64,000 bases of DNA from an uncultured Candidatus Saccharibacteria bacterium (GTDB taxonomy: Bacteria; Patescibacteriota; Minisyncoccia; Portnoybacterales; UBA2143). This document shows positions 1 to 64,000 of the stretch, piece after piece. The stretch spans positions 2,025-66,024 of the forward strand of contig CAZMCO010000001.1 in the NCBI GenBank assembly GCA_964565215.1. Direction: 5' to 3'. A model generated the notes under the pieces. It saw only the letters and a list, made by a program, of their open reading frames with translations. It was not told where the DNA came from and did no database searches. Positions within the stretch are counted from its first letter, which is position 1. Every line of letters begins with the position of its first letter. The translations under genes and the position numbers were made by a program.

Positions 1-129
1 TCAGAACTTTTAGTCACCTTAAAAGAAGTCGCTTCTTTGTTAGAACCATTTATGCCAGCCACCTCAGAAAAAATCTTAAACCAAATCAAGCAGAATAAAA
101 AAACCGCGGCCTTATTTCCCCGGCTGTAA
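1..129 (+). CDS. metG: methionyl-tRNA synthetase, C-terminal fragment (gene starts upstream of window)
   Basis: Frame 1 is open from base 1 to TAA at 127-129. The peptide ...LEPFMPATSEKILNQIK... matches the conserved C-terminal helix of class I MetRS anticodon-binding domains. Confidence 0.45.
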   Translation, partial: SELLVTLKEVASLLEPFMPATSEKILNQIKQNKKTAALFPRL

Positions 130-135
130 AATTCT

Positions 136-936
136 ATGTCTAAACCTTTTTTGATTGATAGTCACGCTCATGTTAATCTTAATGCTTATAAAGACGATGG
201 TGATGAAGTAATTAAGCGGACTTTAAAAGAAAATATTTGGCTGATTAATATCGGCGCTCAATACAGCACCAGCCGTCGGGCGGTTCAGTATGCCGGAAAA
301 TATAAAGAAGGCGTTTATGCAGCAGTTGGGCTTCATCCAATTCATATTTTAGAAGAATTTGAATCAACTAAATATAAGGAGTTATTAGAAAATCCTAAGA
401 CAGTGGCTATGGGAGAGATTGGCCTAGAATATGGAGAGGGAATTAGCCAAGCAGCCAAAGATAAACAGAAAAAGGTTTTAATAGAACAATTGGAATTGGC
501 CCAACAAATAGACAAACCAGTTGTTTTCCATTGCCGTAAGGCCTACGATGATTTGATTGAATTATTAGTTCAATTTCAAACTGGTTGCGCTAATTGTCCA
601 ATGGCCTGCTCATCAGGCCTGCGAGGTGTTTTTCATTGTTTTATGGGTCGTTGGTCCCAGGCAGAAAAACTTTTATCAATGGGATTCTATTTTGGCTTTA
701 ATGGCTTGATTACTTATGCTCGTGATTATGATAAAGTCATTGAAAAGCTGCCTTTAGAGAAAATATTATTGGAAACTGATTGTCCTTATTTAACGCCAGT
801 GCCTCACCGAGGCAAAAGAAACGAACCCTTATATGTCAAATATGTCGCGGAAAAGATTGCTGAAATTAAGGGAATAAAATTGGAAAAAGTCGCCCAACAA
901 ACAACTAAAAATGCGAGGGAGTTGTTTAATATCTAA
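136..936 (+). CDS. TatD-family metal-dependent hydrolase/DNase
   Basis: N-terminal DSHAHVN motif, 266 aa, and a TIM-barrel hydrolase signature (HCF..G, E..D). It sits 6 nt downstream of the metG stop. Confidence 0.85.
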   Translation: MSKPFLIDSHAHVNLNAYKDDGDEVIKRTLKENIWLINIGAQYSTSRRAVQYAGKYKEGVYAAVGLHPIHILEEFESTKYKELLENPKTVAMGEIGLEYGEGISQAAKDKQKKVLIEQLELAQQIDKPVVFHCRKAYDDLIELLVQFQTGCANCPMACSSGLRGVFHCFMGRWSQAEKLLSMGFYFGFNGLITYARDYDKVIEKLPLEKILLETDCPYLTPVPHRGKRNEPLYVKYVAEKIAEIKGIKLEKVAQQTTKNARELFNI

Positions 937-942
937 GGACGC

Positions 943-3342
943 ATGAAATACAATCCGCAAAAAATTGAAAAAAAGTGGCAAGAGAAATGGGCTAAACAGA
1001 AGCTTTATCAGGCCGAGGATTTTTCTAAAAAACCGAAAAAATATATTATGGTGGAATTTCCTTATCCTTCAGGCGATGGCTTGCATGTTGGCCATGTCCG
1101 CAGTTATACGGCTCTTGATGCTTTGGCTCGCAAGAAAAGAATGGAAGGATACAACGTTCTTTACCCGATGGGCTGGGATGCTTTTGGTTTACCGACGGAA
1201 AATTATGCTATCAAAACCGGTATTCACCCAGCTAAAGTGACTGAAGAAAATATTAAGGTTTTTAAAAAACAAATGAACTCACTTGGTCTTTCTTTTGACT
1301 GGTCTAGAGAAATTAATACAACTGATCCTAGGTATTATAAATGGAGCCAATGGATTTTTCTGCAGTTTTTTAAAAAAGGGTTGGCTTATCAATCAGAAAT
1401 GCCCATTAACTGGTGTCCCAGCTGTAAAATTGGTTTGGCTAATGAAGAAGTTATTAGCGGCAAGTGCGAACGCTGCGGCGCTCAAACCGAAAAAAAATTA
1501 ATTAAGCAATGGCTTTTAAAAATTACCAAATATGCTGACCGATTGATTGATGATTTAGAAAAAATTAATTATTTAGAAAAAATTAAAACCCAGCAGATTA
1601 ATTGGATTGGCCGCAGTTATGGAACAGAAATTGATTTTCCAGTCGTTGACTCAAAAGATGTAATTGTTGTCTTTACTACTCGGGTGGATACTATTTTTGG
1701 CATTACCGCTATGATTATCGCCCCAGAACATCCTCTATTGGAGAAATTGACTAGTCCTGAAAATAAAGAGCAAGTTAAAGAGTATGTTTTGGCTTCCAAA
1801 AAGAAAAGTGAGTTTGAAAGAACTCAATTAGAAAAAGAAAAGACTGGTGTTTTTCTCGGCTCTTATTGTCTTAATCCAATCAATCAGGAAAAAGTACCGA
1901 TTTGGGTCAGTGATTATGTCATTGCTACTTATGGCGGTGGGGCAGTCATGATTGTCCCGGCTCATGATAAACGTGATTATGCTTTTGCCAAAAAATATGG
2001 TTTGGAAATTCGGGAAGTTATTTCAGGCGGCAATATTAATAAAGAACCTTATCTGGAATATGGTAAATTAATTAATTCAGGTGATTTTAACGACTTATCT
2101 TTTCAAGAAGCAATTAAGAAAATTACTGATTGGTTGATAAAAAATAAATGCGGCCGTCAGACAGTCCAATATAAATTGCGTGATTGGATTTTTTCCCGCC
2201 AGCATTATTGGGGAGAACCCATCCCGATTATTCATTGTTCAAAATGCGGTGCCCTAGCTGTGCCAGAAAAAGATTTACCAGTTAAATTGCCTTACCTAAA
2301 AAAATATCAGCCCAGTCAAACCGGTCAGTCCCCTTTGGTTAAAATAAAAGAATGGCTAGAGACAAAATGTCCCAAGTGTGGCGGTCCAGCCCAAAGAGAA
2401 ACCGACACTATGCCTAATTGGGCTGGCTCTTCTTGGTACTTTTTAAGATATATTGACCCCAATAATGATAAAAAGTTTGCTAATTTTAAGAAGTTGAAAT
2501 ACTGGCTGCCAGTTGATCTTTACAATGGCGGTATGGAACATACCACCCTTCATCTGCTTTACTCTCGTTTTTGGCATAAATTTTTATATGACCTCGGTTT
2601 TGTCCCGACCACTGAACCCTATCAACGTCGCTATTCACATGGAGTTGTTTTAGCTGAAGATGGTCGCAAGATGAGTAAAAGTTTTAATAATGTTATTAGG
2701 CCAGATGATGTTATTAAAAGATATGGAGCTGATACTCTACGAATTTATGAAATGTTTATGGGGCCTTTTGACCAAATGATTAACTGGAACACTAAAGGAG
2801 TTCAAGGTTGTTGGCGTTTTCTTAATCGAGTTTGGCAAATATTTAATGATAAACAGAAGATAGGGACTAAAACAGATAAAGAATTATTATCTAAATTACA
2901 TCAATTAATTAAAAAAGCCAGCGCTGATTTAGAAGCCATGAAATTTAATACAGCTGTCGCATTTTTTATGAAATTTGTTAATGCCTGGGCCGAGGGCAAG
3001 CGGATTTTATCTAAAAAAGAAGCCGATATTTTCTTACGGCTTTTAGCTCCTCTAGCTCCTCATATTGCCGAAGAACTCTGGGAACAATTGGGCCACCGAG
3101 ACAGTATTTTAAAAGAAAAATGGCCTCTTTATGACAAGAAGCTCATTGAAGAAGGAACTTTCCAATTGATTATTCAGATTAACGGTAAGGTTCGAGACAA
3201 AATAGAAGTTAAAAAAGATATTTCTGAAAAAGAAATTAAAAAGCTGGTTTTATCCCAAGAAAAAGTTCAAAAATGGTTGGCCAACAAGCAAGCCAAAAAG
3301 ATAATTTATATTCCTAAAAGATTAATTAATTTAGTCGTATAA
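943..3342 (+). CDS. leuS: leucyl-tRNA synthetase
   Basis: HVGH (HIGH) motif, a KMSKS motif, and the LeuRS-typical string YNVLYPMGWDAFGLPTENYAIKTG. Length is 799 aa. Confidence 0.95.
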   Translation: MKYNPQKIEKKWQEKWAKQKLYQAEDFSKKPKKYIMVEFPYPSGDGLHVGHVRSYTALDALARKKRMEGYNVLYPMGWDAFGLPTENYAIKTGIHPAKVTEENIKVFKKQMNSLGLSFDWSREINTTDPRYYKWSQWIFLQFFKKGLAYQSEMPINWCPSCKIGLANEEVISGKCERCGAQTEKKLIKQWLLKITKYADRLIDDLEKINYLEKIKTQQINWIGRSYGTEIDFPVVDSKDVIVVFTTRVDTIFGITAMIIAPEHPLLEKLTSPENKEQVKEYVLASKKKSEFERTQLEKEKTGVFLGSYCLNPINQEKVPIWVSDYVIATYGGGAVMIVPAHDKRDYAFAKKYGLEIREVISGGNINKEPYLEYGKLINSGDFNDLSFQEAIKKITDWLIKNKCGRQTVQYKLRDWIFSRQHYWGEPIPIIHCSKCGALAVPEKDLPVKLPYLKKYQPSQTGQSPLVKIKEWLETKCPKCGGPAQRETDTMPNWAGSSWYFLRYIDPNNDKKFANFKKLKYWLPVDLYNGGMEHTTLHLLYSRFWHKFLYDLGFVPTTEPYQRRYSHGVVLAEDGRKMSKSFNNVIRPDDVIKRYGADTLRIYEMFMGPFDQMINWNTKGVQGCWRFLNRVWQIFNDKQKIGTKTDKELLSKLHQLIKKASADLEAMKFNTAVAFFMKFVNAWAEGKRILSKKEADIFLRLLAPLAPHIAEELWEQLGHRDSILKEKWPLYDKKLIEEGTFQLIIQINGKVRDKIEVKKDISEKEIKKLVLSQEKVQKWLANKQAKKIIYIPKRLINLVV

Positions 3343-3343
3343 A

Positions 3344-3378
3344 AAGACGCCAAAGTTTTTACTCTGGCGTTTTTTTTA
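3344..3378 (+). terminator. rho-independent terminator after leuS
   Basis: GC-rich imperfect hairpin (acgccaaag...ctctggcgt) followed by a T8 run. Confidence 0.6.
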
Positions 3379-3405
3379 AGAGGGTTCTTAGTTCTTAATA
3401 GTTAA

Positions 3406-3762
3406 TTAGTAGTTAATAAGTTTATTAACTGTTTCAAAGAGAAAAGAAAGATTGAATGGTTTTTTTACTATTTCGTCGGCGGGATTTTCTTCGGGGATTA
3501 GATCTGGTCGACCAGTCATAATAATAACTGGTAGATTAGGAGATTTTGTTTTAATTATTTTAGCTAATTCCAGGCCATCCATTTGAGGCATATTCATGTC
3601 AGTTATAATCAATTGAGGTATATTATATCCATTTTGAATATGCAGTAAGGCCTGGTCTCCGTCAAGGCAAGAGTAGGTTTCAAATCCTTTATAGTTTAGA
3701 GATCGCTCTAAAACTTCGGCAATTTCTGGTTCATCATCAACGACTAAAATCTTTTTTGGCAT
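3406..3762 (-). CDS. single-domain response regulator (CheY-like receiver)
   Basis: ILVVDDEP N-terminus with a conserved Asp pocket, 118 aa, and no output domain. Confidence 0.8.
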   Translation of the reverse strand: MPKKILVVDDEPEIAEVLERSLNYKGFETYSCLDGDQALLHIQNGYNIPQLIITDMNMPQMDGLELAKIIKTKSPNLPVIIMTGRPDLIPEENPADEIVKKPFNLSFLFETVNKLINY

Positions 3763-3851
3763 TGTTTCTCCTGACCCTCCTTATTTTTTGTTTTTATTAA
3801 AGAACCCTTTAGTTATAGATATTATGATAATCATTTTACCTTGTCAAGTGT

Positions 3852-4496
3852 ATGGAAATTATTAAAATTAATTTATCAACTGATTGGAATAATCCGAAGA
3901 TTATTCATAAAGCCATGACTGTTATTCAGAGAAATGGCAGTATTGTTTATCCAACTGATACAGTTTATGGCTTAGGGGTAAATGCTTTGCGAGTTCATTG
4001 TCTGGAACGCCTCTTTAAGATAAAAAAACGACCGGAAACTAAGCCAGTCCCAGTGATGATTGGTGATATTGCCATGGCTAAAAAGTTAGCTTTTATTGAT
4101 AGAAAAACAGAAAAAATTTTAGAAGCAGTTTGGCCAGGACCAGTCACTGTTATTTTAAAAAAAAGAGAGATTGTTCCAGATATCTTAACGGCTGGCAAAA
4201 TGACTATTGGCTTGAGAATTCCTGATTGTCGACTTATTCAAGTTTTGTTAGCCAATTTAGAAGAACCAATAACTGCTACCTCGGCTAATTTTTCTGGTAA
4301 CCCTTCTTTAATTTCAGCCGTTGAAATTATTGAAATATTTGCCAAGGCCTATCCTCGACCTGATTTAATTTTAGATGCTGGCGATTTACCAAATAGTCTG
4401 CCATCGACTGTTTTGGATTTAACTGGCTCTCAGCCAAAAATCTTGCGAGTTGGACCAACTAGTAAAAAAAACTTATTAAAATTTCTTGGAACTTAA
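3852..4496 (+). CDS. tsaC: L-threonylcarbamoyladenylate synthase (YrdC/Sua5 family)
   Basis: YPTDTVYGLG motif and 214 aa length are typical of YrdC. Confidence 0.85.
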   Translation: MEIIKINLSTDWNNPKIIHKAMTVIQRNGSIVYPTDTVYGLGVNALRVHCLERLFKIKKRPETKPVPVMIGDIAMAKKLAFIDRKTEKILEAVWPGPVTVILKKREIVPDILTAGKMTIGLRIPDCRLIQVLLANLEEPITATSANFSGNPSLISAVEIIEIFAKAYPRPDLILDAGDLPNSLPSTVLDLTGSQPKILRVGPTSKKNLLKFLGT

Positions 4497-5032
4497 TGGA
4501 TTCTTATCTTTTTCATTTTTTAAATCAATGGGCCGGCCAATGGATTTGCTTAGATACCCTGGCTATTTTTGTAGCCATATTTTTACCTTATTGGCTAGTG
4601 GTTTTTTTAATTGGTTGGCTGATTTGGAAGAAAACAATCAAGATGATTGTTGTATCTTTAGTAGCCGCTCTTTTTGGCCGTTTTATTATCACTGAAATAA
4701 TTCGCTGGTTTTATTATCAACCACGCCCTTTTGTGGCTGAACAGGTTAATCAATTGGTTGAGCATTCAACCAGCGGCTCTTTCCCTTCTGGCCACGCCGC
4801 TTTTTTCTTTGCTTTAAGTATGGTTATTTATTTACATAACAAAAAAGCTGGCTGGGTATTTTTTACCGCCAGTTTTTTAATTGGCTTAGCCAGGATTTTT
4901 ACTGGACTTCATTATCCTTCAGATATCTTAGCCGGGACGCTGATTGGCTTATTTTTTGGCTGGTTGATTTACTTTCTTTGGTGCCGGAGGCGGGAGTCGA
5001 ACCCGCAAGGACCAAAGTCCACAGCATTTTGA
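4496..5032 (+). CDS. PAP2-family membrane phosphatase (undecaprenyl-diphosphatase-like)
   Basis: PSGH and HYPSD PAP2 motifs with multiple TM segments. The 3' end runs antisense into tRNA-Leu(CAA). Confidence 0.65.
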   Translation: MDSYLFHFLNQWAGQWICLDTLAIFVAIFLPYWLVVFLIGWLIWKKTIKMIVVSLVAALFGRFIITEIIRWFYYQPRPFVAEQVNQLVEHSTSGSFPSGHAAFFFALSMVIYLHNKKAGWVFFTASFLIGLARIFTGLHYPSDILAGTLIGLFFGWLIYFLWCRRRESNPQGPKSTAF

Positions 5033-5065
5033 GTGCTGCGTGTCTGCCAGTTCCACCACTCCGGC
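4979..5065 (-). tRNA. tRNA-Leu (anticodon CAA), long variable arm, CCA encoded
   Basis: Manual fold. The acceptor arms GCCGGAG / CTCCGGC pair, the anticodon stem CAGCA/TGCTG closes a CTCAAAA loop, and the T-loop reads GGTTCGACTCC. Confidence 0.8.
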
Positions 5066-5129
5066 TTATTAATATTCTCTCTTAAAATCCCCTTGTTGTC
5101 AATTGGAAATCAGAGTATAATAGAAGTGT

Positions 5130-5894
5130 ATGGCTCAAATAATCAGTTTGGTCAATCAGAAAGGGGGTGTTGGCAAGAGCACATCGGCTATAAATTTATC
5201 TGGTTACTTGGCAGCTATGGGTAAATATGTTCTTTTGGTTGATATTGACCCGCAAGCCAATGCTACTTCGGGAATTGGTTTAGACCCCCAAAATCTTCCC
5301 TTAAATTTATATCATTCTTTAATTGGCGGTCTTTTACCTGAAGAAATTATTCGTCAGACAGCTCTTTTTGGCTATGATATTATGCCAGCGGCTCCTGATT
5401 TGGCCGGGGCAACCGTAGAATTAGTTTCCCAGCCCAATCGGGAATTCAAACTTTACGAATTACTCCGTCGGATTAGAACTAATTATGATTATATTTTAGT
5501 TGATTGTCCTCCCAGTTTGGGTCTTTTAACTATTAATGGTTTAGTAGCCGCTGACGAAGTAATTATTCCAGTTCAGTGTGAATATTATGCCTTAGAAGGA
5601 CTAGGACAGCTTTTAAGAACCATTGAATTGGTCCAGGAAAATTTAGCCAGTCCAACAAAAATTAAAGGAGCTTTATTAACTATGCATGATCGTCGCAATA
5701 AACTTTCCCGGCAGGTAAAAAAAGAAATGGAAAGAAATTTTTCAGGTTATATTTTTGGGGCAGTCATTCCTCGTTGTGTTAAATTGGCCGAAGCGCCCAG
5801 TTTTGGTCAATCGATTCTTCAATATAATCCTCATTCTAAAGGAGCTAAGGCCTATCGACAGTTGGCTCAAGAAATAATTGGCCTTGACAAATAA
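5130..5894 (+). CDS. parA: chromosome partitioning ATPase ParA/Soj
   Basis: Deviant Walker A KGGVGKST motif; 254 aa. Confidence 0.9.
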   Translation: MAQIISLVNQKGGVGKSTSAINLSGYLAAMGKYVLLVDIDPQANATSGIGLDPQNLPLNLYHSLIGGLLPEEIIRQTALFGYDIMPAAPDLAGATVELVSQPNREFKLYELLRRIRTNYDYILVDCPPSLGLLTINGLVAADEVIIPVQCEYYALEGLGQLLRTIELVQENLASPTKIKGALLTMHDRRNKLSRQVKKEMERNFSGYIFGAVIPRCVKLAEAPSFGQSILQYNPHSKGAKAYRQLAQEIIGLDK

Positions 5895-5897
5895 TTT

Positions 5898-6806
5898 ATG
5901 AAAACATCGCTTGGTAAAGGATTACAATCTTTGATTCCTAAAAAACAGTCTAAAATAGCTAGCTTGATTAAAAATCAATCTAGGAGAGAAAGCTGGCTGG
6001 GGGCAAAAAAGGAAAGTATTTTTAATATAGAGATTGATAAGATTAGGCCTAATCCTCGCCAGCCCCGTAAAAACTTATCTAAAGATAGCTTGAAAGAGAT
6101 GGCTGATTCTATCAGAGAGCATGGCATTCTTCAGCCTTTGATTGTTACTAAAATTGAGAAACCAACTGAACGAGGCCGCCAAGTAGAGTATGAATTAGTA
6201 GCTGGTGAACGGAGATGGAGAGCGGCTCAAATGGCTGGCCTACCCCATGTACCAGTAATTATTCGGGATAGTTCAGCTAATGAAAAATTAGAGCTAGCTT
6301 TAGTAGAAAATCTCCAACGAGAGAATCTTAATCCCATTGAGACGGCCCAGGCCTATAAGCAACTCCGAGACGATTTTAAGTTAAAGCATAGTCAGATTGC
6401 TCAAAAAGTAGGCAAGAGTCGGGTAACCATAACTAATACTCTGCGACTTTTGGCTTTGCCGTCAAAAGTTCAAAAAGCAATGATGGAAGGTCGGATTACT
6501 GATGGTCATGGTCGAGCTATTTTAATGGCTAAACCGATGGCTCGCCTGTCTCTTTATCAAACGGTTATTAGAAATAATTTAGGTGTTCGTCAGACTGAAG
6601 ACAAAGCCAGGAAAGTAGCTTTGCCTAATAAGCTATACGCTCAAGGTCCAAAAAATCCTCTTTTTAGAAAAATAGAAAAAGACCTGGGAAAGGTCTTAAG
6701 TCAACGGGTAAGTATTCTTCGCAGAGGAGATATGGGGTATTTAAATATTGGCTTTGCTAGCCAGAAAGAATTAGACAAGGTAGTTAAGCACTTATTGAAA
6801 ATTTAG
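5898..6806 (+). CDS. parB: chromosome partitioning protein ParB/Spo0J
   Basis: ParB box (GERRWRAA) and an HTH region; it lies immediately after parA. Confidence 0.9.
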   Translation: MKTSLGKGLQSLIPKKQSKIASLIKNQSRRESWLGAKKESIFNIEIDKIRPNPRQPRKNLSKDSLKEMADSIREHGILQPLIVTKIEKPTERGRQVEYELVAGERRWRAAQMAGLPHVPVIIRDSSANEKLELALVENLQRENLNPIETAQAYKQLRDDFKLKHSQIAQKVGKSRVTITNTLRLLALPSKVQKAMMEGRITDGHGRAILMAKPMARLSLYQTVIRNNLGVRQTEDKARKVALPNKLYAQGPKNPLFRKIEKDLGKVLSQRVSILRRGDMGYLNIGFASQKELDKVVKHLLKI

Positions 6807-8272
6807 TTCTTTCTAAACCAGGCCTTGATTCTATTTTTAGCTTCATTAGTTTTAACAAATTTCAACCAATCTCTATTTGGTTTTTTATTTTTCTGAGTAA
6901 TAATTTCAATTACTTGACCGTTCTGTAATAATTGAGATAAAGAGCTTAACTTTCCATCTATTTTGACGCCGCTACATTGGTGACCAACGTCAGTATGAAT
7001 TTGATAGGCAAAGTCTATTGGGGTAGCTCCTTCTGGCAAATCAATGACATCGCCTTTGGGAGTGAAGACAAAAATGCGGTCCTTTAAAAAATCAATTTTT
7101 AATGAATTAATGAATTCTTGAGGCGAAGCAAATTTTTCTTTTTGCCACTCTTGAAGCTGTTTGACCCAAGTTAGTTCTTTTTTTAATTCTTTTTCTGGCC
7201 TTGGCTCTAAAATTCTTTTTTTTATATAATTCTTCAATCCTTTTTCCTCACTGTAGTGCCAGTGAGCAGCAATGCCATGTTCGGCTTCTTTATGCATTGC
7301 CAATGTCCGAATTTGGAATTCAGTGATTTTTCCTCCTTGGCAGAAGACGGTCGTATGAAGCGATTGATAACCATTAGGTTTAGGAATAGCAATGTAATCT
7401 TTGATTCGGCCAATCAAGGGTTTCCATTTTTTATGAATAATTCCCAAAGTGGCATAGCAACTTTCAATATCCGGCACAATAATTCGCAGAGCAACCAAGT
7501 CATAGATTTTATGCCAGTCCATATCATAGCGTTGAAGTTTTTTGTATAAACTATAGTAATGTTTGGTTCGGGCATGAATCTCAATTATTTCAACCCCTTG
7601 CCTGACTAAAATTTTTTTAACCAAAGGGATGATTTTTTGAAGATATTCTTTTGTCTGGCTGTATTTATCCTTAACTTGTTTAATTAGGTTTTGATATTCT
7701 TGAGGATAAGCGTAGCTAAAAGCCAGATCTTCTAATTGTCCTTTAAGCTCGCCGATGCCCAATCGGTAAGCTAAGGGAGCATAAATTTCCAAAGTTTCCA
7801 GAGCAATTCTTTTTTGTTTTTCCAAAGGGAAGATATAGAGAGTTCTTAAACCATGGAGTCGGTTGACTAATTTAATCAAGACAACGCGGATATCTTGAGC
7901 CATGGCCAGAAATAATTTACGAAGATTTTCTAAACTACGTTCAGCTTTTTGGTGTTCTATTTTGCCAACATTGGTTACTCCTTCAACTAAGAAAGTAATT
8001 TCCTGACCAAATTCCTTTTTAAGTTGCTCTTTAGTTAGCTTAGCTCTTTCTAATGTTTCATGGAGGATAGCGGTAACTACGCTGGCTGAATCCAATTTCA
8101 TTTTAGCCAAATCCAAGGCAATTTCTAAGCAGTGGTCAAAATAAGTTTGGCCAGAAAGCCGAACTAAGCCTTGATAATTTTCTTGAGCAAAAGAACAGGC
8201 TCTGGCGATTAAATTAAAGTCAAGTCTTGGATTAATCTTATTTAATTCTTCTAAAAATTGTTTTATCTCCAT
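6803..8272 (-). CDS. rel: RelA/SpoT-family (p)ppGpp synthetase/hydrolase, no ACT domain
   Basis: Contains an HD hydrolase motif, a synthetase domain and a TGS domain in 489 aa. Its 3' end overlaps the parB stop by 4 nt, convergent. Confidence 0.85.
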   Translation of the reverse strand: MEIKQFLEELNKINPRLDFNLIARACSFAQENYQGLVRLSGQTYFDHCLEIALDLAKMKLDSASVVTAILHETLERAKLTKEQLKKEFGQEITFLVEGVTNVGKIEHQKAERSLENLRKLFLAMAQDIRVVLIKLVNRLHGLRTLYIFPLEKQKRIALETLEIYAPLAYRLGIGELKGQLEDLAFSYAYPQEYQNLIKQVKDKYSQTKEYLQKIIPLVKKILVRQGVEIIEIHARTKHYYSLYKKLQRYDMDWHKIYDLVALRIIVPDIESCYATLGIIHKKWKPLIGRIKDYIAIPKPNGYQSLHTTVFCQGGKITEFQIRTLAMHKEAEHGIAAHWHYSEEKGLKNYIKKRILEPRPEKELKKELTWVKQLQEWQKEKFASPQEFINSLKIDFLKDRIFVFTPKGDVIDLPEGATPIDFAYQIHTDVGHQCSGVKIDGKLSSLSQLLQNGQVIEIITQKNKKPNRDWLKFVKTNEAKNRIKAWFRKN

Positions 8273-8393
8273 AGAGTTAATTGTAATATCTTGACAGGGT
8301 AATTGTAAAGGATATAATCAAGATAAGTTCTTTATCAATTTTTATCTTGGTTAGTTAAAAAGACAAACCTTCTTGAACTAAGGGGGGTTTATT

Positions 8394-8879
8394 ATGAAAA
8401 GAAAAAGAGAAAAAAGAATCAAGGCTACTTTGGTAGTGGCCGGATTATTGAAAAACCAGAGAGGGGAAATTTTGTTGGTAGAGCGAAATGGCGATTGGAC
8501 ATTGCCGACTGGTCATATGGATGTCCGCAGAGATAATAATTTAAAAGAAACCCTTGACAGAGAAATGAAAGAGGAATTAAAAGGATTGAAAAAGCTGATT
8601 ATTGTTGAGGCCTTAGACACCTTTGTTAGACATTCGGAATTAGTAAAGGAGAGAGATATTTCCCTAAAACCTAAATCTATAGCCATTTATTCTTGCAATG
8701 TTAATGGCAGTGAGATTGAATATTTTAATGAAGGCGGCAAAAAAAGAAAGAAAATATGGATAAGGCCTTCCCAAGCATTAGAACTGTCTAATGTAGATGA
8801 TTTAGCAAAACTAGGCCTGGAAAGTTTTTTGGGAAGATATCCAGGAGTTGCCAAGAAAGAAAGGGGGTTTGTTAACTAG
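8394..8879 (+). CDS. NUDIX-like hydrolase
   Basis: Approximate Nudix box (GHMDVRRDNNLKETLDREMKEELKG) in a 161-aa protein. Confidence 0.5.
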   Translation: MKRKREKRIKATLVVAGLLKNQRGEILLVERNGDWTLPTGHMDVRRDNNLKETLDREMKEELKGLKKLIIVEALDTFVRHSELVKERDISLKPKSIAIYSCNVNGSEIEYFNEGGKKRKKIWIRPSQALELSNVDDLAKLGLESFLGRYPGVAKKERGFVN

Positions 8880-8883
8880 CCAT

Positions 8884-8927
8884 TGCCCCGATTTTGTATT
8901 TCAAAAATCGGGGCTTATTTTTTTTCA
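8884..8927. terminator. bidirectional rho-independent terminator between the NUDIX gene and topA
   Basis: Hairpin gccccgatttt...aaaatcggggc flanked by A and T runs. Confidence 0.7.
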
Positions 8928-10936
8928 ACTGCCTTAAAATCACATTCTTTATTACTGCACTTAACTTTATTATTTTTTGCTTGAACTAACAAAGAGCCGC
9001 ATTTGGGACATTTTTCTCCAGTCGGTTTATCCCATAAGGCAAAGTCGCATTTGGGGTATTGGGAACAAGAATAAAATATTTTTCCCTTTCTGGTTTTTCT
9101 TTCAATGATTTCACCTTGACCGCATTTAGGACAGACGACTCCCGTTGAGTTAATTATTGGTTCGGTATATTTGCATTCCGGGAAACCAGAACAAGCATAA
9201 AATTTGCCAAAGCGGCCTAATTTAATAATTATTGGCTGACCGCATTTGGGACATTTTTTATCAGTCGGTTCTTCAAGTTTTTTCTTGACCACTTTTTTCT
9301 CTTTTTCGAGAAGATTAGCATGAAATGGCTGATAAAAATCCTTAAGGACAGTTAGCCAATTTTGTTGACCTTTGGCAATTCTATCCAAATCTTCTTCTAA
9401 ATAAGCGGTAAATTTAATGTCAACAATTTTAGGGAAGTTTTCTACTAAAAGATTGTTGACTAAAAGACCAATCTCTGTGGGAATAAATTTTCTTTGTTCA
9501 TTTTTTTCAACATAGCCGCGCTCCTGAATAGTGCCGATTATCGGCGCATAAGTTGAAGGTCGACCAATGCCATATTCTTCTAATGTTTTAACCAAAGAGG
9601 CCTCATTATAACGGGCTGGCGGCTGGGTAAAATGTTGTTCAGAAAAAAGTTTAATTAGTTTCAGTATTTCTTCTTTATTTAAAGAAGGAAGAATAGTTTC
9701 TTTTAATTTAGTTGGATAAACCTTAAAAAAGCCGTCAAATTTGATAATTGAACCATTGGCTCGGAAAAGATAATTTTTTCCTGAAATATCAACGGCAGTG
9801 GAATCCAAAACAGCTGGCTGCATTTGGCAGGCAATAAACCTTTGCCAAATTAACTGATATAATTTGTCAGTTGACTGGCGATTAACTTGAGTTGGTCTAA
9901 TCGCCTCATGAGCTTCTTGAGCGCCTTTTGTTTTGGTCTTATAAATTCTCGGACTGGCTAAAGTATAATTTTGACCAAATTTGTTTTTAATAAATTCTTG
10001 GGTAGATTTCAAAGCTTCTTTAGAAATATTTAAAGAGTCGGTCCGATGATAGGTAATCAGGCCGTCTTCATAAAGCTGCTGGGCAATTCTCATTGTTTGT
10101 TTAGCGGACAATCCTAATTTTTTAACCGCTTCTTGCTGGAGAGTGCTAGTAGTAAAAGGCGGCGCCGGATATCTTTTTACTTCCTTGCTTTCAATATTAA
10201 CTACTTTATATTTTGCTCCCTTTAAATCTTTTAATATCTTATCTGCTTCTTGTTTTACTTTGATGCCTAACTTGTTAATTGCCTTATCATCTTTTTTTAT
10301 TAGTCGAGCAATAAACTCGTCTGATTGATTTTCTTTCTGGAGTTTTACCTCAATACTCCAATATTCTTCTGGTTTAAAATCCTTAATTTCTTTTTCTCGT
10401 TCAACAATTAGTCGGACAGTCACCGATTGGACCCGGCCAGCTGATAATCCCTTAACTATTTTTTTCCATAAAAAAGGCGATAGTTCATAGCCGACTAACC
10501 TGTCTAAGATTCGTCGGGTCTGTTGGGCATTAACTGAATCCATATCAATTTGTCGTGGATTTTTCAATGCTTCTTCAATGGCTTTTTTTGTTATTTCATG
10601 AAAGACAATCCTTTGGTAATCTTTGCCATCTAAATCGAGAATTTTGACTAAATGCCAGGCAATAGCTTCTCCTTCTCGATCTTGGTCTGTAGCTAAAATT
10701 ATCATGTCTGTTTTTTTAGCCGCTTTTTTAAGTTCTGCGACTACTTTTCGCGCTTTAACAAGAATAACATACTTTGGCTTAAAATTGTCTTTGACATCAA
10801 CGCCGAGCTCTCTTTTGGGTAAGTCGCGAATATGACCATAAGAAGATTTGACCGAATAATCGCGGCTCAAGAATTTAGAAATAGTATTTGCTTTACTCGG
10901 TGATTCAACGATAATTAAGTTCATATAAAATGTCAT
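8915..10936 (-). CDS. topA: DNA topoisomerase I with C-terminal zinc-ribbon repeats
   Basis: TOPRIM N-terminus (LIIVESPSKA) and multiple C4 zinc fingers in the C-terminus. The true start is probably the internal ATG at 10924. Confidence 0.95.
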   Translation of the reverse strand: MTFYMNLIIVESPSKANTISKFLSRDYSVKSSYGHIRDLPKRELGVDVKDNFKPKYVILVKARKVVAELKKAAKKTDMIILATDQDREGEAIAWHLVKILDLDGKDYQRIVFHEITKKAIEEALKNPRQIDMDSVNAQQTRRILDRLVGYELSPFLWKKIVKGLSAGRVQSVTVRLIVEREKEIKDFKPEEYWSIEVKLQKENQSDEFIARLIKKDDKAINKLGIKVKQEADKILKDLKGAKYKVVNIESKEVKRYPAPPFTTSTLQQEAVKKLGLSAKQTMRIAQQLYEDGLITYHRTDSLNISKEALKSTQEFIKNKFGQNYTLASPRIYKTKTKGAQEAHEAIRPTQVNRQSTDKLYQLIWQRFIACQMQPAVLDSTAVDISGKNYLFRANGSIIKFDGFFKVYPTKLKETILPSLNKEEILKLIKLFSEQHFTQPPARYNEASLVKTLEEYGIGRPSTYAPIIGTIQERGYVEKNEQRKFIPTEIGLLVNNLLVENFPKIVDIKFTAYLEEDLDRIAKGQQNWLTVLKDFYQPFHANLLEKEKKVVKKKLEEPTDKKCPKCGQPIIIKLGRFGKFYACSGFPECKYTEPIINSTGVVCPKCGQGEIIERKTRKGKIFYSCSQYPKCDFALWDKPTGEKCPKCGSLLVQAKNNKVKCSNKECDFKAVEKK

Positions 10937-11795
10937 TGGCCTGGCTGACTAATTTAGCTCCCATTTTTATTAAATTATTAGGGCCCAAAGAATTTTTAGC
11001 CAGAATAGGACCAGGAATAGCAAAAACATCTCTGTTTTGCTCTAAAGCATCTTTGGCAGTGATTAAGGCGCCGCTTTTTTCAGGCGCCTCAATAACTAAG
11101 ATACCTAAACTTAAACCAGAAATGATTCGATTACGCTGAGGAAAATGCTGAGCTAAAGGTTCAGCGCCAATAGGGAATTCGCTAATAACTGCTCCCTTTT
11201 GACTAATTTCTTCAGCCAGGTGTCGATTAATAGAAGGATAGATACTTTTTTTGTCTAAGCCCGAACCCAAGACAGCAATGGTTCGACCATTAGCTTTCAG
11301 AGCCGCTTGGTGAGCTAAGGTGTCAATTCCTTTGGCTAAGCCACTAATAATAGTTAAGCCAGCTCCGGCTAAATCAGACGTTATTAAAGGAGTAATCTGC
11401 TGACCGTAAGAAGAAAGTTTTCTGGTGCCAACAATAGCCAGGCTGAATTCGTCATTCAATTCAAGTTTGCCGCGGATATAAAGAAGAGCTGGTGGACTAT
11501 AAATCTCTTTAAGCAATTTAGGATAATTTTTATCTAAAATAGTAATTAAGTCAATCCCTTCTTTAGTTAATCTTTCCATCTGCTCACTTGGATTAATCTG
11601 GGGACGTTGTTTTTTAATTTGTTCAATAACAAAGTTTTCTAAGCCAGCTTGTCTAAGTTGATTAATTTCTATTGACCAGGCTTCTTCCAATGAGTTAAAA
11701 TGAGCCAGTAGTTTTTTAAAAGCAATTGGGCCAAGGCCGTCAATTAGATTAAAGGCATTGAAATATTTTGTCTCGGGGTTGACAAATTCTGTCAT
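10905..11795 (-). CDS. dprA: DNA-processing protein DprA/Smf
   Basis: Rossmann-like DprA core (AIVGTRKLSSYG...GLAKGIDT..AH); 296 aa. Confidence 0.9.
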   Translation of the reverse strand: MTEFVNPETKYFNAFNLIDGLGPIAFKKLLAHFNSLEEAWSIEINQLRQAGLENFVIEQIKKQRPQINPSEQMERLTKEGIDLITILDKNYPKLLKEIYSPPALLYIRGKLELNDEFSLAIVGTRKLSSYGQQITPLITSDLAGAGLTIISGLAKGIDTLAHQAALKANGRTIAVLGSGLDKKSIYPSINRHLAEEISQKGAVISEFPIGAEPLAQHFPQRNRIISGLSLGILVIEAPEKSGALITAKDALEQNRDVFAIPGPILAKNSLGPNNLIKMGAKLVSQANDILYELNYR

Positions 11796-11806
11796 TTTGG
11801 TATACT
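11779..11806 (+). promoter_or_regulatory. near-consensus sigma70-type promoter (TTGACA-16-TATACT) reading rightwards
   Basis: Direct read of the hexamers. It overlaps the dprA start codon on the opposite strand. Confidence 0.5.
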
Positions 11807-11820
11807 ATTATTATCTTTAA

Positions 11821-11953
11821 TCTCCATAGGCCTGCCTAGTGAGTAACCAATATCTGGGCCAATCCCTCCTAAAGGTTCAGTGAGGTTTGAATATTAGGGA
11901 TACTCTGCTTTTGTGGATTTGTCCCTAAGGCTCCTAGGTAGGCTTATGGAGAT
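11821..11953 (+). ncRNA. candidate structured RNA / long leader hairpin (18-bp closing stem with two G-U pairs enclosing ~95 nt)
   Basis: Left arm ctccataggcctgcctag at 11821-11838 pairs with right arm ctaggtaggcttatggag at 11934-11951. The two mismatches are G:T on the + strand only. An internal atccct/agggat stem is also present. Confidence 0.35.
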
Positions 11954-11995
11954 TAATAATTAATAGTTCTTTAATATTTAAATAAGGAGATAGGG

Positions 11996-12235
11996 ATGAA
12001 AAAGAAGATTTTAAGTTGGGTTTTAGGTTTTTTTGGTCTTTTGGGATTCGCGATGGTTTTTGGCGGAGTGATTGGAGCTCATGGCGATTATAAAAAAGGA
12101 GTCATTGTTGCTGTGGTTGGGTTAGGAATGATGATCTTAATTTTTGTTGTAAATTATCTTTGTAGCCGTTTTTCCTATCGGCCTCGGCCGCTGCCCATGG
12201 ATAAAAAATGGGATAAACTCAAAAAAGCATTATAG
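11996..12235 (+). CDS. small hydrophobic membrane protein (2 TM), hypothetical
   Basis: Shine-Dalgarno aaggag lies 8 nt upstream of the ATG; 79 aa with two hydrophobic helices. Confidence 0.5.
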   Translation: MKKKILSWVLGFFGLLGFAMVFGGVIGAHGDYKKGVIVAVVGLGMMILIFVVNYLCSRFSYRPRPLPMDKKWDKLKKAL

Positions 12236-12240
12236 CTTTA

Positions 12241-12765
12241 CTATAGGGCTGTCATAATCATTTGGACAGCCCTTTTTATTATCTCTTGGACAACTTTTTC
12301 TTCTTCCAGAGTAAATTTGTCTAAGACAAATTTTTCAGTATTAAGACAGGCCTCTGAAAAAATTCCAACTCTCATTCTAATAAAATCCTTAGTATTTAGT
12401 TGGTCAATAATTGATTGAACTCCTTTATGGCCAGCTGCCCCGCGACTTTTTTGGATTCGCATTTCTCCTAAAGGCAAATCAATATCATCCTGAATAACCA
12501 GGATTTCTTCAGTTGGAATTTTATAATACTTAATTAATAACTTAACCGCTAAACCAGAATTATTCATAAAAGTTTGCGGTTTGGCTAAAATAATTTTTTC
12601 TTTATTAAAATGTCCTTGGGCTATTGAGGCATGAAATTGCAAATCTATTTTCCAATGATTAAGTTTTATTCGGCTAGCTAATTCTTCAATAACTCGCCAG
12701 CCGAGATTATGCCGGGTTTTTTCATATTTAATTCCTGGATTGCCTAAGCTAACGATTAATTTCAT
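12241..12765 (-). CDS. pth: peptidyl-tRNA hydrolase
   Basis: N-terminus LIVGLGNPG..Y..TRHN is diagnostic for Pth. Confidence 0.9.
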   Translation of the reverse strand: MKLIVSLGNPGIKYEKTRHNLGWRVIEELASRIKLNHWKIDLQFHASIAQGHFNKEKIILAKPQTFMNNSGLAVKLLIKYYKIPTEEILVIQDDIDLPLGEMRIQKSRGAAGHKGVQSIIDQLNTKDFIRMRVGIFSEACLNTEKFVLDKFTLEEEKVVQEIIKRAVQMIMTAL

Positions 12766-12770
12766 AGATT

Positions 12771-13754
12771 TTAAGGACGCACCTTAATGTACTCATGTAT
12801 CTCGTTGTAATTACCCTGACCAACTTTGGGATAAACAACCGAAGCCACTTGTTTGCCAAACATTACTTGGTCACCAACTAACAAATTGGTCCGCTTTTTA
12901 TCAATAACCAAATGAGTTATCTGATCTACATTAAGTTCTTGGGCTGTCTGCCAGAGAGATTTCATTTCCATTAGACCGAGATCAGTTTGAATATGGTTTT
13001 TAAGGGTATTAAAGATTTTAAAATAAGTAGGGAAGTTCCAGAGAGGATTAAGAGCCAGAACTTTTTGCTTAACCAGCCGGATAATCTGTTGCTGCCGAGC
13101 CATCCGGTCAAAATCGCCATTAGGCGAAGTATAGCGAGTGCGAATATATTTAAGAGTACTCTCGCCATCTAAATAACGCCAACCAGCCTTGAGAACAAAG
13201 GCCTGATAAGTATAATTTGCTCCGGGGAAATAAGGGTCATCAATATCTTGAGGAACATAAACATTAAGTCCATCAACTAATTTAATGATTTCTTTAACCA
13301 CGGCTAAATCAACTAAAATATAATGGTCAATAGATAAGTCAGTAATTTCTTCTACTTTTTCTCTAAGTCCTTCAATGCCAACTAAATAATAAAGAGAGTT
13401 AATTTTGGTGAAATTATCCTGACCAGGCACTTTGACTAATAAATCACGCGGTAAAGAAATTAAAGTTGCTCTCCCTTCAACTGGTCCTAAATGAACTAAG
13501 ATAATTGTATCAGTCAGGTCTCCTCCGGAATATCCTTGGCCTGGTCGGCCGAGGACAAGAATATTCTTTTCCATTGATTTATTATTTGAAAATAAAGATG
13601 AAATATTTTTAAAAATAGAAGTTTCTTTTTTGGGAATTGATTTTTCAAGTTTTGAAGATACTTCCATAGAAGAAGAAGGAATTAATTTGATAAGAAAAAA
13701 TAGACCAATGAAAATTGATAAAGCCAAGCCAGCGATTTTTAAAAACTTAACCAT
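12771..13754 (-). CDS. LytR-CpsA-Psr (LCP) family cell-envelope phosphotransferase
   Basis: N-terminal TM followed by the LCP core (DTIILVHL...SLPRD). Confidence 0.8.
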   Translation of the reverse strand: MVKFLKIAGLALSIFIGLFFLIKLIPSSSMEVSSKLEKSIPKKETSIFKNISSLFSNNKSMEKNILVLGRPGQGYSGGDLTDTIILVHLGPVEGRATLISLPRDLLVKVPGQDNFTKINSLYYLVGIEGLREKVEEITDLSIDHYILVDLAVVKEIIKLVDGLNVYVPQDIDDPYFPGANYTYQAFVLKAGWRYLDGESTLKYIRTRYTSPNGDFDRMARQQQIIRLVKQKVLALNPLWNFPTYFKIFNTLKNHIQTDLGLMEMKSLWQTAQELNVDQITHLVIDKKRTNLLVGDQVMFGKQVASVVYPKVGQGNYNEIHEYIKVRP

Positions 13755-13815
13755 TTCTATTAAATAGTATACCAGATTTGCTTTTCTTTGAGAAATAAGT
13801 TAGAATCAAACTAAA

Positions 13816-14352
13816 ATGAAAAAAATATTCGTTTTCATCTGGGAAACTTTCAAAATAGTAGTTATTTCCTTGGCGATTATTATTCCAGTTCGCTATTTTT
13901 TGATTCAGCCTTTTTTCGTTCGAGGAGCTTCCATGGAGCCCAATTTTGACAATGGTCAATATCTGGTTATTAATGAGATAGGTTATCGTTTTGAAGAGCC
14001 GCAACGAAAAGAAGTTGTAGTTTTCAAGTATCCCCTGGATCCCAGTCAGTATTATATTAAACGAATAATTGGCTTACCCAACGAGACAATTGAGATTAAA
14101 AACAACCAAGTGATTATCTATAATTTGGAATTTCCCCAAGGAAAAATTTTAGACGAGTCCTCTTATTTAGCTGCTGGGACAATCACTTGGGGAGAAACTA
14201 AGGTCAAATTAGCTAAGGATGAATATTTTGTCTTAGGTGATAATCGTCAGGCCAGCTCTGATTCTCGTCAATGGGGAATTCTTACCAGGAAAAATGTTAT
14301 TGGTCGAGTTTGGTTGCGAGCCTGGCCTTTTGATCAACTAACTATATTTTAA
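13816..14352 (+). CDS. lepB: signal peptidase I
   Basis: SMEP catalytic Ser box and a GDNR..S.DSR box. Confidence 0.85.
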   Translation: MKKIFVFIWETFKIVVISLAIIIPVRYFLIQPFFVRGASMEPNFDNGQYLVINEIGYRFEEPQRKEVVVFKYPLDPSQYYIKRIIGLPNETIEIKNNQVIIYNLEFPQGKILDESSYLAAGTITWGETKVKLAKDEYFVLGDNRQASSDSRQWGILTRKNVIGRVWLRAWPFDQLTIF

Positions 14353-15642
14353 ATGTCATCTAAATCTAAAAAAACTTTTCAAGCTCCTAGAGGAATGCGG
14401 GACATTCTGCCTGAAGAACAGCTCTATTGGGAAAAAGTTAGGCAGGTGATTAAAAATTTAGCTCGCGCTTATGGTTTTGAACGTTTAGATACGCCAATTT
14501 TAGAAGAAGCGGACTTATTTATTAAAGGAACTGGCCTTTATACTGATATTGTGGAAAAAGAAATGTATAGTTTGAGAACCAAGGGTGGCGATAAGCTAAG
14601 TTTGCGTCCTGAATTTACTCCAGCTATAATAAGAGCTTATTTAGAAAATGGGTTATCTAGTTTGCCTCAGCCAATAAAGTTGTACACTCTGGGACCTATT
14701 TTTCGTTACGAAAGGCCTCAAAAAGGTCGTTATCGGCAGTCCTGGCAGGCAAATTTTGAGATTATTGGCCAAAAAGACCCAGTTCTTGATGCCCAATTAA
14801 TTCAATTATTTTTTGCTATAAGTAGAGAACTATCTCTTAAAAATTTAATTGTTCAAATTAATAGCATTGGCTGTTCTCGTTGCCGGCCAATTTATCGAAA
14901 AAAATTAGTCAGTTTTTATAGAAGCAGGAAAGATGAACTTTGTTCTAATTGCCAAAAACGGCTTAAAGAGAATCCCTTAAGATTATTAGATTGTAAAGAA
15001 AACAAGTGCCTGCGGATAACCCAAGAGGCGCCTCAAATTATTGACCAGTTATGCGAAGATTGTCATAACCATTTTAAAAATGTTTTAGAGTTTTTGGACG
15101 AATTAAACATCCCTTATATTCTGAATCCACATTTAGTTAGGGGTTTGGATTATTATACTAAAACAGTTTTTGAAATTTGGCCGGAAGAAGAGGAAGGACG
15201 GCAAATTGCCTTAGCTGGCGGTGGCCGCTATGATGATTTAATTAAACTTTTAGGCGGCAAGGAAACACCAGCTGTCGGTTTTGCTATGGGCTTAGACAGA
15301 ATAGTTGATTTGATGAAGACGAGAAATATCAAGATTAATTCAAGAAGCCGTCCCTTAATTTTCCTAATTCAGTTAGGGGATTTAGCCAAGAAAAAATCCC
15401 TTAAGTTATTTGAAGACTTAAGACAGGCTGGTTTAGAAATAATTGGTTCTTTCAGCCGCAATACTATCAAAAACCAACTTAGATTAGCTGACAAGGCAAA
15501 AGCGCGCTTTGCCTTAATTTTAGGACAAAAAGAGGTCTTAGATGAAACGATTATTATTAAAGATATGATTTCTGGTGTTCAAGAAACAATTCCTTTAAAT
15601 AAAGTGATTAAGGAACTAAAGAAAAAAATTAAAAATAAATGA
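14353..15642 (+). CDS. hisS: histidyl-tRNA synthetase with a Cys-rich insertion
   Basis: Class II motifs, an MRDILPEE N-terminus and a C-terminal anticodon-binding domain. The start ATG overlaps the lepB stop. Confidence 0.9.
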   Translation: MSSKSKKTFQAPRGMRDILPEEQLYWEKVRQVIKNLARAYGFERLDTPILEEADLFIKGTGLYTDIVEKEMYSLRTKGGDKLSLRPEFTPAIIRAYLENGLSSLPQPIKLYTLGPIFRYERPQKGRYRQSWQANFEIIGQKDPVLDAQLIQLFFAISRELSLKNLIVQINSIGCSRCRPIYRKKLVSFYRSRKDELCSNCQKRLKENPLRLLDCKENKCLRITQEAPQIIDQLCEDCHNHFKNVLEFLDELNIPYILNPHLVRGLDYYTKTVFEIWPEEEEGRQIALAGGGRYDDLIKLLGGKETPAVGFAMGLDRIVDLMKTRNIKINSRSRPLIFLIQLGDLAKKKSLKLFEDLRQAGLEIIGSFSRNTIKNQLRLADKAKARFALILGQKEVLDETIIIKDMISGVQETIPLNKVIKELKKKIKNK

Positions 15643-15645
15643 ATT

Positions 15646-15972
15646 ATGTGTCTTTTTTGTCAAATTGCTAATCATCAACAAAAAGCTGATATTGTTTACG
15701 AAAACGAAGAACTGATTGTTTTTAAAGACATTAATCCTAAAACATTGGTTCATCTATTGATTGTTCCTAAGAAGCATATTAAATCAATCAATGAATTGAT
15801 TGAGAAAGATAAAGATTTAGTCAGTCAGATGATTTTCTTAGCTAAGGACTTAGCTCAAAGGCAGGGCATCGCTGAAAATGGCTATCGCTTGACTTTTAAT
15901 GTTGGTCGAGGCGGTGGCCAGCTGATTGACCATCTTCACTTACATTTAATGGGAGGAGGTGAGATTAAATAA
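15646..15972 (+). CDS. HIT-family (histidine triad) nucleotide hydrolase
   Basis: HLHLHLMGG histidine triad; 108 aa. Confidence 0.85.
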   Translation: MCLFCQIANHQQKADIVYENEELIVFKDINPKTLVHLLIVPKKHIKSINELIEKDKDLVSQMIFLAKDLAQRQGIAENGYRLTFNVGRGGGQLIDHLHLHLMGGGEIK

Positions 15973-16191
15973 TTAGTTTAACTTCCAGAAAAAAATGGCT
16001 TTGGCTAGGTCTGGCCATTGCCATTCTTAATCCTGTTTTTTCCGGATTAATTATTGGTTTGGCTTTTTGGACTGAACCAGAACTGAAAAAAGAAGGCAAG
16101 ATAGTTCTGGCTGTAGCAATTATTTGGGGAATAATCTTTTCTTATTTGTTGCGTTGGTTAATTAGCCGCGGGTATTTACCTACTTATTAGA

Positions 16192-17313
16192 ATGAATAAA
16201 AACCTTTTTTATGCCACAGCCACTCTAATTGGTGCCATAGTTGGTGTAGGAATTTTCGGCGTTCCTTATGTGGTGGCTAAGGCCGGTTTTTTAATCGGTT
16301 TGCTTTTTTTATTTGGCTTAGGCGGGGTCGCTTTATTACTTCATTTATTTTACGGAGAAATTGTTTTACGAACACCAGGCAAACATCGTTATGTTGGCTA
16401 TGCGGGAATATATTTAGGCCAATGGGGTAAACGACTAATTACATTTACTTCTGTCTTTATTTTTTACGGCGCTTTACTGGCTTATATAATTGTCGCTGGT
16501 AAGTTTTTAGGAACAATTTTTGGCGGCTCTGATTTTATTTGGAGTTTAACTTTCTTTATTATTTGTTCGCTGGCGATTTTTTTTGGTTTAAGAGCGGTGG
16601 CTAAAATAGAAATCCTGATGAGTTTATTTTTAATCGCTGTTGTCGTTTTAATATTTGTTAAGGGATGGCCAGAAATTAAATTAGCTCATTTAGCTACTTT
16701 AAATTGGTCATATTTTTTTCTGCCTTATGGAATAATGCTTTGGGCCGTAATTGGCGGATCGGCCATTCCAGAAATGAAAGAGATTTTCAAACAAAATTAC
16801 CATTTTCTTAAAAAAGCTATTATCTGGGGAACTCTTTTGCCTGTCTTTCTCTACGGACTATTTATTTTGACAGTCGTTGGAGTAACTGGTCAGCAGACTT
16901 CGCCAGAAGCAATTGAGGGCTTGGTCGAGACATTAGAAAATCATACGGTTATTTTTGGAGCTATCTTTGGTCTTTTAGCCGTGGTCACTTCTTTTTTAGT
17001 TGTTGGTTTGTCCTTAAAAAAAACTTTTTGGTATGATTATAAAATTAACAAATATTTGGCTTGGGGGTTAACCTGTTTTGTCCCTTTAATCGCTTATTTG
17101 TGCAATCTGCGCGACTTTATTACAGTGATCGGTTTTTTAGGAGCCACTTTAGCCGGTTTACAGATGATTCTTTTAATTCTAATTTATCAGCGGGCTAAAA
17201 AAACAGGTCAGCGCCAGCCAGAATATTCCCTGAAACTGCCTCCAATTGTCCTTTACGGACTAATTTTAATCTTGGGCTTAGGAATTATTTACCAAATCAT
17301 TTATTATTTATAA
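16192..17313 (+). CDS. polytopic membrane transporter, amino-acid permease-like (APC/AAAP fold)
   Basis: About 11 predicted TM helices; the N-terminal IGAIVGVGIFGVP motif is typical of amino-acid transporters. Confidence 0.5.
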   Translation: MNKNLFYATATLIGAIVGVGIFGVPYVVAKAGFLIGLLFLFGLGGVALLLHLFYGEIVLRTPGKHRYVGYAGIYLGQWGKRLITFTSVFIFYGALLAYIIVAGKFLGTIFGGSDFIWSLTFFIICSLAIFFGLRAVAKIEILMSLFLIAVVVLIFVKGWPEIKLAHLATLNWSYFFLPYGIMLWAVIGGSAIPEMKEIFKQNYHFLKKAIIWGTLLPVFLYGLFILTVVGVTGQQTSPEAIEGLVETLENHTVIFGAIFGLLAVVTSFLVVGLSLKKTFWYDYKINKYLAWGLTCFVPLIAYLCNLRDFITVIGFLGATLAGLQMILLILIYQRAKKTGQRQPEYSLKLPPIVLYGLILILGLGIIYQIIYYL

Positions 17314-17360
17314 AGAAATATCTTGCCAAAAGGAAAATTAAGTAGTATATTGGGAATAAG

Positions 17361-17855
17361 ATGAAGAAAAATAATGTTTTTCACAGTCCAACTAAAGGCC
17401 GGATGAAACTAGCTAAAATAGTCAAGGAAATTTCTGATTTCATTAGTCAGGATTCACAAGATAAATATCAGTTAGTTGTCGGGACAGATTCTAATGGCGA
17501 TAAACGAGCTGATTTCGTCACCGCAATAATTGTTTATCGAGTTGGCCGCGGCGGCCGATATTTTTGGAAAAAAACTAATGGAGGTAAAATTTATCATACT
17601 CTTCGCGATCGTATCTATCAGGAGGTAAATTTATCATTGCAGACAGCTCAAGATATGCTTAAACAATTAAGCTCTTTATTAAAATCAGGCAAGGAACCCA
17701 GTTATGATTTTCAAATTCATATTGATGTTGGTCAAAATGGGCCAACCCGGGAAATGATTAGAGAAGTAGTTGGTATGGTTCGGGGTAATGGCTTTAAAGC
17801 CAAAATTAAACCAGAATCATACGCTGCTTCCAATATTGCCGATAGATATATCTAA
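17361..17855 (+). CDS. hypothetical protein, possibly DUF458/YkuK-like RNase H-fold
   Basis: The VVGTDS...FVTAIIV pattern weakly recalls the YkuK family; the assignment is uncertain. Confidence 0.3.
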   Translation: MKKNNVFHSPTKGRMKLAKIVKEISDFISQDSQDKYQLVVGTDSNGDKRADFVTAIIVYRVGRGGRYFWKKTNGGKIYHTLRDRIYQEVNLSLQTAQDMLKQLSSLLKSGKEPSYDFQIHIDVGQNGPTREMIREVVGMVRGNGFKAKIKPESYAASNIADRYI

Positions 17856-17860
17856 AATAA

Positions 17861-19183
17861 ATGAAGCTGCATTTTTATGGCGGGGCCAGATGGGTGACTG
17901 GCGTTAATTATTTATTAGAGACCAAACAAGCCAAGATCTTAATTGATTGTGGCTTGTTTCAAGGTGGTCGGGATGCTCGTAAAATGAACCGACAGAAATT
18001 TCCCTATCAGCCGAGTCAAATTGAAGCAGTTTTGATTACCCACTCTCATATTGACCATATTGGTCGGTTACCTCGTTTAGTTAAAGAAGGATTTAGAGGT
18101 AAAATTCTGGCTACTCGACCAACCAAGGATTTTACCCAAGCAATGCTTTTTGACGCTGAAAAAATTGGTGAATCTATTTACAGTAAATCAGATGTAGAAA
18201 AAACCTTGGAACTTTTTCAAGGGATAGATTATGGTAAAAAGATTAAATTAAATGAGGAAATTTCTTTTTGTTTTCGAGAGGCCGGTCATATTTTAGGTTC
18301 AGCTATTATTGAGATTTGGGCTGAGGGTCAAAAGATAGTTTTTTCAGGAGACTTAGGTAATCCGCCAGTGCCTCTTTTACGGCCGACTGAATTTATCCAA
18401 GAAGCAGATTATGTAGTAGTTGAGTCAACTTACGGCGACCGTCTTCACGAGACCAAAGAACAACGAAAAGATTTATTAGAGGATGTTATTGAAGATACAG
18501 TTACTCAAGGAGGTACTCTGCTTATTCCTAGTTTTGCTTTAGAAAGAACCCAAGAAGTTCTTTATGAATTGAATGAATTAATAGAGAATCATCGGATTCC
18601 CCGAATACCTATTTTTGTTGATAGCCCATTAGCCATTAAATTGACTAAAATTTATCAGAAATACCATGATTATTTTAACCAAAAAGCAGTTTATTTGATT
18701 AAGTCAGGTGATGACCTTTTTAAATTTCCTGGTCTAAAAATGACCCAGACAGTTGAAGAGTCTAAAAAAATTAAACAAGTCAATCCGCCCAAGATTATTA
18801 TTGCTGGTTCAGGTATGTCTACTGGCGGTCGGATTTTACATCATCATAAACAATATTTGGCTGATCCTAAAAATACACTTTTAATTATCTGTTATCAGGT
18901 GCCAGGTACTCTTGGCCGGAAAATTTTATCTGGAGTTAAAACCGTCAAAATACTTGGTCAAGAGATTCCAAATAAAATACAAGTTAGAGCCATCGGTGGT
19001 TATTCAGCTCACGCTGACCAGGAAATGCTTTGTCTTTGGGTTAAACCAATGAAAGATACCCTTAAAAAAGTTTTTGTCGTTCAAGGCGAAGAAAAATCAG
19101 CTTTGGCCTTAGTTCAACATATTAAAGACCATTTAGGTCTGCCAGCTGAGGCGCCGGAAATGAACCAAGTGGTTGAATTATAA
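17861..19183 (+). CDS. MBL-fold beta-CASP RNA-metabolising hydrolase
   Basis: HSHIDHIG metallo-beta-lactamase motif plus beta-CASP motifs; 440 aa. Confidence 0.8.
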   Translation: MKLHFYGGARWVTGVNYLLETKQAKILIDCGLFQGGRDARKMNRQKFPYQPSQIEAVLITHSHIDHIGRLPRLVKEGFRGKILATRPTKDFTQAMLFDAEKIGESIYSKSDVEKTLELFQGIDYGKKIKLNEEISFCFREAGHILGSAIIEIWAEGQKIVFSGDLGNPPVPLLRPTEFIQEADYVVVESTYGDRLHETKEQRKDLLEDVIEDTVTQGGTLLIPSFALERTQEVLYELNELIENHRIPRIPIFVDSPLAIKLTKIYQKYHDYFNQKAVYLIKSGDDLFKFPGLKMTQTVEESKKIKQVNPPKIIIAGSGMSTGGRILHHHKQYLADPKNTLLIICYQVPGTLGRKILSGVKTVKILGQEIPNKIQVRAIGGYSAHADQEMLCLWVKPMKDTLKKVFVVQGEEKSALALVQHIKDHLGLPAEAPEMNQVVEL

Positions 19184-19221
19184 TTTTGACAAAAGCCGGA
19201 AAAAATAGTAAGCTAAAGTAA

Positions 19222-19785
19222 ATGGAAAAGAAAACCTATTTGAAATACAAAATTTGTGTTTCTGGAGCAGCTGCGACCAGTCATTGTCCTAAAGGAGCTT
19301 TAGAATTAGCTAAGGAAATTGGTCGTCAAATTGTCAAACATAATGGTATTTTAGTTACTGGAGCGACTACTGGTATTCCTTATTGGGCCGCTATCGGAGC
19401 TAAAGAAGAAAAAGGGATAGTTATTGGACTTTCGCCAGCGGCTTCGGAAAAGTCCCATCTTAGGAAATATCGTCTACCAGCTGATTTCCATGACTTAATT
19501 ATTTATACTGGATTTGAGTATGCTGGCCGCAATTTGCTTTTAACTCGTTCTTCGGATGCGGTCATCATTATCTGTGGTCGGATGGGCACTTTAAATGAAT
19601 TTAGTATTGCCTTTGAAGATAAGAAGCCAATTGGCATTTTGATTGGCAGTGGTGGGACAGCTGATATGGTTAAAGGGATTGTTGAAAGCTCCCATCGGGG
19701 GCCTGGTAAAATTATTTACGAGGCTGATCCTAAAAAATTGGTTGAGAAATTAATTAAATTGATTGACCAGGAAAAAAGGAGGTGA
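19222..19785 (+). CDS. LOG/TIGR00725-family Rossmann-fold nucleotide-binding protein
   Basis: GxGxxG-like pattern in the SLOG family. Its stop overlaps the rpsU start. Confidence 0.55.
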   Translation: MEKKTYLKYKICVSGAAATSHCPKGALELAKEIGRQIVKHNGILVTGATTGIPYWAAIGAKEEKGIVIGLSPAASEKSHLRKYRLPADFHDLIIYTGFEYAGRNLLLTRSSDAVIIICGRMGTLNEFSIAFEDKKPIGILIGSGGTADMVKGIVESSHRGPGKIIYEADPKKLVEKLIKLIDQEKRR

Positions 19786-20033
19786 ACTATGTGGGCATTG
19801 AAGTTAAAAAAAGAGAGCGAGAAAATCCTCGCAGTTTATTAAGACGCTTTAGCCGAAGAATTCAACAAAGCGGCATTTTAATTCGGGCTCGTAAAGCCAG
19901 ATTTCGCGAAAGAGAAAAGACCAAAAGAGAACGTCGAGATAGTGCCCTAAGACGAGTCCGCATTAGCCGAGAGAAAGAAAAATTAAGAAAAATGGGACTT
20001 TTAGAAGAAGAACCAAAATGGAAGAGAAGATAA
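19782..20033 (+). CDS. rpsU: ribosomal protein S21
   Basis: Highly basic 83-aa protein; the LRRFSRR..G string matches the S21 family. Confidence 0.75.
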   Translation: MNYVGIEVKKRERENPRSLLRRFSRRIQQSGILIRARKARFREREKTKRERRDSALRRVRISREKEKLRKMGLLEEEPKWKRR

Positions 20034-20040
20034 TATAAAA

Positions 20041-20535
20041 ATGTCTCTTAAAGAAAGAATTCAAGCAGATATTAAAAAAGCCATGCCAGAAAAAGACCAA
20101 TTAAAGGTCTCTGTTTTGCGTATGCTGATGGCGGCTGTTTTTAATAAAGAAAAGGAGAAAAGAGCCAGGTTGAGCAAAAATGAAGAGATAGAAAAATTAG
20201 ATGAATTAAGTAAATTAACTGATGAAGAAATTATTGAGGTGATTTCTAGTGAAAGTAAAAAACGCCAGGACTCTATTGAACAATACGAGAAAGGCAATCG
20301 TCAGGACTTGGCTGACCAAGAGAAAAAAGAATTGGAAATTTTAATGAAATATTTGCCTGAACAAATGGCTGAGGAAGAAATTAGAAAATTAGTTAAAGAA
20401 AAGGTTGAAGAATTAGGGGCCAGTGGTTCTAAAGATATTGGTAAAGTCATGGGCGCCTTAATGCCTCAACTAAAAGGCAAAGCCGACGGAACTGCGGTTA
20501 ATAAAATTGTTCAGGAAGAATTGAAGAAAGAATGA
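20041..20535 (+). CDS. GatB/YqeY domain protein
   Basis: N-terminus L+ERI..D.K.AM+ plus the C-terminal YqeY helical domain. Confidence 0.8.
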   Translation: MSLKERIQADIKKAMPEKDQLKVSVLRMLMAAVFNKEKEKRARLSKNEEIEKLDELSKLTDEEIIEVISSESKKRQDSIEQYEKGNRQDLADQEKKELEILMKYLPEQMAEEEIRKLVKEKVEELGASGSKDIGKVMGALMPQLKGKADGTAVNKIVQEELKKE

Positions 20536-21029
20536 CCTTAGAGATTCATAATTTTACCCAGAATAAGATAAATGAGAAATTTTTTCAGAAAGTGGCGGAA
20601 ACTGTTTTGAAAATAGTTGGCCTAAAAGACAAAATAGAAATTAGTTTGGCTATTGTTGGTGATGGCCGGATGAGAAAATTAAATAAAATGTATCGAGGCA
20701 GAAATCGAGTGACTGACGTTTTAGCTTTTGCCAATAAGTCAGTTATTCCCTATTTAGCCAAGGCCTTTCCTCGTTTAAAAAAGGGGAAAGACATTGAATT
20801 TATTGAACCACTAGACAATGTCAAACGATTGGGTGAAGTGATTATTTGCTATCCGCGAGCCAAGAAACAGGCTAAACGATTAAAACATTCTTTAGGAAAA
20901 GAATTGACCATTTTATTAATTCATGGGATACTTCATTTATTGGGATACGAAGACGAGAAAAGCGAGAAGCAGGCAAAGGAGATGAGAGAGATGGAGAATA
21001 AAATATTAAAAAAAGTGAATTATGGCTAA
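20532..21029 (+). CDS. ybeY: rRNA maturation endoribonuclease YbeY
   Basis: HGILHLLGYEDE metal-binding motif. Confidence 0.85.
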   Translation: MTLEIHNFTQNKINEKFFQKVAETVLKIVGLKDKIEISLAIVGDGRMRKLNKMYRGRNRVTDVLAFANKSVIPYLAKAFPRLKKGKDIEFIEPLDNVKRLGEVIICYPRAKKQAKRLKHSLGKELTILLIHGILHLLGYEDEKSEKQAKEMREMENKILKKVNYG

Positions 21030-22263
21030 AGAAAGCATTATTGTTGGTTTAGATATTGGCAGTTGTTTTATTCGGACAGTGGTGGCCAAAATAAAGGCTG
21101 ATCAAACAAAGCCCCAGATTATTGGAGTTGGTCAAGTTCCTTCTTTCGGCTTACGTCGAGGAGTAGTCGTTGATATTGAAGAAGCGATTAAAAATATTAG
21201 TCAATCAATTCAAGAAGCTGAACGAAATAGTGGCTTATCTATTAACCGGGCTCATATTAGTTTAGGCGGTAATCATATTACCTCTAGGACGAGTAAGGGG
21301 GTAGTGGCTGTCTCACGGGCTGATGGCGAGATTGCTAAAGAGGATGTAGAACGGGCCATTAATGCTGCTTCAGCTATTTCTCTTTCGCCTAATAGAGAAA
21401 TTCTTCACATTATTCCTCGGTGTTTTATGGTTGACGATCAAGCTGGCATTAAAGAACCGGTTGGTATGAATGGGGTTAGATTAGAAGTAGACGCTTTAAT
21501 TATTGAAGGAGCCACCCCTTTTATTAAAAATTTAACCAAATGTATTTCTGAAGTTGGTTTAGAAGTAGAAGGATTAGTTTTAACTCCTTTGGCGGCTAGT
21601 CGAGCTGCCTTAACTAAACGCCAGAAAGAATTAGGCGTTTTGGCTTTAGATTTAGGTGGCGGCACTGTGGGCTTGACAGTTTTTGAAGAAGGCGATATCA
21701 TTCATAGTTGTATTTTACCTATTGGTTCTTCTCATATTACTAGTGATATTGCTATTGGCTTAAGGAGTACTATTGACTTAGCTGAAAAAGTTAAGTTGGA
21801 ATACGGTTCAGCTTTAGTTTCTGAAATTAGTAAAAAGGATACTATTGATTTATCTAAACTAGGCATAGAAGAAAAGGGAATTATTCCTCGAGTTCAGGTA
21901 GCCGAGATAATTGAAGCTCGGCTAAGTGAAACTTTTGAGTTAGTTGACAAAGAATTAAAAAAGATTAATCGACAAGGTCTGTTGCCGGCTGGGGTAGTTC
22001 TTTTAGGCGGTGGGGCCAAGATACCTAGTTTGGTTGACTTAGCTAAAGAAGAATTAAGACTGCCGGCTCAAGTAGGTTTCCCTTTAGAATTAGAGGGGAT
22101 TGTTGATGAGGTTGATGATCCAGCTTTTGCCACAGCTGTTGGATTGCTTTTTTGGGGTATAGACGAACGAGTTAAAAGTAACGGTCGTATTTCCTTGCCT
22201 CCAATTCCTATTGCTTCAACCGTTAACAAGATTAAAGGTTGGTTACGAGGTTTTTTGCCTTAG
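21022..22263 (+). CDS. ftsA: cell division protein FtsA
   Basis: Actin-like ATPase (DIGS..R, LGGGT) sitting directly upstream of ftsZ. Confidence 0.9.
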   Translation: MAKESIIVGLDIGSCFIRTVVAKIKADQTKPQIIGVGQVPSFGLRRGVVVDIEEAIKNISQSIQEAERNSGLSINRAHISLGGNHITSRTSKGVVAVSRADGEIAKEDVERAINAASAISLSPNREILHIIPRCFMVDDQAGIKEPVGMNGVRLEVDALIIEGATPFIKNLTKCISEVGLEVEGLVLTPLAASRAALTKRQKELGVLALDLGGGTVGLTVFEEGDIIHSCILPIGSSHITSDIAIGLRSTIDLAEKVKLEYGSALVSEISKKDTIDLSKLGIEEKGIIPRVQVAEIIEARLSETFELVDKELKKINRQGLLPAGVVLLGGGAKIPSLVDLAKEELRLPAQVGFPLELEGIVDEVDDPAFATAVGLLFWGIDERVKSNGRISLPPIPIASTVNKIKGWLRGFLP

Positions 22264-22334
22264 GGCTTGCATTATTTTATTAATTGTGTTAGTTTTATAA
22301 AATGAGGAGGGTTAATAATCTCCTCATTATAAAT

Positions 22335-23453
22335 ATGGCTCAGATAAAACCAGATGTAGAAATGTTTGCCAAAATTAAAGTGGTCGGCGTTGGCGGAAGC
22401 GGAGGGAATGCTATTTCTAGAATGATGGCCTGTAAAATTCACGGAGTAGATTTTGTTTCCATCAATACTGACGCTCAAGATCTACATCATGTTAATTCAT
22501 CAGAAAAACTCCATATCGGTAAAAACCTGACTAAAGGATTAGGCGCTGGTATGAATCCGGAGCTAGGTCGGCAAGCGGCTGAAGAAAACCGCGATGAAAT
22601 TCATCAAGTCGTTAAGGGAGCTGATATGGTTTTTATTACTTATGGTTTAGGCGGCGGCACTGGCACTGGCGCTGGTCCGATTATTGCTGAAGCAGCTAAG
22701 GACTCAGGGGCTTTAACTGTAGCTGTGGTGACTAAACCTTTTTCCTTTGAGGGTCTTCAGCGGATGCGGGTTGCCGATGACGGTTTGATTCAATTAAAGG
22801 ACAAACTTGATACTCTGATTACCATCCCTAATGACAAACTTCTGGCAGTGATTGACCAAAAAACTTCTTTACTAAATGCTTTTTCAGTAGTTGATGATGT
22901 TTTAAGACAAGCTGTTCAAGGTATTTCCGATTTAGTTGTTACTCCAGGAATAGTTAATGTTGATTTCGCTGATGTTAAGACGATTATGGAAGATACTGGT
23001 TCGGCTTTGATGGGAATTGGTCGAGCGACTGGCGAGGACCGGGCCATCGAAGCGGCTAAGGCAGCTATTAATTCGCCTTTACTGGAGATTTCTATTGATG
23101 GGGCTAAGGGCGTTCTCTTTAATGTTAGCGGTGGTTCTGATTTAGCCATGACTGAAATTAATGATGCGGCCAAAGTTATTGTTGAATCAGTTGATTCGGA
23201 AGCCAAGGTTATTTTCGGGGCAGTAGTTGATGATAAATTAAAGAAAGGCGAAATTAAAATCACTGTTATTGCTACTGGTTTTGATGAATCAACGCTCAGA
23301 ACAGCTGGCGAGCAAAAAATTCAAGATATTTCGCCAATAAACCAGATTGAAGAAAAAATTAAAAAGAAAACAACCTTCAAACCTAAAGAAACAACAGAAG
23401 AACCTGAAAGCGAATGGGATATTCCCGCCTTCATCAGAAGGAAGATGAAATAA
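22335..23453 (+). CDS. ftsZ: cell division GTPase FtsZ
   Basis: GGGTGTG tubulin signature. I chose the start at ATG 22335 (MAQIKPD...) because it gives a normal FtsZ N-terminal length. The ORF track begins at ATG 22302 instead. Confidence 0.9.
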   Translation: MAQIKPDVEMFAKIKVVGVGGSGGNAISRMMACKIHGVDFVSINTDAQDLHHVNSSEKLHIGKNLTKGLGAGMNPELGRQAAEENRDEIHQVVKGADMVFITYGLGGGTGTGAGPIIAEAAKDSGALTVAVVTKPFSFEGLQRMRVADDGLIQLKDKLDTLITIPNDKLLAVIDQKTSLLNAFSVVDDVLRQAVQGISDLVVTPGIVNVDFADVKTIMEDTGSALMGIGRATGEDRAIEAAKAAINSPLLEISIDGAKGVLFNVSGGSDLAMTEINDAAKVIVESVDSEAKVIFGAVVDDKLKKGEIKITVIATGFDESTLRTAGEQKIQDISPINQIEEKIKKKTTFKPKETTEEPESEWDIPAFIRRKMK

Positions 23454-23470
23454 AATAAGATTATTTTTAA

Positions 23471-23497
23471 AGAGCAGTCATTTGACTGCTTTTTTGA
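23471..23497 (+). terminator. rho-independent terminator after ftsZ
   Basis: agcagtca...tgactgct hairpin followed by T6. Confidence 0.65.
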
Positions 23498-23518
23498 ATT
23501 GGAGTAAAATAAGAAATT

Positions 23519-25714
23519 ATGACTCGAGTAAAACCAAAATTCAAACAAGTTAAAAAAAGAGACGGCCGGATTGTTGATTTTGACCAAAATAGAATTACCA
23601 AAGCTATTTTAGGGACTGGTCAGGCCACTGGAGAATTTAATTTGGAGGTTGCTAAAAAGATATCTGACCAGGTAGTTAAAAACCTAAATGGAGTTTTTGC
23701 TAAAAGGAAAAATATCCCAGGAGTAGAGAATATCCAAGATATTGTAGAAATGACTTTAATGAAAGAGGACTATATTGAATCAGCTAAGGCCTATATTATT
23801 TACCGTAAAGAACATCAAAAAATCAGACAAGAGAAAGAAAGGATTTTAAACGGGAGAAACACGCAACTTCCCTTGAGCTTGAATTCTTTAAAAATTTTAG
23901 CCGGTAGATATTTAAATAAAGATTCTAAAACCAGAGAAGTTATTGAAACTCCAGAGGAAATGTTAACAAGGGTATCTCAAGCCATAGCCAAAGTAGAAAA
24001 GAAATACGGCAAATCTGTTAAAGAAATTAAAAAGTGGCAAGATAAATTTTATCAACTAATGTCTAATTTCGAATTTTTACCAGCTGGCCGGACTTTGTCT
24101 AATGTTGGCACTCCTATTTCGGTCATCTCAAATTGTGTGGTTCTACATATTAAAGATAGTATGGATGATATTTTTGGGACTTTGCGTGATGCCACTCTCT
24201 TACAGCAAGCTGGTTCTGGCGTAGGGTTTCCCTTCCATCTCCTTAGGCCAGCCGGTTCTTTAACAAAGAGGACTCAAGGTGTAGCTTCTGGCCCAATTTC
24301 TTTTTTACAGGTCTATGATAAAGCCTTTGGAGTAATTAAACAGCAAGGGAGACACGGAGCAAATATGGCTGTCATGAGAGTAGACCATCCAGATATCTTA
24401 GATTTTATTCATGCCAAAGATAGAGAAGGCGAACTCTCTAATTTTAATATTTCCATTTCTTTAACAGATAATTTTATGAAAAAAGTAAAAGATAATTCTG
24501 AAGAACCATGGATTTGTCAATTTAATGGTAAGAAGATGCTGCCCAGAAGAATAATTAGAAATAAATATGGACATGTTTCTCAAATTCAAGATATTAAAAT
24601 TACTCCTGGAGAAGTTATGTCTGAAATTGCTAATAATGCTTGGATTAATGGAGAACCGGGAATAATCTTTATTGACCAAGTTAATAAGACTAATCCCTTG
24701 CCGGACTTAGGAAGAATTGAAGCATCTAATCCATGCGGCGAACAGTTTTTGCATGACGGAGATGTTTGCAACCTCGGCTCGGTAAATTTAGACAAATTTG
24801 TTGAAGATAAAAAAATTAAGTGGACCAGATTAAAAGAAGTAGTCGAACTGGCTACTCGGATGCTGGACAATGTTGTAGATCTTACTGAATTTTCTATAGA
24901 AAGAACAAATAATATGTTTAGGGAAAATAGAAGAATCGGTATAGGGATAATGGGCTTTGCTGATTTTCTTTTTCAATTAGAAATTCCCTATAATTCAGAA
25001 GAGGGATTTAAAATTGCCGAAGAAGTAATGAAGTTTATAAACGATACGGCTCATGCTACTTCTCAACAATTAGCTAAAGAGAAAGGAGTGTTTCCTAACT
25101 ATGGATTAAGCATCTGGAAAAAGAAAAAAATTAAAATGCGAAACGCGGCCCTTACCTGTATTGCTCCCACTGGGACTATCTCTATGATTCCAGAAGTTTC
25201 TTCTGGGGTGGAGCCTTATTTTGCTTTAGCTTACACTAAGCAGCAGATAATGGGAGAAGAGGAATTTTATTATGTCAATCATTATTTAGAAAAGAAACTT
25301 AGAGAGAAAGGATTATATTCCCCCAAAATAATTGATAAGATTTATAAAGCCGGCAGTATCCAAAATATAGAAGAGATCCCCAAAAATATTAGAAAAATTT
25401 TTGTCGGTTCAATGGATATTACTCCAAAAGATCACATTAAAATGGAAGTCGCTTTTCAGAAACATTTAGATAATAGTATTTCTAAAACTATTAATCTTCC
25501 TAATCAGACGACCAGATTTGATGTAGAAAAAGTAATTCAATTGGCTTGGCAATCAAAATGTAAAGCATTTACTGTTTACCGCAGTGGTTCCAGAGAAAAA
25601 GAAGTATTGACTACTAAGGGAAAAGAAATATCAAGCGATAATTGTCCTAATTGCGATTCTAAGCAAGAGAAAATTACTCCTCCTTCCTCTCTTTTAGGGG
25701 ATTCTACTAAATAG
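23519..25714 (+). CDS. nrdJ: class II adenosylcobalamin-dependent ribonucleotide reductase with N-terminal ATP-cone
   Basis: ATP-cone (VKKRDGRIVDFDQNRI) and the NPCGEQ active-site motif of B12-dependent RNR. Confidence 0.9.
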   Translation: MTRVKPKFKQVKKRDGRIVDFDQNRITKAILGTGQATGEFNLEVAKKISDQVVKNLNGVFAKRKNIPGVENIQDIVEMTLMKEDYIESAKAYIIYRKEHQKIRQEKERILNGRNTQLPLSLNSLKILAGRYLNKDSKTREVIETPEEMLTRVSQAIAKVEKKYGKSVKEIKKWQDKFYQLMSNFEFLPAGRTLSNVGTPISVISNCVVLHIKDSMDDIFGTLRDATLLQQAGSGVGFPFHLLRPAGSLTKRTQGVASGPISFLQVYDKAFGVIKQQGRHGANMAVMRVDHPDILDFIHAKDREGELSNFNISISLTDNFMKKVKDNSEEPWICQFNGKKMLPRRIIRNKYGHVSQIQDIKITPGEVMSEIANNAWINGEPGIIFIDQVNKTNPLPDLGRIEASNPCGEQFLHDGDVCNLGSVNLDKFVEDKKIKWTRLKEVVELATRMLDNVVDLTEFSIERTNNMFRENRRIGIGIMGFADFLFQLEIPYNSEEGFKIAEEVMKFINDTAHATSQQLAKEKGVFPNYGLSIWKKKKIKMRNAALTCIAPTGTISMIPEVSSGVEPYFALAYTKQQIMGEEEFYYVNHYLEKKLREKGLYSPKIIDKIYKAGSIQNIEEIPKNIRKIFVGSMDITPKDHIKMEVAFQKHLDNSISKTINLPNQTTRFDVEKVIQLAWQSKCKAFTVYRSGSREKEVLTTKGKEISSDNCPNCDSKQEKITPPSSLLGDSTK

Positions 25715-25715
25715 T

Positions 25716-26225
25716 ATGATTCAGGTTTATACTGGCAATGGCAAAGGGAAAACAACCGCCAGCTTAGGTTTGGCCTTACGAGCTGTTGGGGCGGGAAAAA
25801 AAGTTTTACTAATTCAGTTTTTGAAAGAAGGTCAAAGTTCAGAGATAAAAGCCATTAAAAAATATTTGCCTAATTTTGAGGTAAAAATTTTTGGTCAAAA
25901 AGGATTTTTAACCAAAGAAAAATTAAAGAAAAAAGATTTTAACCTTGCCCAGCAGGGTTTTGATTTTGCTCAGAAAGCTATTCAAACTAAAGCATATGAT
26001 TTAATTATTTTAGATGAAGTAAATGTAGCAGTTAGCTTAGGTCTGTTAAGAAGCGAGGAATTAATGAAACTTATTAAGCTAACTCCTTCAAAGATAGAAC
26101 TAATTTTAACTGGCCGTTCAGTCCCCAAAAGAATCATTCAAGTAGCTGATTTAGTCAGCCAGATAAAAGAAGTTAAACATTATTTCAAAAAGGGCCTCAA
26201 GGCTAGAAAAGGAATTGAGTATTAG
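25716..26225 (+). CDS. cob(I)alamin/corrinoid adenosyltransferase (CobO/BtuR type)
   Basis: P-loop GNGKGKTTA and 169 aa match the CobA/BtuR family. It lies 2 nt after nrdJ. Confidence 0.8.
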   Translation: MIQVYTGNGKGKTTASLGLALRAVGAGKKVLLIQFLKEGQSSEIKAIKKYLPNFEVKIFGQKGFLTKEKLKKKDFNLAQQGFDFAQKAIQTKAYDLIILDEVNVAVSLGLLRSEELMKLIKLTPSKIELILTGRSVPKRIIQVADLVSQIKEVKHYFKKGLKARKGIEY

Positions 26226-26230
26226 ATATA

Positions 26231-27541
26231 ATGACCAAGTCCAAGATTCTTCTTTGTTTTTGCCTGCTATTTATCATTGGTCTTATTATTTATTCTTTGG
26301 TTGAGAATCATCAACCATTTTTATTTGAACAAACGGACGAAAAGGTTATTTTAGAAGGGATAATAGTTAATGAGCCAGAGCAGAGAATTAACCAACAGAA
26401 ATTTGAATTTAAGACCAAAGAAATCCCGGGGAAAATTTTAGTCACCACTGAACTTTATCCCCAATATGATTATGGAGATAAATTAAAGATTAATGGAAAA
26501 TTAAGAGAACCATCCCAGTTTGAGGATTTTGATTATCGCCAATATTTAGCTAAAGATAATATTTATTCAGTAATTTATTCTCCCAAAGTTACCTTACTGG
26601 CTAAAAATCAAGCTAATTGGTTTTATCAAAGAATTTTTAATTTTAAAAATAAGTTAAGAAAAGTTATTGATAAAACACTCTTACCGCCTCAAAGCAGTAT
26701 TCTTAAAGCCATTTTCTTAGGCGATAAATGGGGACTTTCTAATAACTTAAAAGAAAAACTAAATATCACTGGCACCCGGCACATTGTCGCTATTTCTGGT
26801 ATGCATATGATTATTATGTCCCAAATTCTTCTTTTTCTGGCCTTAGCCATGGGTCTTTGGCGGGGTCAAGCTTTCTATTTTGTCCTTATTCTCTTAGTGA
26901 TTTATATTGTTATGATTGGCGCTCCCGCCTCGGCCGTCAGGGCTGGTCTGATGGCTGGCTTGCTTTTATTAGCTCAAAAAATCGGCCGCTTGCGCAGCGC
27001 TGACCGAGCGGTTGTTTTTGCCGCTACGGCTATGCTGGCGATTAATCCATCTCTTCTAAAAGCCGATGTTGGTTTTCAATTATCTTTTATGGCCACTCTA
27101 AGTATTATTTATCTCAAACCAATTTTAGATAAGAAAATTATTAAATGGCCAAATCCCTGGCGCTTAAAAGATATTTTAACCATGACTTTGGCGGCTCAAT
27201 TAGGTACTTTGCCGATTTTAATTTTCCATTTTGGCCGACTCTCCTTAATTTCGCCTTTAGCTAATTTGCTAATTGTTCCATTTTTGCCAGTGATAATGAT
27301 ATCTGGAATCATTTTGAGTTTTACTGGCTTAATTTGGCTGTCTTTAGCAAAAATCCTGGCCTGGCCAGTTTGGTTTTTATTAAGTTATCTGGTCAAGGTA
27401 ACAGATTATTTATCTTCTTTGCCTCTGGCCGCTTACGAATTTAAAAATATTTCCTTGATAGTTTTAATAATTTATTATTTGTTTTTATTCTTAGTTATTC
27501 TTAAATGCTCAAAAACAAAAAACTTACTTATTCAACCTTAG
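26231..27541 (+). CDS. comEC: ComEC/Rec2 competence channel, N-terminal part (DUF4131 + competence domain)
   Basis: Polytopic membrane protein with an OB-like DUF4131 N-terminus and the competence domain. It ends in an A-rich tract and overlaps the next ORF by 37 nt in another frame. Confidence 0.8.
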   Translation: MTKSKILLCFCLLFIIGLIIYSLVENHQPFLFEQTDEKVILEGIIVNEPEQRINQQKFEFKTKEIPGKILVTTELYPQYDYGDKLKINGKLREPSQFEDFDYRQYLAKDNIYSVIYSPKVTLLAKNQANWFYQRIFNFKNKLRKVIDKTLLPPQSSILKAIFLGDKWGLSNNLKEKLNITGTRHIVAISGMHMIIMSQILLFLALAMGLWRGQAFYFVLILLVIYIVMIGAPASAVRAGLMAGLLLLAQKIGRLRSADRAVVFAATAMLAINPSLLKADVGFQLSFMATLSIIYLKPILDKKIIKWPNPWRLKDILTMTLAAQLGTLPILIFHFGRLSLISPLANLLIVPFLPVIMISGIILSFTGLIWLSLAKILAWPVWFLLSYLVKVTDYLSSLPLAAYEFKNISLIVLIIYYLFLFLVILKCSKTKNLLIQP

Positions 27542-28380
27542 GGCTGTTGTTTGTTGCCGCTATCCTTATCTGGTCAGCTGTTTTTTCACAAGCCCAAGAC
27601 AATATTTTAGAGGTGACTTTTTTCAATGTGGGACAAGGCGATAGTATTTTTATTGAAACACCGCAAGGACGACAAGTTTTAATTGACGGCGGGCCAGATA
27701 AAACTGTTTTAGAAAAATTAAGTCAGACAATGCCTTTTTATGATAGAACTATTGATTTACTTATTTTAACCCATCCTGATGCTGACCATATTACTGGTTT
27801 AGTGGAGGTGCTTAAGTATTACCAAGTTAGTCATATTTTAACCAGTGGCATTAAGAAAGATACGGTTGTCTATCAAAAATGGCGAGATTTAATTCAACAA
27901 AAGAGTATCCCGTTAACCATAGCTCAAGCCGGTCAGAAAATTATCCTGCAAGAGGATGTAGTTATGAAAATTTTCTGGCCGGAGCAATCGCTGATTAAAT
28001 CCTTTAGTAAAAATACTAATAATGTTTCCATAGTTGGCCAATTAGTTTACGGACAATCAGAATTTCTTTTGACTGGCGATATTGAAAAAGAAGTTGAACA
28101 GTATCTTGTTAGACCCTTAAGGTCTAACAGTTTGCAGTCAGATGTTTTAAAAATACCTCATCATGGCAGTAAAACCTCCGCTAGTCAAAATTTTCTCAAA
28201 GCAGTTAATCCGCAAATAGCAATCATTTCCGTTGGCCTTAATAATCGTTATAAACATCCTCATGCCGAAGTTTTAGAAAGATTAAAAAATTATATAATTT
28301 ATCGAACCGATAAAAATGGTGATATTAAGGTATTTACTAATGGTAATTTTTTTAATATAATTACAGAATATGAATCATAA
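27505..28380 (+). CDS. comEC: ComEC C-terminal metallo-beta-lactamase domain, separate ORF
   Basis: HPDADH MBL motif after a single N-terminal TM. In other bacteria this domain is normally fused to the preceding ComEC ORF. Confidence 0.8.
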   Translation: MLKNKKLTYSTLGLLFVAAILIWSAVFSQAQDNILEVTFFNVGQGDSIFIETPQGRQVLIDGGPDKTVLEKLSQTMPFYDRTIDLLILTHPDADHITGLVEVLKYYQVSHILTSGIKKDTVVYQKWRDLIQQKSIPLTIAQAGQKIILQEDVVMKIFWPEQSLIKSFSKNTNNVSIVGQLVYGQSEFLLTGDIEKEVEQYLVRPLRSNSLQSDVLKIPHHGSKTSASQNFLKAVNPQIAIISVGLNNRYKHPHAEVLERLKNYIIYRTDKNGDIKVFTNGNFFNIITEYES

Positions 28381-28975
28381 AACCAAAGAGAGAACCTTAG
28401 TTTTAATTAAGCCAGATGGCGTTCAGCGTTCCTTAATTGGTCAAATAGTCCAGCGCTATGAACAAACTGGTCTAAAATTAGTCGGTTTAAAGTTTTTTAT
28501 TCCCTCTCCGGAATTAGTTAAGAAACATTATTTAGTAGTTGATACTTGGCTGGAATCAGTTGGCCAAAAAGCAAAAGAGGCCTATCTTAAAAAGGGATTA
28601 AAACCACCTTTTAAAGACTCTAAAAAATGCGGTCAGCAAGTTTTAAAAAGATTAGAGAAATATTTATCTTCTGGTCCAATGGTCGTCATGATTTGGCAGG
28701 GCAATGAAGCAGTTGGCATTGTCAGAAAAATTACTGGCGGCACTGAACCTTTGATTTCTGATGTGGGAACTATCAGAGGAGATTTAACTATTGATTCGTA
28801 TCAATTAGCTGATACTGATGATCGAGCTGTCAGAAATCTTATTCATGCTTCAGCTACCCCAGCCGAAGCAAAAAAAGAAATTAAAGTTTGGTTTAGAGAG
28901 AATGAGATTTTGAAATATCGTTTAATTCCCGAAGCGATATTGTATGATGTCAATTTAGATGGCCTTAAGGAATAG
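28370..28975 (+). CDS. ndk: nucleoside diphosphate kinase with ~60-aa internal insertion
   Basis: LVLIKPDGVQR and the active-site His region; 201 aa against a typical ~140. Confidence 0.8.
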   Translation: MNHKTKERTLVLIKPDGVQRSLIGQIVQRYEQTGLKLVGLKFFIPSPELVKKHYLVVDTWLESVGQKAKEAYLKKGLKPPFKDSKKCGQQVLKRLEKYLSSGPMVVMIWQGNEAVGIVRKITGGTEPLISDVGTIRGDLTIDSYQLADTDDRAVRNLIHASATPAEAKKEIKVWFRENEILKYRLIPEAILYDVNLDGLKE

Positions 28976-28982
28976 TCGTCCA

Positions 28983-29012
28983 TTGACAGTTATTTTTGGA
29001 TGGTGTTATACT
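28983..29012 (+). promoter_or_regulatory. near-consensus promoter TTGACA-18-TATACT
   Basis: Direct read; it sits 35 nt upstream of the zinc-ribbon ORF. Confidence 0.5.
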
Positions 29013-29046
29013 AATAGTGGTTCTTTAACTTAAAATAGGAGGGGAT

Positions 29047-29214
29047 AATGAAGTGTAAAAGCTGTGACAGTGAAATTAATATCAAATCAGCCAAAGAGAT
29101 AAAAAAAGGAAACCCTAGTTCTTATGTTGAATGTCCCTTTTGTGGCGCGATTAATCATATAAAATGCCGCCATAAGAGCGGCAAAAAGAAGAAAATAACC
29201 ATTGCTCAGATATA
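29047..29214 (+). CDS. 55-aa zinc-ribbon protein (CxxC...CxxC) with Lys-rich tail; not in ORF track (<60 aa)
   Basis: Shine-Dalgarno taggagggg 5 nt upstream. Hand translation: MKCKSCDSEINIKSAKEIKKGNPSSYVECPFCGAINHIKCRHKSGKKKKITIAQI. Confidence 0.4.
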
Positions 29215-29257
29215 AAAAATAAAAAAAAACGTCTTAACAAGGCGTTTTTTCTTTTTG

Positions 29258-29333
29258 TCGGGGCGACTGGATTTGAACCAGCGATCTCATCCTCCCCGAG
29301 GATGCGCTTTAAACCGGACTAAGCTACACCCCG
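29258..29333 (-). tRNA. tRNA-Pro (anticodon GGG; C at position 33)
   Basis: Manual fold. C1:G72 and A73 are as in Pro tRNAs. The anticodon arm is CATCC-TCGGGGA-GGATG. CCA is not encoded. Confidence 0.6.
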
Positions 29334-29334
29334 T

Positions 29335-29523
29335 TTATTTAGTTTTTCCCATGGCTTTAATGCATTTAGCGCAGGCCTTAACTCTTTTACCACTAGCTAA
29401 ATAAACCCATTGTAGATTAGGGTATTTTCTTTTTTTAGTAGTTGGGTTATACTTACCACGAAGCTTTTTGCGGACAGTAGCCACCATTGATTTTTTGCCG
29501 CAAATAGCGCATCTTCTAGACAT
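29335..29523 (-). CDS. rpmB: ribosomal protein L28
   Basis: MSRRCAICGK...YPNLQ matches the L28 family, zinc-ribbon variant. Confidence 0.75.
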   Translation of the reverse strand: MSRRCAICGKKSMVATVRKKLRGKYNPTTKKRKYPNLQWVYLASGKRVKACAKCIKAMGKTK

Positions 29524-29569
29524 AATAGATGTATCTTACCAGATTTTTTTAATTTTTACAAGATAATTA

Positions 29570-30184
29570 ATGCTTATACAAATTCTTTTTGAAAATCCAG
29601 TATTATTTTTAATAATAGCCGTGGCTATTATTTTTGCTCTTGTTATTCATGAATTTTTCCATGCCTGGATGGCTTATTATTTAGGCGATAATACCGCTAA
29701 AGACCAAGGACGTTTAACTATAAATCCTCTTGTCCATTTGGATCCGTTTGGGACAATTCTTCTTTTTATTGTAGGGATTGGTTGGGGCAAACCAGTTCCT
29801 TTTAATCCTTATAATCTACGAAATCAAAAATGGGGGCCAGCTTTAGTGGCTTTGGCTGGTCCAGCTTCTAATTTTGGCCTGGCAGTAACAGTTGGACTTA
29901 TTTTGCGTTTTGCAGAGATTTCTAATCCTTATTTCGCTTTTTTCTTAAGTTTTTTTGTTTGGATTAATCTTATTCTCGGAGTATTTAATTTAATGCCTGT
30001 CCCGCCTCTTGACGGTTCGCATATTTTTTTCACTTTATTTCCTTCCCTAGAAAATGTTAAAGCTTCTATCCAGGGTAGTTTTTTGTTCCTTATAGTTGTA
30101 ATTTTCTTTATGATTTATATTGGCATTCCTTTTATAATCAAGCCACTTTTCATTTTGATAACAGGGGTGTCTTCTGTATTTTAA
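29570..30184 (+). CDS. site-2 protease-family membrane zinc metalloprotease (COG1994-like)
   Basis: HEFFH (HExxH) inside a TM helix and a downstream LDG motif. Confidence 0.65.
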   Translation: MLIQILFENPVLFLIIAVAIIFALVIHEFFHAWMAYYLGDNTAKDQGRLTINPLVHLDPFGTILLFIVGIGWGKPVPFNPYNLRNQKWGPALVALAGPASNFGLAVTVGLILRFAEISNPYFAFFLSFFVWINLILGVFNLMPVPPLDGSHIFFTLFPSLENVKASIQGSFLFLIVVIFFMIYIGIPFIIKPLFILITGVSSVF

Positions 30185-30191
30185 AGAATAC

Positions 30192-30223
30192 AAAAACCCT
30201 CTGATTTGTTAGAGGGTTTTTGT
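30192..30223. terminator. bidirectional terminator between the site-2 protease gene and htrA
   Basis: aaaccctct...agagggttt hairpin followed by T run. Confidence 0.65.
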
Positions 30224-30239
30224 TCTCAGGCAGAAAGCA

Positions 30240-31310
30240 TTACTTTCTTTCTTCCAATTTTAATTTAACTGTACCTATTTTATCATCTCGCAGAATTTTT
30301 ATTTCCACTAAATCACCTGGTTTGCCTTTATGGATAAGTTCTTGAAGAGGATTTTTTTCAGTAATCTTTGTTTTGTTGAATTCTAAAACAATATCACGTT
30401 CCATTAAACCAGCTTTAGCAGCTGGACTGTTCGGGACAACAGCTGGTTCACCGCTGCCTGGTTCCCGGATAATTAAAGCTCCATAATTAACTGGTAAATG
30501 AAGATTAAATCTTTCTTGGAAAGATTTTTGGAGTTCTTTATTGATTAAAATATAACGGACGCCTAAGAACGGTTGAATAATCCGGCCGTATTTTTTAAGA
30601 TCAAATAGGTCTTTTTTAGCGTTATTAACTGGAATAGCAAAACCAATATTTTGAGCCCCCATAACAATAGCTACATTAATGGCCACTGCTTTGCCATCTA
30701 AATCAACTAAAGGGCCGCCCGAGTTGCCTGGATTAATGGCTGCGTCAGTTTGGACTAGTCCGCGTAATTGAGCCGCTTGGCCAGAAATACCATCATGGGC
30801 AGTAATAAAACGACTTAGACCGGAAATGACACCAGTGGAGACAGTATTACGAAAAGTACCCAAGGCATTGCCAATGGCAATGACGCTTTGCCCTAGTTCT
30901 ACTTTAGTGGAATCGCCTAATTCTAAAATAGGAAATTTTTTCCCTTTGGTATTTTTGAGTTTAAGAATAGCTACATCATTAACTAGGTCGCGGGCTAAAA
31001 TTTCTGCCTGATATTCTTTTTCATCAGCCGTAATAATTGTATAATCTACTTCAGGCGAGATGATCACATGACGGTTGGTTAAAATAATTCCCTCTGGCGA
31101 GACAAAAAAGCCGCTGCCGCCGCCAATTTTAACTCGTTGGCTGCCTTCTTGACGATACTGAGGAATTGGCTGTCCATAAGGACCAAGAAATTCGTCAAAG
31201 GGTTGAACATAGAATTTTCTGATTTTGGGTAAGTCCTTGCTGATAATAATGCTAATAACAGCTGGACTAATTTTTTTAACTACTTGAACCACTGGTGATT
31301 TTTGAGCCAT
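30240..31310 (-). CDS. htrA: HtrA/DegP-family serine protease with PDZ domain
   Basis: GNSGGPL catalytic Ser motif, a His/Asp triad and a C-terminal PDZ domain. Confidence 0.9.
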   Translation of the reverse strand: MAQKSPVVQVVKKISPAVISIIISKDLPKIRKFYVQPFDEFLGPYGQPIPQYRQEGSQRVKIGGGSGFFVSPEGIILTNRHVIISPEVDYTIITADEKEYQAEILARDLVNDVAILKLKNTKGKKFPILELGDSTKVELGQSVIAIGNALGTFRNTVSTGVISGLSRFITAHDGISGQAAQLRGLVQTDAAINPGNSGGPLVDLDGKAVAINVAIVMGAQNIGFAIPVNNAKKDLFDLKKYGRIIQPFLGVRYILINKELQKSFQERFNLHLPVNYGALIIREPGSGEPAVVPNSPAAKAGLMERDIVLEFNKTKITEKNPLQELIHKGKPGDLVEIKILRDDKIGTVKLKLEERK

Positions 31311-31344
31311 AATTATTCCTCCTTTTATATTCTATTATATTTCA

Positions 31345-31373
31345 TTGACTATGTTTAGTCAATATTATAGTAT
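31345..31373 (+). promoter_or_regulatory. putative promoter of the tRNA cluster (TTGACT-17-TAGTAT)
   Basis: Direct read; it ends 18 nt before tRNA-Arg. Confidence 0.4.
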
Positions 31374-31390
31374 AAAAAGGTGTGGAAAAC

Positions 31391-31464
31391 TGCCCTCGTA
31401 GCTCAGCGGATTAGAGCAGCGCACTCCTAACGCGCAGGTCGCACGTTCGAGTCGTGCCGAGGGC
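31391..31464 (+). tRNA. tRNA-Arg (anticodon CCT)
   Basis: Manual fold: acceptor GCCCTCG/CGAGGGC, anticodon loop CTCCTAA. Confidence 0.7.
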
Positions 31465-31469
31465 GCTAA

Positions 31470-31544
31470 GGGGGATGTAGCTCATTTGGCTAGAGCGTTT
31501 GCGTGGCACGCAAAAGGTAGCGGGTTCGACTCCCGCCATCTCCA
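31470..31544 (+). tRNA. tRNA-Ala (anticodon GGC)
   Basis: Manual fold: the G3:U70 Ala identity pair is present and the anticodon loop is GTGGCAC. Confidence 0.75.
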
Positions 31545-31551
31545 CTTATTG

Positions 31552-31623
31552 GCCGAGGTAGCTCAGGGGTAGAGCGCTTCTCTGAAAAAGAAGAAGTCGG
31601 CGGTTCGATTCCGCCCCTCGGCA
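31552..31623 (+). tRNA. tRNA-Phe (anticodon GAA)
   Basis: Manual fold: anticodon arm CTTCT-CTGAAAA-AGAAG. Confidence 0.8.
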
Positions 31624-31731
31624 CATAAATTTTTCGCTTTGCTCAAAATTTGAGTAGTTAGTAATTTGTAATTAGTAATTTAGCGAAAAATTTATCCCAA
31701 ATTACAAATTACACACACAAAATACTTTTCG
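31624..31731 (+). repeat. spacer element with 13-nt perfect inverted repeat (ataaatttttcgc / gcgaaaaatttat), internal palindrome ctcaaaatttgag and tandem tagtaattt / aaattac repeats
   Basis: Direct read of the spacer between tRNA-Phe and tRNA-Gly. Confidence 0.5.
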
Positions 31732-31803
31732 GCGGGTGTCGTATAGCGGTTATTACACGTGCTTGCCAAGCACGCGACGGCGGTTCGACTCCGCTCACCC
31801 GCT
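31732..31803 (+). tRNA. tRNA-Gly (anticodon GCC)
   Basis: Manual fold: anticodon arm CGTGC-TTGCCAA-GCACG, a 4-nt variable loop, and a U73 discriminator. Confidence 0.75.
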
Positions 31804-31812
31804 CAAAACTAT

Positions 31813-31841
31813 TGACAAACTTATCAGAGTATGTTAGTATA
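31813..31841 (+). promoter_or_regulatory. putative promoter TTGACA-17-TAGTAT followed by hairpin aaaatcccc-agat-ggggatttt (31846-31868)
   Basis: Direct read; located upstream of the 3D-domain gene. Confidence 0.4.
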
Positions 31842-31885
31842 CAGAAAATCCCCAGATGGGGATTTTAAGTTTGCTTTAAAAACAT

Positions 31886-32380
31886 ATGTATACTAACCCT
31901 AAGATTTCCGCTTCTTTGATTTTGGTTAGTTTGGTTTATCACATTGTTTTACCTCAATATGGTTTAGCTGATCTAAATTTAATTGAGGAACAAGAATTTA
32001 AGTTACCACTAATGCCTTTTAATGGATTGGTTACTCTTCAAGGTCAGGCCTTGATTCAATCAACTAATCCAGATACCCCAGTGATCTTGGCTCAATACTG
32101 GGTGCCAGTAACTGGTTATTCCAGTACCCCAGACCAAACTGACTCAACGCCTTTTATCACTGCTTCAGGAACTTATGTTCATGATGGAGTGATTGCTTGT
32201 AACTTTTTGAGGTTTGGTACTAAGGTCCGTTTCCCTCAACTATATGGAGAAAAGATTTTCTTAGTTGAGGATCGGATGGCTGCTAAAAACAGTCATAAAA
32301 TGGATATCTGGTTTATTAGCCGCGATCAAGCCAAACAATTCGGTATCAAAATAGCCAAAGTAGAGATTCTGGAAACATAA
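31886..32380 (+). CDS. 3D-domain (MltA-like) cell-wall-associated protein
   Basis: Signal/TM N-terminus and the conserved 3D-domain Asp residues (…FLVEDRMAAKNSHKMDIWF). Confidence 0.65.
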   Translation: MYTNPKISASLILVSLVYHIVLPQYGLADLNLIEEQEFKLPLMPFNGLVTLQGQALIQSTNPDTPVILAQYWVPVTGYSSTPDQTDSTPFITASGTYVHDGVIACNFLRFGTKVRFPQLYGEKIFLVEDRMAAKNSHKMDIWFISRDQAKQFGIKIAKVEILET

Positions 32381-32410
32381 AGACCCCGTTATTCGACGGG
32401 GTCTTTATTT
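32381..32410 (+). terminator. rho-independent terminator (agaccccgt...acggggtct + T run)
   Basis: Perfect 9-bp GC-rich stem followed by TTTATTT. Confidence 0.7.
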
Positions 32411-32497
32411 GGTGCCGCGGGTGGGACTCGAACCCACACGGGCATAATGCCCACACGATTTTAAGTCGTGCGCGTAAGCCAATTCCGCCACCGCGGC
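32410..32497 (-). tRNA. tRNA-Leu (anticodon TAA), CCA encoded
   Basis: Manual fold: long variable arm and anticodon arm CACGA-CTTAAAA-TCGTG. Confidence 0.8.
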
Positions 32498-32498
32498 C

Positions 32499-32572
32499 TG
32501 GAGGTCATGACCGGATTCGAACCGGTGTACACGGTTTTGCAGACCGTTGCCTAGCCGCTCGGCCACATGACC
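32499..32572 (-). tRNA. tRNA-Cys (anticodon GCA), CCA encoded
   Basis: Manual fold: anticodon arm ACGGT-CTGCAAA-ACCGT and U73. It is 1 nt from tRNA-Leu. Confidence 0.8.
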
Positions 32573-32604
32573 TTTTTCTTAGATTACCATATTTTCAATC
32601 AAAT

Positions 32605-32940
32605 TCAAGATTTCTTAATTTTTCCTAAAATTTCTTCAATTCGTTGAGCTTTAATTTCCGCTTGGTCTATGGCAAATCTGATTTTAGGAACTATTCTCAT
32701 ATGTAATTTTTTATTTAGGATTTGCTGAAGATGGAAAATATTTCTTTCTAAAATTCTTAAAACCAGTTCATCTTTTTTTACTGGCATAACACTGATTTTA
32801 ATTTTTGCCTGTCTTAAATCAGTTGATGTTTCTACATTAGTCACTGTTACTAAGATATTACCAAAATCAATTTCTCGTAGAATTAATTGACTAATTTGTT
32901 GTTTAATTAATTGATTGACTCGTTTAATCCGTTGGCTCAT
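32605..32940 (-). CDS. rbfA: ribosome-binding factor A
   Basis: RbfA KH-like fold; N-terminus R..RV...+. Confidence 0.8.
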   Translation of the reverse strand: MSQRIKRVNQLIKQQISQLILREIDFGNILVTVTNVETSTDLRQAKIKISVMPVKKDELVLRILERNIFHLQQILNKKLHMRIVPKIRFAIDQAEIKAQRIEEILGKIKKS

Positions 32941-32943
32941 TAA

Positions 32944-34452
32944 TTAAATTTCTCTTTTCTTTTTTTCCTCCTGATAGATTTCTAAAATATCTCCTTTTTC
33001 CACCCTGGTTTGGCTTTCCAAGAGAAGGCCGCATTCTTGTCCCTTAGCTATTTCTTCGGCATCTTTTTTATTGCGTTGGAGTTGGATTAATCTGGCCTGA
33101 CCTATTTTTTTATTCTCCCTAATAATATCAATGAGAACACTTTTTTTAACTCGTCCGCTAGTTACCCGGCCGCCAATAATCTGTCGGTCTTTCTCGCTAT
33201 GGAATAGAGCTAAAACCCTAATTTGCCCAATAACATTCTTAATAATTTCTGGTTTTAAAAGCTGAGAAAGCAGTTCTCTGACTCCTTGGATAAGCTCGTA
33301 GATTACTTCAAAAAGTGAGATTTTTATTTTCCTCTGTTGAGCTAATTCTCTAATAGCTGAACTAGCTTTAACTCGAAAACCGATTATTTTTGCTTGAGCT
33401 GATTCAGCTAATTTAATATCTGATTCATTGATTTCACCGACTTCGCTTTTTAAAACCCTTAAGATGACTTCTTCTGAAAGAATATTTTTAAGTGATTCTC
33501 TAATTGCTTCTAAAGAACCTTGAACATCGGCTTTGAGAATTATATTAAGGATTTTTTTGTCTGGCTCAAAAACAAAGACTTCTTTTTCTTCTTTTCTTTT
33601 GGATGTTTTTTTGACTATCCTAACCTGGGCTTCTTCTAAACTATTAAAAACAGAGAATTTTTCTCCTATTTGAGGAACCCGATTAAATCCGGTGACAATA
33701 ACCGGCATTGAGGCGGTCGCTTTTCCTAAGGGCTGAAATTGAAAATCTTCCATTGTTTTAATTCGTCCGCTGGCTGAATCTGTTCCGACAATATCTTTAT
33801 TTTTTAAAGTGCCTTTCTTTACTAAGAGGGTAGCCGTTGGTCCTCGTCTGGGGTCTTGATAAGACTCAATAACCAGACCAGAGGCCAATTGGTCTATTTT
33901 AGTTTTTAATTCTTCCATTTCAGATAATAAAATAATCATTTCTAAAAGTTCATCGATGCCCTGGCCGGTTTTAGCCGAAAGATTAACTGAAGGCACTTGG
34001 CCGCCTAAAGATTCCACGATAATATTATTTTCTGATAGTTCTTTTTTGACTTTTTCTGGTTGAGCTTCTTTTTTATCAATTTTATTTAGAGCAATAATTG
34101 AAGGAAGACCAATTTTTTTTATATGAGCGATAGATTCTTTAGTTTGCGGCTTGATCCCTTCTTCAGCCGCTATGACCAGAACAGCAATATCAGCTACTTT
34201 GGCTCCTCGGGAACGCATAGCGGAAAAGGCCTCATGACCGGGCGTGTCAATAAAAGTAATCTTTTTGCCTTGATGTTCTATCTGATAAGCGCCAATGTGT
34301 TGGGTAATGCCGCCAGCTTCTTTTTCAACTATTTTGCTTTTACGGATATAGTCAAGAATACTTGTTTTACCATGGTCAACATGGCCTAAAATAACCACTA
34401 CTGGCGGCCGAGATTGTAATCTATTATCTTTTTTTTCATTTTTTTTTGACAT
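32944..34452 (-). CDS. infB: translation initiation factor IF-2 (compact, 502 aa)
   Basis: GHVDHGKTS G-domain, DTPGHE, NKID and C-terminal beta-barrels. The N-terminal domains are absent. Confidence 0.9.
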   Translation of the reverse strand: MSKKNEKKDNRLQSRPPVVVILGHVDHGKTSILDYIRKSKIVEKEAGGITQHIGAYQIEHQGKKITFIDTPGHEAFSAMRSRGAKVADIAVLVIAAEEGIKPQTKESIAHIKKIGLPSIIALNKIDKKEAQPEKVKKELSENNIIVESLGGQVPSVNLSAKTGQGIDELLEMIILLSEMEELKTKIDQLASGLVIESYQDPRRGPTATLLVKKGTLKNKDIVGTDSASGRIKTMEDFQFQPLGKATASMPVIVTGFNRVPQIGEKFSVFNSLEEAQVRIVKKTSKRKEEKEVFVFEPDKKILNIILKADVQGSLEAIRESLKNILSEEVILRVLKSEVGEINESDIKLAESAQAKIIGFRVKASSAIRELAQQRKIKISLFEVIYELIQGVRELLSQLLKPEIIKNVIGQIRVLALFHSEKDRQIIGGRVTSGRVKKSVLIDIIRENKKIGQARLIQLQRNKKDAEEIAKGQECGLLLESQTRVEKGDILEIYQEEKKKREI

Positions 34453-34930
34453 TGACTCCTGCCTTTTTTAAGGCCTCCATTTCTTCTTTAGACAAAGGAT
34501 ATTTTGATTGACCAACTTCTATTGGCTTACTGTAAATTCTGCTTTCTTCCCTTGAATACAAACTAGAGATAACTAAACCATTATTTTTTGAATCAAGTAA
34601 AGCGATGACAAAACTTTGGTCACCGCCAGTATCTTTAAAAGGATTGAAGCGGATCAAGCCAACTTTCTGAATACTTTGACTGGCCATTTTCTCTAAAACC
34701 TTAGAAGATTTAATCAGTTTTTTAATTTCCGCCTCTGATTTTTTCATTCGTTTAATTTCTTCAAAGAGAACTCCTTCTAAATCAGAGGCCTTTTTACCAG
34801 CAAAAAATACTTTCAGCTTTTTTTTAATTTGCCAAAGATGAAAATGAAGGAAAAAATTCCAAATAATCAATAGGCTAATAACTATTAGAAAAATAAAGAA
34901 AATTGTCTGGTTAATTAAGATATTTTCCAT
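34436..34930 (-). CDS. DUF4446-like membrane-anchored protein
   Basis: N-terminal TM plus the ...LIRFNPFKDTGGDQSFVIALLD... core, resembling DUF4446. Confidence 0.45.
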   Translation of the reverse strand: MENILINQTIFFIFLIVISLLIIWNFFLHFHLWQIKKKLKVFFAGKKASDLEGVLFEEIKRMKKSEAEIKKLIKSSKVLEKMASQSIQKVGLIRFNPFKDTGGDQSFVIALLDSKNNGLVISSLYSREESRIYSKPIEVGQSKYPLSKEEMEALKKAGVNVKKK

Positions 34931-35077
34931 GGCGGAGTTAACGTCCCAAATTTCGAACTAAAATTGTCTCAAATTGATCCTTTTGTCCGGAAATTAAGGA
35001 AAATTTACAAAGTTAATCCTGAATGGTTTGAGGTTCCTGAATTTGGGATTGAATTATTTTAGTCCTTATCTTTAAAG

Positions 35078-36070
35078 TTATTCTACATTAAACATCACAT
35101 AATTGCCAGATTCTTTAACAGCGACATCGCGAGATTTTCGGTGATTTTTGTAATCAAAGTTTTTAATCAAATTTTCTAATTGCTTCTTGTCTTTAGCAAT
35201 AAAACATTGATAGCTACTAGCCAATATGAGTTGATTTATTTCTTTTACTTTCTTTTTATCCAATTTAAGAAAATGTTCCGTTTTTGATTTAATTTTAGGC
35301 TTTATTGCAATACATAAATCCGGTCTTAGTGGAAAGAGAACAATAGCATTCGAGGATAATAAGCCGTTCATAATTTTTGTTGGCGATAAAGTAAAACAAG
35401 GATTATCTGATGTTGTAAAAAAGGAGTCTTTTGGCGCGTTTAAAAACAACCACTGAACATTAAATAACCCTTTTGCTAATCTCTCAACTTTTAAAATATC
35501 TTTTGAGTGCCCTGTATTTGTTAATTTTATTTTATAATCATCACTATGAAGAAATTGAAAGGTCTGCTTCTTGATTTCCGCATCAGACATCGTATTAATT
35601 TTTTCCAAAGCGTCTTTCTCAAATTTATTGGCAGGATTATGTTTAAGAATTTCTTCTTTTGAAATTTTGATTTTATCCAAAGAAGAAGTATCTTTTCGTA
35701 TAAAATATTTAATTACTGCTTCCATAAATTTGTCGGTCTCTTCCCTATGTCTTAGAGTTCTAATATATTGAAGAGCAACATAAAATGCGATACAACTTCG
35801 TTCCCATCCGTTTAATTGTTTTTGTTTTTTATTATCAATATTTCTGATACTTTCGGTTCCCTTAGAATCAATCAAAGCTGTTATTTTTTCGGGTAAATAA
35901 AATTTGTCTTTTCCTTCGGTAAAAACATTAAAATCTTTTTTCCAAAAACCTTTCCATCTAACCCCTCGCTCTATGAATTTATTTTCTGGAATCAAATAAA
36001 TATTAAGCTGATTACTGTTATTCTGCCATTGCACAAGGTATTTGGCTTGAATAGTGTGGTGTTTTGCCAT
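35078..36070 (-). CDS. hypothetical 330-aa protein, DUF4238-like
   Basis: N-terminal HH..Q..YL motif and internal TSDNP motif as I recall for DUF4238. It is divergent from the methyltransferase, with an 81-nt shared promoter region. Confidence 0.35.
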   Translation of the reverse strand: MAKHHTIQAKYLVQWQNNSNQLNIYLIPENKFIERGVRWKGFWKKDFNVFTEGKDKFYLPEKITALIDSKGTESIRNIDNKKQKQLNGWERSCIAFYVALQYIRTLRHREETDKFMEAVIKYFIRKDTSSLDKIKISKEEILKHNPANKFEKDALEKINTMSDAEIKKQTFQFLHSDDYKIKLTNTGHSKDILKVERLAKGLFNVQWLFLNAPKDSFFTTSDNPCFTLSPTKIMNGLLSSNAIVLFPLRPDLCIAIKPKIKSKTEHFLKLDKKKVKEINQLILASSYQCFIAKDKKQLENLIKNFDYKNHRKSRDVAVKESGNYVMFNVE

Positions 36071-36151
36071 AATTACATATCCTGTGGATAAAGCGGGTTT
36101 GTGTCTGTATAGGTATCATATTATAATATAAGTAGTAACGCAAATGATTTT

Positions 36152-37249
36152 ATGCCAACCACCCAAACATTTAAAGCAATTTATTTTCCTGATTTTAAAG
36201 AAGTAAATCCTAAATCAAAGGGTTTGATTTTAGCTTTCGGCGAAAAAAACAAAGATCTATACAAAAATATCGCCGATTTGGAAAGTAATGAAATTAGGAA
36301 TTTGCTTGGAACTGATTCATATATTGAACTCGAACAACGGGCTAAAGAAGAAGGTTTGCCAGTAAATACTTATTGTCTTTGGTATTTGCGGAAAAATGTA
36401 TTTGCTGAAGAGGAAATAATCAACAATAACGATTCAAAAGAAAAACCTATCTCCCATTTCTCTAATAATGTAATTGAAGGTGATTGTTTAGAGGTTATGA
36501 AAGAAATTCCGCCAAAATCAATCGATATGATTTTATGTGATTTGCCCTATGGCACTACTCAAAATAGTTGGGATAGTCTTATTCCGCTTGATCTGCTTTG
36601 GGAGCAATATGAACGTATTATTAAAGATCAAGGCGTTATTGCTCTAACTGCACAAGGTTTATTTACTGCAAATCTATCTTTGTCAAATCCAAGATTATTT
36701 AAATATAAGATTACTTGGGTAAAATCAAAGCCAACCAATTTCCTTAATGCCAAAAAGCAACCATTACGTAAACATGAGGATATTTGTATTTTTTACAAAA
36801 AACAGCCTGAATATAATCCACAAATGACTTATGGCGAACCTTATAATAAAGGATTCCGAAAAGATCAATTAACTGGAAGTTATGGTGATTTTAAAACCGT
36901 AGAAGTAAAAAGCAATGGCGAAAGATATCCGACCGATGTTATTTATTTTAAAACAGCCGAAAGTGAAGGGGAAGTCTACCATCCTACTCAAAAGCCAGTT
37001 GAGCTTGGCCGTTATTTAATTCGCACCTTTACCAAGACCGATGAGATTGTATTAGATAATACTTGTGGGAGTGGAAGCTTCCTTGTTTCCGCAGTTTTAG
37101 AAGGCAGAAAATTTATTGGCATTGAAAAAAATCAAGAAGTTTATCTTTTCAAAAAACACCGAGTAGATTATATTGATGTTTGCAAACAGAGAATTAAAAA
37201 AGCACAAGAACAATACAAAATAGAAAGCAGTAAAGTAAAGCTTTTCTAA
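36152..37249 (+). CDS. beta-class N6-adenine/N4-cytosine DNA methyltransferase with ~100-aa N-terminal extension
   Basis: Motif IV DLPYG (a DPPY variant) at ~aa 130, HPTQKP at ~aa 270, and motif I LDNTCGSGSF after that; the order IV before I defines beta class. Confidence 0.85.
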   Translation: MPTTQTFKAIYFPDFKEVNPKSKGLILAFGEKNKDLYKNIADLESNEIRNLLGTDSYIELEQRAKEEGLPVNTYCLWYLRKNVFAEEEIINNNDSKEKPISHFSNNVIEGDCLEVMKEIPPKSIDMILCDLPYGTTQNSWDSLIPLDLLWEQYERIIKDQGVIALTAQGLFTANLSLSNPRLFKYKITWVKSKPTNFLNAKKQPLRKHEDICIFYKKQPEYNPQMTYGEPYNKGFRKDQLTGSYGDFKTVEVKSNGERYPTDVIYFKTAESEGEVYHPTQKPVELGRYLIRTFTKTDEIVLDNTCGSGSFLVSAVLEGRKFIGIEKNQEVYLFKKHRVDYIDVCKQRIKKAQEQYKIESSKVKLF

Positions 37250-38163
37250 ATCCCGCTATATGGTTCTTCCTGTAATATTTTTCTGGCTTCTTCTATTTCA
37301 TCCTCACTTAAAATTCCTTTCTCTTTTAGCCAATTTAATAAATGAAAATATTGGTTTGAATGCAAAATCGGCTTTACGATTTTACTAAGGCCGGTTTCTT
37401 TTTTTATAAATTCAAGATGTTTTTGCGACAGTATACCTCTGCCAATTAAATCGTAAGCGATTCTTAATGCATCAACAGAGGTTAAATTTAAATCGCCAAT
37501 GTGGTTTTTGTCTTTTTTAACATCTGTTTGTTCAATTTCTAAAAGATCTTTTATTTTACTCAAACCGTTTAGATTTCGATTATAAAACTCAATCTCTTGA
37601 CCACGGTAAGTAAACCAGGTTCGTCCTTGCTCTGTAAGAGAGCCGCGTGGCAAATAAACGCCTTCGCGCGCTACTCTTTTCTTTGAAGCCCAACCGCAAA
37701 TATAAAGTGTCCATTTTCTTTGTCTGGCAGTTCCTGGAAGTTCTCTATTTTTAGGTGTTTCAAGATGAGTCATTAAATAAATATCTGTATCAAGTTGTTC
37801 GTCATAAATCTGCCTGGCAAAAAAATTATGTTTTGCTTCTCTTGTGATACCATCGTTGCTTTCGTATTCCTCTTTGAAAGGCAAAGCTCCGCCTCTACAT
37901 TTTACATCTAATTTTACACCAGATGATAGTAAAATATCATAGCCCAAAGGATGATCTTCGGGATTAACTTCTGGCATTCCCAATTTATTCCTGATAACCA
38001 TCTCTGCCAAAGCTCCAAATCCTTGTTCTTCTTTACTGCCTCGTTCTGCACCAGTTATATTTTGATTTTTGGTAATATATTCTGCGGCTTTTTGTCTCAA
38101 ATCAAAACCAAGCTCATCGGTAAGCTTTATGGTAATTGGTTTTGGATGATGATATTTATACAT
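37246..38163 (-). CDS. PD-(D/E)xK-type nuclease, candidate cognate restriction endonuclease
   Basis: GYD-x9-LDVK core preceded by acidic residues. Convergent with the methyltransferase, and the two stop codons overlap (tTAa). Confidence 0.45.
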   Translation of the reverse strand: MYKYHHPKPITIKLTDELGFDLRQKAAEYITKNQNITGAERGSKEEQGFGALAEMVIRNKLGMPEVNPEDHPLGYDILLSSGVKLDVKCRGGALPFKEEYESNDGITREAKHNFFARQIYDEQLDTDIYLMTHLETPKNRELPGTARQRKWTLYICGWASKKRVAREGVYLPRGSLTEQGRTWFTYRGQEIEFYNRNLNGLSKIKDLLEIEQTDVKKDKNHIGDLNLTSVDALRIAYDLIGRGILSQKHLEFIKKETGLSKIVKPILHSNQYFHLLNWLKEKGILSEDEIEEARKILQEEPYSGI

Positions 38164-38189
38164 AATTTAAAAAAGTTCGAAATTGGACG

Positions 38190-38280
<91 letters not shown>

Positions 38281-38353
38281 TTATTGCCTAAACTACCATA
38301 TTTTAAGACCTTTGGTCAAATAAAATAGCCGCTTGAGACGACTATTTTTTTTG

Positions 38354-38427
38354 TGGGCGGTGGAGGACTCGAACCCCCGACCTCTTCAGTGTAAATGAAG
38401 CACTCTAACCAACTGAGCTAACCGCCC
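38354..38427 (-). tRNA. tRNA-Val (anticodon TAC)
   Basis: Manual fold: anticodon arm CTTCA-TTTACAC-TGAAG and A73. Confidence 0.75.
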
Positions 38428-38489
38428 ATAATAGAATTTATTCTACCAGAAATTTTTTAAAAAAGCCAGTTTTCTGATATAATTTATAT

Positions 38490-39686
38490 ATGTTTCCGTC
38501 ATTAGAAAAAAAATATTTTGATGTGCCTTTAACTCATGGTTTTGTTTCTCTATATACTGGTAAGGCCATTATCATGATTGCTTCAGCTCTTTTGGGTATA
38601 TTTTTGCCGATTTTTTTATATGAACTTTTTAATCAGAGTTTTCGAGCCGTAGTTATTTATTATGGATTGGGTTATTTTTTCTATGGTTTAACTGTAGCTC
38701 TGGGCGGAAAATTTTTAAATAAATTTGGTTTTAGAAGGGCCTTACGGGTTAGTGTTTTTCTAGGTGCTTTATTCTACGTTATTTTTTATTTTATTGACCA
38801 GGGTAATCTCAAATATCTAATTCCTTTTTCTATTATTGTTCTAACTTTCTATCGTTTATCTTATTGGTTGCCTTATCATATTGATTTTGCTAAATTTACT
38901 GACAAAAAAGACAGAGGTCGACAAGTTGGTGTGGTTGAGGCGACCCGCTCTGCCTTCCAAGTCTTTGCTCCTTTAATTGCTGGTTTTATTGTGCTTCGCT
39001 TTAGCTTTGATGTTCTTTTTGTTATTACCATTATTCTTTTTTTTACTTCGGGTATTCCTTATTTAACTATTCCGCTGACTCGGGAAAAATTTAGCTGGAC
39101 TTTGAAAGAAACTTGGCAGCAATTTTTTTCAAGAAGAAGAAGGAAAATGGTCTTAGCCTATATGGCCTTTGGGGCAGAGAATGTCATTACTTTAGTTGTC
39201 TGGCCAATTTTTATTTACCAGCTTTTAAAAGGAAATTATTTTAATATAGGAGCGATATCTACTTTAATTATTGGAACAACTGTCATTATCCAACTTATTT
39301 TAGGTAGATATATTGATTTAAAAACTTCTAAAGAAAGAGTTTTGGGCTGGGGGAGTTTCTTTTATTCTTTGGGCTGGCTGATTAAAATTTTCATTACTAC
39401 TGCTTTTCAGATTTTTGTGGTTGGTACTTATCATAGTCTAGCTTATATTTTTTTCCGGACTCCTTTCGATGCTTTAAGTTATGAAATATCAGCTGACCAG
39501 GGGCACTATGTAGATGAATTTACTGTCTTGCGCGAAATGGCCTCTATGTTTGGCAGGAGTTTAATGGTTATTTTAGTTATTTTGGTTTCTTTTTATTTTT
39601 CCATCCAATGGATTTTTATCTTAGCGGCTCTAGCGGCTGTTATTGTTAATTTACTTAGAAGAGTAAAGCAAGAAAGATTTGTTTAA
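38490..39686 (+). CDS. polytopic membrane protein, MFS-transporter-like
   Basis: About 12 predicted TM helices in two 6-helix halves. Confidence 0.45.
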   Translation: MFPSLEKKYFDVPLTHGFVSLYTGKAIIMIASALLGIFLPIFLYELFNQSFRAVVIYYGLGYFFYGLTVALGGKFLNKFGFRRALRVSVFLGALFYVIFYFIDQGNLKYLIPFSIIVLTFYRLSYWLPYHIDFAKFTDKKDRGRQVGVVEATRSAFQVFAPLIAGFIVLRFSFDVLFVITIILFFTSGIPYLTIPLTREKFSWTLKETWQQFFSRRRRKMVLAYMAFGAENVITLVVWPIFIYQLLKGNYFNIGAISTLIIGTTVIIQLILGRYIDLKTSKERVLGWGSFFYSLGWLIKIFITTAFQIFVVGTYHSLAYIFFRTPFDALSYEISADQGHYVDEFTVLREMASMFGRSLMVILVILVSFYFSIQWIFILAALAAVIVNLLRRVKQERFV

Positions 39687-39695
39687 TTATCAAAC

Positions 39696-39724
39696 AAAAA
39701 TCACCCATCTGGGGTGATTTTTTA
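39696..39724. terminator. bidirectional terminator (aaaatcaccc-atct-gggtgatttt)
   Basis: Perfect 10-bp stem flanked by A and T runs. It abuts the 3' end of tRNA-Leu(GAG). Confidence 0.7.
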
Positions 39725-39811
39725 TGGTGCCCAGGGCGGGACTCGAACCCGCATGCCCCGAAAGGCACAGCTCCTCAAGCTGCTGTGTATACCGAATTCC
39801 ACCACCTGGGC
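39725..39811 (-). tRNA. tRNA-Leu (anticodon GAG), CCA encoded
   Basis: Manual fold: anticodon arm GCAGC-TTGAGGA-GCTGT with one G-U pair, and a long variable arm. Confidence 0.75.
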
Positions 39812-39812
39812 T

Positions 39813-40169
39813 TTATTTTTTTTGTTTGGCAATAATTTCCTTGAGCCGAGCTTCTTTAGCTGATTTCTGGCGAATATAGTAAAGTTTAGCTCGCCGGACT
39901 TTGTGTTTTTTGACTACTTCTATTTTTTCAATAGTCGGTGAATGAATTGGGAAGATTCTTTCAATGCCAACTCCTTGGCTGATTTTCCTGACAGTGATAG
40001 TGGAATTAATCCCTCGGCCATGTTTTCGGGCAATAACCAAACCTTCAAAGACTTGAATTCTCTCTTTGTCGCCTTCTTTGATTTTTTGATGAACCCGGAC
40101 TGTATAGCCGGATCTAATTTCGGGAATCTTCTTTAATTGTTTTTTATTAAATGAATCAAGTTTGTCCAT
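39813..40169 (-). CDS. rplS: ribosomal protein L19
   Basis: ...[31 protein letters not shown]...TVRKIS.G.G.ER.F matches the L19 family. Confidence 0.9.
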
Positions 40170-40822
40170 AAATCTTTGGCTAATTCTGATTTGAATTTAA
40201 CTAGTTTACCATTAGGCAGACGAAATTTCAAGTAAGCCGCATGGAGAAATTGTCTTTTTAAACCAACTAATTCCGGCTGTCTTTTAAATTTATATTGTTT
40301 ATCTCCAGCAATCGGATGACCAATTGAAGCCAAATGGACTCTAATTTGATGAGTCCGGCCGGTTTTAATCCTGACTTCTAGCAAAGTATAATCCTTAAAT
40401 CTTTTTAAAATCTTATATTCAGTCCAAGCCTTTTTAGCTTTTTCATCTAGTAAGGCGCTTCTTTTTTTATGGTCTTTTTTAGATAAACTGATGGCTTTAG
40501 TAATTGTCCCTTTTTTATCTTTAACCTGGCCAATGACTAAAGCTAAATATTTTTTAATAACTTTTCTTTCTTGGAATTGCTTTTTTAAATATTCAAAAGC
40601 AGAATTATTTTTAGCTATTATTATTAAACCAGAGGTATCTTTATCTAAACGATGAACAATGCCCGGCCGTAAAGAATCATCGCCAACATCTTTTATTTTT
40701 GGACAATAAGAGAGTATTTGATTAACTAAAGTATTCTTCGTTGATTTATTAACGGGGTGAACTAATAAACCAGCTGGTTTGTCAATGACAAGAATATCAT
40801 TATCTTCGAAGATGACTTTCAT
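40133..40822 (-). CDS. RluA-family pseudouridine synthase
   Basis: [10 protein letters not shown] catalytic Asp motif. I set the start at ATG 40822 (MKVIFED...) because the longer TTG-start ORF in the track runs through tRNA-Ala. Confidence 0.85.
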
Positions 40823-40823
40823 G

Positions 40824-40895
40824 TGGACCAGGTGGGAATCGGACCCACGACCTTCTCTGTGCAAAAGAGATATTCTACCACTGAACTACTGGCCC
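40824..40895 (-). tRNA. tRNA-Ala (anticodon TGC)
   Basis: Manual fold: G3:U70 pair present, anticodon arm TCTCT-TTTGCAC-AGAGA. Confidence 0.75.
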
Positions 40896-40915
40896 TGGCT
40901 AAATATATATTTTAG

Positions 40916-40989
40916 TGGGCGGTAGAGGACTCGAACCTCTGACCTCGTCGATGTCAACGACGCACTCTAACCAGCTGAGCTAACCGCCC
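40916..40989 (-). tRNA. tRNA-Val (anticodon GAC)
   Basis: Manual fold: anticodon arm CGTCG-TTGACAT-CGACG. Confidence 0.8.
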
Positions 40990-40990
40990 T

Positions 40991-41065
40991 TGGTGGGCGT
41001 GCCAGGATTCGAACCTGGGACCTTGGCCTTATAAGAGCCCTGCTCTGCCACTGAGCTACACGCCC
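40991..41065 (-). tRNA. tRNA-Ile (anticodon TAT / UAU), CCA encoded
   Basis: Manual fold: acceptor GGGCGTG/CACGCCC, A73, and anticodon arm GGGCT-CTTATAA-GGCCA, so positions 34-36 read TAT. Confidence 0.55.
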
Positions 41066-41111
41066 AAAACGTTATTATTCTATCTAATTTTAATCATTTG
41101 GTCAATCTTTT

Positions 41112-41158
41112 TTAAAAAATGAGGCGATGGTTTTTTATTGTACCATCGCCTCTTGTTT
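41112..41158 (-). terminator. rho-independent terminator downstream of the HAD hydrolase gene
   Basis: gaggcgatggt...accatcgcctc 11-bp stem flanked by A/T runs. Confidence 0.65.
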
Positions 41159-41825
41159 AAAGCCCTAGGAAACTTGGTAAATCAGCAATTGATTCTATAA
41201 TATTCTGGGCACCTGCTTCTTTAAATTCTTTTTCGGTGGCTGCTCCGGTGGGAACGCCGATGAATTCAATTTGGGCTGCTTGAGTGGCTTGTAAGTCATA
41301 TAGAGTGTCGGCTACATACACGAGATTTTCTTTGGTAATGCCGATCCGTTCGAATTTTTCAAGAGTAGGTCTAAATGTTTTTAGTTCTGGTCCCTGAAGG
41401 CTGTAACCATTCGGTGCCTGAATAAAGAAAAAAATATCAGAAGGAATAGCCGTATTATCTAGATGCAAAGTAAGAGTTTCTTGATCACGGCTGGTAAGTA
41501 GAGAAATCAATAGACCGACTTCCTTTAATTTGGCTAGAGAAAAGAGAGTATCAGGGAAAAGGAGATATCTGTTTTTGACGCCTGATTTCATATAATCTCT
41601 AACGTATTCCTCCATAAAGCTCTTGGCAATTGAGATGGGCCAAATAGCCTTAATTACATTTGCCCAAGGAAGTCCCCATAATTGCCTTAGTTGCTCATAG
41701 TCAGGCACTGGATATCCTTTAAGTTGGGCAAATCTTTGGTGTTCCTGGATACTTCGTTCGGTGGAATCAATGATCACCCCGTCAAAGTCCAAAATCAGTC
41801 CTTTAGTAGATCTTTTCAGATTCAT
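41157..41825 (-). CDS. HAD-superfamily hydrolase (subfamily IA, phosphatase/beta-PGM-like)
   Basis: LILDFDGVIIDS motif I, motif II T, and a C-terminal DD. Confidence 0.8.
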   Translation of the reverse strand: MNLKRSTKGLILDFDGVIIDSTERSIQEHQRFAQLKGYPVPDYEQLRQLWGLPWANVIKAIWPISIAKSFMEEYVRDYMKSGVKNRYLLFPDTLFSLAKLKEVGLLISLLTSRDQETLTLHLDNTAIPSDIFFFIQAPNGYSLQGPELKTFRPTLEKFERIGITKENLVYVADTLYDLQATQAAQIEFIGVPTGAATEKEFKEAGAQNIIESIADLPSFLGL

Positions 41826-41864
41826 TAACCTCTCCTTTCGTTACAGTTTTTGTTAAGGGTCTAA

Positions 41865-43688
41865 TTAAACTTTCTTCTTCATCAAGCTGGCAAATTCTTT
41901 TCGTTCAATGGTTTCTTTTTTGATTAGCGTTTTGGCTATTTGGTCTAATTTTTTTCTCTTTTCAGTGAGGATTTTTTTGGCTGTTCGATAAGCATTATCA
42001 ATAAACTTAGCTACTTCTTTATCAATTTGGGCAGCTACTTCTTCAGAATAATCTTTTGCCGTGGCAATTTCCCGGCCCAAGAAAACTAATTCTTCTTTGC
42101 CGCCAAAAGTTACCGGGCCTAATTTTTCACTCATACCGTATTTTGTCACTAAGCGCCTGGCTAATTCAGTCGCTTTTAGTAAATCACTGGACGCGCCAGT
42201 GGTTAATTCGTTAAAGACCAATTCTTCGGCCACATAACCGCCTATTAAAACAGCTAATTCATCTATGAATTCAGAGCGGCTGTGAAGATGTCTATCTTCA
42301 ATAGGTAATTTAAGAGTATAACCAGCTGCTTCCCCGCGGGCAATAATGGAAACCTTTTGGACTGGATCAGTGTGAGTTAAAGAGGAAATGATTAAAGCAT
42401 GACCTGCTTCGTGGTAAGCAGCAATTTCTTTTTCTTTTTTGGAGAGAATATGGCTTTTCCTTTCTGGTCCTAAAAGGACTTTTTCAATACATTCGCGTAG
42501 TTCGTCTTGGTTAATTTTTTTCTTATTGCGCCGGGCGGCTAAGATAGCCGCTTCATTAACTAAATTAGCTAAATCAGCTCCTGAAAAACCAGGTGTTCTT
42601 TCAGCAATTTCCCGCAGGTTAACCTTTTCTTCTAAAGGTTTATTTCTGGCATGGATTTTAAGAATGTGTTCTCGATCTTTTAAATCAGGCAGATTTAAAA
42701 TAATTCTTCGGTCAAAGCGACCTGGCCGCAAAAGAGCTGGATCAAGAACGTCAGGCCGATTAGTGGCTGAAATTAATATAATCCCCGTATTTGGATCAAA
42801 ACCATCCATCTCCACTAAAATCTGATTTAAGGTTTGTTCTCTTTCATCATGGCCGCCGCCTAAACCAGCTCCTCGCTGCCGGCCAATCGCATCAAGCTCG
42901 TCAATAAAAATCAAAGCCGGCGCGTTCTTCTTGGCTGTATTAAATAAATCTCTTACTCTACTAGAACCGACTCCGACAAACATTTCGACGAACTCTGAAC
43001 CAGAGACACTAAAGAAAGGAACGCTGGCTTCCGAAGCGATGGCCCGAGCAAGAAGGGTCTTACCTGTGCCCGGGGCTCCAACCAGCAAAACCCCTTTAGG
43101 AATTTTAGCTCCTAAATTAACGAATTTTTTAGGGTTTTTTAGAAATTCAACTATTTCTTCTAATTCTTCTTTAGCTTCTTTAAGGCCAGCTACATCTTTA
43201 AAGGTAACTCTGTCTTTTTTATCTTTAGGACTAAATAGACGAGCTCGCGAGCGACCAAAGCTAAAGGCCTGCATTTGACCGCGCTGGGCTCCCCGAAACA
43301 TAAACCAGAAGAAAAAACCAATAATCAATAAAGGTAAAAGAAAAGGCAGAATAGCTCCTAACCAAAAAGCGAGACCGCTTTTTTCTTTTATTTCTAAATT
43401 AACTAATTTAAGCTTTTCTGAATCAAGGCCGTAATTTTTCAAGGATTCGGTTAAAGAGGCCTCTTTTTCTTTAGTCGCTTTTTCATTAGAACCATCTTTT
43501 AATTCAATTTCCAATAGATCGCCTTTAATGACAATTTTTGAAACATTTTCTTGATTGATTTGCTCGACTAATTGACTCAAAGAGACCTCGTCTGGTTTTT
43601 CAGCTGGCCTACTAAGTAAAGTGAAAAATCCGGCAATGGTTAAAAAAGCCAGAAAAGCAATAAGTAAGTTTTTGAGAAGGTATTTCAT
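41865..43688 (-). CDS. ftsH: ATP-dependent zinc metalloprotease FtsH
   Basis: N-terminal TM pair, an AAA+ domain ([11 protein letters not shown]) and an HEAGH zinc site. Confidence 0.95.
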
Positions 43689-43689
43689 A

Positions 43690-44274
43690 TTAGGTCAAAT
43701 CCTTAGCTTTTTCTGAAACAATTAATTTATCTGTTTTTTGATCTAAATCAATAATTTTAACTTTCATTTCTTGGCCGACAAATTTATTAAGTTGATCAAG
43801 AATTTTCTCTTTGTCGCCGTCTTCTACCCGAGGATAATTTTTGTTAGATAATTGGGAAACTGGTAGAAAACCGGATAAACCAGATGATTTAATAATTAAT
43901 CCCCCTCGATTAGCTTCAATTACTTTAACTACGATTACCTTGCCAGTTTGTTTTTTTTCTTTAATAGTCAGCCAAGCTTTTTCTAAATTAGCTTCTCTTA
44001 GAGAAAGTTCGACATAACCGTCTTCATTTTCTGGGTCTAAAACTAGAGCAGAGACATTTTGACCAATTTTTAAATCTTTGAGGATATCTTTATCTTCTCG
44101 TAATTCACCACCATAAACAATGCCAGTACCTAAGGGACCTAGGTCTAAAATAAGGGCATTTTTGCTTATTTTAATAAGACGACCTTCAACTAAATCTCCT
44201 AACTGAGGCAAGTGAGGCACTTGTTTATCTTTTATTAATAATTCTTTTAATGAATTTGATTCTTTTTTAGTCAT
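43690..44274 (-). CDS. S1 RNA-binding domain protein (two S1-like repeats)
   Basis: GDLVEGRL...I.LG and a second G..V.V.V...R.GL S1 pattern. Confidence 0.55.
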
Positions 44275-44341
44275 GTTTACTCAAAGTATAACCCGAGATT
44301 GTTAGCTTGGCAAGGGAAGGAAGATATGATAGAATAATTAT

Positions 44342-44986
44342 ATGACTATATCTTGGTATGGCCACTCTTGTTTTAAAATTACTAATCAAGGTGGTCATCT
44401 AACTATTATCACTGACCCTTTTGATAAAAGTATTGGCTTAACGCCGCCACGCGGTAACGCTGATATTGTCACTATCTCTCACGATCATTATGATCATAAC
44501 AATGTCAAGGCAATTAGCGGTCAGCCCTTTATTATTAATGGTCCAGGAGAATATGAAATTAAAGGAATTAAGATTGTTGGTTGTTCAAGCTTTCATGATA
44601 AAAAGCAAGGGCAAGAAAGAGGATTAAATACTATTTATTTAATAGAGCTTGATAGAATCAAAATTTGTCATTTAGGCGATTTTGGCCAAGAACGATTAGA
44701 AAACGGACAATTAGAAACAATTGGCCAGGTAGACATTTTAATCATTCCCATTGGCAATACTTATACAATAGGAGCCTCAGAAGCAGTTAAAATAGCTGAA
44801 CAAATTGAACCGCATCTGATTATTCCTATGCATTACAAACTGCCCAATTTAAAAATTGGTTTAGCCGGTTTGGGGGAATTTTTAAAAGAGATGGGGTTAG
44901 AAAAGAAATCAGCTGTTGATAAGCTGACTGTTAAAAAGAAGGACCTGATTGGCAAAGAGATGGAAATAGTCACCTTTAAGTATTAA
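44342..44986 (+). CDS. MBL-fold metal-dependent hydrolase (UPF0173-like)
   Basis: WYGHSCF N-terminus, HDHYDH motif and a C-terminal PMHY. Confidence 0.75.
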   Translation: MTISWYGHSCFKITNQGGHLTIITDPFDKSIGLTPPRGNADIVTISHDHYDHNNVKAISGQPFIINGPGEYEIKGIKIVGCSSFHDKKQGQERGLNTIYLIELDRIKICHLGDFGQERLENGQLETIGQVDILIIPIGNTYTIGASEAVKIAEQIEPHLIIPMHYKLPNLKIGLAGLGEFLKEMGLEKKSAVDKLTVKKKDLIGKEMEIVTFKY

Positions 44987-44990
44987 GCTG

Positions 44991-45293
44991 ATGTCCTTAA
45001 TTAATTTTATCCAAAAAATTCAACGAAAGCCGCGTTATATCCGCCTGCGAGTACTATGGTTGGCTGTTTTTATTTGTATGTTTTTTATTGTCTCTATTTG
45101 GATAGTTTCTTTTAAGAAGGCAGAGGAACCCTTGGAAGAAATAAAAAAGGGAGCGCCTTCCTTAAAAGAGACGCTTAAGGCAAGTATCGGAGCATTCTTT
45201 GAAAAAAATTTAGAAAGCCAAGAGGAAAGCATTGAACAAGTTTCAAAAGAACCAAGAGAAATCAAGCCAGCTAAGCTACCCTTAGCAGAATAA
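44991..45293 (+). CDS. hypothetical membrane-anchored acidic protein
   Basis: A single TM then a low-complexity E/K-rich tail; it lies 3 nt upstream of gyrA. Confidence 0.3.
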
Positions 45294-45295
45294 AA

Positions 45296-47746
45296 ATGGA
45301 AATAGGCCATATCAAGAAAAGAGAAATAACTGAAGAGATGAAAGAATCCTATTTGGATTATGCTATGAGCGTGATTGTGGCGCGGGCTCTGCCTGATGTT
45401 CGCGATGGTCTTAAACCAGTCCATCGCCGTATTTTATATGCCATGCACGGATTGGGGTTAGGCAGTACGGCTAGATACCGCAAATCAGCGGCTGTCGTGG
45501 GAGAAGTATTAGCAAAATTTCATCCACATGGCGATGTAGCTGTTTATGATTCTTTGACTAGAATGGCCCAAGATTTTTCTTTACGTTATCCATTAATTGA
45601 TGGACAGGGAAATTTTGGCTCAATCGACGGAGATAAAAGTGCCGCCATGAGATATACCGAAACACGTCTTTCTAAAATAGCCGAGGAAATGTTGGTTGAT
45701 ATTGATAAAGAGACAGTCGATTGGACTGATAACTATGATGGAACTCGGCAGGAACCAATGGTTTTACCGGCTAAGCTGCCTCAATTACTTTTAAACGGCT
45801 GTATGGGGATTGCCGTGGGCATGGCTACTAATATTCCACCTCATAATTTAGGAGAAATAGTTGACGGAATTATTTTTTTAATTGACCATCCTAAGGCAAC
45901 AGTTAAAGATCTTTTTAAATTTATTAAAGGACCAGATTTTCCTACCGGCGGAGAAATCTACGACCGTCAAGGAATGATTCAGACATACAGTACTGGCCGG
46001 GGACCGATTGTTAATCGGGCTAAGACCGAGATTATTGAAAGTGAAACAGGTAAATTTCAGATTATCATTAATCAGATGACTTACGGAGTCAATAAAGCAA
46101 ATTTGATTGCCAAGATTGCTGACTTAGTTAAAGATAAAAAAATTCAAGGGATTAAAGACATTCGCGATGAGTCGGATAAAGAAGGAATCAGGGTGGTTAT
46201 TGAACTTAAGGGTGATGTTCAGCCGCAGAAAATTCTTAATCGGCTTTTTAAGTTGACTGATTTACAAAAAACCTTTCATTTAAATATGCTTGCTTTGGTT
46301 AATGGGTTGCAGCCACAGGTCCTGCCTCTTAAGGGTTTTTTGGAAGAGTATATTAAGCATCGTCAGAAAGTAGTTACTCAACGGAGTCAATTTGAATTAA
46401 AACAAGCCAAAGAAAGAGCTCATATTTTAACTGGTTTAAGCAAGGCCTTAGATCATATCGATGCAGTCATTAATACAATTAAAAAATCGACGACCCGGGA
46501 AATAGCTCATCGGAATTTAATCAAAAAGTTTAAATTAAGCGAGCGCCAGGCAACGGCTATTTTAGAAATGAGATTACAGACCTTAGCTGGTTTAGAACAA
46601 AAAAAGATTAAAGATGAATTAGAGGAAAAGAGAAAAATAATTAAAGAATTAGAAACCCTGTTAAAAAGTTCTCGTAAAATCTTAAACTTAGTTAAAAAAG
46701 AACTTAAAGAAATAAGAGAAAAGTATGCTGATGAGCGTCGGACTAAAGTTTATCGTCAGCCAGTTGGTCAATTTAGTGATGAAGAGTTAGTTCCCCAAGA
46801 AGAATGCGTTATCATCTTGACTCAAGGCGGCTATATTAAAAGAGTTAATCCTCAATCTTATCGGGCTCAGAAAAGGGGCGGCAAGGGGATTGTTGGGATT
46901 ATTCCCCGAGAAGAAGATGCGGTTGGCTATTTCTTATCTGCTTCCACTCATGATGGCGTTTTATTCTTTACTGACCGAGGTCGGGTTTTTCAAACTAAGG
47001 CCTATGAGATTTCCGAGGCCAGTCGGACGGCTCGCGGTCAAGCCATTGTTAATATTTTACAATTATCTTCTCAAGAACAAGTAACCGCTGTCGTGACAAT
47101 TCAATCCAATAAAAAAGGAAAAGAGGAATCAAAGTATTTGTTGATGGCTACGGAAAATGGTATAATTAAAAGAACCAAAATAGAAGAATTTAGCCATGTT
47201 CGGCGGAATGGTTTGATGGCCATTAATCTAAAAAAAGGAGATAAGCTTAAATGGGCCAAACTTACTTCTGGTCAAGACGAAATTATTTTGGTTACTATTA
47301 AAGGACAGAGTATTCATTTTAAAGAAAGCGAAATCAGGCCAATCGGACGGACAGCTGCCGGTGTTAAGGGAATTGGGCTAAGAAAAGACGACAAAATGGT
47401 TGGCTTGGAGATAATTTTAGCGACTAGTCAAGAGCAAAGAGCAAAGACTAAATTATTAGTAGTTATGGAAAACGGCTTTGGCAAAAGAACTGATTTGAGA
47501 TATTATAAATTACAGAAAAGAGGTGGCTTAGGTATTAAGACGGCTAAGGCAACTGATAAAACAGGAGATATTGTGGCTAGCCAAATTTTGGGAGATGAAC
47601 AAGAAGATTTAATTGCTATTTCTAAAAAAGGCCAGGTGATTAGAACTAAACTCAAGAATATTCCTTCCTTGGGTCGGGCTACTCAAGGAGTAAAGATTAT
47701 GAAATTAGCTAAAGGAGATAAGGTTGCTTCAATAGCCTGTATTTAA
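45296..47746 (+). CDS. gyrA: DNA gyrase subunit A
   Basis: [24 protein letters not shown]-terminus, catalytic Tyr region and C-terminal beta-pinwheel repeats. Confidence 0.95.
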
Positions 47747-47756
47747 CTAAAATTCT

Positions 47757-48296
47757 ATGGAAAAGGGAACAGGCGGGTTTCTTGACCCTGAAACAATTTT
47801 AGAACAATTAGACATCCATGATAATATGCAGATGGCTGATTTTGGTTCTGGTCACGGTTATTTTTCTATTCCTTTGGCTAAAGTAGTTCCTCAAGGCAAG
47901 GTTTATGCCTTGGATGTAGTTAAAGAGGCCTTAGAAGCAGTTAAAGGCAAAGCTGAAATAGAAAAGATTTCTAATATTGAAGCCATTCATTGTAATCTTG
48001 AAGTTCTAAATGGTTCAAAGTTAACTGAAGATTCGATTGATCTAGTTGTTTTAGCCAATATTTTATTCCAATCACAGAAAAAATCAGCCATTTTGAAAGA
48101 AGCCAAGAGAGTTTTAAAAAAAGATGGACAATTAGTTTTAATTGAATGGATTGCTGATTCATCTTTGGCTCCTAAAAAAGGTTGGCTGATTTCTCAAGAA
48201 GAAGCTAAGCAATTAGCTGAAGCCGAGGGGTTAAGATTGGATAAAGAATTAGATATAGATAGTCAGCATTATGGAATGGTTTTCAAAAAAACCTAA
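47757..48296 (+). CDS. class I SAM-dependent methyltransferase
   Basis: DFGSGHGYF motif I (GxGxG). Confidence 0.7.
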   Translation: MEKGTGGFLDPETILEQLDIHDNMQMADFGSGHGYFSIPLAKVVPQGKVYALDVVKEALEAVKGKAEIEKISNIEAIHCNLEVLNGSKLTEDSIDLVVLANILFQSQKKSAILKEAKRVLKKDGQLVLIEWIADSSLAPKKGWLISQEEAKQLAEAEGLRLDKELDIDSQHYGMVFKKT

Positions 48297-49581
48297 ATCC
48301 AAAACTACCTCTTTATATTCTCTGATCATCCCCATTATTTTAACCGGGAGCTTATTTGGTTTAGCGGCTATTTTGCCTGGCTGTAAGGAACCAGCTCAAA
48401 AAGCGGAATTAGAATTCTGGGGAGTTTTTGATGATTCGGATATTTATCGATCCCTGATTGAAGGCTTTAATAAAGAATTTCCTAACATTAAAATTAAATA
48501 TTACAAAAAGACCTATCAGACCTACGAGAATGATTTATTAGAAGCAATGGCTAGTGGGCGAGGTCCTGATATTTTTGTCATGCATCATACTTGGCTGCCC
48601 AGATATCAAGATAAAATTTGGGCCGCTCCTTCAACCTTAATCAGCCAAAAAGAAATTCAAGATAATTTTGTTGATGTAGTGACTGATGATTTTATCAAAG
48701 ATGGCTATATCTCTGCCCTTCCTTTAAGCGTTGATACTTTAGCTCTTTATTACAACAAGGATATTTTTAATACCATGGGTATTCCCCAGCCGCCAACTAC
48801 TTGGGATGAGTTTTTAGATGACGTAGAAAAATTAACTATTAAAGATGAACGAGACAATATTGTTCGAGCGGCGGCTGCCTTAGGAACAGCTCGTAATATC
48901 AACCGGTCAACTGATATTTTAACTCTTTTAATGCTTCAGTCAGGGGCTCAAATAGTTAATCAGCAAAAGACTAAAGCTACTTTTAATCAAGAGGTAGGAA
49001 ATTTTAATCCTGGTCAAAGGTCCTTACAGTTCTATACTGATTTTGCTGATTTGCGTAAGTCAATTTATACCTGGAATACTCGGATGGATTATTCGATTGA
49101 TAGTTTTTCCCAAGGAAAGACAGCCATGATGTTAAATTATTCTTATCAACTACCGATTATTCGGGCTAAATCACCTTATTTAAATTTCGGCATTGCCCCC
49201 ATGCCTCAAACTGAAGAGTCAACTAAAGACGTTAATTACGCTAATTATTGGGGATTAACGGTTTCTCGTAATTGTCAAAGTCCTAATCAGGCTTGGCAGT
49301 TTATTATTTGGCTGACCGAAAAAGAAAAAGCTCAAAGATATTTAGAATTGACCAAAAAGCCAACCGCTCGGCGCGATTTAATTCTTTGGCAAAAAGATGA
49401 TTCAGATTTGGGTGTTTTTGCTCAGCAGGCCTTGACCGCCTATTCTTGGTATCAAGTGGATAACTCATCTATTGAAATCGTTTTAGCCGATATGATAGAA
49501 TCAGTAATATTAGGTCAAGCGACTATCAGAGAAGCTGTTGATAGAGCAGCTAACGAGGTAACTCTTTTAATGCAGAGATAA
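48271..49581 (+). CDS. ABC transporter extracellular solute-binding lipoprotein (family 1, sugar-type)
   Basis: Lipobox LPGC after the signal peptide; SBP_bac_1-like layout. Confidence 0.7.
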   Translation: MEWFSKKPKSKTTSLYSLIIPIILTGSLFGLAAILPGCKEPAQKAELEFWGVFDDSDIYRSLIEGFNKEFPNIKIKYYKKTYQTYENDLLEAMASGRGPDIFVMHHTWLPRYQDKIWAAPSTLISQKEIQDNFVDVVTDDFIKDGYISALPLSVDTLALYYNKDIFNTMGIPQPPTTWDEFLDDVEKLTIKDERDNIVRAAAALGTARNINRSTDILTLLMLQSGAQIVNQQKTKATFNQEVGNFNPGQRSLQFYTDFADLRKSIYTWNTRMDYSIDSFSQGKTAMMLNYSYQLPIIRAKSPYLNFGIAPMPQTEESTKDVNYANYWGLTVSRNCQSPNQAWQFIIWLTEKEKAQRYLELTKKPTARRDLILWQKDDSDLGVFAQQALTAYSWYQVDNSSIEIVLADMIESVILGQATIREAVDRAANEVTLLMQR

Positions 49582-49982
49582 TGAAAATCTTTCAGAAAAT
49601 TTTTATATTAGGTTTTTTGGTTCTAATGGGGGTAATCATTACTAATCTAGTTCAGGCTGGTTTTGTTACTGAACCAATAGTTCCCTGTACTGATGATTGT
49701 ACGCTTTGTGACCTTTGGCATTTAGCCAGCAACATTATTAATTTTATTTCTTTTAATTTAGCTATTCCAGTGGCGGCTATTTTATTTATCGCGGCTGGAG
49801 TCACTTTTCTAATTTCTGGTGGCAGTGAAGAAAAAGTTGCTTTAGCTAGAAGTATTTTCACTAACACAGCTATTGGCATAGTTATTATTTTCTGTAGTTG
49901 GATGTTAATTGATACTTTGGTTAAGAGTATTGCCGACGGGACATTCAGCGGTGCCTGGAATCAATTCCCCACTTGTCCATAA
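49581..49982 (+). CDS. TrbC/VirB2-like pilin paralog 1 (Cys-rich variant)
   Basis: Signal/TM then a hydrophobic helix, the ISGGSEEK..ARS loop and a second helix. It carries the extra motifs CTDDCTLCD and a C-terminal FPTCP. Confidence 0.5.
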   Translation: MKIFQKIFILGFLVLMGVIITNLVQAGFVTEPIVPCTDDCTLCDLWHLASNIINFISFNLAIPVAAILFIAAGVTFLISGGSEEKVALARSIFTNTAIGIVIIFCSWMLIDTLVKSIADGTFSGAWNQFPTCP

Positions 49983-49990
49983 GATATTAT

Positions 49991-50356
49991 ATGTCTAAAA
50001 ATATCTTCAAAAATTTCTCTTTAGTGTTTATTCTGATTTTTGTTTTTTTAATAATTGTTTGGCCATTAGTTAAGGTTCAGGCCCAACCACCGTCGGGTTC
50101 AATAGAAAACCCACTTGAGGCTGAAAGTTTTACTCAACTTTTTGCCGGTATTGCTAATTGGGTAGCTGGTTTTGTAGCTACTTTGGCTGTTTTAATGGTT
50201 GTCATTGGCGGCCTTCAGTATATGATTTCTGGAGGTAATGAGGAAAAAACAAAGGCGGCTCGCAGAACTATTCAGTGGGCTTTGATCGGTCTGATTATTG
50301 TTTTGATGTCTTGGAGTTTATTGCAAACCTTATTAACAATTTTAGGCGTAGAATAA
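49991..50356 (+). CDS. TrbC/VirB2-like pilin paralog 2
   Basis: AGIANWVAGFVATLAVLMVVIGGLQYMISGGNEEKTKAARR...: a two-helix pilin architecture. I chose ATG 49991 over the TTG at 49973, which overlaps paralog 1. Confidence 0.5.
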   Translation: MSKNIFKNFSLVFILIFVFLIIVWPLVKVQAQPPSGSIENPLEAESFTQLFAGIANWVAGFVATLAVLMVVIGGLQYMISGGNEEKTKAARRTIQWALIGLIIVLMSWSLLQTLLTILGVE

Positions 50357-50391
50357 TTTTTTATCTTTATAAAGAAAGGGGGTGAAATTCA

Positions 50392-50736
50392 GTGAAAATT
50401 ACAAAGAAATCATTATTTAGTTTATTAACGCTAACAACTTTTATGTTTTTAGCTAGCGTGGCTGTTGTTTCTGCTCAAATGGCAGAACCAGAAGTGGAAG
50501 GCTTTTCCGAGCGGTCAGTTACAGAAATTATCCAAAATATTACTAACTGGATAGTTGGTATTGTTGCTTTGATTGCTGTTTTGGTTATTGTCATTGCCGG
50601 AGTTATGTGGGCGACAGCTGGCGGTAATGAAGACCAACAAGGCAAAGCCAGAAAGTTATTAATTTCTGGAATAATTGGTTTGTTCATTGCTTTAGCTGCT
50701 TTGGCTATAGTCAGGCTTGTTATAGGACGACTTTAG
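50392..50736 (+). CDS. TrbC/VirB2-like pilin paralog 3
   Basis: NWIVGIVALIAVLVIVIAGVMWATAGGNEDQQGKARK...: same architecture. A Shine-Dalgarno aaagggggtg lies upstream. Confidence 0.5.
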   Translation: MKITKKSLFSLLTLTTFMFLASVAVVSAQMAEPEVEGFSERSVTEIIQNITNWIVGIVALIAVLVIVIAGVMWATAGGNEDQQGKARKLLISGIIGLFIALAALAIVRLVIGRL

Positions 50737-50764
50737 TAGTTTTGTAATTAAAATAATAAATAGA

Positions 50765-50811
50765 AAAAGCCAGACAAGCAGTTTTTTGCTTTGTCTGGCT
50801 TTTGATTTTTT
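50765..50811. terminator. bidirectional terminator (aaagccagacaagc...gctttgtctggcttt + T run)
   Basis: Direct read; it lies between pilin paralog 3 and the convergent 138-aa gene. Confidence 0.7.
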
Positions 50812-50814
50812 AGT

Positions 50815-51231
50815 TCAGGAACGTTTAGAAATTATCCATGCCTGAACTATTGTTTCTTCCCCATCAGCGGCCATTAATCGAACTTTGTCACTATATTTGG
50901 TTCGGCCGCTGGAAGCGACTCGACGGCTGGTAGTCCAGTTTGGATGAATAGGTCTTTTATTGACTACTCTAAATTTCCCAAGAGAGCCAAGCTGCTGAAA
51001 GCGAACATATTCTCCTTTCTTATACCACAACTCTTGACCATTTACATCTTTGTTTACTATTGTCCCATTAGCCGGCAGTTTGAAAATACCAACCAGCTGA
51101 CGTGGTGATTGTTTAATAGTTTGTTTATTATTTGCTTGAGGAATAAAGAGAAAGCCTATTATTATAAATATTATTCCTGACCAAATAATCCGTTTAGCAG
51201 AGAAAGATTCAGTTTTCGTCTCTTTAGCCAT
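50815..51231 (-). CDS. hypothetical membrane-anchored protein, possible short NfeD-like partner of the SPFH gene
   Basis: A single N-terminal TM and a beta-rich C-terminus. Its start overlaps the SPFH stop (ATGA). Confidence 0.3.
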   Translation of the reverse strand: MAKETKTESFSAKRIIWSGIIFIIIGFLFIPQANNKQTIKQSPRQLVGIFKLPANGTIVNKDVNGQELWYKKGEYVRFQQLGSLGKFRVVNKRPIHPNWTTSRRVASSGRTKYSDKVRLMAADGEETIVQAWIISKRS

Positions 51232-52181
51232 TATTGACCACCTCCTTTAATAAGACCTGCTCCGATTTTTTCCAGCCCGCTTCCTATTCTATCTAACCCT
51301 GGAATATCGTAGGTAGCACCATGTCCTTCCCGTATCACTTTCCTTCTTCTTATTTCTAAAATGCACTCCTCAAGAGTTTTTGGCGAACCAGCTTCTTCGT
51401 ATGCCTTAAAGAGCTTTTGGGCTTGTTGAATTTCTGTGTCTATTTCATATACTTCAGCCCTTCGTTCTTGGATTTCTTTAGCTTGAGCTTCTGCTACTTC
51501 AGCTAATTTACCTTCCTCTTTTACCCGACCAACATTAAACCGCCAGATAATTATCCCTAAATCTACGATATCGGGGAAGCCATTGGATTGCAATTGTTTT
51601 TGGAGATCTCCAGTAGTTTGTCCTTGTTTAGGAATCTCCCCGGTCAGTTTTTTGACTAAACGAGCAACTAATTCATCAGTAGCAAAACTGACTGCTTCCC
51701 AACTTCTTTCTCTGCCCATTTGACGGACATCTTCTTCAATAAGATCTCGAAGGATACTTCTAATTCCTTCTTCGCTGCCGCTATCGATGAAAGAAATAAG
51801 TCGTTCACCATTTACGTGACTGTAATCCGGTTGCCAAGTTAAGCCAATTTTGACAGAAATTTCACCGCCTGAACGTGGTATTTCTCCTTTTGTCTCTGTT
51901 GTTTCACCTTCTTCGTCTTCTCTTCGTCGGCATCTAATATTCTCAAAGGGAAAATCCTCATTAACTTTTTCAATCTTAATTGGAATAAAGCTGTAAAAGA
52001 ATGGGAAAAACGGTAGAAAGAAACGCAATCCTTCTTTTTTAATCTTTTTTATTCTTTTTCCCCAGAGAGTAACTAGTCCCACATGAGGTGGTTTGGCTAG
52101 AATTTTTTTCAGACATACTTTCAGTCCTATGCCAGTAAATATAAGTAAAAATCCTATAACTATTAAAATCTTTCCTGTCAT
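51231..52181 (-). CDS. SPFH/band-7 (stomatin/flotillin-like) membrane protein
   Basis: N-terminal TM, SPFH core (VGLVTLWGKRI..EGLRFFLPF) and a C-terminal AEAQAKEIQERRAE coiled coil. Confidence 0.55.
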   Translation of the reverse strand: MTGKILIVIGFLLIFTGIGLKVCLKKILAKPPHVGLVTLWGKRIKKIKKEGLRFFLPFFPFFYSFIPIKIEKVNEDFPFENIRCRRREDEEGETTETKGEIPRSGGEISVKIGLTWQPDYSHVNGERLISFIDSGSEEGIRSILRDLIEEDVRQMGRERSWEAVSFATDELVARLVKKLTGEIPKQGQTTGDLQKQLQSNGFPDIVDLGIIIWRFNVGRVKEEGKLAEVAEAQAKEIQERRAEVYEIDTEIQQAQKLFKAYEEAGSPKTLEECILEIRRRKVIREGHGATYDIPGLDRIGSGLEKIGAGLIKGGGQ

Positions 52182-52292
52182 TTTCTTATCCTCCTTTTAT
52201 TTTTAATGAACTATTGTCTATATTATATATAATAAAATTCTAAATGTCAAGAGTATTGATTTTACGGGAAAAGGGGATTAAAATAAAAGAAG

Positions 52293-52376
52293 GCGGACGT
52301 GGCGGAATTGGCAGACGCGCTAGGTTTAGGACCTAGTGGGAATTATCCCATGTGGGTTCGAGTCCCACCGTCCGCA
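52293..52376 (+). tRNA. tRNA-Leu (anticodon TAG)
   Basis: Manual fold: acceptor GCGGACG/CGTCCGC, anticodon arm CTAGG-TTTAGGA-CCTAG, and a long variable arm. Confidence 0.8.
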
Positions 52377-52383
52377 CTGCTTT

Positions 52384-53508
52384 ATGAATAAAATCAAAAA
52401 TATTCTTCAATCAATTAGGATTGAAGAATATATTTTATTTCTCTTTTGCCTGATCTTATTTTTATTTTTTATTACTCTTTTTTTTCGCTTTAATTGGTTA
52501 GTTTCTTTTAGAAGTGGCTTTAAAGTTGTTGTTCTTGGAATAAACTATTTCTCTTTTGTCCTTATTTTTATTTACTTTTATATCTCTTTTAAATATTTAT
52601 TTAATTGGCTATATCACCATAACCGGCCTAAGATAAAAAATATTTTAAAAAATGCTTTATTTTCCTTAAGACCTCTTTTCTCAATGACAATATTTTTTAT
52701 TCTAATTACTTTAGTTATTGGTTCAATGGCAATTCAGCTTAGGGGAAACTTGATTGATGGCTGGTTAATGGGAATAGATAAATCATTGCTTGGTTTTTAT
52801 CCTTTTCTTTGGTTTCAACAATCAACTAATTTTTTAAAAAACTTGGCTCCTTTATTTTTGTATTCTTTTCTTTGGCTGGGTTTAATTATGGGAATTAGTT
52901 GGATTATTTTTTATTTGGCTGGCCAAAGAAAATTTTTTAGCCAATATATTATGGCTATGTCTTTGGTAGTGATGATTGCTTTGCCTCTCTGGTATTTTTT
53001 TCCCGCCAACAGTCCCCAAAACACTTATTTAAATAATGTTTATAACAAACAAATAGATTCGTCTATAAAAGAATTAACAGACAATTATCAACCTAATAAA
53101 TATCTTTTAAGTTTTCATAAGGAAATTGGCGTTGAACAGGGCGAGATTGCTCCGGTGACTACTATGCCTAGCATGCATGTGGCTTGGACAATAGTTATTA
53201 TTTATTATCTTTTTAAATTTAAAAGAAAAACAATTTATTTTACTTTACCTTGGGCATTTTTTTCTATTTTGGGAACAGTCTATTTAGCCCAACATTATTT
53301 TATTGATATTTTAGTTGCTTTATTAGTTGCTTTATTGGCTATTTGTTTAGCTAATTGTTTGGTCAAAATAGAAAAAAGATATTATCAAGAAGGGAAATTG
53401 GACAATCAAGAGAAATTTTTTAAAGAAGAAGTAAAAAAAGACCTATCCAGGATATACCAAATAATTAAAGAATTATTCCGCTATTTCTATCGGGTACAAA
53501 TCTGGTGA
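52384..53508 (+). CDS. polytopic membrane protein, PAP2-superfamily-like (tentative)
   Basis: PSMH and HYFIDI motifs in the C-terminal helices. I set the start at ATG 52384 because the GTG-start extension overlaps tRNA-Leu. Confidence 0.35.
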   Translation: MNKIKNILQSIRIEEYILFLFCLILFLFFITLFFRFNWLVSFRSGFKVVVLGINYFSFVLIFIYFYISFKYLFNWLYHHNRPKIKNILKNALFSLRPLFSMTIFFILITLVIGSMAIQLRGNLIDGWLMGIDKSLLGFYPFLWFQQSTNFLKNLAPLFLYSFLWLGLIMGISWIIFYLAGQRKFFSQYIMAMSLVVMIALPLWYFFPANSPQNTYLNNVYNKQIDSSIKELTDNYQPNKYLLSFHKEIGVEQGEIAPVTTMPSMHVAWTIVIIYYLFKFKRKTIYFTLPWAFFSILGTVYLAQHYFIDILVALLVALLAICLANCLVKIEKRYYQEGKLDNQEKFFKEEVKKDLSRIYQIIKELFRYFYRVQIW

Positions 53509-55125
53509 GTCGTAATTAGAATAAAAAGTTTGTTCAGAGATCAGTTCTTTGTTTTGATAGACTTCTTGAGTTAAGACAGTTTTCATGGAGCCGTCTTCTT
53601 TTTTTTCTAAAAGATAAGGTCCCTTGATTTTAACTTGCCGGCCATTGTCAGTGCCGTAGAAATTGAAAGTCAATTGACTGCCTTGAACAAGGCCTTCAAT
53701 TAAAAGATGGGCTGGCGTGTTATTGATAAAACAAAGGTCAGGACTGGGTTCATAGACCGTCGCATCAAATCCTTGAGGGTGATAATATTCTACAGGAAAA
53801 GCATGGGGGGTTCGTTGAGTAATTTCTAAACCACTATTAATAGCCGCCCGGAAAAGAGTGGTTGAAACTTGGCAAAGCCCGCCGCCGTATTCAGGAACAG
53901 TTTTGTCTTTTTTAATAACTAATTCTGGCAGAAAACCCTCTTCAGGACCGCTGCCGCCTAAAAGGTTGTTAAAGGAAAATTCTTGGCCAGGATTTAAAAT
54001 TAAACCATTAAATTTAGCTAGGCCTGTTTTAATATTATGGATGCGGTTTTTGGGCGAACCAGAAAAATTAGAAATCCCTTGGCCGATTAGAGTATTAATG
54101 CCTAATTTATTAGTTTGTTTTAAAGTAATTTTGGCCAGTAGTTTTTGGGCCACTATAGTTGTTTTTTTAACTGGTGGTTCAACCAAGATGTTTTGAATCA
54201 ATTGATCAACTGTTTTATCTATTTCTATGCCAAAACCCTCTTCGTCCGACCTAAAGACAATTGCCTGATTACCCTCTGTTTCCAAACGAGCCTCAATCGG
54301 GTATTGACTAATAGTTGAAGTTATTTTTTCTAAATATTTTTTGACTTGTTCTCTGTCTAAAAAAAGACCAAGGACTTGATTATCTATTTTATTTTCTGTA
54401 ATTGGTTTAAATTCAAACCAGTTAATTAGATGTTTTTTATCAATGGTCCAGATGTTTGTTTCCAGGATTATTTGATAAGGTTGACCAGCTAAGATTTTTT
54501 GGGCTTTTTGACGGGCTGAATCAACTTCATTATTTTTTACTTCAGGATAATCAAAAACCAAATCTAAATTAATCGGCTGTCTGGAAAAAGATTTAATTCG
54601 TTCTGATAAATCAGATAGTAATCGTTCTCTGTCTATGGTTATTCCTTCGCTTGAATGTTGCAGTAGGAAATCATCGGCAGATTCATCAAAAATCAAAGAG
54701 GCGTTTTGGACTGGCCTTTCAACATCTTGAAAGAGCTGACTTGTTTTTTCTTGAAATTTCTCTTGGTCTATTTGATAAACCGGTTCAATAACGATCCGAC
54801 CGATTAAAGCGGATAATTGATCTCTGGTATTAATAAAAAAGTTTGGTCCTTTGCCAATTTGATAAGCTTTTTGAATAGTTGTTTGATAGTCTAATTCAAA
54901 TCCTAAATCAGTTAGATTACTTAACCATTCTTTATCTTGATAGATAAAACTTATCACGTTGTTAACCAGTTTGGCGCACTCTTGACGGTCAACTACCTTG
55001 ACTCCTAAGGCGATTTTTTGATTGTTGATTATTTGGAGAAACAGAACTAAATAAATTAAGCTAACAACAATAAATAAAATACCCAATTGACAAGGGTATT
55101 TTATTTTCCATTTTATATTTTTCAC
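53473..55125 (-). CDS. VanW-family protein
   Basis: GGGLCQVSTTLFRA VanW core; N-terminal TM. Confidence 0.75.
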   Translation of the reverse strand: MKNIKWKIKYPCQLGILFIVVSLIYLVLFLQIINNQKIALGVKVVDRQECAKLVNNVISFIYQDKEWLSNLTDLGFELDYQTTIQKAYQIGKGPNFFINTRDQLSALIGRIVIEPVYQIDQEKFQEKTSQLFQDVERPVQNASLIFDESADDFLLQHSSEGITIDRERLLSDLSERIKSFSRQPINLDLVFDYPEVKNNEVDSARQKAQKILAGQPYQIILETNIWTIDKKHLINWFEFKPITENKIDNQVLGLFLDREQVKKYLEKITSTISQYPIEARLETEGNQAIVFRSDEEGFGIEIDKTVDQLIQNILVEPPVKKTTIVAQKLLAKITLKQTNKLGINTLIGQGISNFSGSPKNRIHNIKTGLAKFNGLILNPGQEFSFNNLLGGSGPEEGFLPELVIKKDKTVPEYGGGLCQVSTTLFRAAINSGLEITQRTPHAFPVEYYHPQGFDATVYEPSPDLCFINNTPAHLLIEGLVQGSQLTFNFYGTDNGRQVKIKGPYLLEKKEDGSMKTVLTQEVYQNKELISEQTFYSNYDSPDLYPIEIAE

Positions 55126-55133
55126 TAAGCTAA

Positions 55134-55658
55134 TTATTCGGCTTTTATGGTTATTTTCTTGGTTTTTACTTTTTCCACTTTAGGCAGCCGAATAGTTAAA
55201 ATACCGTTTTTCATTGAAGCATCTGTTTTATCTACTTCCACATCGACTGGCAGAATAACCGAGCGGGAAAAAGGTCCCCAATAGCATTCTTGATAATAAT
55301 AATCTTCTTCTTTGACTTCTTCATCCTTTTGCCGCCTGCCTTTTATAGTAATCATATCGTTAGTTATGCTAATATCAATGTCTTCTGGTTTAACTCCAGC
55401 GATAGTAGATTTAATGACTATTTCATTAGGCGTTTGGTAGACGTCAATGGTTAATTGGCCTTCTGATTCAGCTAACCAGTCCTCTGGTTCTTTTGATTCT
55501 TTTTTAACAGGAGAAGCCTTTTCTTTTTTTTCAGCCGGAACATCTTCTTGAATTGATTTGCCCTTTTTGGTTTTTACTGGCTTTTTTTCTTCAAAAGATT
55601 CTTTTTCTGACCAGTTCGCTCCAGTTAATTTTTCAAAAAAAGATGGTTTTTTAGTCAT
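55134..55658 (-). CDS. Hsp20/alpha-crystallin small heat-shock protein
   Basis: Alpha-crystallin domain (…ITIKGRR...ILTIRLPK) with an acidic N-terminal extension. Confidence 0.8.
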   Translation of the reverse strand: MTKKPSFFEKLTGANWSEKESFEEKKPVKTKKGKSIQEDVPAEKKEKASPVKKESKEPEDWLAESEGQLTIDVYQTPNEIVIKSTIAGVKPEDIDISITNDMITIKGRRQKDEEVKEEDYYYQECYWGPFSRSVILPVDVEVDKTDASMKNGILTIRLPKVEKVKTKKITIKAE

Positions 55659-55672
55659 AAGTTTAATAATTG

Positions 55673-56431
55673 TTATTTAATTCGACAAATTGCTCGTTGT
55701 TTTTTTAATTTATTAAAATAATAAGAAACAAGAAAAGCTACGGCAATTAAGAGAAAAACAATCATTAAGAGAAAAGTTATTTTTTGATAAGAAGTTACTT
55801 GATCAAAAAGAGTGATGGTAAGGTAATTATAACAACTATGGAAAATAATAGCAATAGCCAGGCCAGTCAAAATTAATTTTTTTCTTTGTTTAATATGAAG
55901 CAGTCCCAAAGCCAGCCAATAGCCGACAATTCCAGAAGCTAAAGCGTGAACTAAGGTTGCTCCGAGAAAACGAAGGCCAATAGTAGTCAGAGCTTCCGGG
56001 AAAGAGGGAAAGGGAATTTTAAAAAGAATGAGTAGGTTTTCTATAGAAGCAAAGCCCAGACCAGCTATAATACAGTATAACATAGCGTCAACTGGTTCGT
56101 CAAATTCTGAGTTTTTAAGGACCCTAAATTTGACTACAGAATATTTTAAATATTCTTCAACTAAAGCAGGAATTAAAGTAGCCGCTAAAATAATTCTAAA
56201 AAAGCTATCTTGAGATGCTTGGGAAAGAAGTGATGAAAAATTAAAGTTAGGATTAAAAAGCCAAATTAGTAACAATTCCAATACAATAGCTAAGGGGGCT
56301 AAAAGCATTCCCCAAATAAAGATTCTTAAAACCATAGAGTTGGGTTCAGGATGTTTGTCTTTTCTTAAATAAAAAGTCAACCAGACAAAACTAGGCAAGA
56401 GACCGAGAAGAATGTAGAAAGGGTAATGCAT
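55673..56431 (-). CDS. PrsW/CPBP-type intramembrane metalloprotease
   Basis: EEYLK (EExxK), F...H and HSCYN (HxxxN) motifs in TM helices. Confidence 0.6.
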   Translation of the reverse strand: MHYPFYILLGLLPSFVWLTFYLRKDKHPEPNSMVLRIFIWGMLLAPLAIVLELLLIWLFNPNFNFSSLLSQASQDSFFRIILAATLIPALVEEYLKYSVVKFRVLKNSEFDEPVDAMLYCIIAGLGFASIENLLILFKIPFPSFPEALTTIGLRFLGATLVHALASGIVGYWLALGLLHIKQRKKLILTGLAIAIIFHSCYNYLTITLFDQVTSYQKITFLLMIVFLLIAVAFLVSYYFNKLKKQRAICRIK

Positions 56432-56434
56432 ATT

Positions 56435-58486
56435 TTACTTGGGCCATTCCTCAACCATTAAAAACTCTTTTTCCTTAAAGGGCAAGTTTTGATAAATTGA
56501 TTCAGTGACAAAAGGTAGAAAAGGATGGAGCAGTTTTAAAGAATTTAGGAGAACATAAGCTAAGACCTGCTTGCTTTGGTGAGTATCTTGTTTTTTAGAT
56601 GTTTCAATATATTTATCACAGAAATCATGCCAGAAAAAATCATAGAGTAAATGAGCCGCTTGACCAAAACGAAACTTTTCTAAATCAGTAGTTACTTTTT
56701 GGCTAGTCGTTTTTAATTGCTTAAGAATAGCTTTATCAACTTTAGTAAGTTTTTTTGGTAATTTAGTCATTGGGAATTTAGAAATTCCGATTTGCCTTAA
56801 GACAAATCGGCTGGCATTCCAAATTTTATTAGCGAATTTTTTACCCATAAGGATGTTTTCTTCAGAAAAGTGAATATCTTGGTTACTTAAGGCCTGATAA
56901 ATTAAGCCAAAACGAGTAGCATCAGCCCCGTATTGATTAACTAAATCTAAGGGGTCGCGACCAGTCCCTAGGGATTTACTCATTCGTTTGCCTTCTTTGG
57001 TTAAGATAGTCGCATGAATAACTACATCTTTAAAAGGTATTTTTTTAACTAGCTCTGAGCCAGAAAAAATCATTCGGGCCACCCAGAGATTAATAATGTC
57101 GCGGGCTGTCACCAGAGTATCAGTCGGGTAAAACCTTTGGAAATCTTTTGTTTTTTTAGGCCAGCCCAAAGTAGCCAAAGGCCATAAAGCCGAGGAAAAC
57201 CAAGTGTCTAAAACATCAGTTTCGTCTTTCAAGGGAATTTGATGACCCCACCAAATCTGTCGAGAGATACACCAATCCTTAATATTTTTTAGCCAGTCAA
57301 AATATACTTTTTCCCAGCGCTTAGGATGAAATTTAATTTGATCGTTTTTAACTGCCTTAATAGCTTGAGCGGCTAATTTGTCCATCTTAAGGAACCATTG
57401 CTGACTAAGAAGCGGTTCAATCATACTATGACAGCGATAGCAACGAGGAACCTGATGAGAATAATCTTCAATTTTTTCTAAGAGATTTTGGCTTTTTAAT
57501 TCTTCCACGACCTTTTGTCGAGCATCTGAAACAGTTAAACTGGCAAATTTTTGTCCAGCTTGTTTAGTCATCCGACCTTTATCGCTAATAACTTGGATAG
57601 AAGGCAGATTATGTCTTTGACCAATTTCGGCATCAACTGGTGAATGAGCTGGCGTAACTTTAACTGCTCCGGTGCCAAATTTTGGCTCAACTATTTTATC
57701 AGCCACAATGGGAATTTGGCGATTAACCAAAGGTAGAATTACTTCTTGACCAATTAAGTTTTTATATCTTTTATCTTGAGGATGAACAGCGACCGCTGTG
57801 TCGCCCAACATAGTTTCTGGCCTGGTGGTGGCGACAATAATATATTTTTTTTCTTCAGCCAACGGATACTTTATGTACCAAAGGTGAGTTTTCTCTTCCT
57901 GGTACTCTAATTCCAAGTCGGATAAACTGGTCTGACAGCGAGGACACCAATTAATCATTCTTTTCCCTTGATAAATCCAACCCTTTTTGTGGTAATACAA
58001 GAAAGCTGTCTTAACTGCTTCTTGATAGTCCTTATCCATAGTGAAAGAAGTCCGGCTCCAATCACAGGAACAGCCCAGTTTTTTCAATTGCTCTAAAATT
58101 AAATAACCATATTTTTTTTGCCAGTCCCAGACCCTTTTTAGAAATTTTTCTCGACCTAAATCATAACGAGTCAGCCCCTCTTTTTTTAGTTCTTTTTCAA
58201 CAACATTTTGGGTGGCAATACCAGCGTGGTCAGTACCAGGCAGCCATAAGGCCTGATAGCCCTGCATTCTTTTCCAGCGGATTAGAATATCCTGAATAAA
58301 AGCATTAAGAGCGTGTCCCATATGAAGTTCGCCAGTAACATTGGGCGGCGGGATGACAATACTGTATTTCTTAGCAGTTTTCTTAACTGGCAATTTATCC
58401 GGATTAAAATAACCCGATTTTTCCCAGACACGGTAAATTTTTTCTTCATTTTCTTTAGGATTATATGATTTAGGTAATTCTTCCAT
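56435..58486 (-). CDS. valS: valyl-tRNA synthetase (compact, 683 aa)
   Basis: PPPNVTGELHMGHA, WLPGTDHAGIATQ and KRMSKSLG motifs. The C-terminal coiled-coil is absent. Confidence 0.85.
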   Translation of the reverse strand: MEELPKSYNPKENEEKIYRVWEKSGYFNPDKLPVKKTAKKYSIVIPPPNVTGELHMGHALNAFIQDILIRWKRMQGYQALWLPGTDHAGIATQNVVEKELKKEGLTRYDLGREKFLKRVWDWQKKYGYLILEQLKKLGCSCDWSRTSFTMDKDYQEAVKTAFLYYHKKGWIYQGKRMINWCPRCQTSLSDLELEYQEEKTHLWYIKYPLAEEKKYIIVATTRPETMLGDTAVAVHPQDKRYKNLIGQEVILPLVNRQIPIVADKIVEPKFGTGAVKVTPAHSPVDAEIGQRHNLPSIQVISDKGRMTKQAGQKFASLTVSDARQKVVEELKSQNLLEKIEDYSHQVPRCYRCHSMIEPLLSQQWFLKMDKLAAQAIKAVKNDQIKFHPKRWEKVYFDWLKNIKDWCISRQIWWGHQIPLKDETDVLDTWFSSALWPLATLGWPKKTKDFQRFYPTDTLVTARDIINLWVARMIFSGSELVKKIPFKDVVIHATILTKEGKRMSKSLGTGRDPLDLVNQYGADATRFGLIYQALSNQDIHFSEENILMGKKFANKIWNASRFVLRQIGISKFPMTKLPKKLTKVDKAILKQLKTTSQKVTTDLEKFRFGQAAHLLYDFFWHDFCDKYIETSKKQDTHQSKQVLAYVLLNSLKLLHPFLPFVTESIYQNLPFKEKEFLMVEEWPK

Positions 58487-58490
58487 TAAT

Positions 58491-59321
58491 TTAATTAAGA
58501 AGTTTATTTATATATAAATGAACGCATTCTTCTAAAACTTCTTCTATTTTTCTTACTTTAAAGCCGGTTTTTTCTAATTTTTTAGTAGATAAAATTAAGT
58601 TGGTTCTAGTTAATCCTAATTTTTTCTGGTCTATAATTTTATAATCAAAATCAGGAACATATTTTTTATAGACGCTTAGAAGCACTGGATATCTTAATCC
58701 GTTTTTGTTAACAATGTTATATGTTCCTTTGGCGTTGATTTTTATTAGATATTTTAATGCTTTTATAAAATCAGGAATATAGGTAATGGAATTAGGAATA
58801 TCAATAACTGCTTTGTATTTGATAAGTTTATTGAGAAGATTTTTGGGATGGGGCTGATTATCTAAGGGAATTCTGATTTTGGCAATTAAAACATTAGATT
58901 TAGTAGGGAAATTTTCTAAAGCTTTTTCAGAATAGATTTTAGTCCGGCTATAGAATAAATCAAAAAAATCAGCTGCTTTTCCTTCTTTTATGGGTCTGTC
59001 TTGAGAATAATTAAAATGATAAATACAACCGCTACTGATATGAATTAGTTTAATTTTGTTTCTAAAGGCAGTTTCAGCTAATATGATTGGCACAAAACTA
59101 TTGGCAAAAATGGTTTTGTCTTTATCTAATTCACAATCATCCACATTACTTTTTCCAGTAGAGCCAATACAATTTATTATAATTTTGGGCTTATGCTTTT
59201 TTATTTCTTGGTCTGCATCCTTTAGGGAGAGTATTTTTTTATTAGAGATGTTACAATGAAAAGCATTTTGTAGCCGTTGGCCAATAAATCCTTTGCCAAA
59301 AATAAGAATTTTGCTTATCAT
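58491..59321 (-). CDS. SDR-family NAD(P)-dependent epimerase/reductase (RfbD-like)
   Basis: N-terminal GxxGxxG (FGKGFIGQ) and 276 aa. Confidence 0.55.
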   Translation of the reverse strand: MISKILIFGKGFIGQRLQNAFHCNISNKKILSLKDADQEIKKHKPKIIINCIGSTGKSNVDDCELDKDKTIFANSFVPIILAETAFRNKIKLIHISSGCIYHFNYSQDRPIKEGKAADFFDLFYSRTKIYSEKALENFPTKSNVLIAKIRIPLDNQPHPKNLLNKLIKYKAVIDIPNSITYIPDFIKALKYLIKINAKGTYNIVNKNGLRYPVLLSVYKKYVPDFDYKIIDQKKLGLTRTNLILSTKKLEKTGFKVRKIEEVLEECVHLYINKLLN

Positions 59322-59351
59322 ATTATTATATTTATAACAAAAATTATTGCT

Positions 59352-60356
59352 TTAGGCAACTAATCTTAAGTTGGCCTCAGCTTCAATTTTAGACCAACTT
59401 TGTTTTGAAATTGGCTTTTTTTGATAAAAAGCCGCAGCGGCAATCATAGCTGCGTTGTCAGTACAAAGTTTTGGCTCAGGAATATAGAATTTAGAATTAG
59501 GCAATTCTTTTTTAATTACTTGAGTCATTTGCTGACGCAGTTCCTGATTAGCGGCCACTCCGCCAGAAAGCATCACGGTTTTCACTTTATATTCTTTAGC
59601 TGCTTTAATAGTTTTACTAATTAAAACATCAATGACTGCCTGCTGAAATGAAGCGGACATATCATTAACATTGGGTTTTCCTTTTTTAACTTTATAAAGC
59701 ACGGCTGTTTTTAAACCAGAAAAAGAAAAATCAAAATCTTTAGAATTAATCATTGGCCGAGGTAAATCAAAAGATTGTGGATCGCCTTTTTGAGCTTTTT
59801 GAGAAATAATTGGTCCGCCCGGATAACCGAGATTCAATAATTTAGCCACTTTATCAAAGGCCTCACCAGCTGCATCATCTCGCGTTTCTCCCAATAATTT
59901 ATATTTCCCATGACCTTTCATCAAAATTAATTGCGTATGTCCGCCAGAAACAACTAAACAGATAGCTGGAAAATCTATCTTGGGATTAATCAACCAGTTA
60001 GCATAGATATGTCCCTCAAGATGGTTAATCTCCACAATCGGTTTTTGCCAAGCATAAGCCAAGGCCTCGGCAAAATTAATTCCCACTAAAAGAGAAGGAA
60101 TTAAACCTGGTTTAATAGTCACGGCGATTAAATCAATTTTCGGATTGCCGGCCAGCTTTAATGCTTTTTCTAAACAAGGTTTAATATTTTCTAAATGGGC
60201 TCGGGCGGCTAAATTAGGCACTATTCCGCCATAAGGCGCATGAATTTTTATTTGCGAGGAAACAACATTGGATAAAATTTTAAGACCTTTTGAGTTTTTC
60301 TCAATTAAGGCAATGCCTGTATCATCGCAAGATGTCTCAATACTTAAGATAATCAT
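59352..60356 (-). CDS. tsaD: tRNA N6-adenosine threonylcarbamoyltransferase TsaD (Kae1/Gcp)
   Basis: IETSCDDT N-terminus and an ASKH-fold metal-binding His pair. Confidence 0.9.
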   Translation of the reverse strand: MIILSIETSCDDTGIALIEKNSKGLKILSNVVSSQIKIHAPYGGIVPNLAARAHLENIKPCLEKALKLAGNPKIDLIAVTIKPGLIPSLLVGINFAEALAYAWQKPIVEINHLEGHIYANWLINPKIDFPAICLVVSGGHTQLILMKGHGKYKLLGETRDDAAGEAFDKVAKLLNLGYPGGPIISQKAQKGDPQSFDLPRPMINSKDFDFSFSGLKTAVLYKVKKGKPNVNDMSASFQQAVIDVLISKTIKAAKEYKVKTVMLSGGVAANQELRQQMTQVIKKELPNSKFYIPEPKLCTDNAAMIAAAAFYQKKPISKQSWSKIEAEANLRLVA

Positions 60357-60397
60357 ACTTTACAAATCATAACTTAAGCTGTACCATAAGACAAGCT

Positions 60398-60472
60398 GGC
60401 CCCGTCGTCTAGTGGTTAGGACGTCAGATTTTCAATCTGATAACAGGAGTTCGATTCTCCTCGGGGCTACCA
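60398..60472 (+). tRNA. tRNA-Glu (anticodon TTC), CCA encoded
   Basis: Manual fold: GTCGTCTAGTGG D-arm typical of Glu, anticodon arm TCAGA-TTTTCAA-TCTGA, and a G1:U72 pair. Confidence 0.75.
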
Positions 60473-60476
60473 AGTT

Positions 60477-62051
60477 ATGCTTCCCAAGGAAAAATATTAT
60501 TTAAAGCTGGGTAAGGCGACTGATTTAAAAAGCCCGAAAGAGAGATGGCTCTATCGGGCTTTTGAGATTTTACCCGGTGCTTTGGCTTGGTTAACGCTTT
60601 TAAGTATTATTTTTCTATCTTGGCTCAAGCCAATTTGGATAGCCCTTTTTATTATTGGTTTTGATGTCTATTGGCTGCTTAAGACCATTTATTTTTCCTT
60701 TCATTTAAGAGCTGGTTACAATCAAATGAAAAAACAAATGGCTATTGACTGGCTGGAAAAACTAAAATCGCTGACTAATCAAGATTGGCAGAAAATTCAT
60801 CATTTGATTATCTTACCTATGTATCAAGAATCTTTGACTGTGATTAAATCAACTTTACAGGCAATTGTTAATTCTACTTATCCCAAGAATAAAATGATTG
60901 TTGTTTTGGCTACTGAAGAACGAGCTGGCCAAGCAGCTCAAAAAACAGCTCAAACTATTAAAAAAGAATTCGGTCAATATTTTTACAAGTTCCTGATTAC
61001 GGTTCATCCTCAGGACATTGTTGGAGAACTGGCTGGCAAGGGCGCTAATTCTACTTGGGCAGCCAGACAGGTCAAAAAAGAAATTATTGATCCTCTCAAA
61101 ATTCCCTATCAAGATATTATTGTTTCCTGTTTTGATATTGATACCCAAGTTTATCCTCAATATTTTTCCTGTTTAGCTTATTATTATTTAACTACTGAAG
61201 AACCAACCAAGACCAGCTATCAACCGATTCCTATTTATAATAATAATATTTGGCAGGCCCCTTGTCTTTCCCGAGTAGTAGCTAGTTCGGGAACTTTTTG
61301 GCAAATGATGCAGCAACAGAGGCCCGAACGGCTTTCCACTTTTTCATCTCAATCAATTAGTTTCCAGGCATTATTTGAAGTGGATTTTTGGCCAACTAAT
61401 ATGGTTTCCGAGGACTCCCGTATTTTCTGGCAGAATTTACTTTTTTACAATGGTCATTACCGGACCATCCCTCTTCATTACCCGGTTTCTATGGATGCTA
61501 ATTTAGCCCCGACTTTTTTTAAGACAGCTCTTAATATTTACAAACAGCAGAGACGCTGGGGCTGGGGAGTAGAAAATATCCCCTTTTTATTTTTTGGTTT
61601 TTGGAAGAATAGAAAGATTCCTTGGTCAAAGAAATTTCATTGGATTTGGATTCAGTTAGAGGGTTTTTGGTCCTGGGCAACTAATGCCCTGCTTATTTTT
61701 CTTCTTGGCTGGTTGCCTTTATTTTTAGGCGGTCAGAAGTTTAATGTCACTCTTTTATCCTATAATCTACCCCGTGTCACCCGGACTTTAATGACTTTAG
61801 CCATGATCGGTTTAGTTGGTTCAGCTATTTATAGTACTTTACTTTTGCCGCGATGGCCTAAAGAATATAGTTTGATTAGAGTGCCTTTGAAATATTTAGG
61901 AGTAATTATTCAGTGGATTTTACTGCCTTTTACTATTCTTATTTTCGGCTGTTTGCCTGGTTTAGACAGTCAGACCAGATTAATGCTGGGTAAGTATATG
62001 GGTTTTTGGGTTACTCCTAAAAAGGGTATGCATTTTAAGGACGCGCCTTAA
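60477..62051 (+). CDS. processive family-2 glycosyltransferase (cellulose/chitin-synthase-like) with TM domains
   Basis: D..D, DID, ED and QQRRW (QxxRW) motifs with N- and C-terminal TM bundles. Confidence 0.6.
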   Translation: MLPKEKYYLKLGKATDLKSPKERWLYRAFEILPGALAWLTLLSIIFLSWLKPIWIALFIIGFDVYWLLKTIYFSFHLRAGYNQMKKQMAIDWLEKLKSLTNQDWQKIHHLIILPMYQESLTVIKSTLQAIVNSTYPKNKMIVVLATEERAGQAAQKTAQTIKKEFGQYFYKFLITVHPQDIVGELAGKGANSTWAARQVKKEIIDPLKIPYQDIIVSCFDIDTQVYPQYFSCLAYYYLTTEEPTKTSYQPIPIYNNNIWQAPCLSRVVASSGTFWQMMQQQRPERLSTFSSQSISFQALFEVDFWPTNMVSEDSRIFWQNLLFYNGHYRTIPLHYPVSMDANLAPTFFKTALNIYKQQRRWGWGVENIPFLFFGFWKNRKIPWSKKFHWIWIQLEGFWSWATNALLIFLLGWLPLFLGGQKFNVTLLSYNLPRVTRTLMTLAMIGLVGSAIYSTLLLPRWPKEYSLIRVPLKYLGVIIQWILLPFTILIFGCLPGLDSQTRLMLGKYMGFWVTPKKGMHFKDAP

Positions 62052-62170
62052 ATGTAGAACCTTTTTAAAGAAAAAAGCCGAGAATAGAAAGATTATTAGA
62101 TCTATTCCCGGCTAATGGCAGGACACAGCAAGTTTTATTGCTGTTATCTCCTTGCCTAATGAGCGAGCTC

Positions 62171-62548
62171 TTAAGAAACGGCGCCCACTCGACCATTAGA
62201 CAAAAAAGTTTTACAAAGAACGCAATTCTTGGCCCAAGGAATTGCTGCCAAGCGTCCTAAAGGGATTTGTTCTCCGCAGTTTAGACAAACTCCATAAGTG
62301 CCTTGGTTTACTCTTTCTATGGCTTCGTTGAGATTCCAGATACATTTTCTAAGATTTTCCAATCTGTTGCCATTGACACTTAGAGTTATAGACTCAGCTA
62401 TATGACTTTTGGTACTTTCGCGATTATTCGTGCTAATTTCTTCCCTGAACGATTTTTGTGTTCTAAGAAGTTTTCCCTCAAATTCTTCTCTTTGCTGTCT
62501 TAACATCTTTCTTATTCTTTCTTTTGTCTGTTCATTCATTTTCTGCAT
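62171..62548 (-). CDS. DksA/TraR-family C4 zinc-finger protein
   Basis: C-terminal CLNCGEQI...NCVLC zinc finger and a coiled-coil N-terminus. Confidence 0.55.
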   Translation of the reverse strand: MQKMNEQTKERIRKMLRQQREEFEGKLLRTQKSFREEISTNNRESTKSHIAESITLSVNGNRLENLRKCIWNLNEAIERVNQGTYGVCLNCGEQIPLGRLAAIPWAKNCVLCKTFLSNGRVGAVS

Positions 62549-62617
62549 TTACGCCTCCTATTTTAAATTGTTAATCTTCTAATATAAGTTTAGCTCAATA
62601 AATCGCTTTTGTCAAGG

Positions 62618-64000
62618 TTATTCCAAGTGGATATTTTTTTGGAATTGTTTAAGTTTTTCTTTCAAAGTTGAATTAATAAGATTATTTTCTAAAGTTTTTT
62701 GAGCTGCTTGGCGGCTTTTTTGAATTAGAGTTAGATTATTTAAAGAAGCCATGGTTAAATCAGGCAGTCCCCATTGACGAATGCCGCTAAAATTACCTGG
62801 CCCGCGAATCTTAAGGTCTTTTTCAGCTAATTTAAAACCATCGTCAGTTGTTAAAACCGCTTTTAATCTTTGATGGGTTTTTTTAGCTGGGGAGTCGGTA
62901 AAAAGGAAGCAATAGGACTGTTCTTTGCCTCGGCCAATCCGGCCGCGAAATTGATGAAGCTGGGCTAAGCCAAATCGGTCGGCTCCTTCAATCATCATGA
63001 CGGTAGCTGTCGGCACATCAATACCTACTTCGACCACCGAAGTAGAAACTAAAATATCTATTTTTCCTTCTTTAAATTTTTTCATAATTTCTTCTTTTTC
63101 TTTTGGCTTGAGCTTACCATGAAGCATAGCAATTTTTAATTGAGGAAAAACTTTTTCAGATAATTTTTCGTATTCCTGGTTAACTGATTTGACAGATAAC
63201 TTATCCGATTCATCAATCAGCGGGCAAATAACAAAAACCTGCTTTTTTTGTTTGACTTGTTTTTTAATGAAATCATAGGTCTTTTGCCGGCCAATCGGGG
63301 CAACAATTTTAGTGATAATTTTTTGCCGGCCTTTGGGCATTTCTTTAAGTAAGGAAATATCAAGATCGCCGTAAATGGTTAAAGCCAAGGTGCGGGGAAT
63401 GGGCGTGGCCGTCATAGAGAGTAAATGGGGGATAGTTTTTTCCTGAAGAGCCGCTCGCTGGGCCACTCCAAAACGATGCTGTTCATCAACAATAGCCAAG
63501 GCCAGATTGTCAAATTTAACATTTTTTTGAATTAAAGCATGTGTGCCAATAATTATATCTATTTTTTTATCAATCTTTAGTTTATTACTGCTGGTCAATA
63601 AGCCAACTTTTATTTTTTCTTTTTCTAAAAAATTTTTAAATGTTTCAAAATGCTGTTTGGCTAAGACCTCGGTTGGGACCATCAAAGCGACTTGATAACC
63701 AGCCTTAGCTACTGCCAGACCAGCCATCATGGCGACAACTGTTTTACCTGAACCAACATCACCATCAAGCAAACGGTTCATCGGTCTATCTTTAACTAAA
63801 TCCTGAAAAATCTGCCAAGCGGCTTTTCGTTGGTCGTCGGTTAATTTAAAAGGCAGGCCTTTGACAAAGGATTTGATTAGTTCTGTCTCAAAGGGGATAA
63901 TTGGCGCTTTTTCTTGGTTTAATTTTTGTTTTTGTTTGAGAGTAGTTAAATGAATTAAAAAAAGTTCGTCAAACCCCAAACGATAACGAGCTGCTTCAGC
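62618..64000 (-). CDS. recG: ATP-dependent DNA helicase RecG, C-terminal two-thirds (5' end beyond window)
   Basis: GDVGSGKT, DEQHRFGV and QLHQFRGRIGRG helicase motifs. The frame stays open past 63979 to the window edge. Confidence 0.85.
   Translation of the reverse strand, partial: AEAARYRLGFDELFLIHLTTLKQKQKLNQEKAPIIPFETELIKSFVKGLPFKLTDDQRKAAWQIFQDLVKDRPMNRLLDGDVGSGKTVVAMMAGLAVAKAGYQVALMVPTEVLAKQHFETFKNFLEKEKIKVGLLTSSNKLKIDKKIDIIIGTHALIQKNVKFDNLALAIVDEQHRFGVAQRAALQEKTIPHLLSMTATPIPRTLALTIYGDLDISLLKEMPKGRQKIITKIVAPIGRQKTYDFIKKQVKQKKQVFVICPLIDESDKLSVKSVNQEYEKLSEKVFPQLKIAMLHGKLKPKEKEEIMKKFKEGKIDILVSTSVVEVGIDVPTATVMMIEGADRFGLAQLHQFRGRIGRGKEQSYCFLFTDSPAKKTHQRLKAVLTTDDGFKLAEKDLKIRGPGNFSGIRQWGLPDLTMASLNNLTLIQKSRQAAQKTLENNLINSTLKEKLKQFQKNIHLE

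Follow-up and report, generated by a model that had tools for sequence, protein, structure and literature searches.

The 64-kb window (the whole stretch of DNA analyzed here) carries, between a divergently transcribed dprA gene and a convergently transcribed pth gene, a structured RNA of about 145 nucleotides, followed on the same strand by a small open reading frame (ORF) (Table 1). The initial annotation of the locus had placed a rightward promoter, TTGACA-16-TATACT, at 11779-11806, and this assignment stands: 11 of 12 consensus positions are matched, with a 16-nucleotide spacer and a TG extended -10. The promoter spacing predicts a transcription start near 11813, about 4 nucleotides 5' of the first base pair of the RNA. 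The apparent -10 of dprA overlaps that of the small RNA (sRNA). The same arrangement, TTGACA-N16/17-TGnTATAAT, is common to eight other members of the family described below (L001-L005, L007, L009 and L060), a conservation that is partly confounded by dprA coding; consensus promoters lie 5-40 nucleotides upstream of the RNA in most family members.

The strong Shine-Dalgarno (SD) sequence and the 79-amino-acid ORF with two transmembrane (TM) segments that had been noted downstream are both present. Only four close homologs of this ORF exist among 5.8 billion proteins. It is probably co-transcribed with the RNA, because neither a promoter nor a terminator lies between them. The likely intrinsic terminator of the joint transcript falls inside the last codons of pth; its loop is longer than 8 nucleotides, and an automated terminator scan therefore missed it. 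An equivalent element is located directly 3' of the RNA in L008, a close relative that has lost the ORF and kept the RNA and terminator.

Table 1. Features between dprA and pth, in window coordinates
Feature	Position	Strand	Remarks
dprA, divergent	10905-11795	-	Pfam PF02481; start 17 nucleotides from the RNA
-35 hexamer TTGACA of the sRNA promoter	11779-11784	+	Lies within the initial codons of dprA (opposite strand)
Extended -10, TGgTATACT	11798-11806	+	TG at 11798-11799; hexamer TATACT at 11801-11806
Whole structured RNA, three-way junction, ~145 nucleotides	11812-11960	+	Covariance-model match
P1, 5' strand	11817-11844	+	23 bp (11817-11839), bulged U 11840, four more pairs (11841-11844)
P2, 5' strand AACC	11845-11848	+	Pairs with GGUU 11884-11887
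Asymmetric internal loop	11849-11853 and 11881-11883	+	From the fold; 5' side AAUAU, 3' side UGA
P3 hairpin	11854-11880	+	Stem 11854-11860 with 11874-11880; 13-nucleotide apical loop 11861-11873
Apical-loop motif CCCUCCU, anti-SD-like	11864-11870	+	Presumed functional site
P2, 3' strand GGUU	11884-11887	+	Pairs with AACC 11845-11848
P4 hairpin, third junction arm	11894-11928	+	From the fold
P1, 3' strand	11930-11956	+	11930-11933 and 11934-11956; contains conserved purine-rich CUAGGUAGGC
SD sequence AAGGAG of the small ORF	11984-11989	+	Unpaired in minimum free energy (MFE) and centroid folds of 11813-12030
79-amino-acid two-TM protein ORF	11996-12235	+	Basic C-terminal tail; no Pfam family
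pth (peptidyl-tRNA hydrolase), convergent	12241-12765	-	Pfam PF01195, E = 4e-58
Likely intrinsic terminator of the RNA-ORF transcript	12246-12277	+	GGGCUGUC, 11-nucleotide loop, GACAGCCC, UUUUU; read from the sequence

Structure of the RNA and the strand under selection

The fold, which is well supported, consists of a closing helix (P1) of 26-30 bp, a three-way junction, an arm formed by P2, an internal loop and P3 that presents the motif CCCUCCU, and an optional hairpin, P4. P1 had initially been described as an 18-bp stem. That stem is real and its 3' arm does lie at 11934-11951, but the 5' arm, ctccataggcctgcctag, occupies 11822-11839 rather than 11821-11838, and the main helix is longer, with 23 bp and arms 94 nucleotides apart. 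Direct reading of the sequence bears out that the only non-Watson-Crick positions in this helix are two G-U pairs, G11829-U11944 and G11834-U11939. Past the bulged U, GAGU pairs with GCUC and closes the junction. The inner part of the 5' strand, GCCUGCCUAG, is conserved in sequence, and the Gs of the 3' strand face C or U in relatives, so that G-U and G-C pairs alternate.

P2 changes in a compensatory manner, from AACC/GGUU in the window to GGCC/GGCC in L003 and GGUU/AACC in L001. In distant members the internal loop has the sequence GAAA / (A)GUA and is reminiscent of a loop-E motif; a K-turn was rejected for the AAUAU/UGA loop of the window, the sequence of which does not fit the G-A/A-G consensus. 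Whereas P1, P2, P3 and the apical loop are universal across members, P4 and inserted hairpins come and go: P4 is dispensable, being gone in the short forms L009, L010 and L013, and in L002, L008 and L015 a different hairpin takes its place or stands beside it. The length of P1 is conserved, short forms included. We also dismissed an H-type pseudoknot between CCUCC of the loop and the GAGG after P3, given its sterically prohibitive 1-nucleotide connector and the presence of GAGG in P2 already.

Two elements that the initial annotation had placed within the stem dissolve into this structure. Of the supposed inner stem atccct/agggat, ATCCCT is part of the apical loop, which is invariant, and AGGGAT forms the 5' side of a hairpin and pairs with 11920-11928; relatives change the latter to AGAGAT or similar with no compensating change in the loop. 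The supposed direct repeat, tccctcctaaagg / tccctaaggctcctagg, is the loop motif beside a helix strand and no conserved repeat.

The + strand of 11815-11960 folds with an MFE of -69.2 kcal/mol, against -38.7 +/- 3.9 kcal/mol for shuffled sequences (z = -7.8; 0 of 200 shuffles as good), and single-sequence folds of five distant members give the same architecture (z = -5.5 to -8.6). Two covariance models, R1 and R2, score the window RNA at 150.7 and 119.1 bits, respectively. The - strand folds more weakly (-52.6 kcal/mol, z = -5.1) and reaches a covariance-model score of 31 bits, about 90 bits less than the 119 bits of the + strand. In the family alignment, G-U cells outnumber A-C cells 766 to 121, about six-fold, which fixes the + strand as the transcribed one. 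Selection on the structured RNA, as had been deduced from the two G-U pairs, is thus supported as RNA-level and strand-specific. The weaker fold, the lower score and the G-U/A-C asymmetry also led us to reject a - strand transcript serving as the 5' untranslated region of dprA, a reading further disfavored by L022, L023, L034 and other loci in which the RNA is 3-4 kb from dprA and still adjoins pth.

Covariation gives a similar picture. A model-free MAFFT alignment of eight close relatives contains 54 pairs, 26 of them with compensatory changes. Among 94 distinct sequences, compensatory changes occur in 51 of the 54 pairs, and 91.4% of cells are paired (versus 36-48% in slid-partner controls, with 0 of 500 shuffles reaching the observed values), a percentage inflated by the fitting of these larger alignments to the model. 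All 30 pairs of P1 vary, 27 with compensatory changes; all five modeled pairs of P3 and all 15 of P4 covary, with 97% and 95% of cells paired. Three junction pairs are near-invariant (C-G in 90, A-U in 89 and G-C in 90 of the 94 sequences). The checks proposed in the initial annotation, conservation of the pairing in relatives and occurrence as a multi-copy DNA repeat, thus gave a conserved pairing and a single-copy element; the P1 arm sequence has no second occurrence anywhere in the window.

These data also bear on a purely DNA-level element, such as a bidirectional terminator for pth or its neighbors, a protein-binding palindrome or a repeat, that has no RNA function. Such an element would fit some members (L010, L013, L034, L035 and L141), in which P1 has an A-run and a U-run on its flanks and abuts or overlaps the pth stop codon, and also the appreciable folding of the - strand. 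However, the six-fold excess of G-U over A-C means that the helices are maintained on one strand only, and a terminator needs neither an invariant 7-nucleotide loop nor covarying branched arms. Moreover, promoters aim into the RNA, separate terminator hairpins follow it in many loci, and the element is single copy and unmatched in phages. We regard this explanation as refuted for practical purposes, its probability being close to negligible.

An RNA family and its genomic neighborhood

The element is a member of a large RNA family that has no Rfam entry and was previously unannotated. When the whole window was searched with the 4227 models of Rfam 15 at the gathering threshold, only tRNAs passed. 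At E <= 10, positions 11700-12100 and a divergent member (L055:5685-5860) returned only noise (MIR7533 at 16 bits versus a 230-bit threshold, ROSE_3 on the wrong strand, and snoRNAs), in agreement with the initial impression that no known riboswitch is matched. A phage collection showed no similarity to the RNA, and a search of the full-text literature on CPR/Patescibacteria non-coding RNAs or the motif CCCUCCU found no description of it. Our covariance models were applied to 80 dprA-anchored Patescibacteria loci, 39 of which carry exactly one copy, and to 80 metagenome pattern matches, of which 77 do; the pattern recovers only 12 of 36 known members, and the metagenome sample is thus biased to two subfamilies. 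Three pattern matches are CRISPR arrays (L110, L116 and L155), none of which fits the model, and a CRISPR repeat or crRNA was rejected for the RNA itself, which is single copy and lacks tandem repeats with spacers. Vertical inheritance of the family in many Patescibacteria (CPR) lineages is well supported. The most conserved neighbor is pth: 56 of 58 pattern-anchored loci, and most of the gene-anchored loci, have it downstream in convergent orientation. The chromosomal position of the RNA beside this gene is fixed.

Of 86 distinct members, 27-35 (about a third) have a small two-TM ORF downstream of the RNA. As in the window, these ORFs start 20-110 nucleotides 3' of P1 with no terminator between. 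They encode hydrophobic, fast-evolving proteins of 43-102 amino acids, gained and lost between close relatives, with Arg/Lys-rich tails that often contain Trp (KKW, RKW, PKWEK). An all-against-all phmmer comparison of 29 distinct adjacent ORFs gave at least three seemingly unrelated clusters and 10 singletons, with no single conserved partner. In 46-59 of the 86 members (about 53-69%), no same-strand ORF is present downstream, and a terminator and the convergent pth are found instead; hairpin-plus-U-run terminators occur directly 3' of P1 or within 75 nucleotides of it in 45 of 59 ORF-less members. Most ORF-less members therefore have, by sequence prediction, a promoter and a terminator of their own, as an independent transcription unit should. 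That the RNA is an autonomous sRNA gene of about 145 nucleotides with its own sigma-70-type promoter is well supported.

The description of the element as the 5' leader of a membrane-protein gene is accordingly true of the local map, but does not extend to a family of autonomous genes that are ORF-less in more than half of their members. A cis-acting leader (a riboswitch, thermosensor or translational attenuator of the small ORF) is suggested by the SD-led two-TM ORF found with no intervening terminator in the window and in about a third of the family, and by the complementarity of the loop, and in the window also of the P1 5' strand AUCUCCAUA, to the SD region. Against it, close relatives lack the ORF (L008, L010, L013, L015), the many ORF-less members end in a terminator facing a convergent gene, and the adjacent ORFs are not one conserved family. 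Given that these ORFs are poorly conserved and often absent, the RNA is far more conserved than the gene it would supposedly regulate. Nor do the details favor regulation in cis: the SD sequence is free in the predicted folds, the complementarity of the P1 strand to it is not conserved in L004 or L007, and no conserved alternative (switching) structure was found. The loop flanks and the ribosome-binding site of the adjacent ORF do not co-vary (duplex energies of -10.82 kcal/mol for own and -10.84 kcal/mol for cross pairings; permutation p = 0.56). As a family-level function the leader is largely refuted, and we consider it very unlikely overall.

The same ORFs raise the possibility of a type I toxin-antitoxin-like or dual-function module, in which a membrane toxin is encoded downstream and the RNA silences its translation or acts as an antidote. 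The adjacent proteins are suitably small, hydrophobic, fast-evolving and patchily distributed among close relatives, and the same transcript carries an anti-SD motif in a highly structured 5' region. The window, in which a structured RNA domain and a small hydrophobic ORF apparently form one transcript, is in this respect similar to SgrS/SgrT, RNAIII/hld, SR1/SR1P and type I toxin mRNAs. Unlike these, the RNA domain is conserved independently of the ORF, persisting under strong purifying selection in lineages where no ORF is adjacent; neither an antisense RNA nor an overlapping promoter was found; the SD sequence is not sequestered in predicted folds; and the single site by pth is fixed, whereas type I loci are multi-copy and patchy. 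Such a module is, in our estimation, quite improbable.

Phylum-scale conservation, one copy per locus and fixed synteny could also indicate a highly divergent housekeeping RNA (6S, SRP/4.5S or 5S rRNA) that Rfam models miss in CPR genomes, and the pairing of the 5' and 3' ends in a long helix would suit this idea. The likeness to 5S rRNA is one of topology only: around the three-way junction, the helices come in the same order, the closing helix being followed by an arm that has an internal loop and a terminal loop of about 12 nucleotides, and then by a second arm capped by a small loop. However, the universal 5S motifs of loops C and E are missing, P1 is about three times longer than helix I (about 10 bp), and the loss of P4 in L009, L010 and L013 is incompatible with 5S rRNA, which has both arms. 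With 6S RNA, the family shares a conserved, single-copy, rod-like form with paired ends; 6S RNA mimics an open promoter, and the loop described here would mimic the 16S rRNA 3' tail, a parallel drawn from 7-9 nucleotides of sequence. There is no 6S-type central bubble or terminal stem formed from two halves, the length is about 145 rather than about 185 nucleotides, and the covariation-supported structure, a three-way junction with two independent hairpins, led us to reject a 6S RNA. Neither a GNAR tetraloop nor SRP domain-IV loops are present; the apical loop has instead 11-13 nucleotides and CCCUCCU. RF00013, RF00169 and RF00001 gave no match at E <= 10 for two divergent members. We therefore hold a missed housekeeping RNA to be highly improbable. 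Y RNA and hammerhead structures, compared by eye with their consensus features, were also rejected against the covariation-supported structure.

The CCCUCCU loop and possible functions of the RNA

CCCUCCU is kept in all 36 gene-anchored (dprA-found) members and is predicted to be unpaired in independent folds of five distant members, in a loop of 11-13 nucleotides. Because the 57 metagenome members were chosen by a pattern that contains the motif, the evidence for its invariance comes from the 36-40 gene-anchored members. A trans-acting seed would be expected to offer just such an unpaired and conserved C-rich motif with complementarity to AGGAGG. All 31 adjacent small ORFs have an AAGGAGG-type SD sequence 6-9 nucleotides from the start codon, and predicted duplexes between the loop and these sites average about -11 kcal/mol. 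When the window was searched for sites complementary to the loop, only AT-rich noise and a single generic SD site (29036) emerged; with the SD sites of the window, complementarity does not go beyond a generic GGAGG(G), and duplex energies with the start regions of six neighboring gene families showed nothing consistent. The genes neighboring the RNA are mostly without SD sites. Of 58 long ORFs in the window, only nine show an SD motif at the first ATG, and many look leaderless.

The explanation that we find best as a whole, although we rate it about as likely to be right as wrong, is that of an autonomous sRNA gene with an SD-pairing C-rich loop. The rigid scaffold would present the loop as a seed in imitation of the 16S rRNA 3' tail, and the loop would pair with AGGAGG-type mRNA sites (SD or other G-rich sequences) and block binding of the 30S subunit. 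With most genes apparently lacking an SD sequence, targets would be a small SD-dependent subset, of which the adjacent membrane-protein ORF is the nearest candidate. In the window, where the usual terminator after the RNA is missing, the transcript probably runs through the two-TM ORF as far as the terminator located within the 3' end of pth, where it would stop. The ORF, being internal to this transcript, needs an SD sequence and has one. Cleavage by RNase III in the long P1 helix could split a stable sRNA from the ORF mRNA.

The C-rich loops of Hfq-independent Gram-positive sRNAs act by blocking 30S binding at SD sites, and use of Hfq is not known from the host lineage. RsaE/RoxS, hairpins H7/H13/H14 of RNAIII and the streptococcal csRNAs ccnA-E are likewise stand-alone genes with their own promoter and terminator, and carry a C-rich motif (UCCC or CCUCC) complementary to the SD sequence, unpaired in a hairpin loop. 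The likeness is one of presumed mechanism, not of membership, as no sequence or model similarity exists. These sRNAs have two or three seed loops and are conserved within a genus or family; the RNA described here has one and is conserved over several CPR classes. It also differs in its closing helix of 26-30 bp with conserved sequence, its three-way junction and its loop-E-like motif. An SD-pairing sRNA has no obvious need for a 30-bp closing helix of conserved length and conserved sequence (CCUNNNU.../...AGGUAGG), invariant junction pairs or a loop-E-like motif, all of them features that are commoner in protein-bound RNAs such as SRP, 6S and Y RNA.

A protein-binding or scaffold role is indeed the main rival to SD pairing. 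Here the conserved sequence of P1, the junction and the loop-E-like motif would, with the CCCUCCU loop, make up the binding surface of a ribonucleoprotein (RNP), the candidate partners being a factor that normally recognizes the 16S 3' tail (Era, YbeY/KsgA-type maturation machinery, S1 or S21) or the basic tails of the two-TM proteins. Sequence conservation inside helices, the near-invariant junction pairs, the constancy of P1 length even in short forms and the GAAA / AGUA pattern of the internal loop all point in this direction. The loop resembles AUCACCUCCUUA of the E. coli 16S rRNA 3' end; the GAUCA part of the Era site, however, is not conserved and reads AAUC, CAUC, AACC or UAAC in the loop. 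In the fetched flanks, no candidate protein co-occurs with the RNA except pth, dprA and the variable small ORFs.

In one variant, the basic tails of the two-TM proteins would anchor the RNA at the membrane, the part that OapA plays for OLE RNA, and the recurrence of heterogeneous basic-tailed two-TM ORFs directly downstream in about a third of members is consistent with this. OLE RNA is about 610 nucleotides long, is known only from Firmicutes and is invariably accompanied by a conserved oapA gene. Like OLE RNA, the RNA described here is a strongly covarying structured non-coding RNA that in part of its distribution directly precedes a gene for a small multi-TM protein, an analogy that suggests a possible membrane-tethered RNP. 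In contrast to OapA, the proteins encoded next to this RNA are a heterogeneous and poorly conserved set that more than half of the members lack, and basic residues after a TM helix are expected in any case from the positive-inside rule. Overall, we regard a protein-binding role as possible but doubtful.

A bolder proposal, and in our judgment a rather unlikely one, joins elements of SD pairing and protein binding: a phylum-scale, housekeeping-grade riboregulator of CPR bacteria that mimics the 16S anti-SD tail on a 30-bp scaffold and governs the small SD-dependent share of the translatome, in genomes whose mRNAs mostly look leaderless or SD-less, or titrates a factor that recognizes the 16S 3' end, maybe as a membrane-associated RNP with the basic-tailed two-TM proteins.

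A large share of bacterial diversity belongs to the CPR/Patescibacteria, in which gene regulation is almost unstudied; we know of essentially no non-coding RNAs described from CPR bacteria beyond tRNA, rRNA, RNase P, SRP and tmRNA. Conservation over several CPR classes, a fixed position by pth and dprA, and covariation comparable to that of curated Rfam families are, taken together, the usual mark of a central cellular RNA. The family is at least an Rfam-grade new entry, which would end the reading of this region as an anonymous 'leader' and improve the annotation of thousands of metagenome-assembled genomes. Its invariant SD-complementary loop leads to a testable hypothesis on translation control in organisms that seem to initiate mostly without SD sequences.

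The RNA in the window and its promoter

The promoter proposed in the initial annotation is present on the + strand, with TTGACA (11779-11784) and TATACT (11801-11806) matching the consensus at 11 of 12 positions across a 16-nt spacer and a TG extended -10 element lying directly upstream of TATACT. From this sequence, transcription is predicted to start at ~11813, ~4 nt upstream of the closing helix (P1). The proposed 18-bp stem also exists, but the true helix is 23 bp long (11817-11839 with 11934-11956); the 3' arm of the proposed stem had been correctly placed at 11934-11951, whereas its 5' arm lies at 11822-11839, one base rightwards. Beyond a bulged U, P1 gains four further pairs in the RNA fold. 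The two non-Watson-Crick positions are indeed G-U pairs (G11829-U11944 and G11834-U11939), and the P1 arm sequence occurs only once within the window. The + strand RNA folds at -69.2 kcal/mol versus -38.7 +/- 3.9 kcal/mol for shuffled sequences (z -7.8, with 0 of 200 shuffles as good), and the - strand RNA at -52.6 kcal/mol (z -5.1). The MFE and centroid structures agree.

Features of the RNA and of the region downstream of it in the window
Feature	Position	Strand	Sequence or context	Basis
P1	11817-11844 with 11930-11956	+		MFE/centroid fold
P2	11845-11848 with 11884-11887	+	AACC with GGUU	MFE/centroid fold
Asymmetric internal loop		+	AAUAU versus UGA on opposite sides	MFE/centroid fold
P3	11854-11860 with 11874-11880	+	closes 13-nt loop AAUCCCUCCUAAA at 11861-11873	
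P4 hairpin	11894-11928	+	preceded by 6-nt junction	MFE/centroid fold
Shine-Dalgarno (SD)	11984-11989	+	AAGGAG	sequence
Two-TM ORF	11996-12235	+	79 aa	sequence
Hairpin and U5 run	12246-12277	+	within final codons of convergent pth	
pth	12241-12765	-	convergent	

The RNA is flanked by the divergent topA and dprA genes, with pth, an LCP-family gene, lepB and hisS downstream. Its TATACT shares five bases with an apparent dprA -10 element, TAGTAT (11802-11807, - strand), 6 nt ahead of the dprA ATG, and this overlapping divergent arrangement is kept in the related loci L002, L005, L007, L009 and L060. Given the overlap, the two promoters could be mutually exclusive. Opened at the first start codon that follows a stop, the listed topA ORF (8915-10936, - strand) shares 32 nt with the 3' end of dprA (10905-11795); its genuine start may be further downstream.

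Relatives, covariation and the conserved core

A DprA search with one genome per GTDB species gave 80 loci, the majority from Patescibacteria (CPR) metagenome-assembled genomes, the nearest labelled Portnoybacteria or Parcubacteria. Searches with blastn and nhmmer placed the element on the strand opposite dprA and upstream of that gene in ten of these loci. Covariance models of the family (R1, built from eight sequences, and afterwards R2, from 36) detected a single full-length copy at each of 39 loci out of the 80, all on the strand opposite dprA, and no copy in the five non-CPR loci. Positive loci are labelled Portnoy-, Doudna-, Falkow- or Kerfeldbacteria, 'Parcubacteria group' or 'Patescibacteria group'. 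A sample chosen without any gene anchor, by scanning JGI metagenome contigs for an exact pattern (the loop block and the P1 3' block spaced 40-70 nt), also comprised 80 loci, 77 of which hold full-length members scoring 72-126 bits. Computationally, the family is single copy and its vertical conservation deep.

The three remaining pattern loci are CRISPR arrays (L110:1440-1700, L116:1330-1755 and L155:40-290), not family members, and the only pattern loci outside the family. Their repeat, GTTTCAATCCCTC(C/G)TAGGTAGGCT(CCGAAC/GCAAAC), joins the blocks CAAUCCCUCCUA and CCUAGGUAGGCU, which lie ~60 nt apart in the sRNA. This identity is mostly imposed by the search pattern, although four additional flanking bases agree, and the likeness is probably coincidence.

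The earlier reading of a structured, strand-specific RNA is strongly supported by these comparisons, the pairing being kept in relatives with compensatory changes. RNAalifold gave 54 pairs from a MAFFT alignment of eight relatives, 26 of them with compensatory double changes; P2 reads AACC/GGUU in the window, GGCC/GGCC in L003 and GGUU/AACC in L001. Across 94 distinct sequences, in alignments fitted to the model and hence biased towards structure, standard pairs fill 91.4% of pair cells versus 36-48% with the 3' partners slid by 1-3 columns, double changes occur at 51 of the 54 pairs, and 0 of 500 shuffles attain any observed measure. The modelled structure is matched by the model-independent MAFFT alignment and by folding five distant members as single sequences: the three-way junction recurs in these folds, or the same hairpin in the case of the short form L010 (z -5.5 to -8.6). 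Because G-U exceeds A-C in the family alignment (766 versus 121 cells) and the reverse strand scores ~90 bits lower under the model, the functional strand is the window + strand.

The motif CCCUCCU is present in 36 of 36 gene-anchored members, always within an apical loop of 11-13 nt. Inner P1 is conserved in both sequence and pairing (3' strand AGGUAGG, its Gs opposite C or U), and three pairs near the junction are almost invariant in the 94-sequence alignment. The P2/P3 internal loop of more distant members, GAAA opposite (A)GUA, resembles a loop-E or bulged-G module in its sequence pattern. P4 is dispensable, since L009, L010 and L013 are ~100-nt hairpins lacking it; with P4 absent or variable and the other parts conserved, the functional core comprises P1, P2, the internal loop, P3 and the apical loop. 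The members L008:5734-5953, L002:5800-5984 and L015:1939-2103 carry an extra GC-rich hairpin at the junction; in L008 and L002 it reads GCCCCGCACC...GGUGCGGGG, and in L002 it stands in for P4.

A gene in its own right

The initial annotation had cast the RNA as the 5' leader of the small membrane-protein gene. In the window, a 27-nt AT-rich spacer follows P1 (G+C 21% over 11957-11995), a promoter and terminator scan found neither between RNA and ORF, and the SD of the ORF is unpaired in the fold of 11813-12030. The hairpin with the U5 run is likely, by its sequence, the terminator of an RNA-ORF transcript; as it lies inside the 3' end of pth, the RNA-ORF and pth transcripts would overlap antisense by ~35 nt. 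The ORF and pth stop codons are 5 nt apart.

This leader arrangement is only local and lineage-specific, and it does not hold across the family. An SD-led small two-TM ORF (43-102 aa) lies within ~110 nt downstream in 27-35 of 86 distinct members, and none in 46-59. The close relative L008 has the RNA and the window's terminator without the ORF, which is likewise missing from L010, L013 and L015. The adjacent ORFs form three clusters and ten singletons rather than one recognisable family; the window's 79-aa ORF has no domain in a Pfam search, and a search of 5.8 billion proteins gave just four that are closely homologous to it. Most members carry their own TTGACA/TATAAT-type promoter 5-40 nt upstream. 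A hairpin and U-run follow the RNA immediately in the distant members L046, L048, L051, L053, L054, L061, L071, L073, L076 and L080, and P1 itself leads into a U-tract in L034, L037, L069 and L010. The RNA is a gene in its own right, not primarily a leader.

The next gene after the RNA is pth, on the opposite strand. Convergent adjacency to pth (56 of 58 pattern-anchored loci with sufficient flank) is far more conserved than adjacency to dprA (within 4.5 kb upstream in 39 of 57), and the RNA still adjoins pth where it lies 3-4 kb from dprA (L022, L023, L035 and L043). Its 3' end touches or overlaps the pth stop codon in L008, L013, L035, L141 and L128. A shared terminator, a frozen gene order or a true link to peptidyl-tRNA recycling may account for this adjacency.

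An SD motif precedes the first ATG in only nine of 58 long ORFs of the window. Strong SDs lead, among others, the window's genes for an HtrA-type protease, an SPFH protein and the small protein encoded upstream of it, a DksA/TraR zinc-finger protein, a HAD hydrolase and IF-2. Many genes instead have a -10-like hexamer (TATAAT, TAGAAT or TATACT) 6-9 nt before the ATG, as at 13795-13818 (lepB), 13754-13775 (- strand, LCP), 11795-11810 (- strand, dprA), 5110-5132 and 38470-38492, and pth starts in ~30 related loci are similar (for example gcTATAATacacatATGAAA). The rarity of SDs together with these hexamers suggests that leaderless mRNAs are widespread in this CPR lineage. The strong SD of every adjacent small ORF is most simply accounted for if the RNA's transcript carries these ORFs within it, which supports co-transcription of RNA and ORF in the window.

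Candidate function and novelty

What the RNA does we infer from its parts: computationally, it combines a strand-specific covarying scaffold, an invariant unpaired C-rich loop and autonomous promoter and terminator signals. The loop, (A/C)AUC-CCUCCU-AA, is complementary to AGGAGG(G) and resembles the 16S rRNA 3' tail, which is AUCACCUCCUUA in E. coli. The closest parallel comes from Hfq-independent sRNAs (RsaE/RoxS, RNAIII and csRNAs), whose C-rich apical loops prevent initiation by base-pairing to the SD. Given this complementarity and precedent, we favour a base-pairing anti-SD seed on a stable scaffold. The loop would base-pair with SDs and so inhibit initiation. P1 would supply nuclease resistance, sometimes double as a terminator, and possibly serve as an RNase III processing site that, in the window's clade, releases the sRNA from its attached ORF mRNA. 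Against such a seed, a complementarity scan of the window and the start regions of neighbouring genes gave no specific target, and no co-variation was seen between the loop flanks and the ribosome-binding site of the adjacent ORF.

The main rival is a ribonucleoprotein role. The partner could then be a factor recognising the 3' end of 16S rRNA, or else the adjacent small membrane proteins through their basic tails. The conserved helix sequence, fixed P1 length, invariant junction pairs and loop-E-like motif are seen more typically in RNAs bound by protein, and basic-tail binding would be analogous to OLE RNA and OapA. Cis-leader, toxin-antitoxin-like, divergent housekeeping RNA and DNA-level readings were each weakened or excluded by tests.

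The C-terminal tails of the heterogeneous small two-TM proteins (window 11996-12235; L003, L007, L060, L090, L091, L103, L156 and others) are rich in Arg and Lys and often contain one Trp (KKWDKLKK, PKWEKRRRQRLGL, RMRKWRRQ, RRRRKWHREIRRERR, CRKWLAERRR). The positive-inside rule, distant homology or RNA binding may account for these tails.

The window holds sixteen tRNA genes, several tightly clustered (Arg-Ala-Phe ... Gly; Leu-Cys; Ile-Val-Ala; coordinates 31392-31804, 32410-32572, 38192-38427 and 40823-41065), and no match to rRNA, SRP, RNase P, tmRNA or 6S RNA.

No Rfam 15 model matches two divergent members of the family, even at E <= 10, a search that the initial annotation had called for; a phage collection showed no similarity to the RNA, and full-text literature searches yielded no description of it. 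The RNA shares its helix order with 5S rRNA and its scale of conservation with 6S and SRP RNA, but lacks their defining features; it is like the C-rich-seed sRNAs in presumed mechanism, but belongs to none of those families. We rate it as a new family of structured bacterial sRNA and give a modest probability to a more unusual identity, either an anti-SD mimic found throughout the CPR or a ribonucleoprotein associated with the membrane.

Follow-up and report, generated by a model that had tools for sequence, protein, structure and literature searches.

The locus described here raises the question of whether a DUF4238 gene that lies back to back with a DNA methyltransferase gene is a third component of a restriction-modification (R-M) system, or a defense gene in its own right that is carried along by R-M genes. 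It is found in a 64,000-nucleotide stretch of DNA from an uncultured Candidatus Saccharibacteria bacterium, which is referred to as the window. A sequence-only reading had suggested the first possibility, i.e., a defense island made up of DUF4238, methyltransferase and PD-(D/E)xK nuclease genes, with coordinated control of the first two. We consider it probable that DUF4238 is instead an autonomous second-line defense gene, which serves as exchangeable cargo of a mobile R-M cassette inserted at tRNA ends. The genes concerned and the region between the first two are:

35078..36070, minus strand: gene for a DUF4238 protein of 330 aa, the cargo gene of the cassette (ATG-to-stop ORF with a full-length PF14022 match)
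36071..36151, no strand: divergent regulatory region of 81 nt between the DUF4238 and methyltransferase genes (from the sequence; conserved in cassettes with DUF4238, with SIR2 and with an empty slot)
36152..37249, plus strand: Type II N6/N4 DNA methyltransferase of 365 aa with an extra N-terminal domain of about 95 aa (PF01555, E 1.3e-23; PADLOC MTase_II, 2.1e-63)
37246..38163, minus strand: candidate restriction endonuclease of 305 aa (strict pairing with the methyltransferase; E..D..D-x-K motif)

The window gene is a real and intact member of the DUF4238 family. The Pfam search that had been proposed earlier matched the protein to PF14022 with an E value of 1.5e-27 and a score of 97.2 bits (cut-off 27), which is far beyond chance, with protein residues 3-295 aligned to positions 1-280 of the 281-position model. 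The ORF itself ends at 36070, and the end coordinate of 36151 given earlier had also taken in the intergenic region. The N-terminus, MAKHHTIQAKYLVQW, contains the HH..Q..YL motif as H4, H5, Q8, Y11, and L12, while TTSDNPCF is found at residues 219-226, with TSDNP at residues 220-224. Both hallmark motifs of PF14022 are present, namely the N-terminal H-H/x-x-x-(P/Q)-x-x-Y-L and, further along, F-x-T-S-D-(N/S)-P-C-F, and the family assignment that the sequence-only reading had drawn from the two motifs was right. We found 118 homologs of the window protein, mostly in Patescibacteria, and PF14022 was identified in all 118. No relatives were detected in the viral contigs or phage genomes searched, and there was one remote match on a plasmid.

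The same reading had called DUF4238 uncharacterized, a description that does not hold for its role: a single DUF4238 gene from a variable hotspot of P2-like prophages made E. coli strongly resistant to T7, which validated it as a single-gene anti-phage system (Rousset et al., 2022, PMC9122126). DUF4238 is listed as Rst_DUF4238 in defense-annotation tools such as DefenseFinder, and in a 2024 survey it fitted no known domain class. To say that the family often lies near defense genes, as had been done, therefore understates the case, as the family is itself defensive; the remark holds in addition for close CPR relatives, which often adjoin R-M genes.

By homology, the window gene is a distant relative of Rst_DUF4238. 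Like the validated gene and the members of the PADLOC family DUF4238-Pers, it belongs to PF14022, encodes a single polypeptide of about 300-330 aa with the motifs H-x-V/I-P/Q-x-x-Y-L and F-I-T-S-D-N/S-P-C-F, is exchangeable cargo in a mobile-element hotspot, and has no obligatory partner gene, a point that for the window clade is purely comparative. Unlike them, it is only about 20% identical to the proteobacterial members, and its carrier is not a P2 prophage but a tRNA-targeting R-M cassette in Patescibacteria. When the locus was run against PADLOC, as had been suggested, the methyltransferase was clearly identified, whereas the match to DUF4238-Pers (PDLC03000) was weak (22.3 bits, E 1.9e-5, residues 3-253); other members of the CPR clade reach 24-31 bits, and more typical ones 44-63 bits. 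As far as sequence comparison goes, this remote similarity to the validated subfamily counts against a role as autonomous defensive cargo.

The proposed structure prediction yielded a confident AlphaFold (AF2) model of the DUF4238 protein (pLDDT 93.9, pTM 0.89, from an alignment of 39 homologs), but the fold search that was to follow it matched no solved structure: a Foldseek search of the PDB gave nothing below E 0.65, and a sequence profile had no match in the PDB either. The sole structural match (E 1.2e-9, TM 0.50/0.55) came from the P2-like Stenotrophomonas phage Smp131; the protein, Smp_43, adjoins the phage integrase and is itself a borderline PF14022 member. A DUF4238-like protein of a P2-like phage is a further point in common with the validated system. 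In the CPR clade, the central helical region is longer. Over 19 members with identities down to 16%, the invariant or near-invariant residues are H5, Y11, L12, F218, T220, S221, D222, P224, C225, F226, P247, and N279. Such compact polar invariants on an otherwise variable scaffold suggest that DUF4238 may be an enzyme. Its catalytic centre might be formed by the N-terminal His/Tyr motif (H5, Y11) together with the F-x-T-S-D-N-P-C-F loop (S221, D222), and the variable central helical region, at about residues 60-205, may be responsible for sensing. DUF4238 alone would act as a second line of defense behind restriction, most likely as an infection-stopping enzyme, possibly at the cost of the cell.

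The neighboring gene had correctly been taken for a DNA methyltransferase, as both PF01555 and PADLOC MTase_II indicate. Its N-terminal domain of about 95 aa matches no known family, and in relatives with an 81%-identical catalytic core this domain is swapped for a LexA-type winged helix without a peptidase. In R-M systems of the SsoII/EcoRII type, an N-terminal DNA-binding domain of the methyltransferase represses its own promoter. The window methyltransferase resembles these in having an extra N-terminal domain, and the likeness extends to the winged helix of its relatives and to the complete LexA carried by other methyltransferases that partner DUF4238 genes; it differs from them in that its own domain has no match among known families. 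It is a reasonable guess that this domain binds DNA and is self-regulating.

In every locus examined, the 305-aa gene converges on the methyltransferase gene, with a 4-nt overlap between the two. It has more than 500 homologs at 77-90% identity in many CPR lineages, while no match to the protein was obtained in Pfam, PADLOC, NCBIfam, PHROGs, or PDB sequences, and distant members of its family, in a profile search that found only 59 clusters, likewise had no Pfam family and no structure match. Its AF2 model is poor (pLDDT 55.6). With E54, D76, and D86-V-K88 as invariant residues, the protein may be a PD-(D/E)xK Type II enzyme, with which both the motif and the strict pairing with the methyltransferase fit.

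These genes lie in a mobile cassette that extends from 34938 to 38191 (3.25 kb) and whose backbone consists of the putative Type II R-M pair, with one cargo slot. Its ends and the adjoining tRNA gene are:

34938..35077, minus strand: conserved non-coding tail 3' of the cargo gene, with the distal inverted repeat at its end (L066-L069, about 90% identity)
34941..34958, no strand: distal arm of the terminal inverted repeat, ACGTCCCAAATTTCGAAC (pairs with 38175-38190; homology between genomes stops here)
38175..38190, no strand: tRNA-proximal arm of the terminal inverted repeat, GTTCGAAATTGGACGT (in all cassette copies: L066-L073, L094, L095, L101, and L102)
38192..38280, minus strand: tRNA-Ser(cga), whose CCA end abuts the cassette (tRNA call; junction sequence)

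The same three genes are present in the same arrangement in a different Patescibacteria genome (L066-L071), with protein identities to the window of 90-93% (DUF4238, P0001, 93%; methyltransferase, 92%; 305-aa protein, 90%). The DNA in common reaches from 34930 to 38219 at about 90% nucleotide identity, whereas the core proteins common to both genomes share just 41-56% identity, and the flanks of the cassette differ, with RecG and tRNAs on one side and MgtE on the other. This disparity indicates that the block was transferred between distantly related genomes, and that the three genes move as one.

The two arms of the inverted repeat are imperfect, with 16 of 18 positions matching and a 2-nt indel. 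The last 8 nt of tRNA-Ser(cga), TGGCGGAG, occupy 38192-38199, and a second copy is found at 34930-34937. We considered this 8-bp repeat as a simple target-site duplication and rejected it, since the distal copy is nearly unchanged where the tRNA differs. The proximal end of the cassette is always at a tRNA CCA end, although the tRNA varies, e.g., Asp(gtc) in L066 and Ser(tga) in L067 and L068, and no recognizable integrase or transposase was found inside the cassette. The cargo tail, which is also conserved behind other cargo, matches nothing in Rfam, and in stability its predicted fold does not exceed that of shuffled sequence.

The cargo slot is occupied by DUF4238 in only some of the cassettes. 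In L094 and L095, it is filled by a 338-aa SIR2_2 gene in place of DUF4238. The frame that these loci share with the window includes the proximal repeat, the R-M genes, and the promoter region, at 86% nucleotide identity to window positions 38197-36099, and the tail behind the SIR2 cargo, with the distal repeat, is 67% identical to window positions 35050-34925. The SIR2_2 domain is typical of anti-phage effectors. In L101 and L102 the slot is empty; the R-M backbone, at 83% nucleotide identity, reaches up to window position 36077, and two copies of tRNA-Asp flank it. Because near-identical frames hold SIR2_2 or nothing, DUF4238 is one of at least three states of the slot, and because one cassette can carry DUF4238, SIR2, or no cargo, it is best regarded as an independent and interchangeable effector.

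The R-M pair also occurs by itself. It was found without DUF4238 in L074-L087 and L094-L102 (L096-L100 among them), at insertion sites that include the interval between mreB and mreC, a position upstream of nusA, and the neighborhood of a cupin gene; conversely, none of the DUF4238 relatives of up to 81% identity (L001-L047) has the 305-aa gene nearby. DUF4238, methyltransferase, and nuclease genes were thus not encountered as an obligate set across genomes, and the R-M pair is, to judge by its distribution, self-sufficient. That DUF4238 might serve the R-M system as a subunit or controller was rejected on the same ground, as the pair is widespread without it. The locus is a small defense island whose cargo can be exchanged rather than an obligate system of three components: in the earlier proposal of a third component, co-transfer, a common regulatory region, and R-M linkage at the level of the clade stand, while obligate co-occurrence fails.

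Islands in which a Type II R-M system is combined with an abortive-infection-type effector (SIR2, Abi) are comparable to this cassette, in that first-line R-M genes and an unrelated defense gene move together and the second gene is interchangeable (here DUF4238, SIR2_2, or nothing). Unlike them, the cassette is only 3.25 kb long, has defined inverted-repeat ends and a tRNA CCA-end site, and offers just one cargo slot, which has precise limits and lies next to the promoter of the methyltransferase.

The 81-nt divergent gap at 36071-36151 and the TATAAT at 36122-36127 were found where they had been reported. Two elements can be distinguished in this region:

36119..36130, no strand: palindrome ATATTATAATAT, candidate back-to-back -10 elements (TATAAT on both strands: plus, 36122-36127; minus, 36125-36120)
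36083..36091, minus strand: 9-mer TTATCCACA, which matches the DnaA-box consensus exactly (no second exact copy in the 64-kb window)

As the region is conserved whether the slot holds DUF4238, SIR2, or nothing, it can be attributed to the methyltransferase as its resident promoter region. In DNA of about 30% GC, a TATAAT on its own carries no significance, and a promoter scan returned 18 sites against 13.9 expected, without the TATAAT at 36122-36127, which was missed because its -35 is weak. The palindrome ATATTATAATAT is kept in every cassette version found elsewhere (L066, L075, L081, L094, and L101) and may act as back-to-back -10 elements. The cargo gene would be read away from the methyltransferase, out of the promoter region of the cassette itself, with the minus-strand reading of the palindromic TATAAT as its likely -10.

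The TTATCCACA element precedes the methyltransferase -10 by about 30 nt and the DUF4238 ATG by 12 nt; a few bases past the element, the cargo slot starts. The element is present at the same position in 15 of 35 DUF4238 loci. Its distance of about 30 nt from the -10 of the methyltransferase or lexA gene is fixed whatever the slot contains (DUF4238, SIR2, or nothing) and also in R-M-only versions; the element therefore belongs to the resident promoter region rather than to DUF4238, and a DUF4238-specific signal was ruled out. Rfam searches and RNA folding of the intergenic region and the tail revealed tRNAs only (fold z-score 0.62). Coordinated control of both genes through the shared 81 nt, as proposed earlier, is plausible, and DUF4238 expression may in this way be coupled to that of the methyltransferase.

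To place the locus among its relatives, 31 distinct loci of the DUF4238 clade were surveyed, with two genes on each side. A DNA methyltransferase is present in 11 of them, LexA in 9, and a large serine recombinase in 4; when the window-type cassette is added, the number with a methyltransferase no more than two genes away comes to at least 12 of 32 distinct loci, and these methyltransferases represent at least 8 different R-M modules. About 20 of the 32 have no R-M gene within that distance, no other gene family is common to all of the clade loci, and other relatives adjoin serine recombinases or unrelated genes. There were also no R-M genes near 16 distant DUF4238 loci. The R-M neighbors in the clade have a fixed divergent orientation at a distance of 55-96 nt, and a conserved leader sequence is retained with different R-M partners. 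The co-occurrence across related genomes, which had been proposed as a check, is borne out in part, for the loci near a methyltransferase, but the R-M pair of the window is common without DUF4238, and vice versa.

In eight loci (L001, L002, L004, L006, L013, L016, L017, and L025), the divergent neighbor is a single ORF of 477-640 aa that joins a LexA DNA-binding domain, an S24 peptidase, and an N6/N4 methyltransferase, and L014 has a fusion of LexA with a C5-methyltransferase, with a Vsr gene between the fusion and DUF4238. The convergent partners in these loci are restriction enzymes from different families, namely Tsp45I, MvaI/BcnI, TaqI, an endonuclease VII-like protein, and a 274-aa protein without an assigned family. 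LexA fragments are present at contig edges in L005, L026, L044, and L045, a Type III mod-res pair lies directly upstream of DUF4238 in L022, and in L062 a lexA gene is the divergent neighbor of a distant DUF4238 gene (25% identity). We know of no earlier description of complete LexA-methyltransferase fusions, and our literature searches found none in which both the DNA-binding domain and the S24 peptidase of LexA are joined to a methyltransferase.

Between pairs of loci, DUF4238 identity shows no correlation with the identity of the adjacent LexA part (r = 0.23). For example, L004 and L006 share 93% identity in DUF4238, 54% in LexA, and 23% in the methyltransferase, while L002 and L006 share 68, 83, and 88%, respectively. 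Since the identities of the three parts disagree between loci, the modules were reshuffled and the adjacency regained. Taken from these comparisons, the association of DUF4238 with R-M genes is real and clade-specific, but not obligatory.

In front of all LexA fusions, and of CPR lexA genes that stand alone, a direct repeat, TTTCTAT-N4-TTTCTAT, is located between -35 and -10. It was found in 16 of 18 lexA upstream regions, compared with 0.012 expected per 120 nt, and is, by this comparison, probably the LexA operator of these bacteria. In the LexA-fusion loci, a LexA-box-like repeat immediately follows the -10 that faces DUF4238, and with a putative LexA box in this position DUF4238 is predicted to be LexA-repressed there, probably through that repeat. 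No such box is present in 36071-36151 of the window, and the rest of the window has 3 weak matches against 3.9 expected, no more than chance. Both the window methyltransferase and that of L066 lack a LexA domain, and L066 has no LexA box either. Elsewhere, CPR lexA genes are also followed by DpnI-like or RhuM-like genes, without DUF4238.

The linkage seen in the clade also speaks against independent cargo, as at least 12 of 32 loci with a methyltransferase, in a fixed divergent orientation, and an adjacency that was regained could reflect a real R-M link and not mere co-location. DUF4238 might then be a coupled third component, regulated in common with the methyltransferase and triggered by a signal of restriction or DNA damage, e.g., switched on by failed restriction or a cut chromosome. 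The co-transfer of the three genes would fit this, as would the number of R-M modules involved, the N-terminal LexA of most of their methyltransferases with a LexA-box-like repeat in the common intergenic region, the divergence of even the distant L062 gene from lexA, and the occurrence of near-identical DUF4238 genes beside unrelated LexA-R-M modules. We nevertheless regard it as unlikely, because DUF4238 works alone in E. coli (PMC9122126), distant family members have no R-M linkage, the same R-M pair is common without DUF4238, the slot takes SIR2_2 or stays empty, and the window copy has neither a LexA domain nor a LexA box. Equally doubtful is a wider version, in which the DUF4238 of Patescibacteria would be a damage- or restriction-triggered effector wired to R-M through the N-domain of the methyltransferase (a full LexA in most relatives and the unassigned 95-aa domain here). 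Breaks in DNA after failed restriction or self-restriction would derepress both genes from one back-to-back promoter, the R-M backbone and its slot would represent a new non-autonomous mobile defense element that targets tRNA ends, and the fold and chemistry of DUF4238 would be ones unseen in solved structures. It is very unlikely, on the other hand, that the adjacency is passive, with accessory genes piling up at hotspots such as tRNA ends and the lexA locus and with DUF4238 perhaps non-defensive in CPR bacteria. The DpnI-like and RhuM-like genes that follow CPR lexA, the many insertion sites of the R-M pair (such as mreB/mreC and upstream of nusA), and the serine recombinases beside several DUF4238 genes could be so understood, but the genes keep a fixed divergent arrangement with a spacing of 55-96 nt, the leader is conserved across R-M partners, and the replacement by SIR2 is precise and stays in the frame of the cassette.

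Two further readings take DUF4238 out of phage defense altogether. R-M pairs can themselves act as addiction modules, and a small mobile element that carries DUF4238 together with such a pair might use it as a toxin-like addiction or stabilization gene, for post-segregational killing or the exclusion of competitors; the low GC content of the gene (0.29) is typical of mobile cargo, and an antitoxin could be dispensable if the shared region represses tightly. This seems improbable, as a search next to the DUF4238 gene revealed neither a small antitoxin-like ORF nor such an RNA, the alternative cargo of the slot is a SIR2_2 protein, and the validated phenotype of the family is phage resistance (PMC9122126). 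The same phenotype argues against DUF4238 as the mobility enzyme of the cassette, i.e., as a novel recombinase or transposase directed at tRNA 3' ends. Such an enzyme might be sought in a cassette that has inverted repeats and tRNA-end junctions, yet no recognizable integrase or transposase, and DUF4238 has a fold without a solved match and conserved His, Asp, and Ser residues. However, cassettes with SIR2_2 or without cargo have the same ends, the two-gene version also being inserted at a tRNA, and most DUF4238 loci lack these repeats; we rejected DUF4238 as the cassette recombinase on account of those ends and give the idea almost no credence. Autonomous, exchangeable cargo of the R-M cassette therefore remains the reading that we favor.

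Taken by itself, the window gene is an ordinary member of a known defense family in a small defense island. Less ordinary are its surroundings, namely the three-state cargo slot and the insertion at tRNA ends without a recombinase, as well as its fold, which has no solved counterpart, and, mostly in related loci, the LexA-methyltransferase fusions with a probable LexA operator in common with DUF4238. CPR bacteria are mostly without CRISPR and are hard to culture. DUF4238 is one of the few validated anti-phage genes without a known domain class, fold, or mechanism, and the clade, which combines a confident model (pLDDT 94) with few invariant residues and has no counterpart among solved structures, presents itself as a target for structure determination. 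In the related loci, LexA-methyltransferase fusions that share a LexA box with DUF4238 would tie together restriction, DNA damage, and a second layer of defense.

In nine DUF4238 loci, a single ORF encodes a complete LexA (DNA-binding domain and S24 peptidase) joined to a DNA methyltransferase in one protein of 477-640 aa:

L001:8474-9907, minus strand, LexA-methyltransferase fusion ORF
L002:962-2722, minus strand, LexA-methyltransferase fusion ORF
L004:1249-3114, minus strand, LexA-methyltransferase fusion ORF
L006:8185-9945, minus strand, LexA-methyltransferase fusion ORF
L013:1126-2577, minus strand, LexA-methyltransferase fusion ORF
L014:1342-2919, minus strand, LexA-methyltransferase fusion ORF
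L016:1351-2874, minus strand, LexA-methyltransferase fusion ORF
L017:465-1925, minus strand, LexA-methyltransferase fusion ORF
L025:848-2770, minus strand, LexA-methyltransferase fusion ORF

The methyltransferases fused to LexA are of several kinds, including several N6/N4 enzymes and one C5 enzyme, and each fusion is partnered by a restriction enzyme of another family. PF01555 is also present on about 15 of the 120 top LexA homologs in the protein database, and our literature search found no description of such fusions.

The promoters of lexA in Patescibacteria (CPR) contain a direct repeat, TTTCTAT-N4-TTTCTAT, between the -35 and -10 elements. It was identified in 16 of 18 upstream regions, versus an expectation of 0.012 per 120 nt, as in the following:

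L088:3880-4000, region with TTTCTAT-N4-TTTCTAT
L092:3280-3397, region with TTTCTAT-N4-TTTCTAT
L084:6992-7110, region with TTTCTAT-N4-TTTCTAT
L090:3880-4000, region with TTTCTAT-N4-TTTCTAT

At the LexA-fusion loci, this repeat is likewise found in the intergenic region, where it also overlaps the DUF4238 promoter. The repeat is probably the LexA operator of Patescibacteria. A second element, TTATCCACA, matches the DnaA-box consensus exactly and occurs as a single copy in the 64 kb (window 36083-36091, minus strand). Its position, about 30 nt upstream of the -10 element of the methyltransferase or lexA, is kept in all cassette versions, and in L090 it also precedes lexA.

The methyltransferase itself combines one core (81% identical) with two alternative N-terminal domains (window 36152-36436, residues 1-95; L084:5915-6991): a 95-aa domain without family assignment in the window, L075, and L081, and a LexA-type winged helix lacking the peptidase in L084, L086, and L087. 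Its partner, the 305-aa nuclease candidate (window 37246-38163; homologs P0119-P0238), shares 77-90% identity across many CPR lineages, including Nealsonbacteria, Kuenenbacteria, Moranbacteria, Lloydbacteria, Azambacteria, and Gracilibacteria, and forms only 59 clusters worldwide at 50% identity. It is a narrow family with a wide and recent spread. An insertion between mreB and mreC in one CPR lineage carries the R-M pair, an AbiEii-family gene, and a gene of 199 aa (L074-L079 and L096-L098, positions 3362-7003).

The cassette always lies directly 3' of the CCA end of a tRNA gene (Ser-cga, Asp-gtc, or Ser-tga) and is bounded by imperfect inverted repeats (end regions at window 34930-34958 and 38175-38199; also L066, L067, L068, L094, and L101), with no integrase or transposase found within it. 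The two-gene version in L101 is flanked on either side by a full tRNA-Asp copy (4888-4964 and 7130-7203). In two loci, the exact slot of the window's DUF4238 gene is held by another gene:

L094:4913-5929, SIR2_2 (PF13289) gene, 338 aa
L095:6096-7112, SIR2_2 (PF13289) gene, 338 aa

This gene shares its upstream TTATCCAC element with the window's DUF4238 gene and has a related downstream tail; its surroundings include a Mrr_cat gene and a fragment of a serine recombinase. The GC content is 0.29-0.31 over the DUF4238 gene versus 0.34-0.44 in surrounding core genes (window 34700-36250), which is consistent with recently acquired cargo.

In the P2-like phage Smp131 (L093, 30939-32551), the DUF4238-like gene Smp_43 has the integrase on one side and a gene for an SOS-response-associated peptidase (SRAP) on the other. 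In L062 (6-434, minus strand, and 539-1456, plus strand), a distant DUF4238 gene (PF14022 at 128 bits, ~25% identity to the window protein) is also divergent from a lexA gene, at which a LexA-box-like repeat is present; the LexA-DUF4238 pairing therefore extends beyond one subclade. Immediately downstream of stand-alone CPR lexA genes, and codirectional with them, lies a gene of the RhuM family or one for a DpnI-like methyl-directed restriction enzyme (L088:4681-5643; L090:4644-5414), so the lexA locus may be a general insertion site for defense genes in CPR bacteria.

Follow-up and report, generated by a model that had tools for sequence, protein, structure and literature searches.

Two convergent genes at positions 36152 to 38163 of the 64,000-nt stretch of DNA analysed here (the window, on whose forward numbering all coordinates are given) very probably form a two-gene restriction-modification (R-M) system, presumed to be working, with a cutting enzyme that belongs to a previously unannotated family. 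We consider it likely that the pair is a Type II R-M system and that it resides on a small mobile cassette. This cassette has spread almost unchanged among many ultra-small bacteria of the CPR/Patescibacteria as a tiny unit at the ends of tRNA genes. A first-pass annotation of the window had put the pair forward as a candidate Type II R-M system, and the proposal is now supported by the methyltransferase family, by linkage of the two genes in 59 of 59 genomes, by the nuclease fold and by avoidance of the pentamer CTSAG.

CPR/Patescibacteria are nearly all without cultured representatives, so that knowledge of their defence systems comes from sequence alone. The cassette occurs with 70-90% protein identity across Nealson-, Kuenen-, Moran-, Falkow-, Buchanan-, Pace-, Lloyd- and Yanofskybacteria, among others. 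Such identity across CPR classes makes it a marker of recent gene flow, and it is among the most widely shared accessory modules seen across these classes.

A convergent methyltransferase and nuclease

The methyltransferase gene (36152..37249, + strand) encodes a 365-aa beta-class N6/N4 DNA methyltransferase. The protein matches Pfam PF01555 over aa 124-330 (1.3e-23) and PADLOC MTase_II (2e-63), and its sequence matches in the PDB include CcrM, M.RsrI and M.MboIIA. Motif IV reads DLPYG (aa 130-134, 36539-36553), HPTQKP is found at aa 277-282 (36980-36997) and motif I reads CGSGS (aa 305-309, 37064-37078), giving the order motif IV, TRD, motif I that defines the circularly permuted beta class. 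Of the three motifs listed for this protein in the first-pass annotation, DLPYG and HPTQKP are indeed present, while the literal FxGxG is not, motif I being xCGSGS. A SAM-dependent DNA methyltransferase with its catalytic motifs, as expected of a Type II R-M system, is thereby supplied by the 365-aa protein. The first residue of motif IV is Asp, and the best relatives in NCBIfam and the PDB have adenine specificity; by these comparisons the enzyme is most probably an N6-adenine methyltransferase. No other ORF with a methyltransferase-like motif IV was found in the window.

The partner gene (37246..38163, - strand) encodes a 305-aa restriction endonuclease candidate composed of an N-terminal PD-(D/E)xK domain (~aa 1-200) and a C-terminal helical domain (~aa 200-305). 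Its motif runs G74-Y75-D76 ... L85-D86-V87-K88, that is, D-x9-D-x-K or equivalently GYD-x8-LDVK. The PD-(D/E)xK residues had been recognized correctly at the outset as GYD-x9-LDVK, a spacing that is off by one only if the L is counted. An AlphaFold model built with divergent relatives predicts a nuclease fold, with an alpha/beta core that carries D ... (D/E)-x-K on its central strands; a shallow alignment (77-100% identity) had given an unusable pLDDT of 54. The catalytic triad is invariant, and the window ORF is intact and keeps all invariant residues. Conservation of 77-90% over the full length in hundreds of sequences implies purifying selection. The protein would be a Mg2+-dependent PD-(D/E)xK endonuclease with D76, D86 and K88 as its catalytic core.

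The nuclease has no match above noise in Pfam, NCBIfam, PADLOC, PHROGs or PDB sequences, which agrees with the initial impression that it lacks obvious similarity to characterised restriction enzymes. Likewise, tblastn against phage and plasmid collections returned no match, and a set of 1.84 billion clustered proteins contains only 55 representatives of the family. Judged by sequence comparison with Pfam, NCBIfam, PADLOC, PHROGs and PDB sequences, REBASE not being among these collections, the nuclease is a new sequence family of candidate restriction endonucleases, one with a testable predicted site (see below). A Foldseek search of the model against the PDB gave nothing significant, the best match being NhoI (E = 0.03), and the solved PD-(D/E)xK restriction enzymes that we would name as nearest are NhoI and Eco15I (BisI family), DpnI, NaeI, ThaI, MspI and EcoRV. 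The C-terminal helical domain possibly provides extra DNA contacts or dimerisation. Matches of this domain to CARD, DED and DUF3134 were all sub-threshold and were judged to be noise.

Both ORFs were confirmed exactly in the tail-to-tail arrangement first annotated. Their stop codons overlap, with TAA of the methyltransferase at 37247-37249 (+) and TAG of the nuclease at 37246-37248 (-). The sharing of stop-codon bases therefore stands, although the bases at 37246-37249 are CTAA and not tTAa as originally given. Tight convergent coupling of this kind had been regarded as typical of R-M pairs, and we found the convergent pair again, with the identical few-base overlap, in every one of the species-representative genomes with a nuclease gene (59 of 59). 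This recurrence takes the arrangement far beyond chance and answers in the affirmative the question of whether nuclease homologues are linked to methyltransferases. Three contexts of the pair, mutually unrelated, were examined in detail, and a co-directional methyltransferase-nuclease arrangement was seen around a distant nuclease relative (P0181).

The location of the pair among housekeeping genes and tRNAs is what might be expected if the methyltransferase were a housekeeping orphan to which an unrelated ORF is adjacent by chance, an outcome that the first-pass annotation had raised as a refutation of its own proposal. The linkage data contradict this reading and leave it extremely unlikely. 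Close relatives lack the pair at the same site, nucleotide homology between cassette loci stops at the borders of the two ORFs, and the catalytic triad of the partner, which has a nuclease fold, is invariant.

A few carriers depart from the intact arrangement. The methyltransferase of one carrier (L050) is frameshifted next to an intact nuclease, which is unexpected if the system is active, barring an assembly error, and the nuclease gene is disrupted in four others (L042, L065, L068 and L070). Apparent internal stops in the L025 methyltransferase and the L062 nuclease were rejected as merely slightly earlier natural ends.

CTSAG avoidance and the predicted target

A search for an under-represented short palindrome had been suggested as a check on the R-M proposal, and CTSAG proved to be depleted in carriers. 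The ratio of observed to expected sites (O/E) is 0.34 in carriers, which are spread across CPR, versus 0.81 in controls, which are one lineage of relatives of the window organism (medians 0.34 versus 0.82, Mann-Whitney p = 9.5e-10). The ratio is below 0.7 in 45 of 47 carrier loci, from many CPR classes. CTWAG is unaffected, and there is no further 6-mer context effect around CTSAG. When 2,728 words are ranked by carrier-control difference, CTSAG takes first place with z = -11.1, followed by a word at -6.4. The window itself contains 32 CTSAG sites versus 70 expected, and CTSAG is the most depleted pentamer at the locus of a distant nuclease relative (L154), with 4 observed versus 13.4 expected.

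AGNCT and GATC are avoided more strongly in the window (O/E 0.29 and 0.41), but were rejected as targets. Their ratios in other carriers are 0.84 and 0.76, respectively, and controls are equally or more depleted, from which it appears that systems other than the cassette shaped the genome at these words.

The methyltransferase itself offers independent evidence. It is 64-68% identical to plasmid methyltransferases that overlap a ~920-aa N6_Mtase-containing, BseMII-like protein. BseMII is tabulated as recognising CTCAG(10/8) and methylating m6A, with a separate M gene (PMC3039593, Table 2), and M.BseMII is given as the REBASE gold-standard entry for CTSAG (PMC10745947). The plasmid homologues sit in the layout described there for BseMII (Type IIC/G/S), in which the M gene is separate and accompanied by a bifunctional R/M protein, a likeness to M.BseMII that is drawn from published descriptions and plasmid homologues and not from the M.BseMII sequence. 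These plasmids and the CPR carriers also share avoidance of CTSAG, with O/E values of 0.37 and 0.46 (second and third of 512 pentamers) on the plasmids. Placement of its catalytic and TRD part in this clade with BseMII-like (CTCAG) partners suggests adenine methylation of both CTSAG strands as the most likely activity of the window enzyme, which would thereby protect host DNA.

The endonuclease component differs, however. BseMII, which is large and bifunctional, cuts at a distance, whereas the partner in the window is a stand-alone, convergent 305-aa PD-(D/E)xK protein without a methylase domain, and no large bifunctional endonuclease-methyltransferase stands beside the methyltransferase. A single methyltransferase clade is thus seen in combination with two unrelated nucleases. 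Avoidance statistics and methyltransferase homology together point to CTSAG as the most likely target, and the nuclease is predicted to cut this sequence when unmethylated, presumably as a homodimer on the palindrome in the manner of Type IIP enzymes. To our knowledge, CTSAG specificity has so far come only from methylases and Type IIS/G enzymes; if confirmed as a palindrome cutter, the nuclease could add a new enzyme specificity to the toolbox. We found no earlier report of CPR R-M motifs in the literature.

Some of these observations would also be produced by a genuine R-M pair that recognises a different site, with CTSAG avoidance resulting from a co-occurring system or from lineage effects. 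The specificity proposed here is read from sequence, and 13 of 35 control loci likewise have a CTSAG O/E below 0.7. An isospecific system could be present or absent elsewhere in the genomes of these controls. Moreover, a Weissella plasmid with a homologous methyltransferase shows weak CTSAG depletion (10 versus 15.9), and the stronger avoidance of AGNCT and GATC in the window is attributable to other systems. We nevertheless regard a different site as unlikely, because CTSAG is by far the most carrier-specific word, because the methyltransferase clade with BseMII-like partners and the plasmid avoidance constitute a second, independent line, and because CTSAG heads the depleted pentamers at the locus of the distant nuclease relative.

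A more radical departure, in which the 305-aa nuclease would serve homing or mobility by promoting insertion of the cassette at the 3′ ends of tRNAs, or would be modification-dependent, and the methyltransferase would have another purpose, is highly improbable. Genome-wide avoidance of a 5-bp palindrome is not what a long-site homing enzyme would cause, and the cassette is found behind at least nine tRNA isoacceptors and also at many non-tRNA sites. A methyl-dependent nuclease would be suicidal if tightly coupled to an active methyltransferase of the same site. Strict co-inheritance with the methyltransferase and the C-protein genes of some relatives (see below) are instead hallmarks of R-M systems.

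Proposed control of the two genes

The first ~100 aa of the methyltransferase (36152..36451, +) extend beyond the catalytic region as a conserved, exchangeable module, with 71% mean identity across 18 loci, that is a putative DNA-binding (ribbon-helix-helix-like) regulatory domain. No Pfam match was found for this segment, and a PDB profile search gave a weak match to the RHH protein HP0222 (E = 0.42). In other loci the module is swapped at the same junction (~36464) for a LexA wHTH, a full LexA (wHTH plus Peptidase_S24) or HTH_17; L020 and L054 are examples of loci with a LexA-methyltransferase fusion. We found no earlier description of LexA-methylase fusions in the literature.

A promoter/operator block upstream of the gene (36083..36129, +) is conserved across 41 aligned loci that have otherwise unrelated flanks. 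It comprises TGTGGATAA (36083-36091, +), which is the reverse complement of the DnaA-box consensus, a -35-like TTGTGT (36099-36104, +) and GGTATCATATTATAATAT (36112-36129, +), an imperfect palindrome enclosing the -10 element TATAAT (36122-36127). TGTGGAYAA and TATCATAnTATRAT are present at fixed distances from the methyltransferase ATG in 40 and 39 of 56 loci, respectively, and exact DnaA-box 9-mers number just 48 in 861 kb. The methyltransferase is predicted to be transcribed from this conserved promoter of its own, with the DnaA-box-like 9-mer ~30 nt upstream of the -10 palindrome, and by analogy with SsoII-type systems its exchangeable N-terminal domain probably autoregulates the promoter.

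SsoII, Ecl18kI and MspI typify systems in which a C5-cytosine methyltransferase carries a regulatory N-terminal DNA-binding domain. The window methyltransferase resembles them in having a ~100-aa N-terminal domain without a separate regulator, in the LexA wHTH or HTH_17 identity of this module among relatives, and in the conserved palindrome that overlaps its -10 element. Unlike them, it is a beta-class N6/N4 enzyme, and its interchangeable N-terminal set includes a complete LexA with the autocleavage domain.

The nuclease gene lies in a different setting. The tRNA-Ser and tRNA-Val genes that had been noticed beside the pair were placed by ARAGORN at 38192-38280 (-; anticodon cga) and 38353-38427 (-; anticodon tac), and tRNA-Ser is co-directional with the nuclease, its end lying 28 nt before the nuclease ATG. 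Upstream of the window nuclease we found neither a conserved nor a consensus promoter; the consensus promoter/terminator scan was itself uninformative, returning 19 sites versus 14.7 expected and missing the conserved methyltransferase promoter. Folding of tRNA-Ser with its trailer revealed no convincing terminator (z = -1.8). The lack of a conserved promoter and the start 28 nt after tRNA-Ser imply that the nuclease is probably expressed only by read-through of the tRNA operon, with tRNA-Ser a possible source of transcription. Such read-through would keep the nuclease low or delayed relative to the methyltransferase.

Type II R-M systems such as PvuII, AhdI and Esp1396I are controlled by C proteins encoded in a canonical C-R operon. 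A comparable arrangement exists in two cassette loci (L033 and L053), where a 73-aa XRE-type HTH_3 ORF (1e-13 and 2e-14) ends 2-4 nt before the nuclease ATG, and other loci retain no more of the C gene than its final ~10 codons. The window copy, in contrast, has no C-protein gene, its nuclease following directly after tRNA-Ser with 28 nt alone between them.

Since no promoter is recognisable, the nuclease could be silent in the window. The system would then be a relic in which the methyltransferase is effectively solitary and the promoterless nuclease behind tRNA-Ser is expressed negligibly or not at all, a state with which the missing C-protein gene and the four carriers with disrupted nucleases are compatible. 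We think this distinctly unlikely, given that the window ORF is intact with every invariant residue retained, that the nuclease is so well conserved among its many relatives and that CTSAG is depleted in the window. Furthermore, 16 of 52 loci have a co-directional tRNA within the 100 nt that precede the nuclease, and the recurrence of this layout with intact nucleases in many genomes suggests a working expression context.

The inserted unit and its ends

The pair and a variable third gene, here DUF4238, lie as one inserted unit at the 3′ end of tRNA-Ser. The left-end inverted repeat/linker GACGTCCAATTTCGAACT (38174..38191, -) lies downstream of the tRNA-Ser CCA end and ahead of the nuclease start codon, and the consensus CCGCCA-GAT(G/T)(T/A)CCAAGTT(C/A)GAACC-ATG is found in 11 places, each directly before a nuclease gene. 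At the right end of the unit (34931..34958, -), the inverted repeat GTTCGAAATTTGGGACGT (34941-34958) is followed by TAA and then by CTCCGCC (34931-34937), which directly repeats the 3′ end of tRNA-Ser (38193-38199) and adjoins the DUF4446 start codon. The layout GGTTCTAACTTGCGGACATC + 3 nt + CCGCCA recurs in L015, L027, L062, L063, L068 and L073. Fuzzy matching was used to find the inverted repeats, which contain indels; a gapless repeat search of the island returned AT-rich chance repeats only. In empty sites (L139 and L083) the tRNA 3′ end is fused to the DUF4446 ATG, a sister strain holds a different cargo at the same site, and another locus (L014) has a full tRNA-Asp duplication. Integration at a tRNA gene is thus evident from the tRNA 3′-end direct repeat at both junctions and the recombinase-type inverted repeats.

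Inserted units measure 2.1-3.7 kb, and no integrase or recombinase gene is present inside the unit in the window, which consists of the nuclease, methyltransferase and DUF4238 genes only. Its 18-20-nt inverted repeats inside the tRNA 3′-end direct repeat show the attL/attR geometry of site-specific recombination, for which a recombinase would act in trans, and the predicted junction of the excised circle is GGTTCNAAYTTSSGGACRYC-NNN-CCGCCA-GATKWCCAAGTTMGAACC.

CIMEs are integrase-less, att-flanked cis-mobilizable elements at tRNA genes, and mobile R-M units with long target duplications at their flanks were reportedly described by Kobayashi and colleagues. The cassette shares with such elements its insertion at a tRNA 3′ end, its direct and inverted repeats, the absence of an internal recombinase and the cargo swap in the sister strain. 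It differs in its very small size and in being known here from sequence alone.

We tentatively offer a broader reading, doubtful as a whole, in which the R-M pair is the core of an undescribed miniature, recombinase-less CPR defence cassette defined jointly by four features. The cassette would insert at the tRNA CCA end by means of an att-like site, with 18-20-nt inverted arms around ...CCGCCA, and a host recombinase. Its promoterless restriction gene would be placed behind the tRNA, so that the toxin is made solely as a read-through product of the tRNA operon. The antidote methyltransferase would be under a plug-in N-terminal sensor/repressor, which is RHH-like in the window and in relatives a complete, self-cleaving LexA, and the nuclease would be a Type IIP-like enzyme for CTSAG. 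The LexA version would boost the methyltransferase when the nuclease damages host DNA, creating an SOS feedback loop, and the DnaA box would couple expression to replication. Promoterless nucleases behind tRNAs, LexA-methylase fusions, the DnaA-box promoter and att-like ends suggest testable routes to toxin-antidote balance and to movement with neither a dedicated integrase nor a controller gene.

The third gene of the unit (35078..36070, -) encodes a 330-aa DUF4238 protein that matches PF14022 (1.5e-27) and, weakly, PADLOC DUF4238-Pers. We rejected it as a third component of the system and place it outside the conserved R-M cassette, since it has no nucleotide homology in other cassette loci and the third gene varies. 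Elsewhere the same slot is taken by DUF4238 in L027 and L068, by SIR2_2 in L015, by a SEC-C-motif protein in L063 and by an unknown protein in L062.

The convergent gene pair

The two convergent genes are predicted from their sequences to function as a Type II restriction-modification (R-M) system. The assignment rests on the catalytic motifs of the methylase, on an adjacent, co-inherited PD-(D/E)xK nuclease with an invariant triad, and on palindrome avoidance specific to carriers of the pair. The interest lies less in the existence of an R-M pair than in four features: its extreme spread across CPR, a predicted CTSAG specificity coupled to a new nuclease, an exchangeable regulatory domain that includes LexA fusions, and a cassette architecture tied to tRNA ends. 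No prior description of such a cassette was found in the searchable literature.

As the first-pass annotation had it, a methyltransferase (MTase) ORF converges on a 305-aa nuclease ORF; the former, of 365 aa, occupies 36152-37249 on the plus strand and the latter 37246-38163 on the minus strand. Their stop codons do share bases, although these read CTAA at 37246-37249 (TAA on the plus strand, TAG on the minus strand) rather than tTAa. The DLPYG (aa 130-134) and HPTQKP (aa 277-282) motifs are present, whereas the third MTase motif, given as FxGxG, proves to be CGSGS (aa 305-309). The minus-strand genes for tRNA-Ser(cga) (38192-38280) and tRNA-Val(tac) (38353-38427) lie just upstream of the nuclease ORF, as noted before, and the AT-rich window (~36% GC) shows no compositional break at the pair.

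By its domain matches the 365-aa protein is assigned to the beta-class N6/N4 DNA MTases (PF01555, 1.3e-23, aa 124-330; PADLOC 'MTase_II', 2e-63); it also matches adenine-methylase models of NCBIfam at scores below the model cut-offs, and its relatives in the PDB are CcrM, M.RsrI and M.MboIIA. Over the catalytic and TRD part, the protein shares 64-68% identity with methylases of Lactobacillales plasmids. On three of these plasmids the methylase gene overlaps that of a ~920-aa protein, which in the L. brevis plasmid, the one scanned, carries an N6_Mtase domain. This is the layout of BseMII. The MTase is a member of a known clade, that of the BseMII-companion type. BseMII is listed as recognising CTCAG(10/8), methylating m6A and having a separate M gene (PMC3039593, Table 2), and its companion methylase is named as a REBASE gold-standard CTSAG entry (PMC10745947).

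The first pass had seen no obvious similarity of the nuclease to characterised restriction enzymes, and indeed it has no match in Pfam, NCBIfam, PADLOC, PHROGs or PDB sequences and no tblastn match in phage or plasmid collections. It represents a new sequence family, unannotated in the first five of these resources. The family is small and isolated, with only 55 representatives, many of them fragments, among 1.84 billion clustered proteins; in CPR/Patescibacteria it is abundant and remarkably well conserved (515 matches, the best 120 at 77-100% identity and nearly all exactly 305 aa). The claimed core is present as GYD76-x9-D86-V-K88, and D76, D86, K88, N113, Q118, C156, G157 and E192 are invariant in alignments down to 24% identity. 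Comparison with viral predicted structures returned 29 significant matches among phage proteins, mainly ~150-210 aa long and in some cases annotated as restriction endonuclease, which together with the invariant D76/D86/K88 supports the nuclease fold and catalytic triad. These matches agree with a ~179-aa single-domain sequence relative in phage contigs. Proteins of that group (P0183-P0239) have only the nuclease domain, again with the D…DxK core, and many are encoded on 40-48-kb contigs; they form a family of stand-alone phage nucleases related to the enzyme of the cassette. In the one context examined, a phage contig that also encodes terminase, portal and Thy1 (P0207, at 5001-5540 of locus L153), no methylase is adjacent. 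The C-terminal helical domain (~aa 200-305), also recognised in the first pass, is missing from the phage relatives and found in two longer ones, P0164 and P0170.

Homologs of the nuclease are consistently linked to an MTase, contrary to one of the refuting conditions set at the outset: in 59 of 59 loci, from species-representative genomes encoding the nuclease, the MTase gene is immediately downstream and convergent. Gene maps from three lineages show unrelated neighbours (mreB/AbiEii–mreC; imuB/PemK; a cupin and an SDR gene). Between loci, nucleotide homology runs out at the start codon of the nuclease and, at the opposite end, at the start of the methylase or near its codon 105, so the conserved mobile unit is just two genes. 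Linkage survives a changed gene order, since the gene for P0181, a nuclease relative at greater distance, has directly after it, in the same orientation, a gene for a 245-aa N6_N4 methylase. Among carriers, four nuclease genes versus one methylase gene are disrupted inside contigs, an asymmetry that, for all its small numbers, fits a toxin/antidote relation. In locus L050 (~1013-1847) the methylase is apparently frameshifted (break near aa 296-299) beside an intact nuclease ORF; either the assembly is wrong here or another isospecific methylase is needed.

The probable recognition sequence

The most depleted words in the window are AGNCT (AGCCT/AGGCT plus AGACT/AGTCT; 64 observed versus 222 expected, observed/expected ratio [O/E] 0.29) and GATC (O/E 0.41). 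Neither depletion is common to other carriers, and both words were rejected as the cassette's target. Because these depletions are unlinked to the cassette and the window contains no second ORF with an MTase-like motif IV, two or more additional restriction systems are probably at work elsewhere in the genome; we know of no restriction enzyme with AGNCT specificity.

An under-represented short palindrome, as the first pass had suggested looking for, emerged from an unbiased word scan of 47 carrier loci, which singled out CTCAG/CTGAG (CTSAG). Carriers hold 242 sites versus 707 expected (O/E 0.34; below 0.7 in 45 of the 47 loci) and the window 32 versus 70, compared with an O/E of 0.81 in 34-35 control loci from relatives without the cassette; the medians are 0.34 and 0.82, respectively (Mann-Whitney p = 9.5e-10). 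Ranked by carrier-specific depletion, CTSAG comes first of 2,728 words 4-6 bases long (z = -11.1; next, -6.4). CTWAG shows no effect in carriers versus controls, and no 6-mer extension of CTSAG adds depletion. CTSAG is also the second and third most depleted pentamer on two plasmids with the BseMII layout (14 versus 37.5 expected; 17 versus 36.9), and the most depleted at the locus of a distant nuclease relative (4 versus 13.4). Because avoidance in carriers is joined by independent support from the methylase (plasmid relatives, BseMII layout), CTSAG, with the A methylated on both strands, is the most likely target and a fairly probable one. Five of the 32 sites remaining in the window fall inside tRNA genes (31402 Arg, 31562 Phe, 38413 Val, 40975 Val, 41051 Ile), which cover just ~2% of it. 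These sites, where sequence is constrained, cannot be lost by mutation and have to depend on methylation.

Insertion at tRNA 3′ ends

The window is tRNA-dense at 29257-41065, where ~12 kb contain 12 of its 16 tRNA genes, interspersed among IF-2, L19, RluD-like and MFS genes. Relatives keep the order RluD-L19-tRNA(s)-(MFS)-tRNA-Ser-DUF4446-IF-2, and the content between tRNA-Ser and DUF4446 varies. At the empty site the tRNA-Ser 3′ end (…CTCCGCCA) overlaps the DUF4446 start codon, as seen at the sequence level in loci L139 and L083 and by coordinates in L078/79 and L082. The window carries 3.26 kb here, comprising the nuclease, methylase and DUF4238 genes. Its nearest relative, the sister strain at L073 (IF-2 99% identical), has the same end sequences at the same site around a different cargo (71-2111), a 542-aa Schlafen/AlbA_2 plus HATPase_c_4 protein in place of the R-M pair and DUF4238. 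What briefly follows the L073 linker (ACCTATAAAGCTTA) is similar to the 5′ end of the nuclease gene, perhaps left behind by a deletion.

The tRNA-side end (38174-38191) reads CCGCCA-GACGTCCAATTTCGAACT-…ATG(nuclease) and the far-side end (34931-34958) GTTCGAAATTTGGGACGT-TAA-CTCCGCC-ATG(DUF4446), forming 18-nt inverted repeats enclosed by a directly repeated tRNA 3′ end. The same geometry recurs in L015, L027, L062 and L063 (units of 3.25-3.65 kb) and partially in L068, with arms better conserved than those of the window (GATGTCCAAGTTCGAACC … GGTTCTAACTTGCGGACATC-gtc-CCGCCA). Across 1.8 Mb there are 6 right-end and 11 left-end motifs, all of them in cassette-end context. The third gene of the unit encodes DUF4238 in the window, L027 and L068, SIR2_2 in L015, a SEC-C-motif protein in L063 and an unknown protein in L062. 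At L014 a 2.1-kb two-gene cassette lies between two identical 74-nt copies of tRNA-Asp(gtc) (9888-9964 and 12130-12203), the nuclease-side copy having an encoded CCA and then the linker, and the other its native terminator.

Judged from these end sequences, the layout corresponds to the attL/attR pattern expected of site-specific recombination at a tRNA 3′ end. The inserted element contains no recombinase, and no excised form was observed. A comparable pattern is known from cis-mobilizable elements, which the window unit resembles in having att-like ends with no recombinase inside. At 3446-3475 in L062 a further linker-like sequence (GATTGGCAACTTTAAACC) comes directly after the unit's right end (…CCGCCA), suggesting tandem cassette insertion at the same tRNA end.

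Expression of the two genes

A co-directional tRNA gene ends less than 100 nt upstream of the nuclease ATG in 16 of 52 loci, including the window, and less than 60 nt in 14 (binomial p ~3e-9 against an assumed null of 5%), with at least nine isoacceptors represented. No conserved sequence precedes the nuclease beyond ~10-40 nt, and the 28-nt gap after tRNA-Ser in the window contains no consensus promoter. The simplest reading is that the nuclease would be expressed by read-through from the tRNA operon. Control by a dedicated regulator is hinted at in loci L033 (~465-686) and L053 (~9780-9996), where a 73-aa XRE-type HTH_3 ORF ends 2-4 nt before the nuclease ATG, the classic position of controller (C) proteins in R-M systems. 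Truncated 3′ remnants of this ORF are found in L022, L026, L028, L031 and L035, four of them directly after a tRNA. Unlike C-protein-controlled systems, the window copy lacks the controller component, just as, unlike BseMII-type systems, it lacks the defining component of that type; with both absent, it belongs to neither.

Upstream of the methylase, loci that otherwise share nothing have in common a block of ~50 bp. On the plus strand of the window it consists of the 9-mer TGTGGATAA (36083-36091), a spacer of ~13 nt that includes a weak -35, and GGTATCATAyTATAATAT (36112-36129), in which an imperfect palindrome encloses the -10. Reverse-complemented, the 9-mer matches the DnaA-box consensus TTATCCACA exactly. 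It lies ~30 nt upstream of the -10 and is conserved with constant spacing in most copies of the cassette (TGTGGAYAA, 40 of 56 loci). The 64-kb window has no other such box, and the 861 kb of loci hold only 48, mostly in cassette copies. This element may link methylase expression to replication initiation, or may be the operator of another protein. In most loci only ~6 nt separate the -10 from the methylase ATG, which implies a leaderless mRNA; in the window, 22 nt are inserted there.

The methylase begins with ~100 aa that are exchangeable as a module; the type in the window lacks a Pfam match and only weakly resembles a ribbon-helix-helix protein (E = 0.42). At the same junction other loci carry a LexA winged helix only (L010, L037, L056), HTH_17 (L048, L055, L059) or no extension (L050, L061). 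Methylases of SsoII type carry regulatory HTH domains, and those of the window and its relatives are similar in having an N-terminal putative regulatory domain; by analogy, this domain probably represses the methylase promoter. In seven loci (L020, L036, L040, L043, L045, L046, L054) the methylase is fused to a complete LexA (LexA_DNA_bind, 2e-16; Peptidase_S24, 6e-32) whose autocleavage domain has an AAG cleavage site. We found no description of LexA fused to an R-M methylase in the searchable literature; the presence of a self-cleaving LexA suggests that these methylases are under DNA-damage-responsive control.
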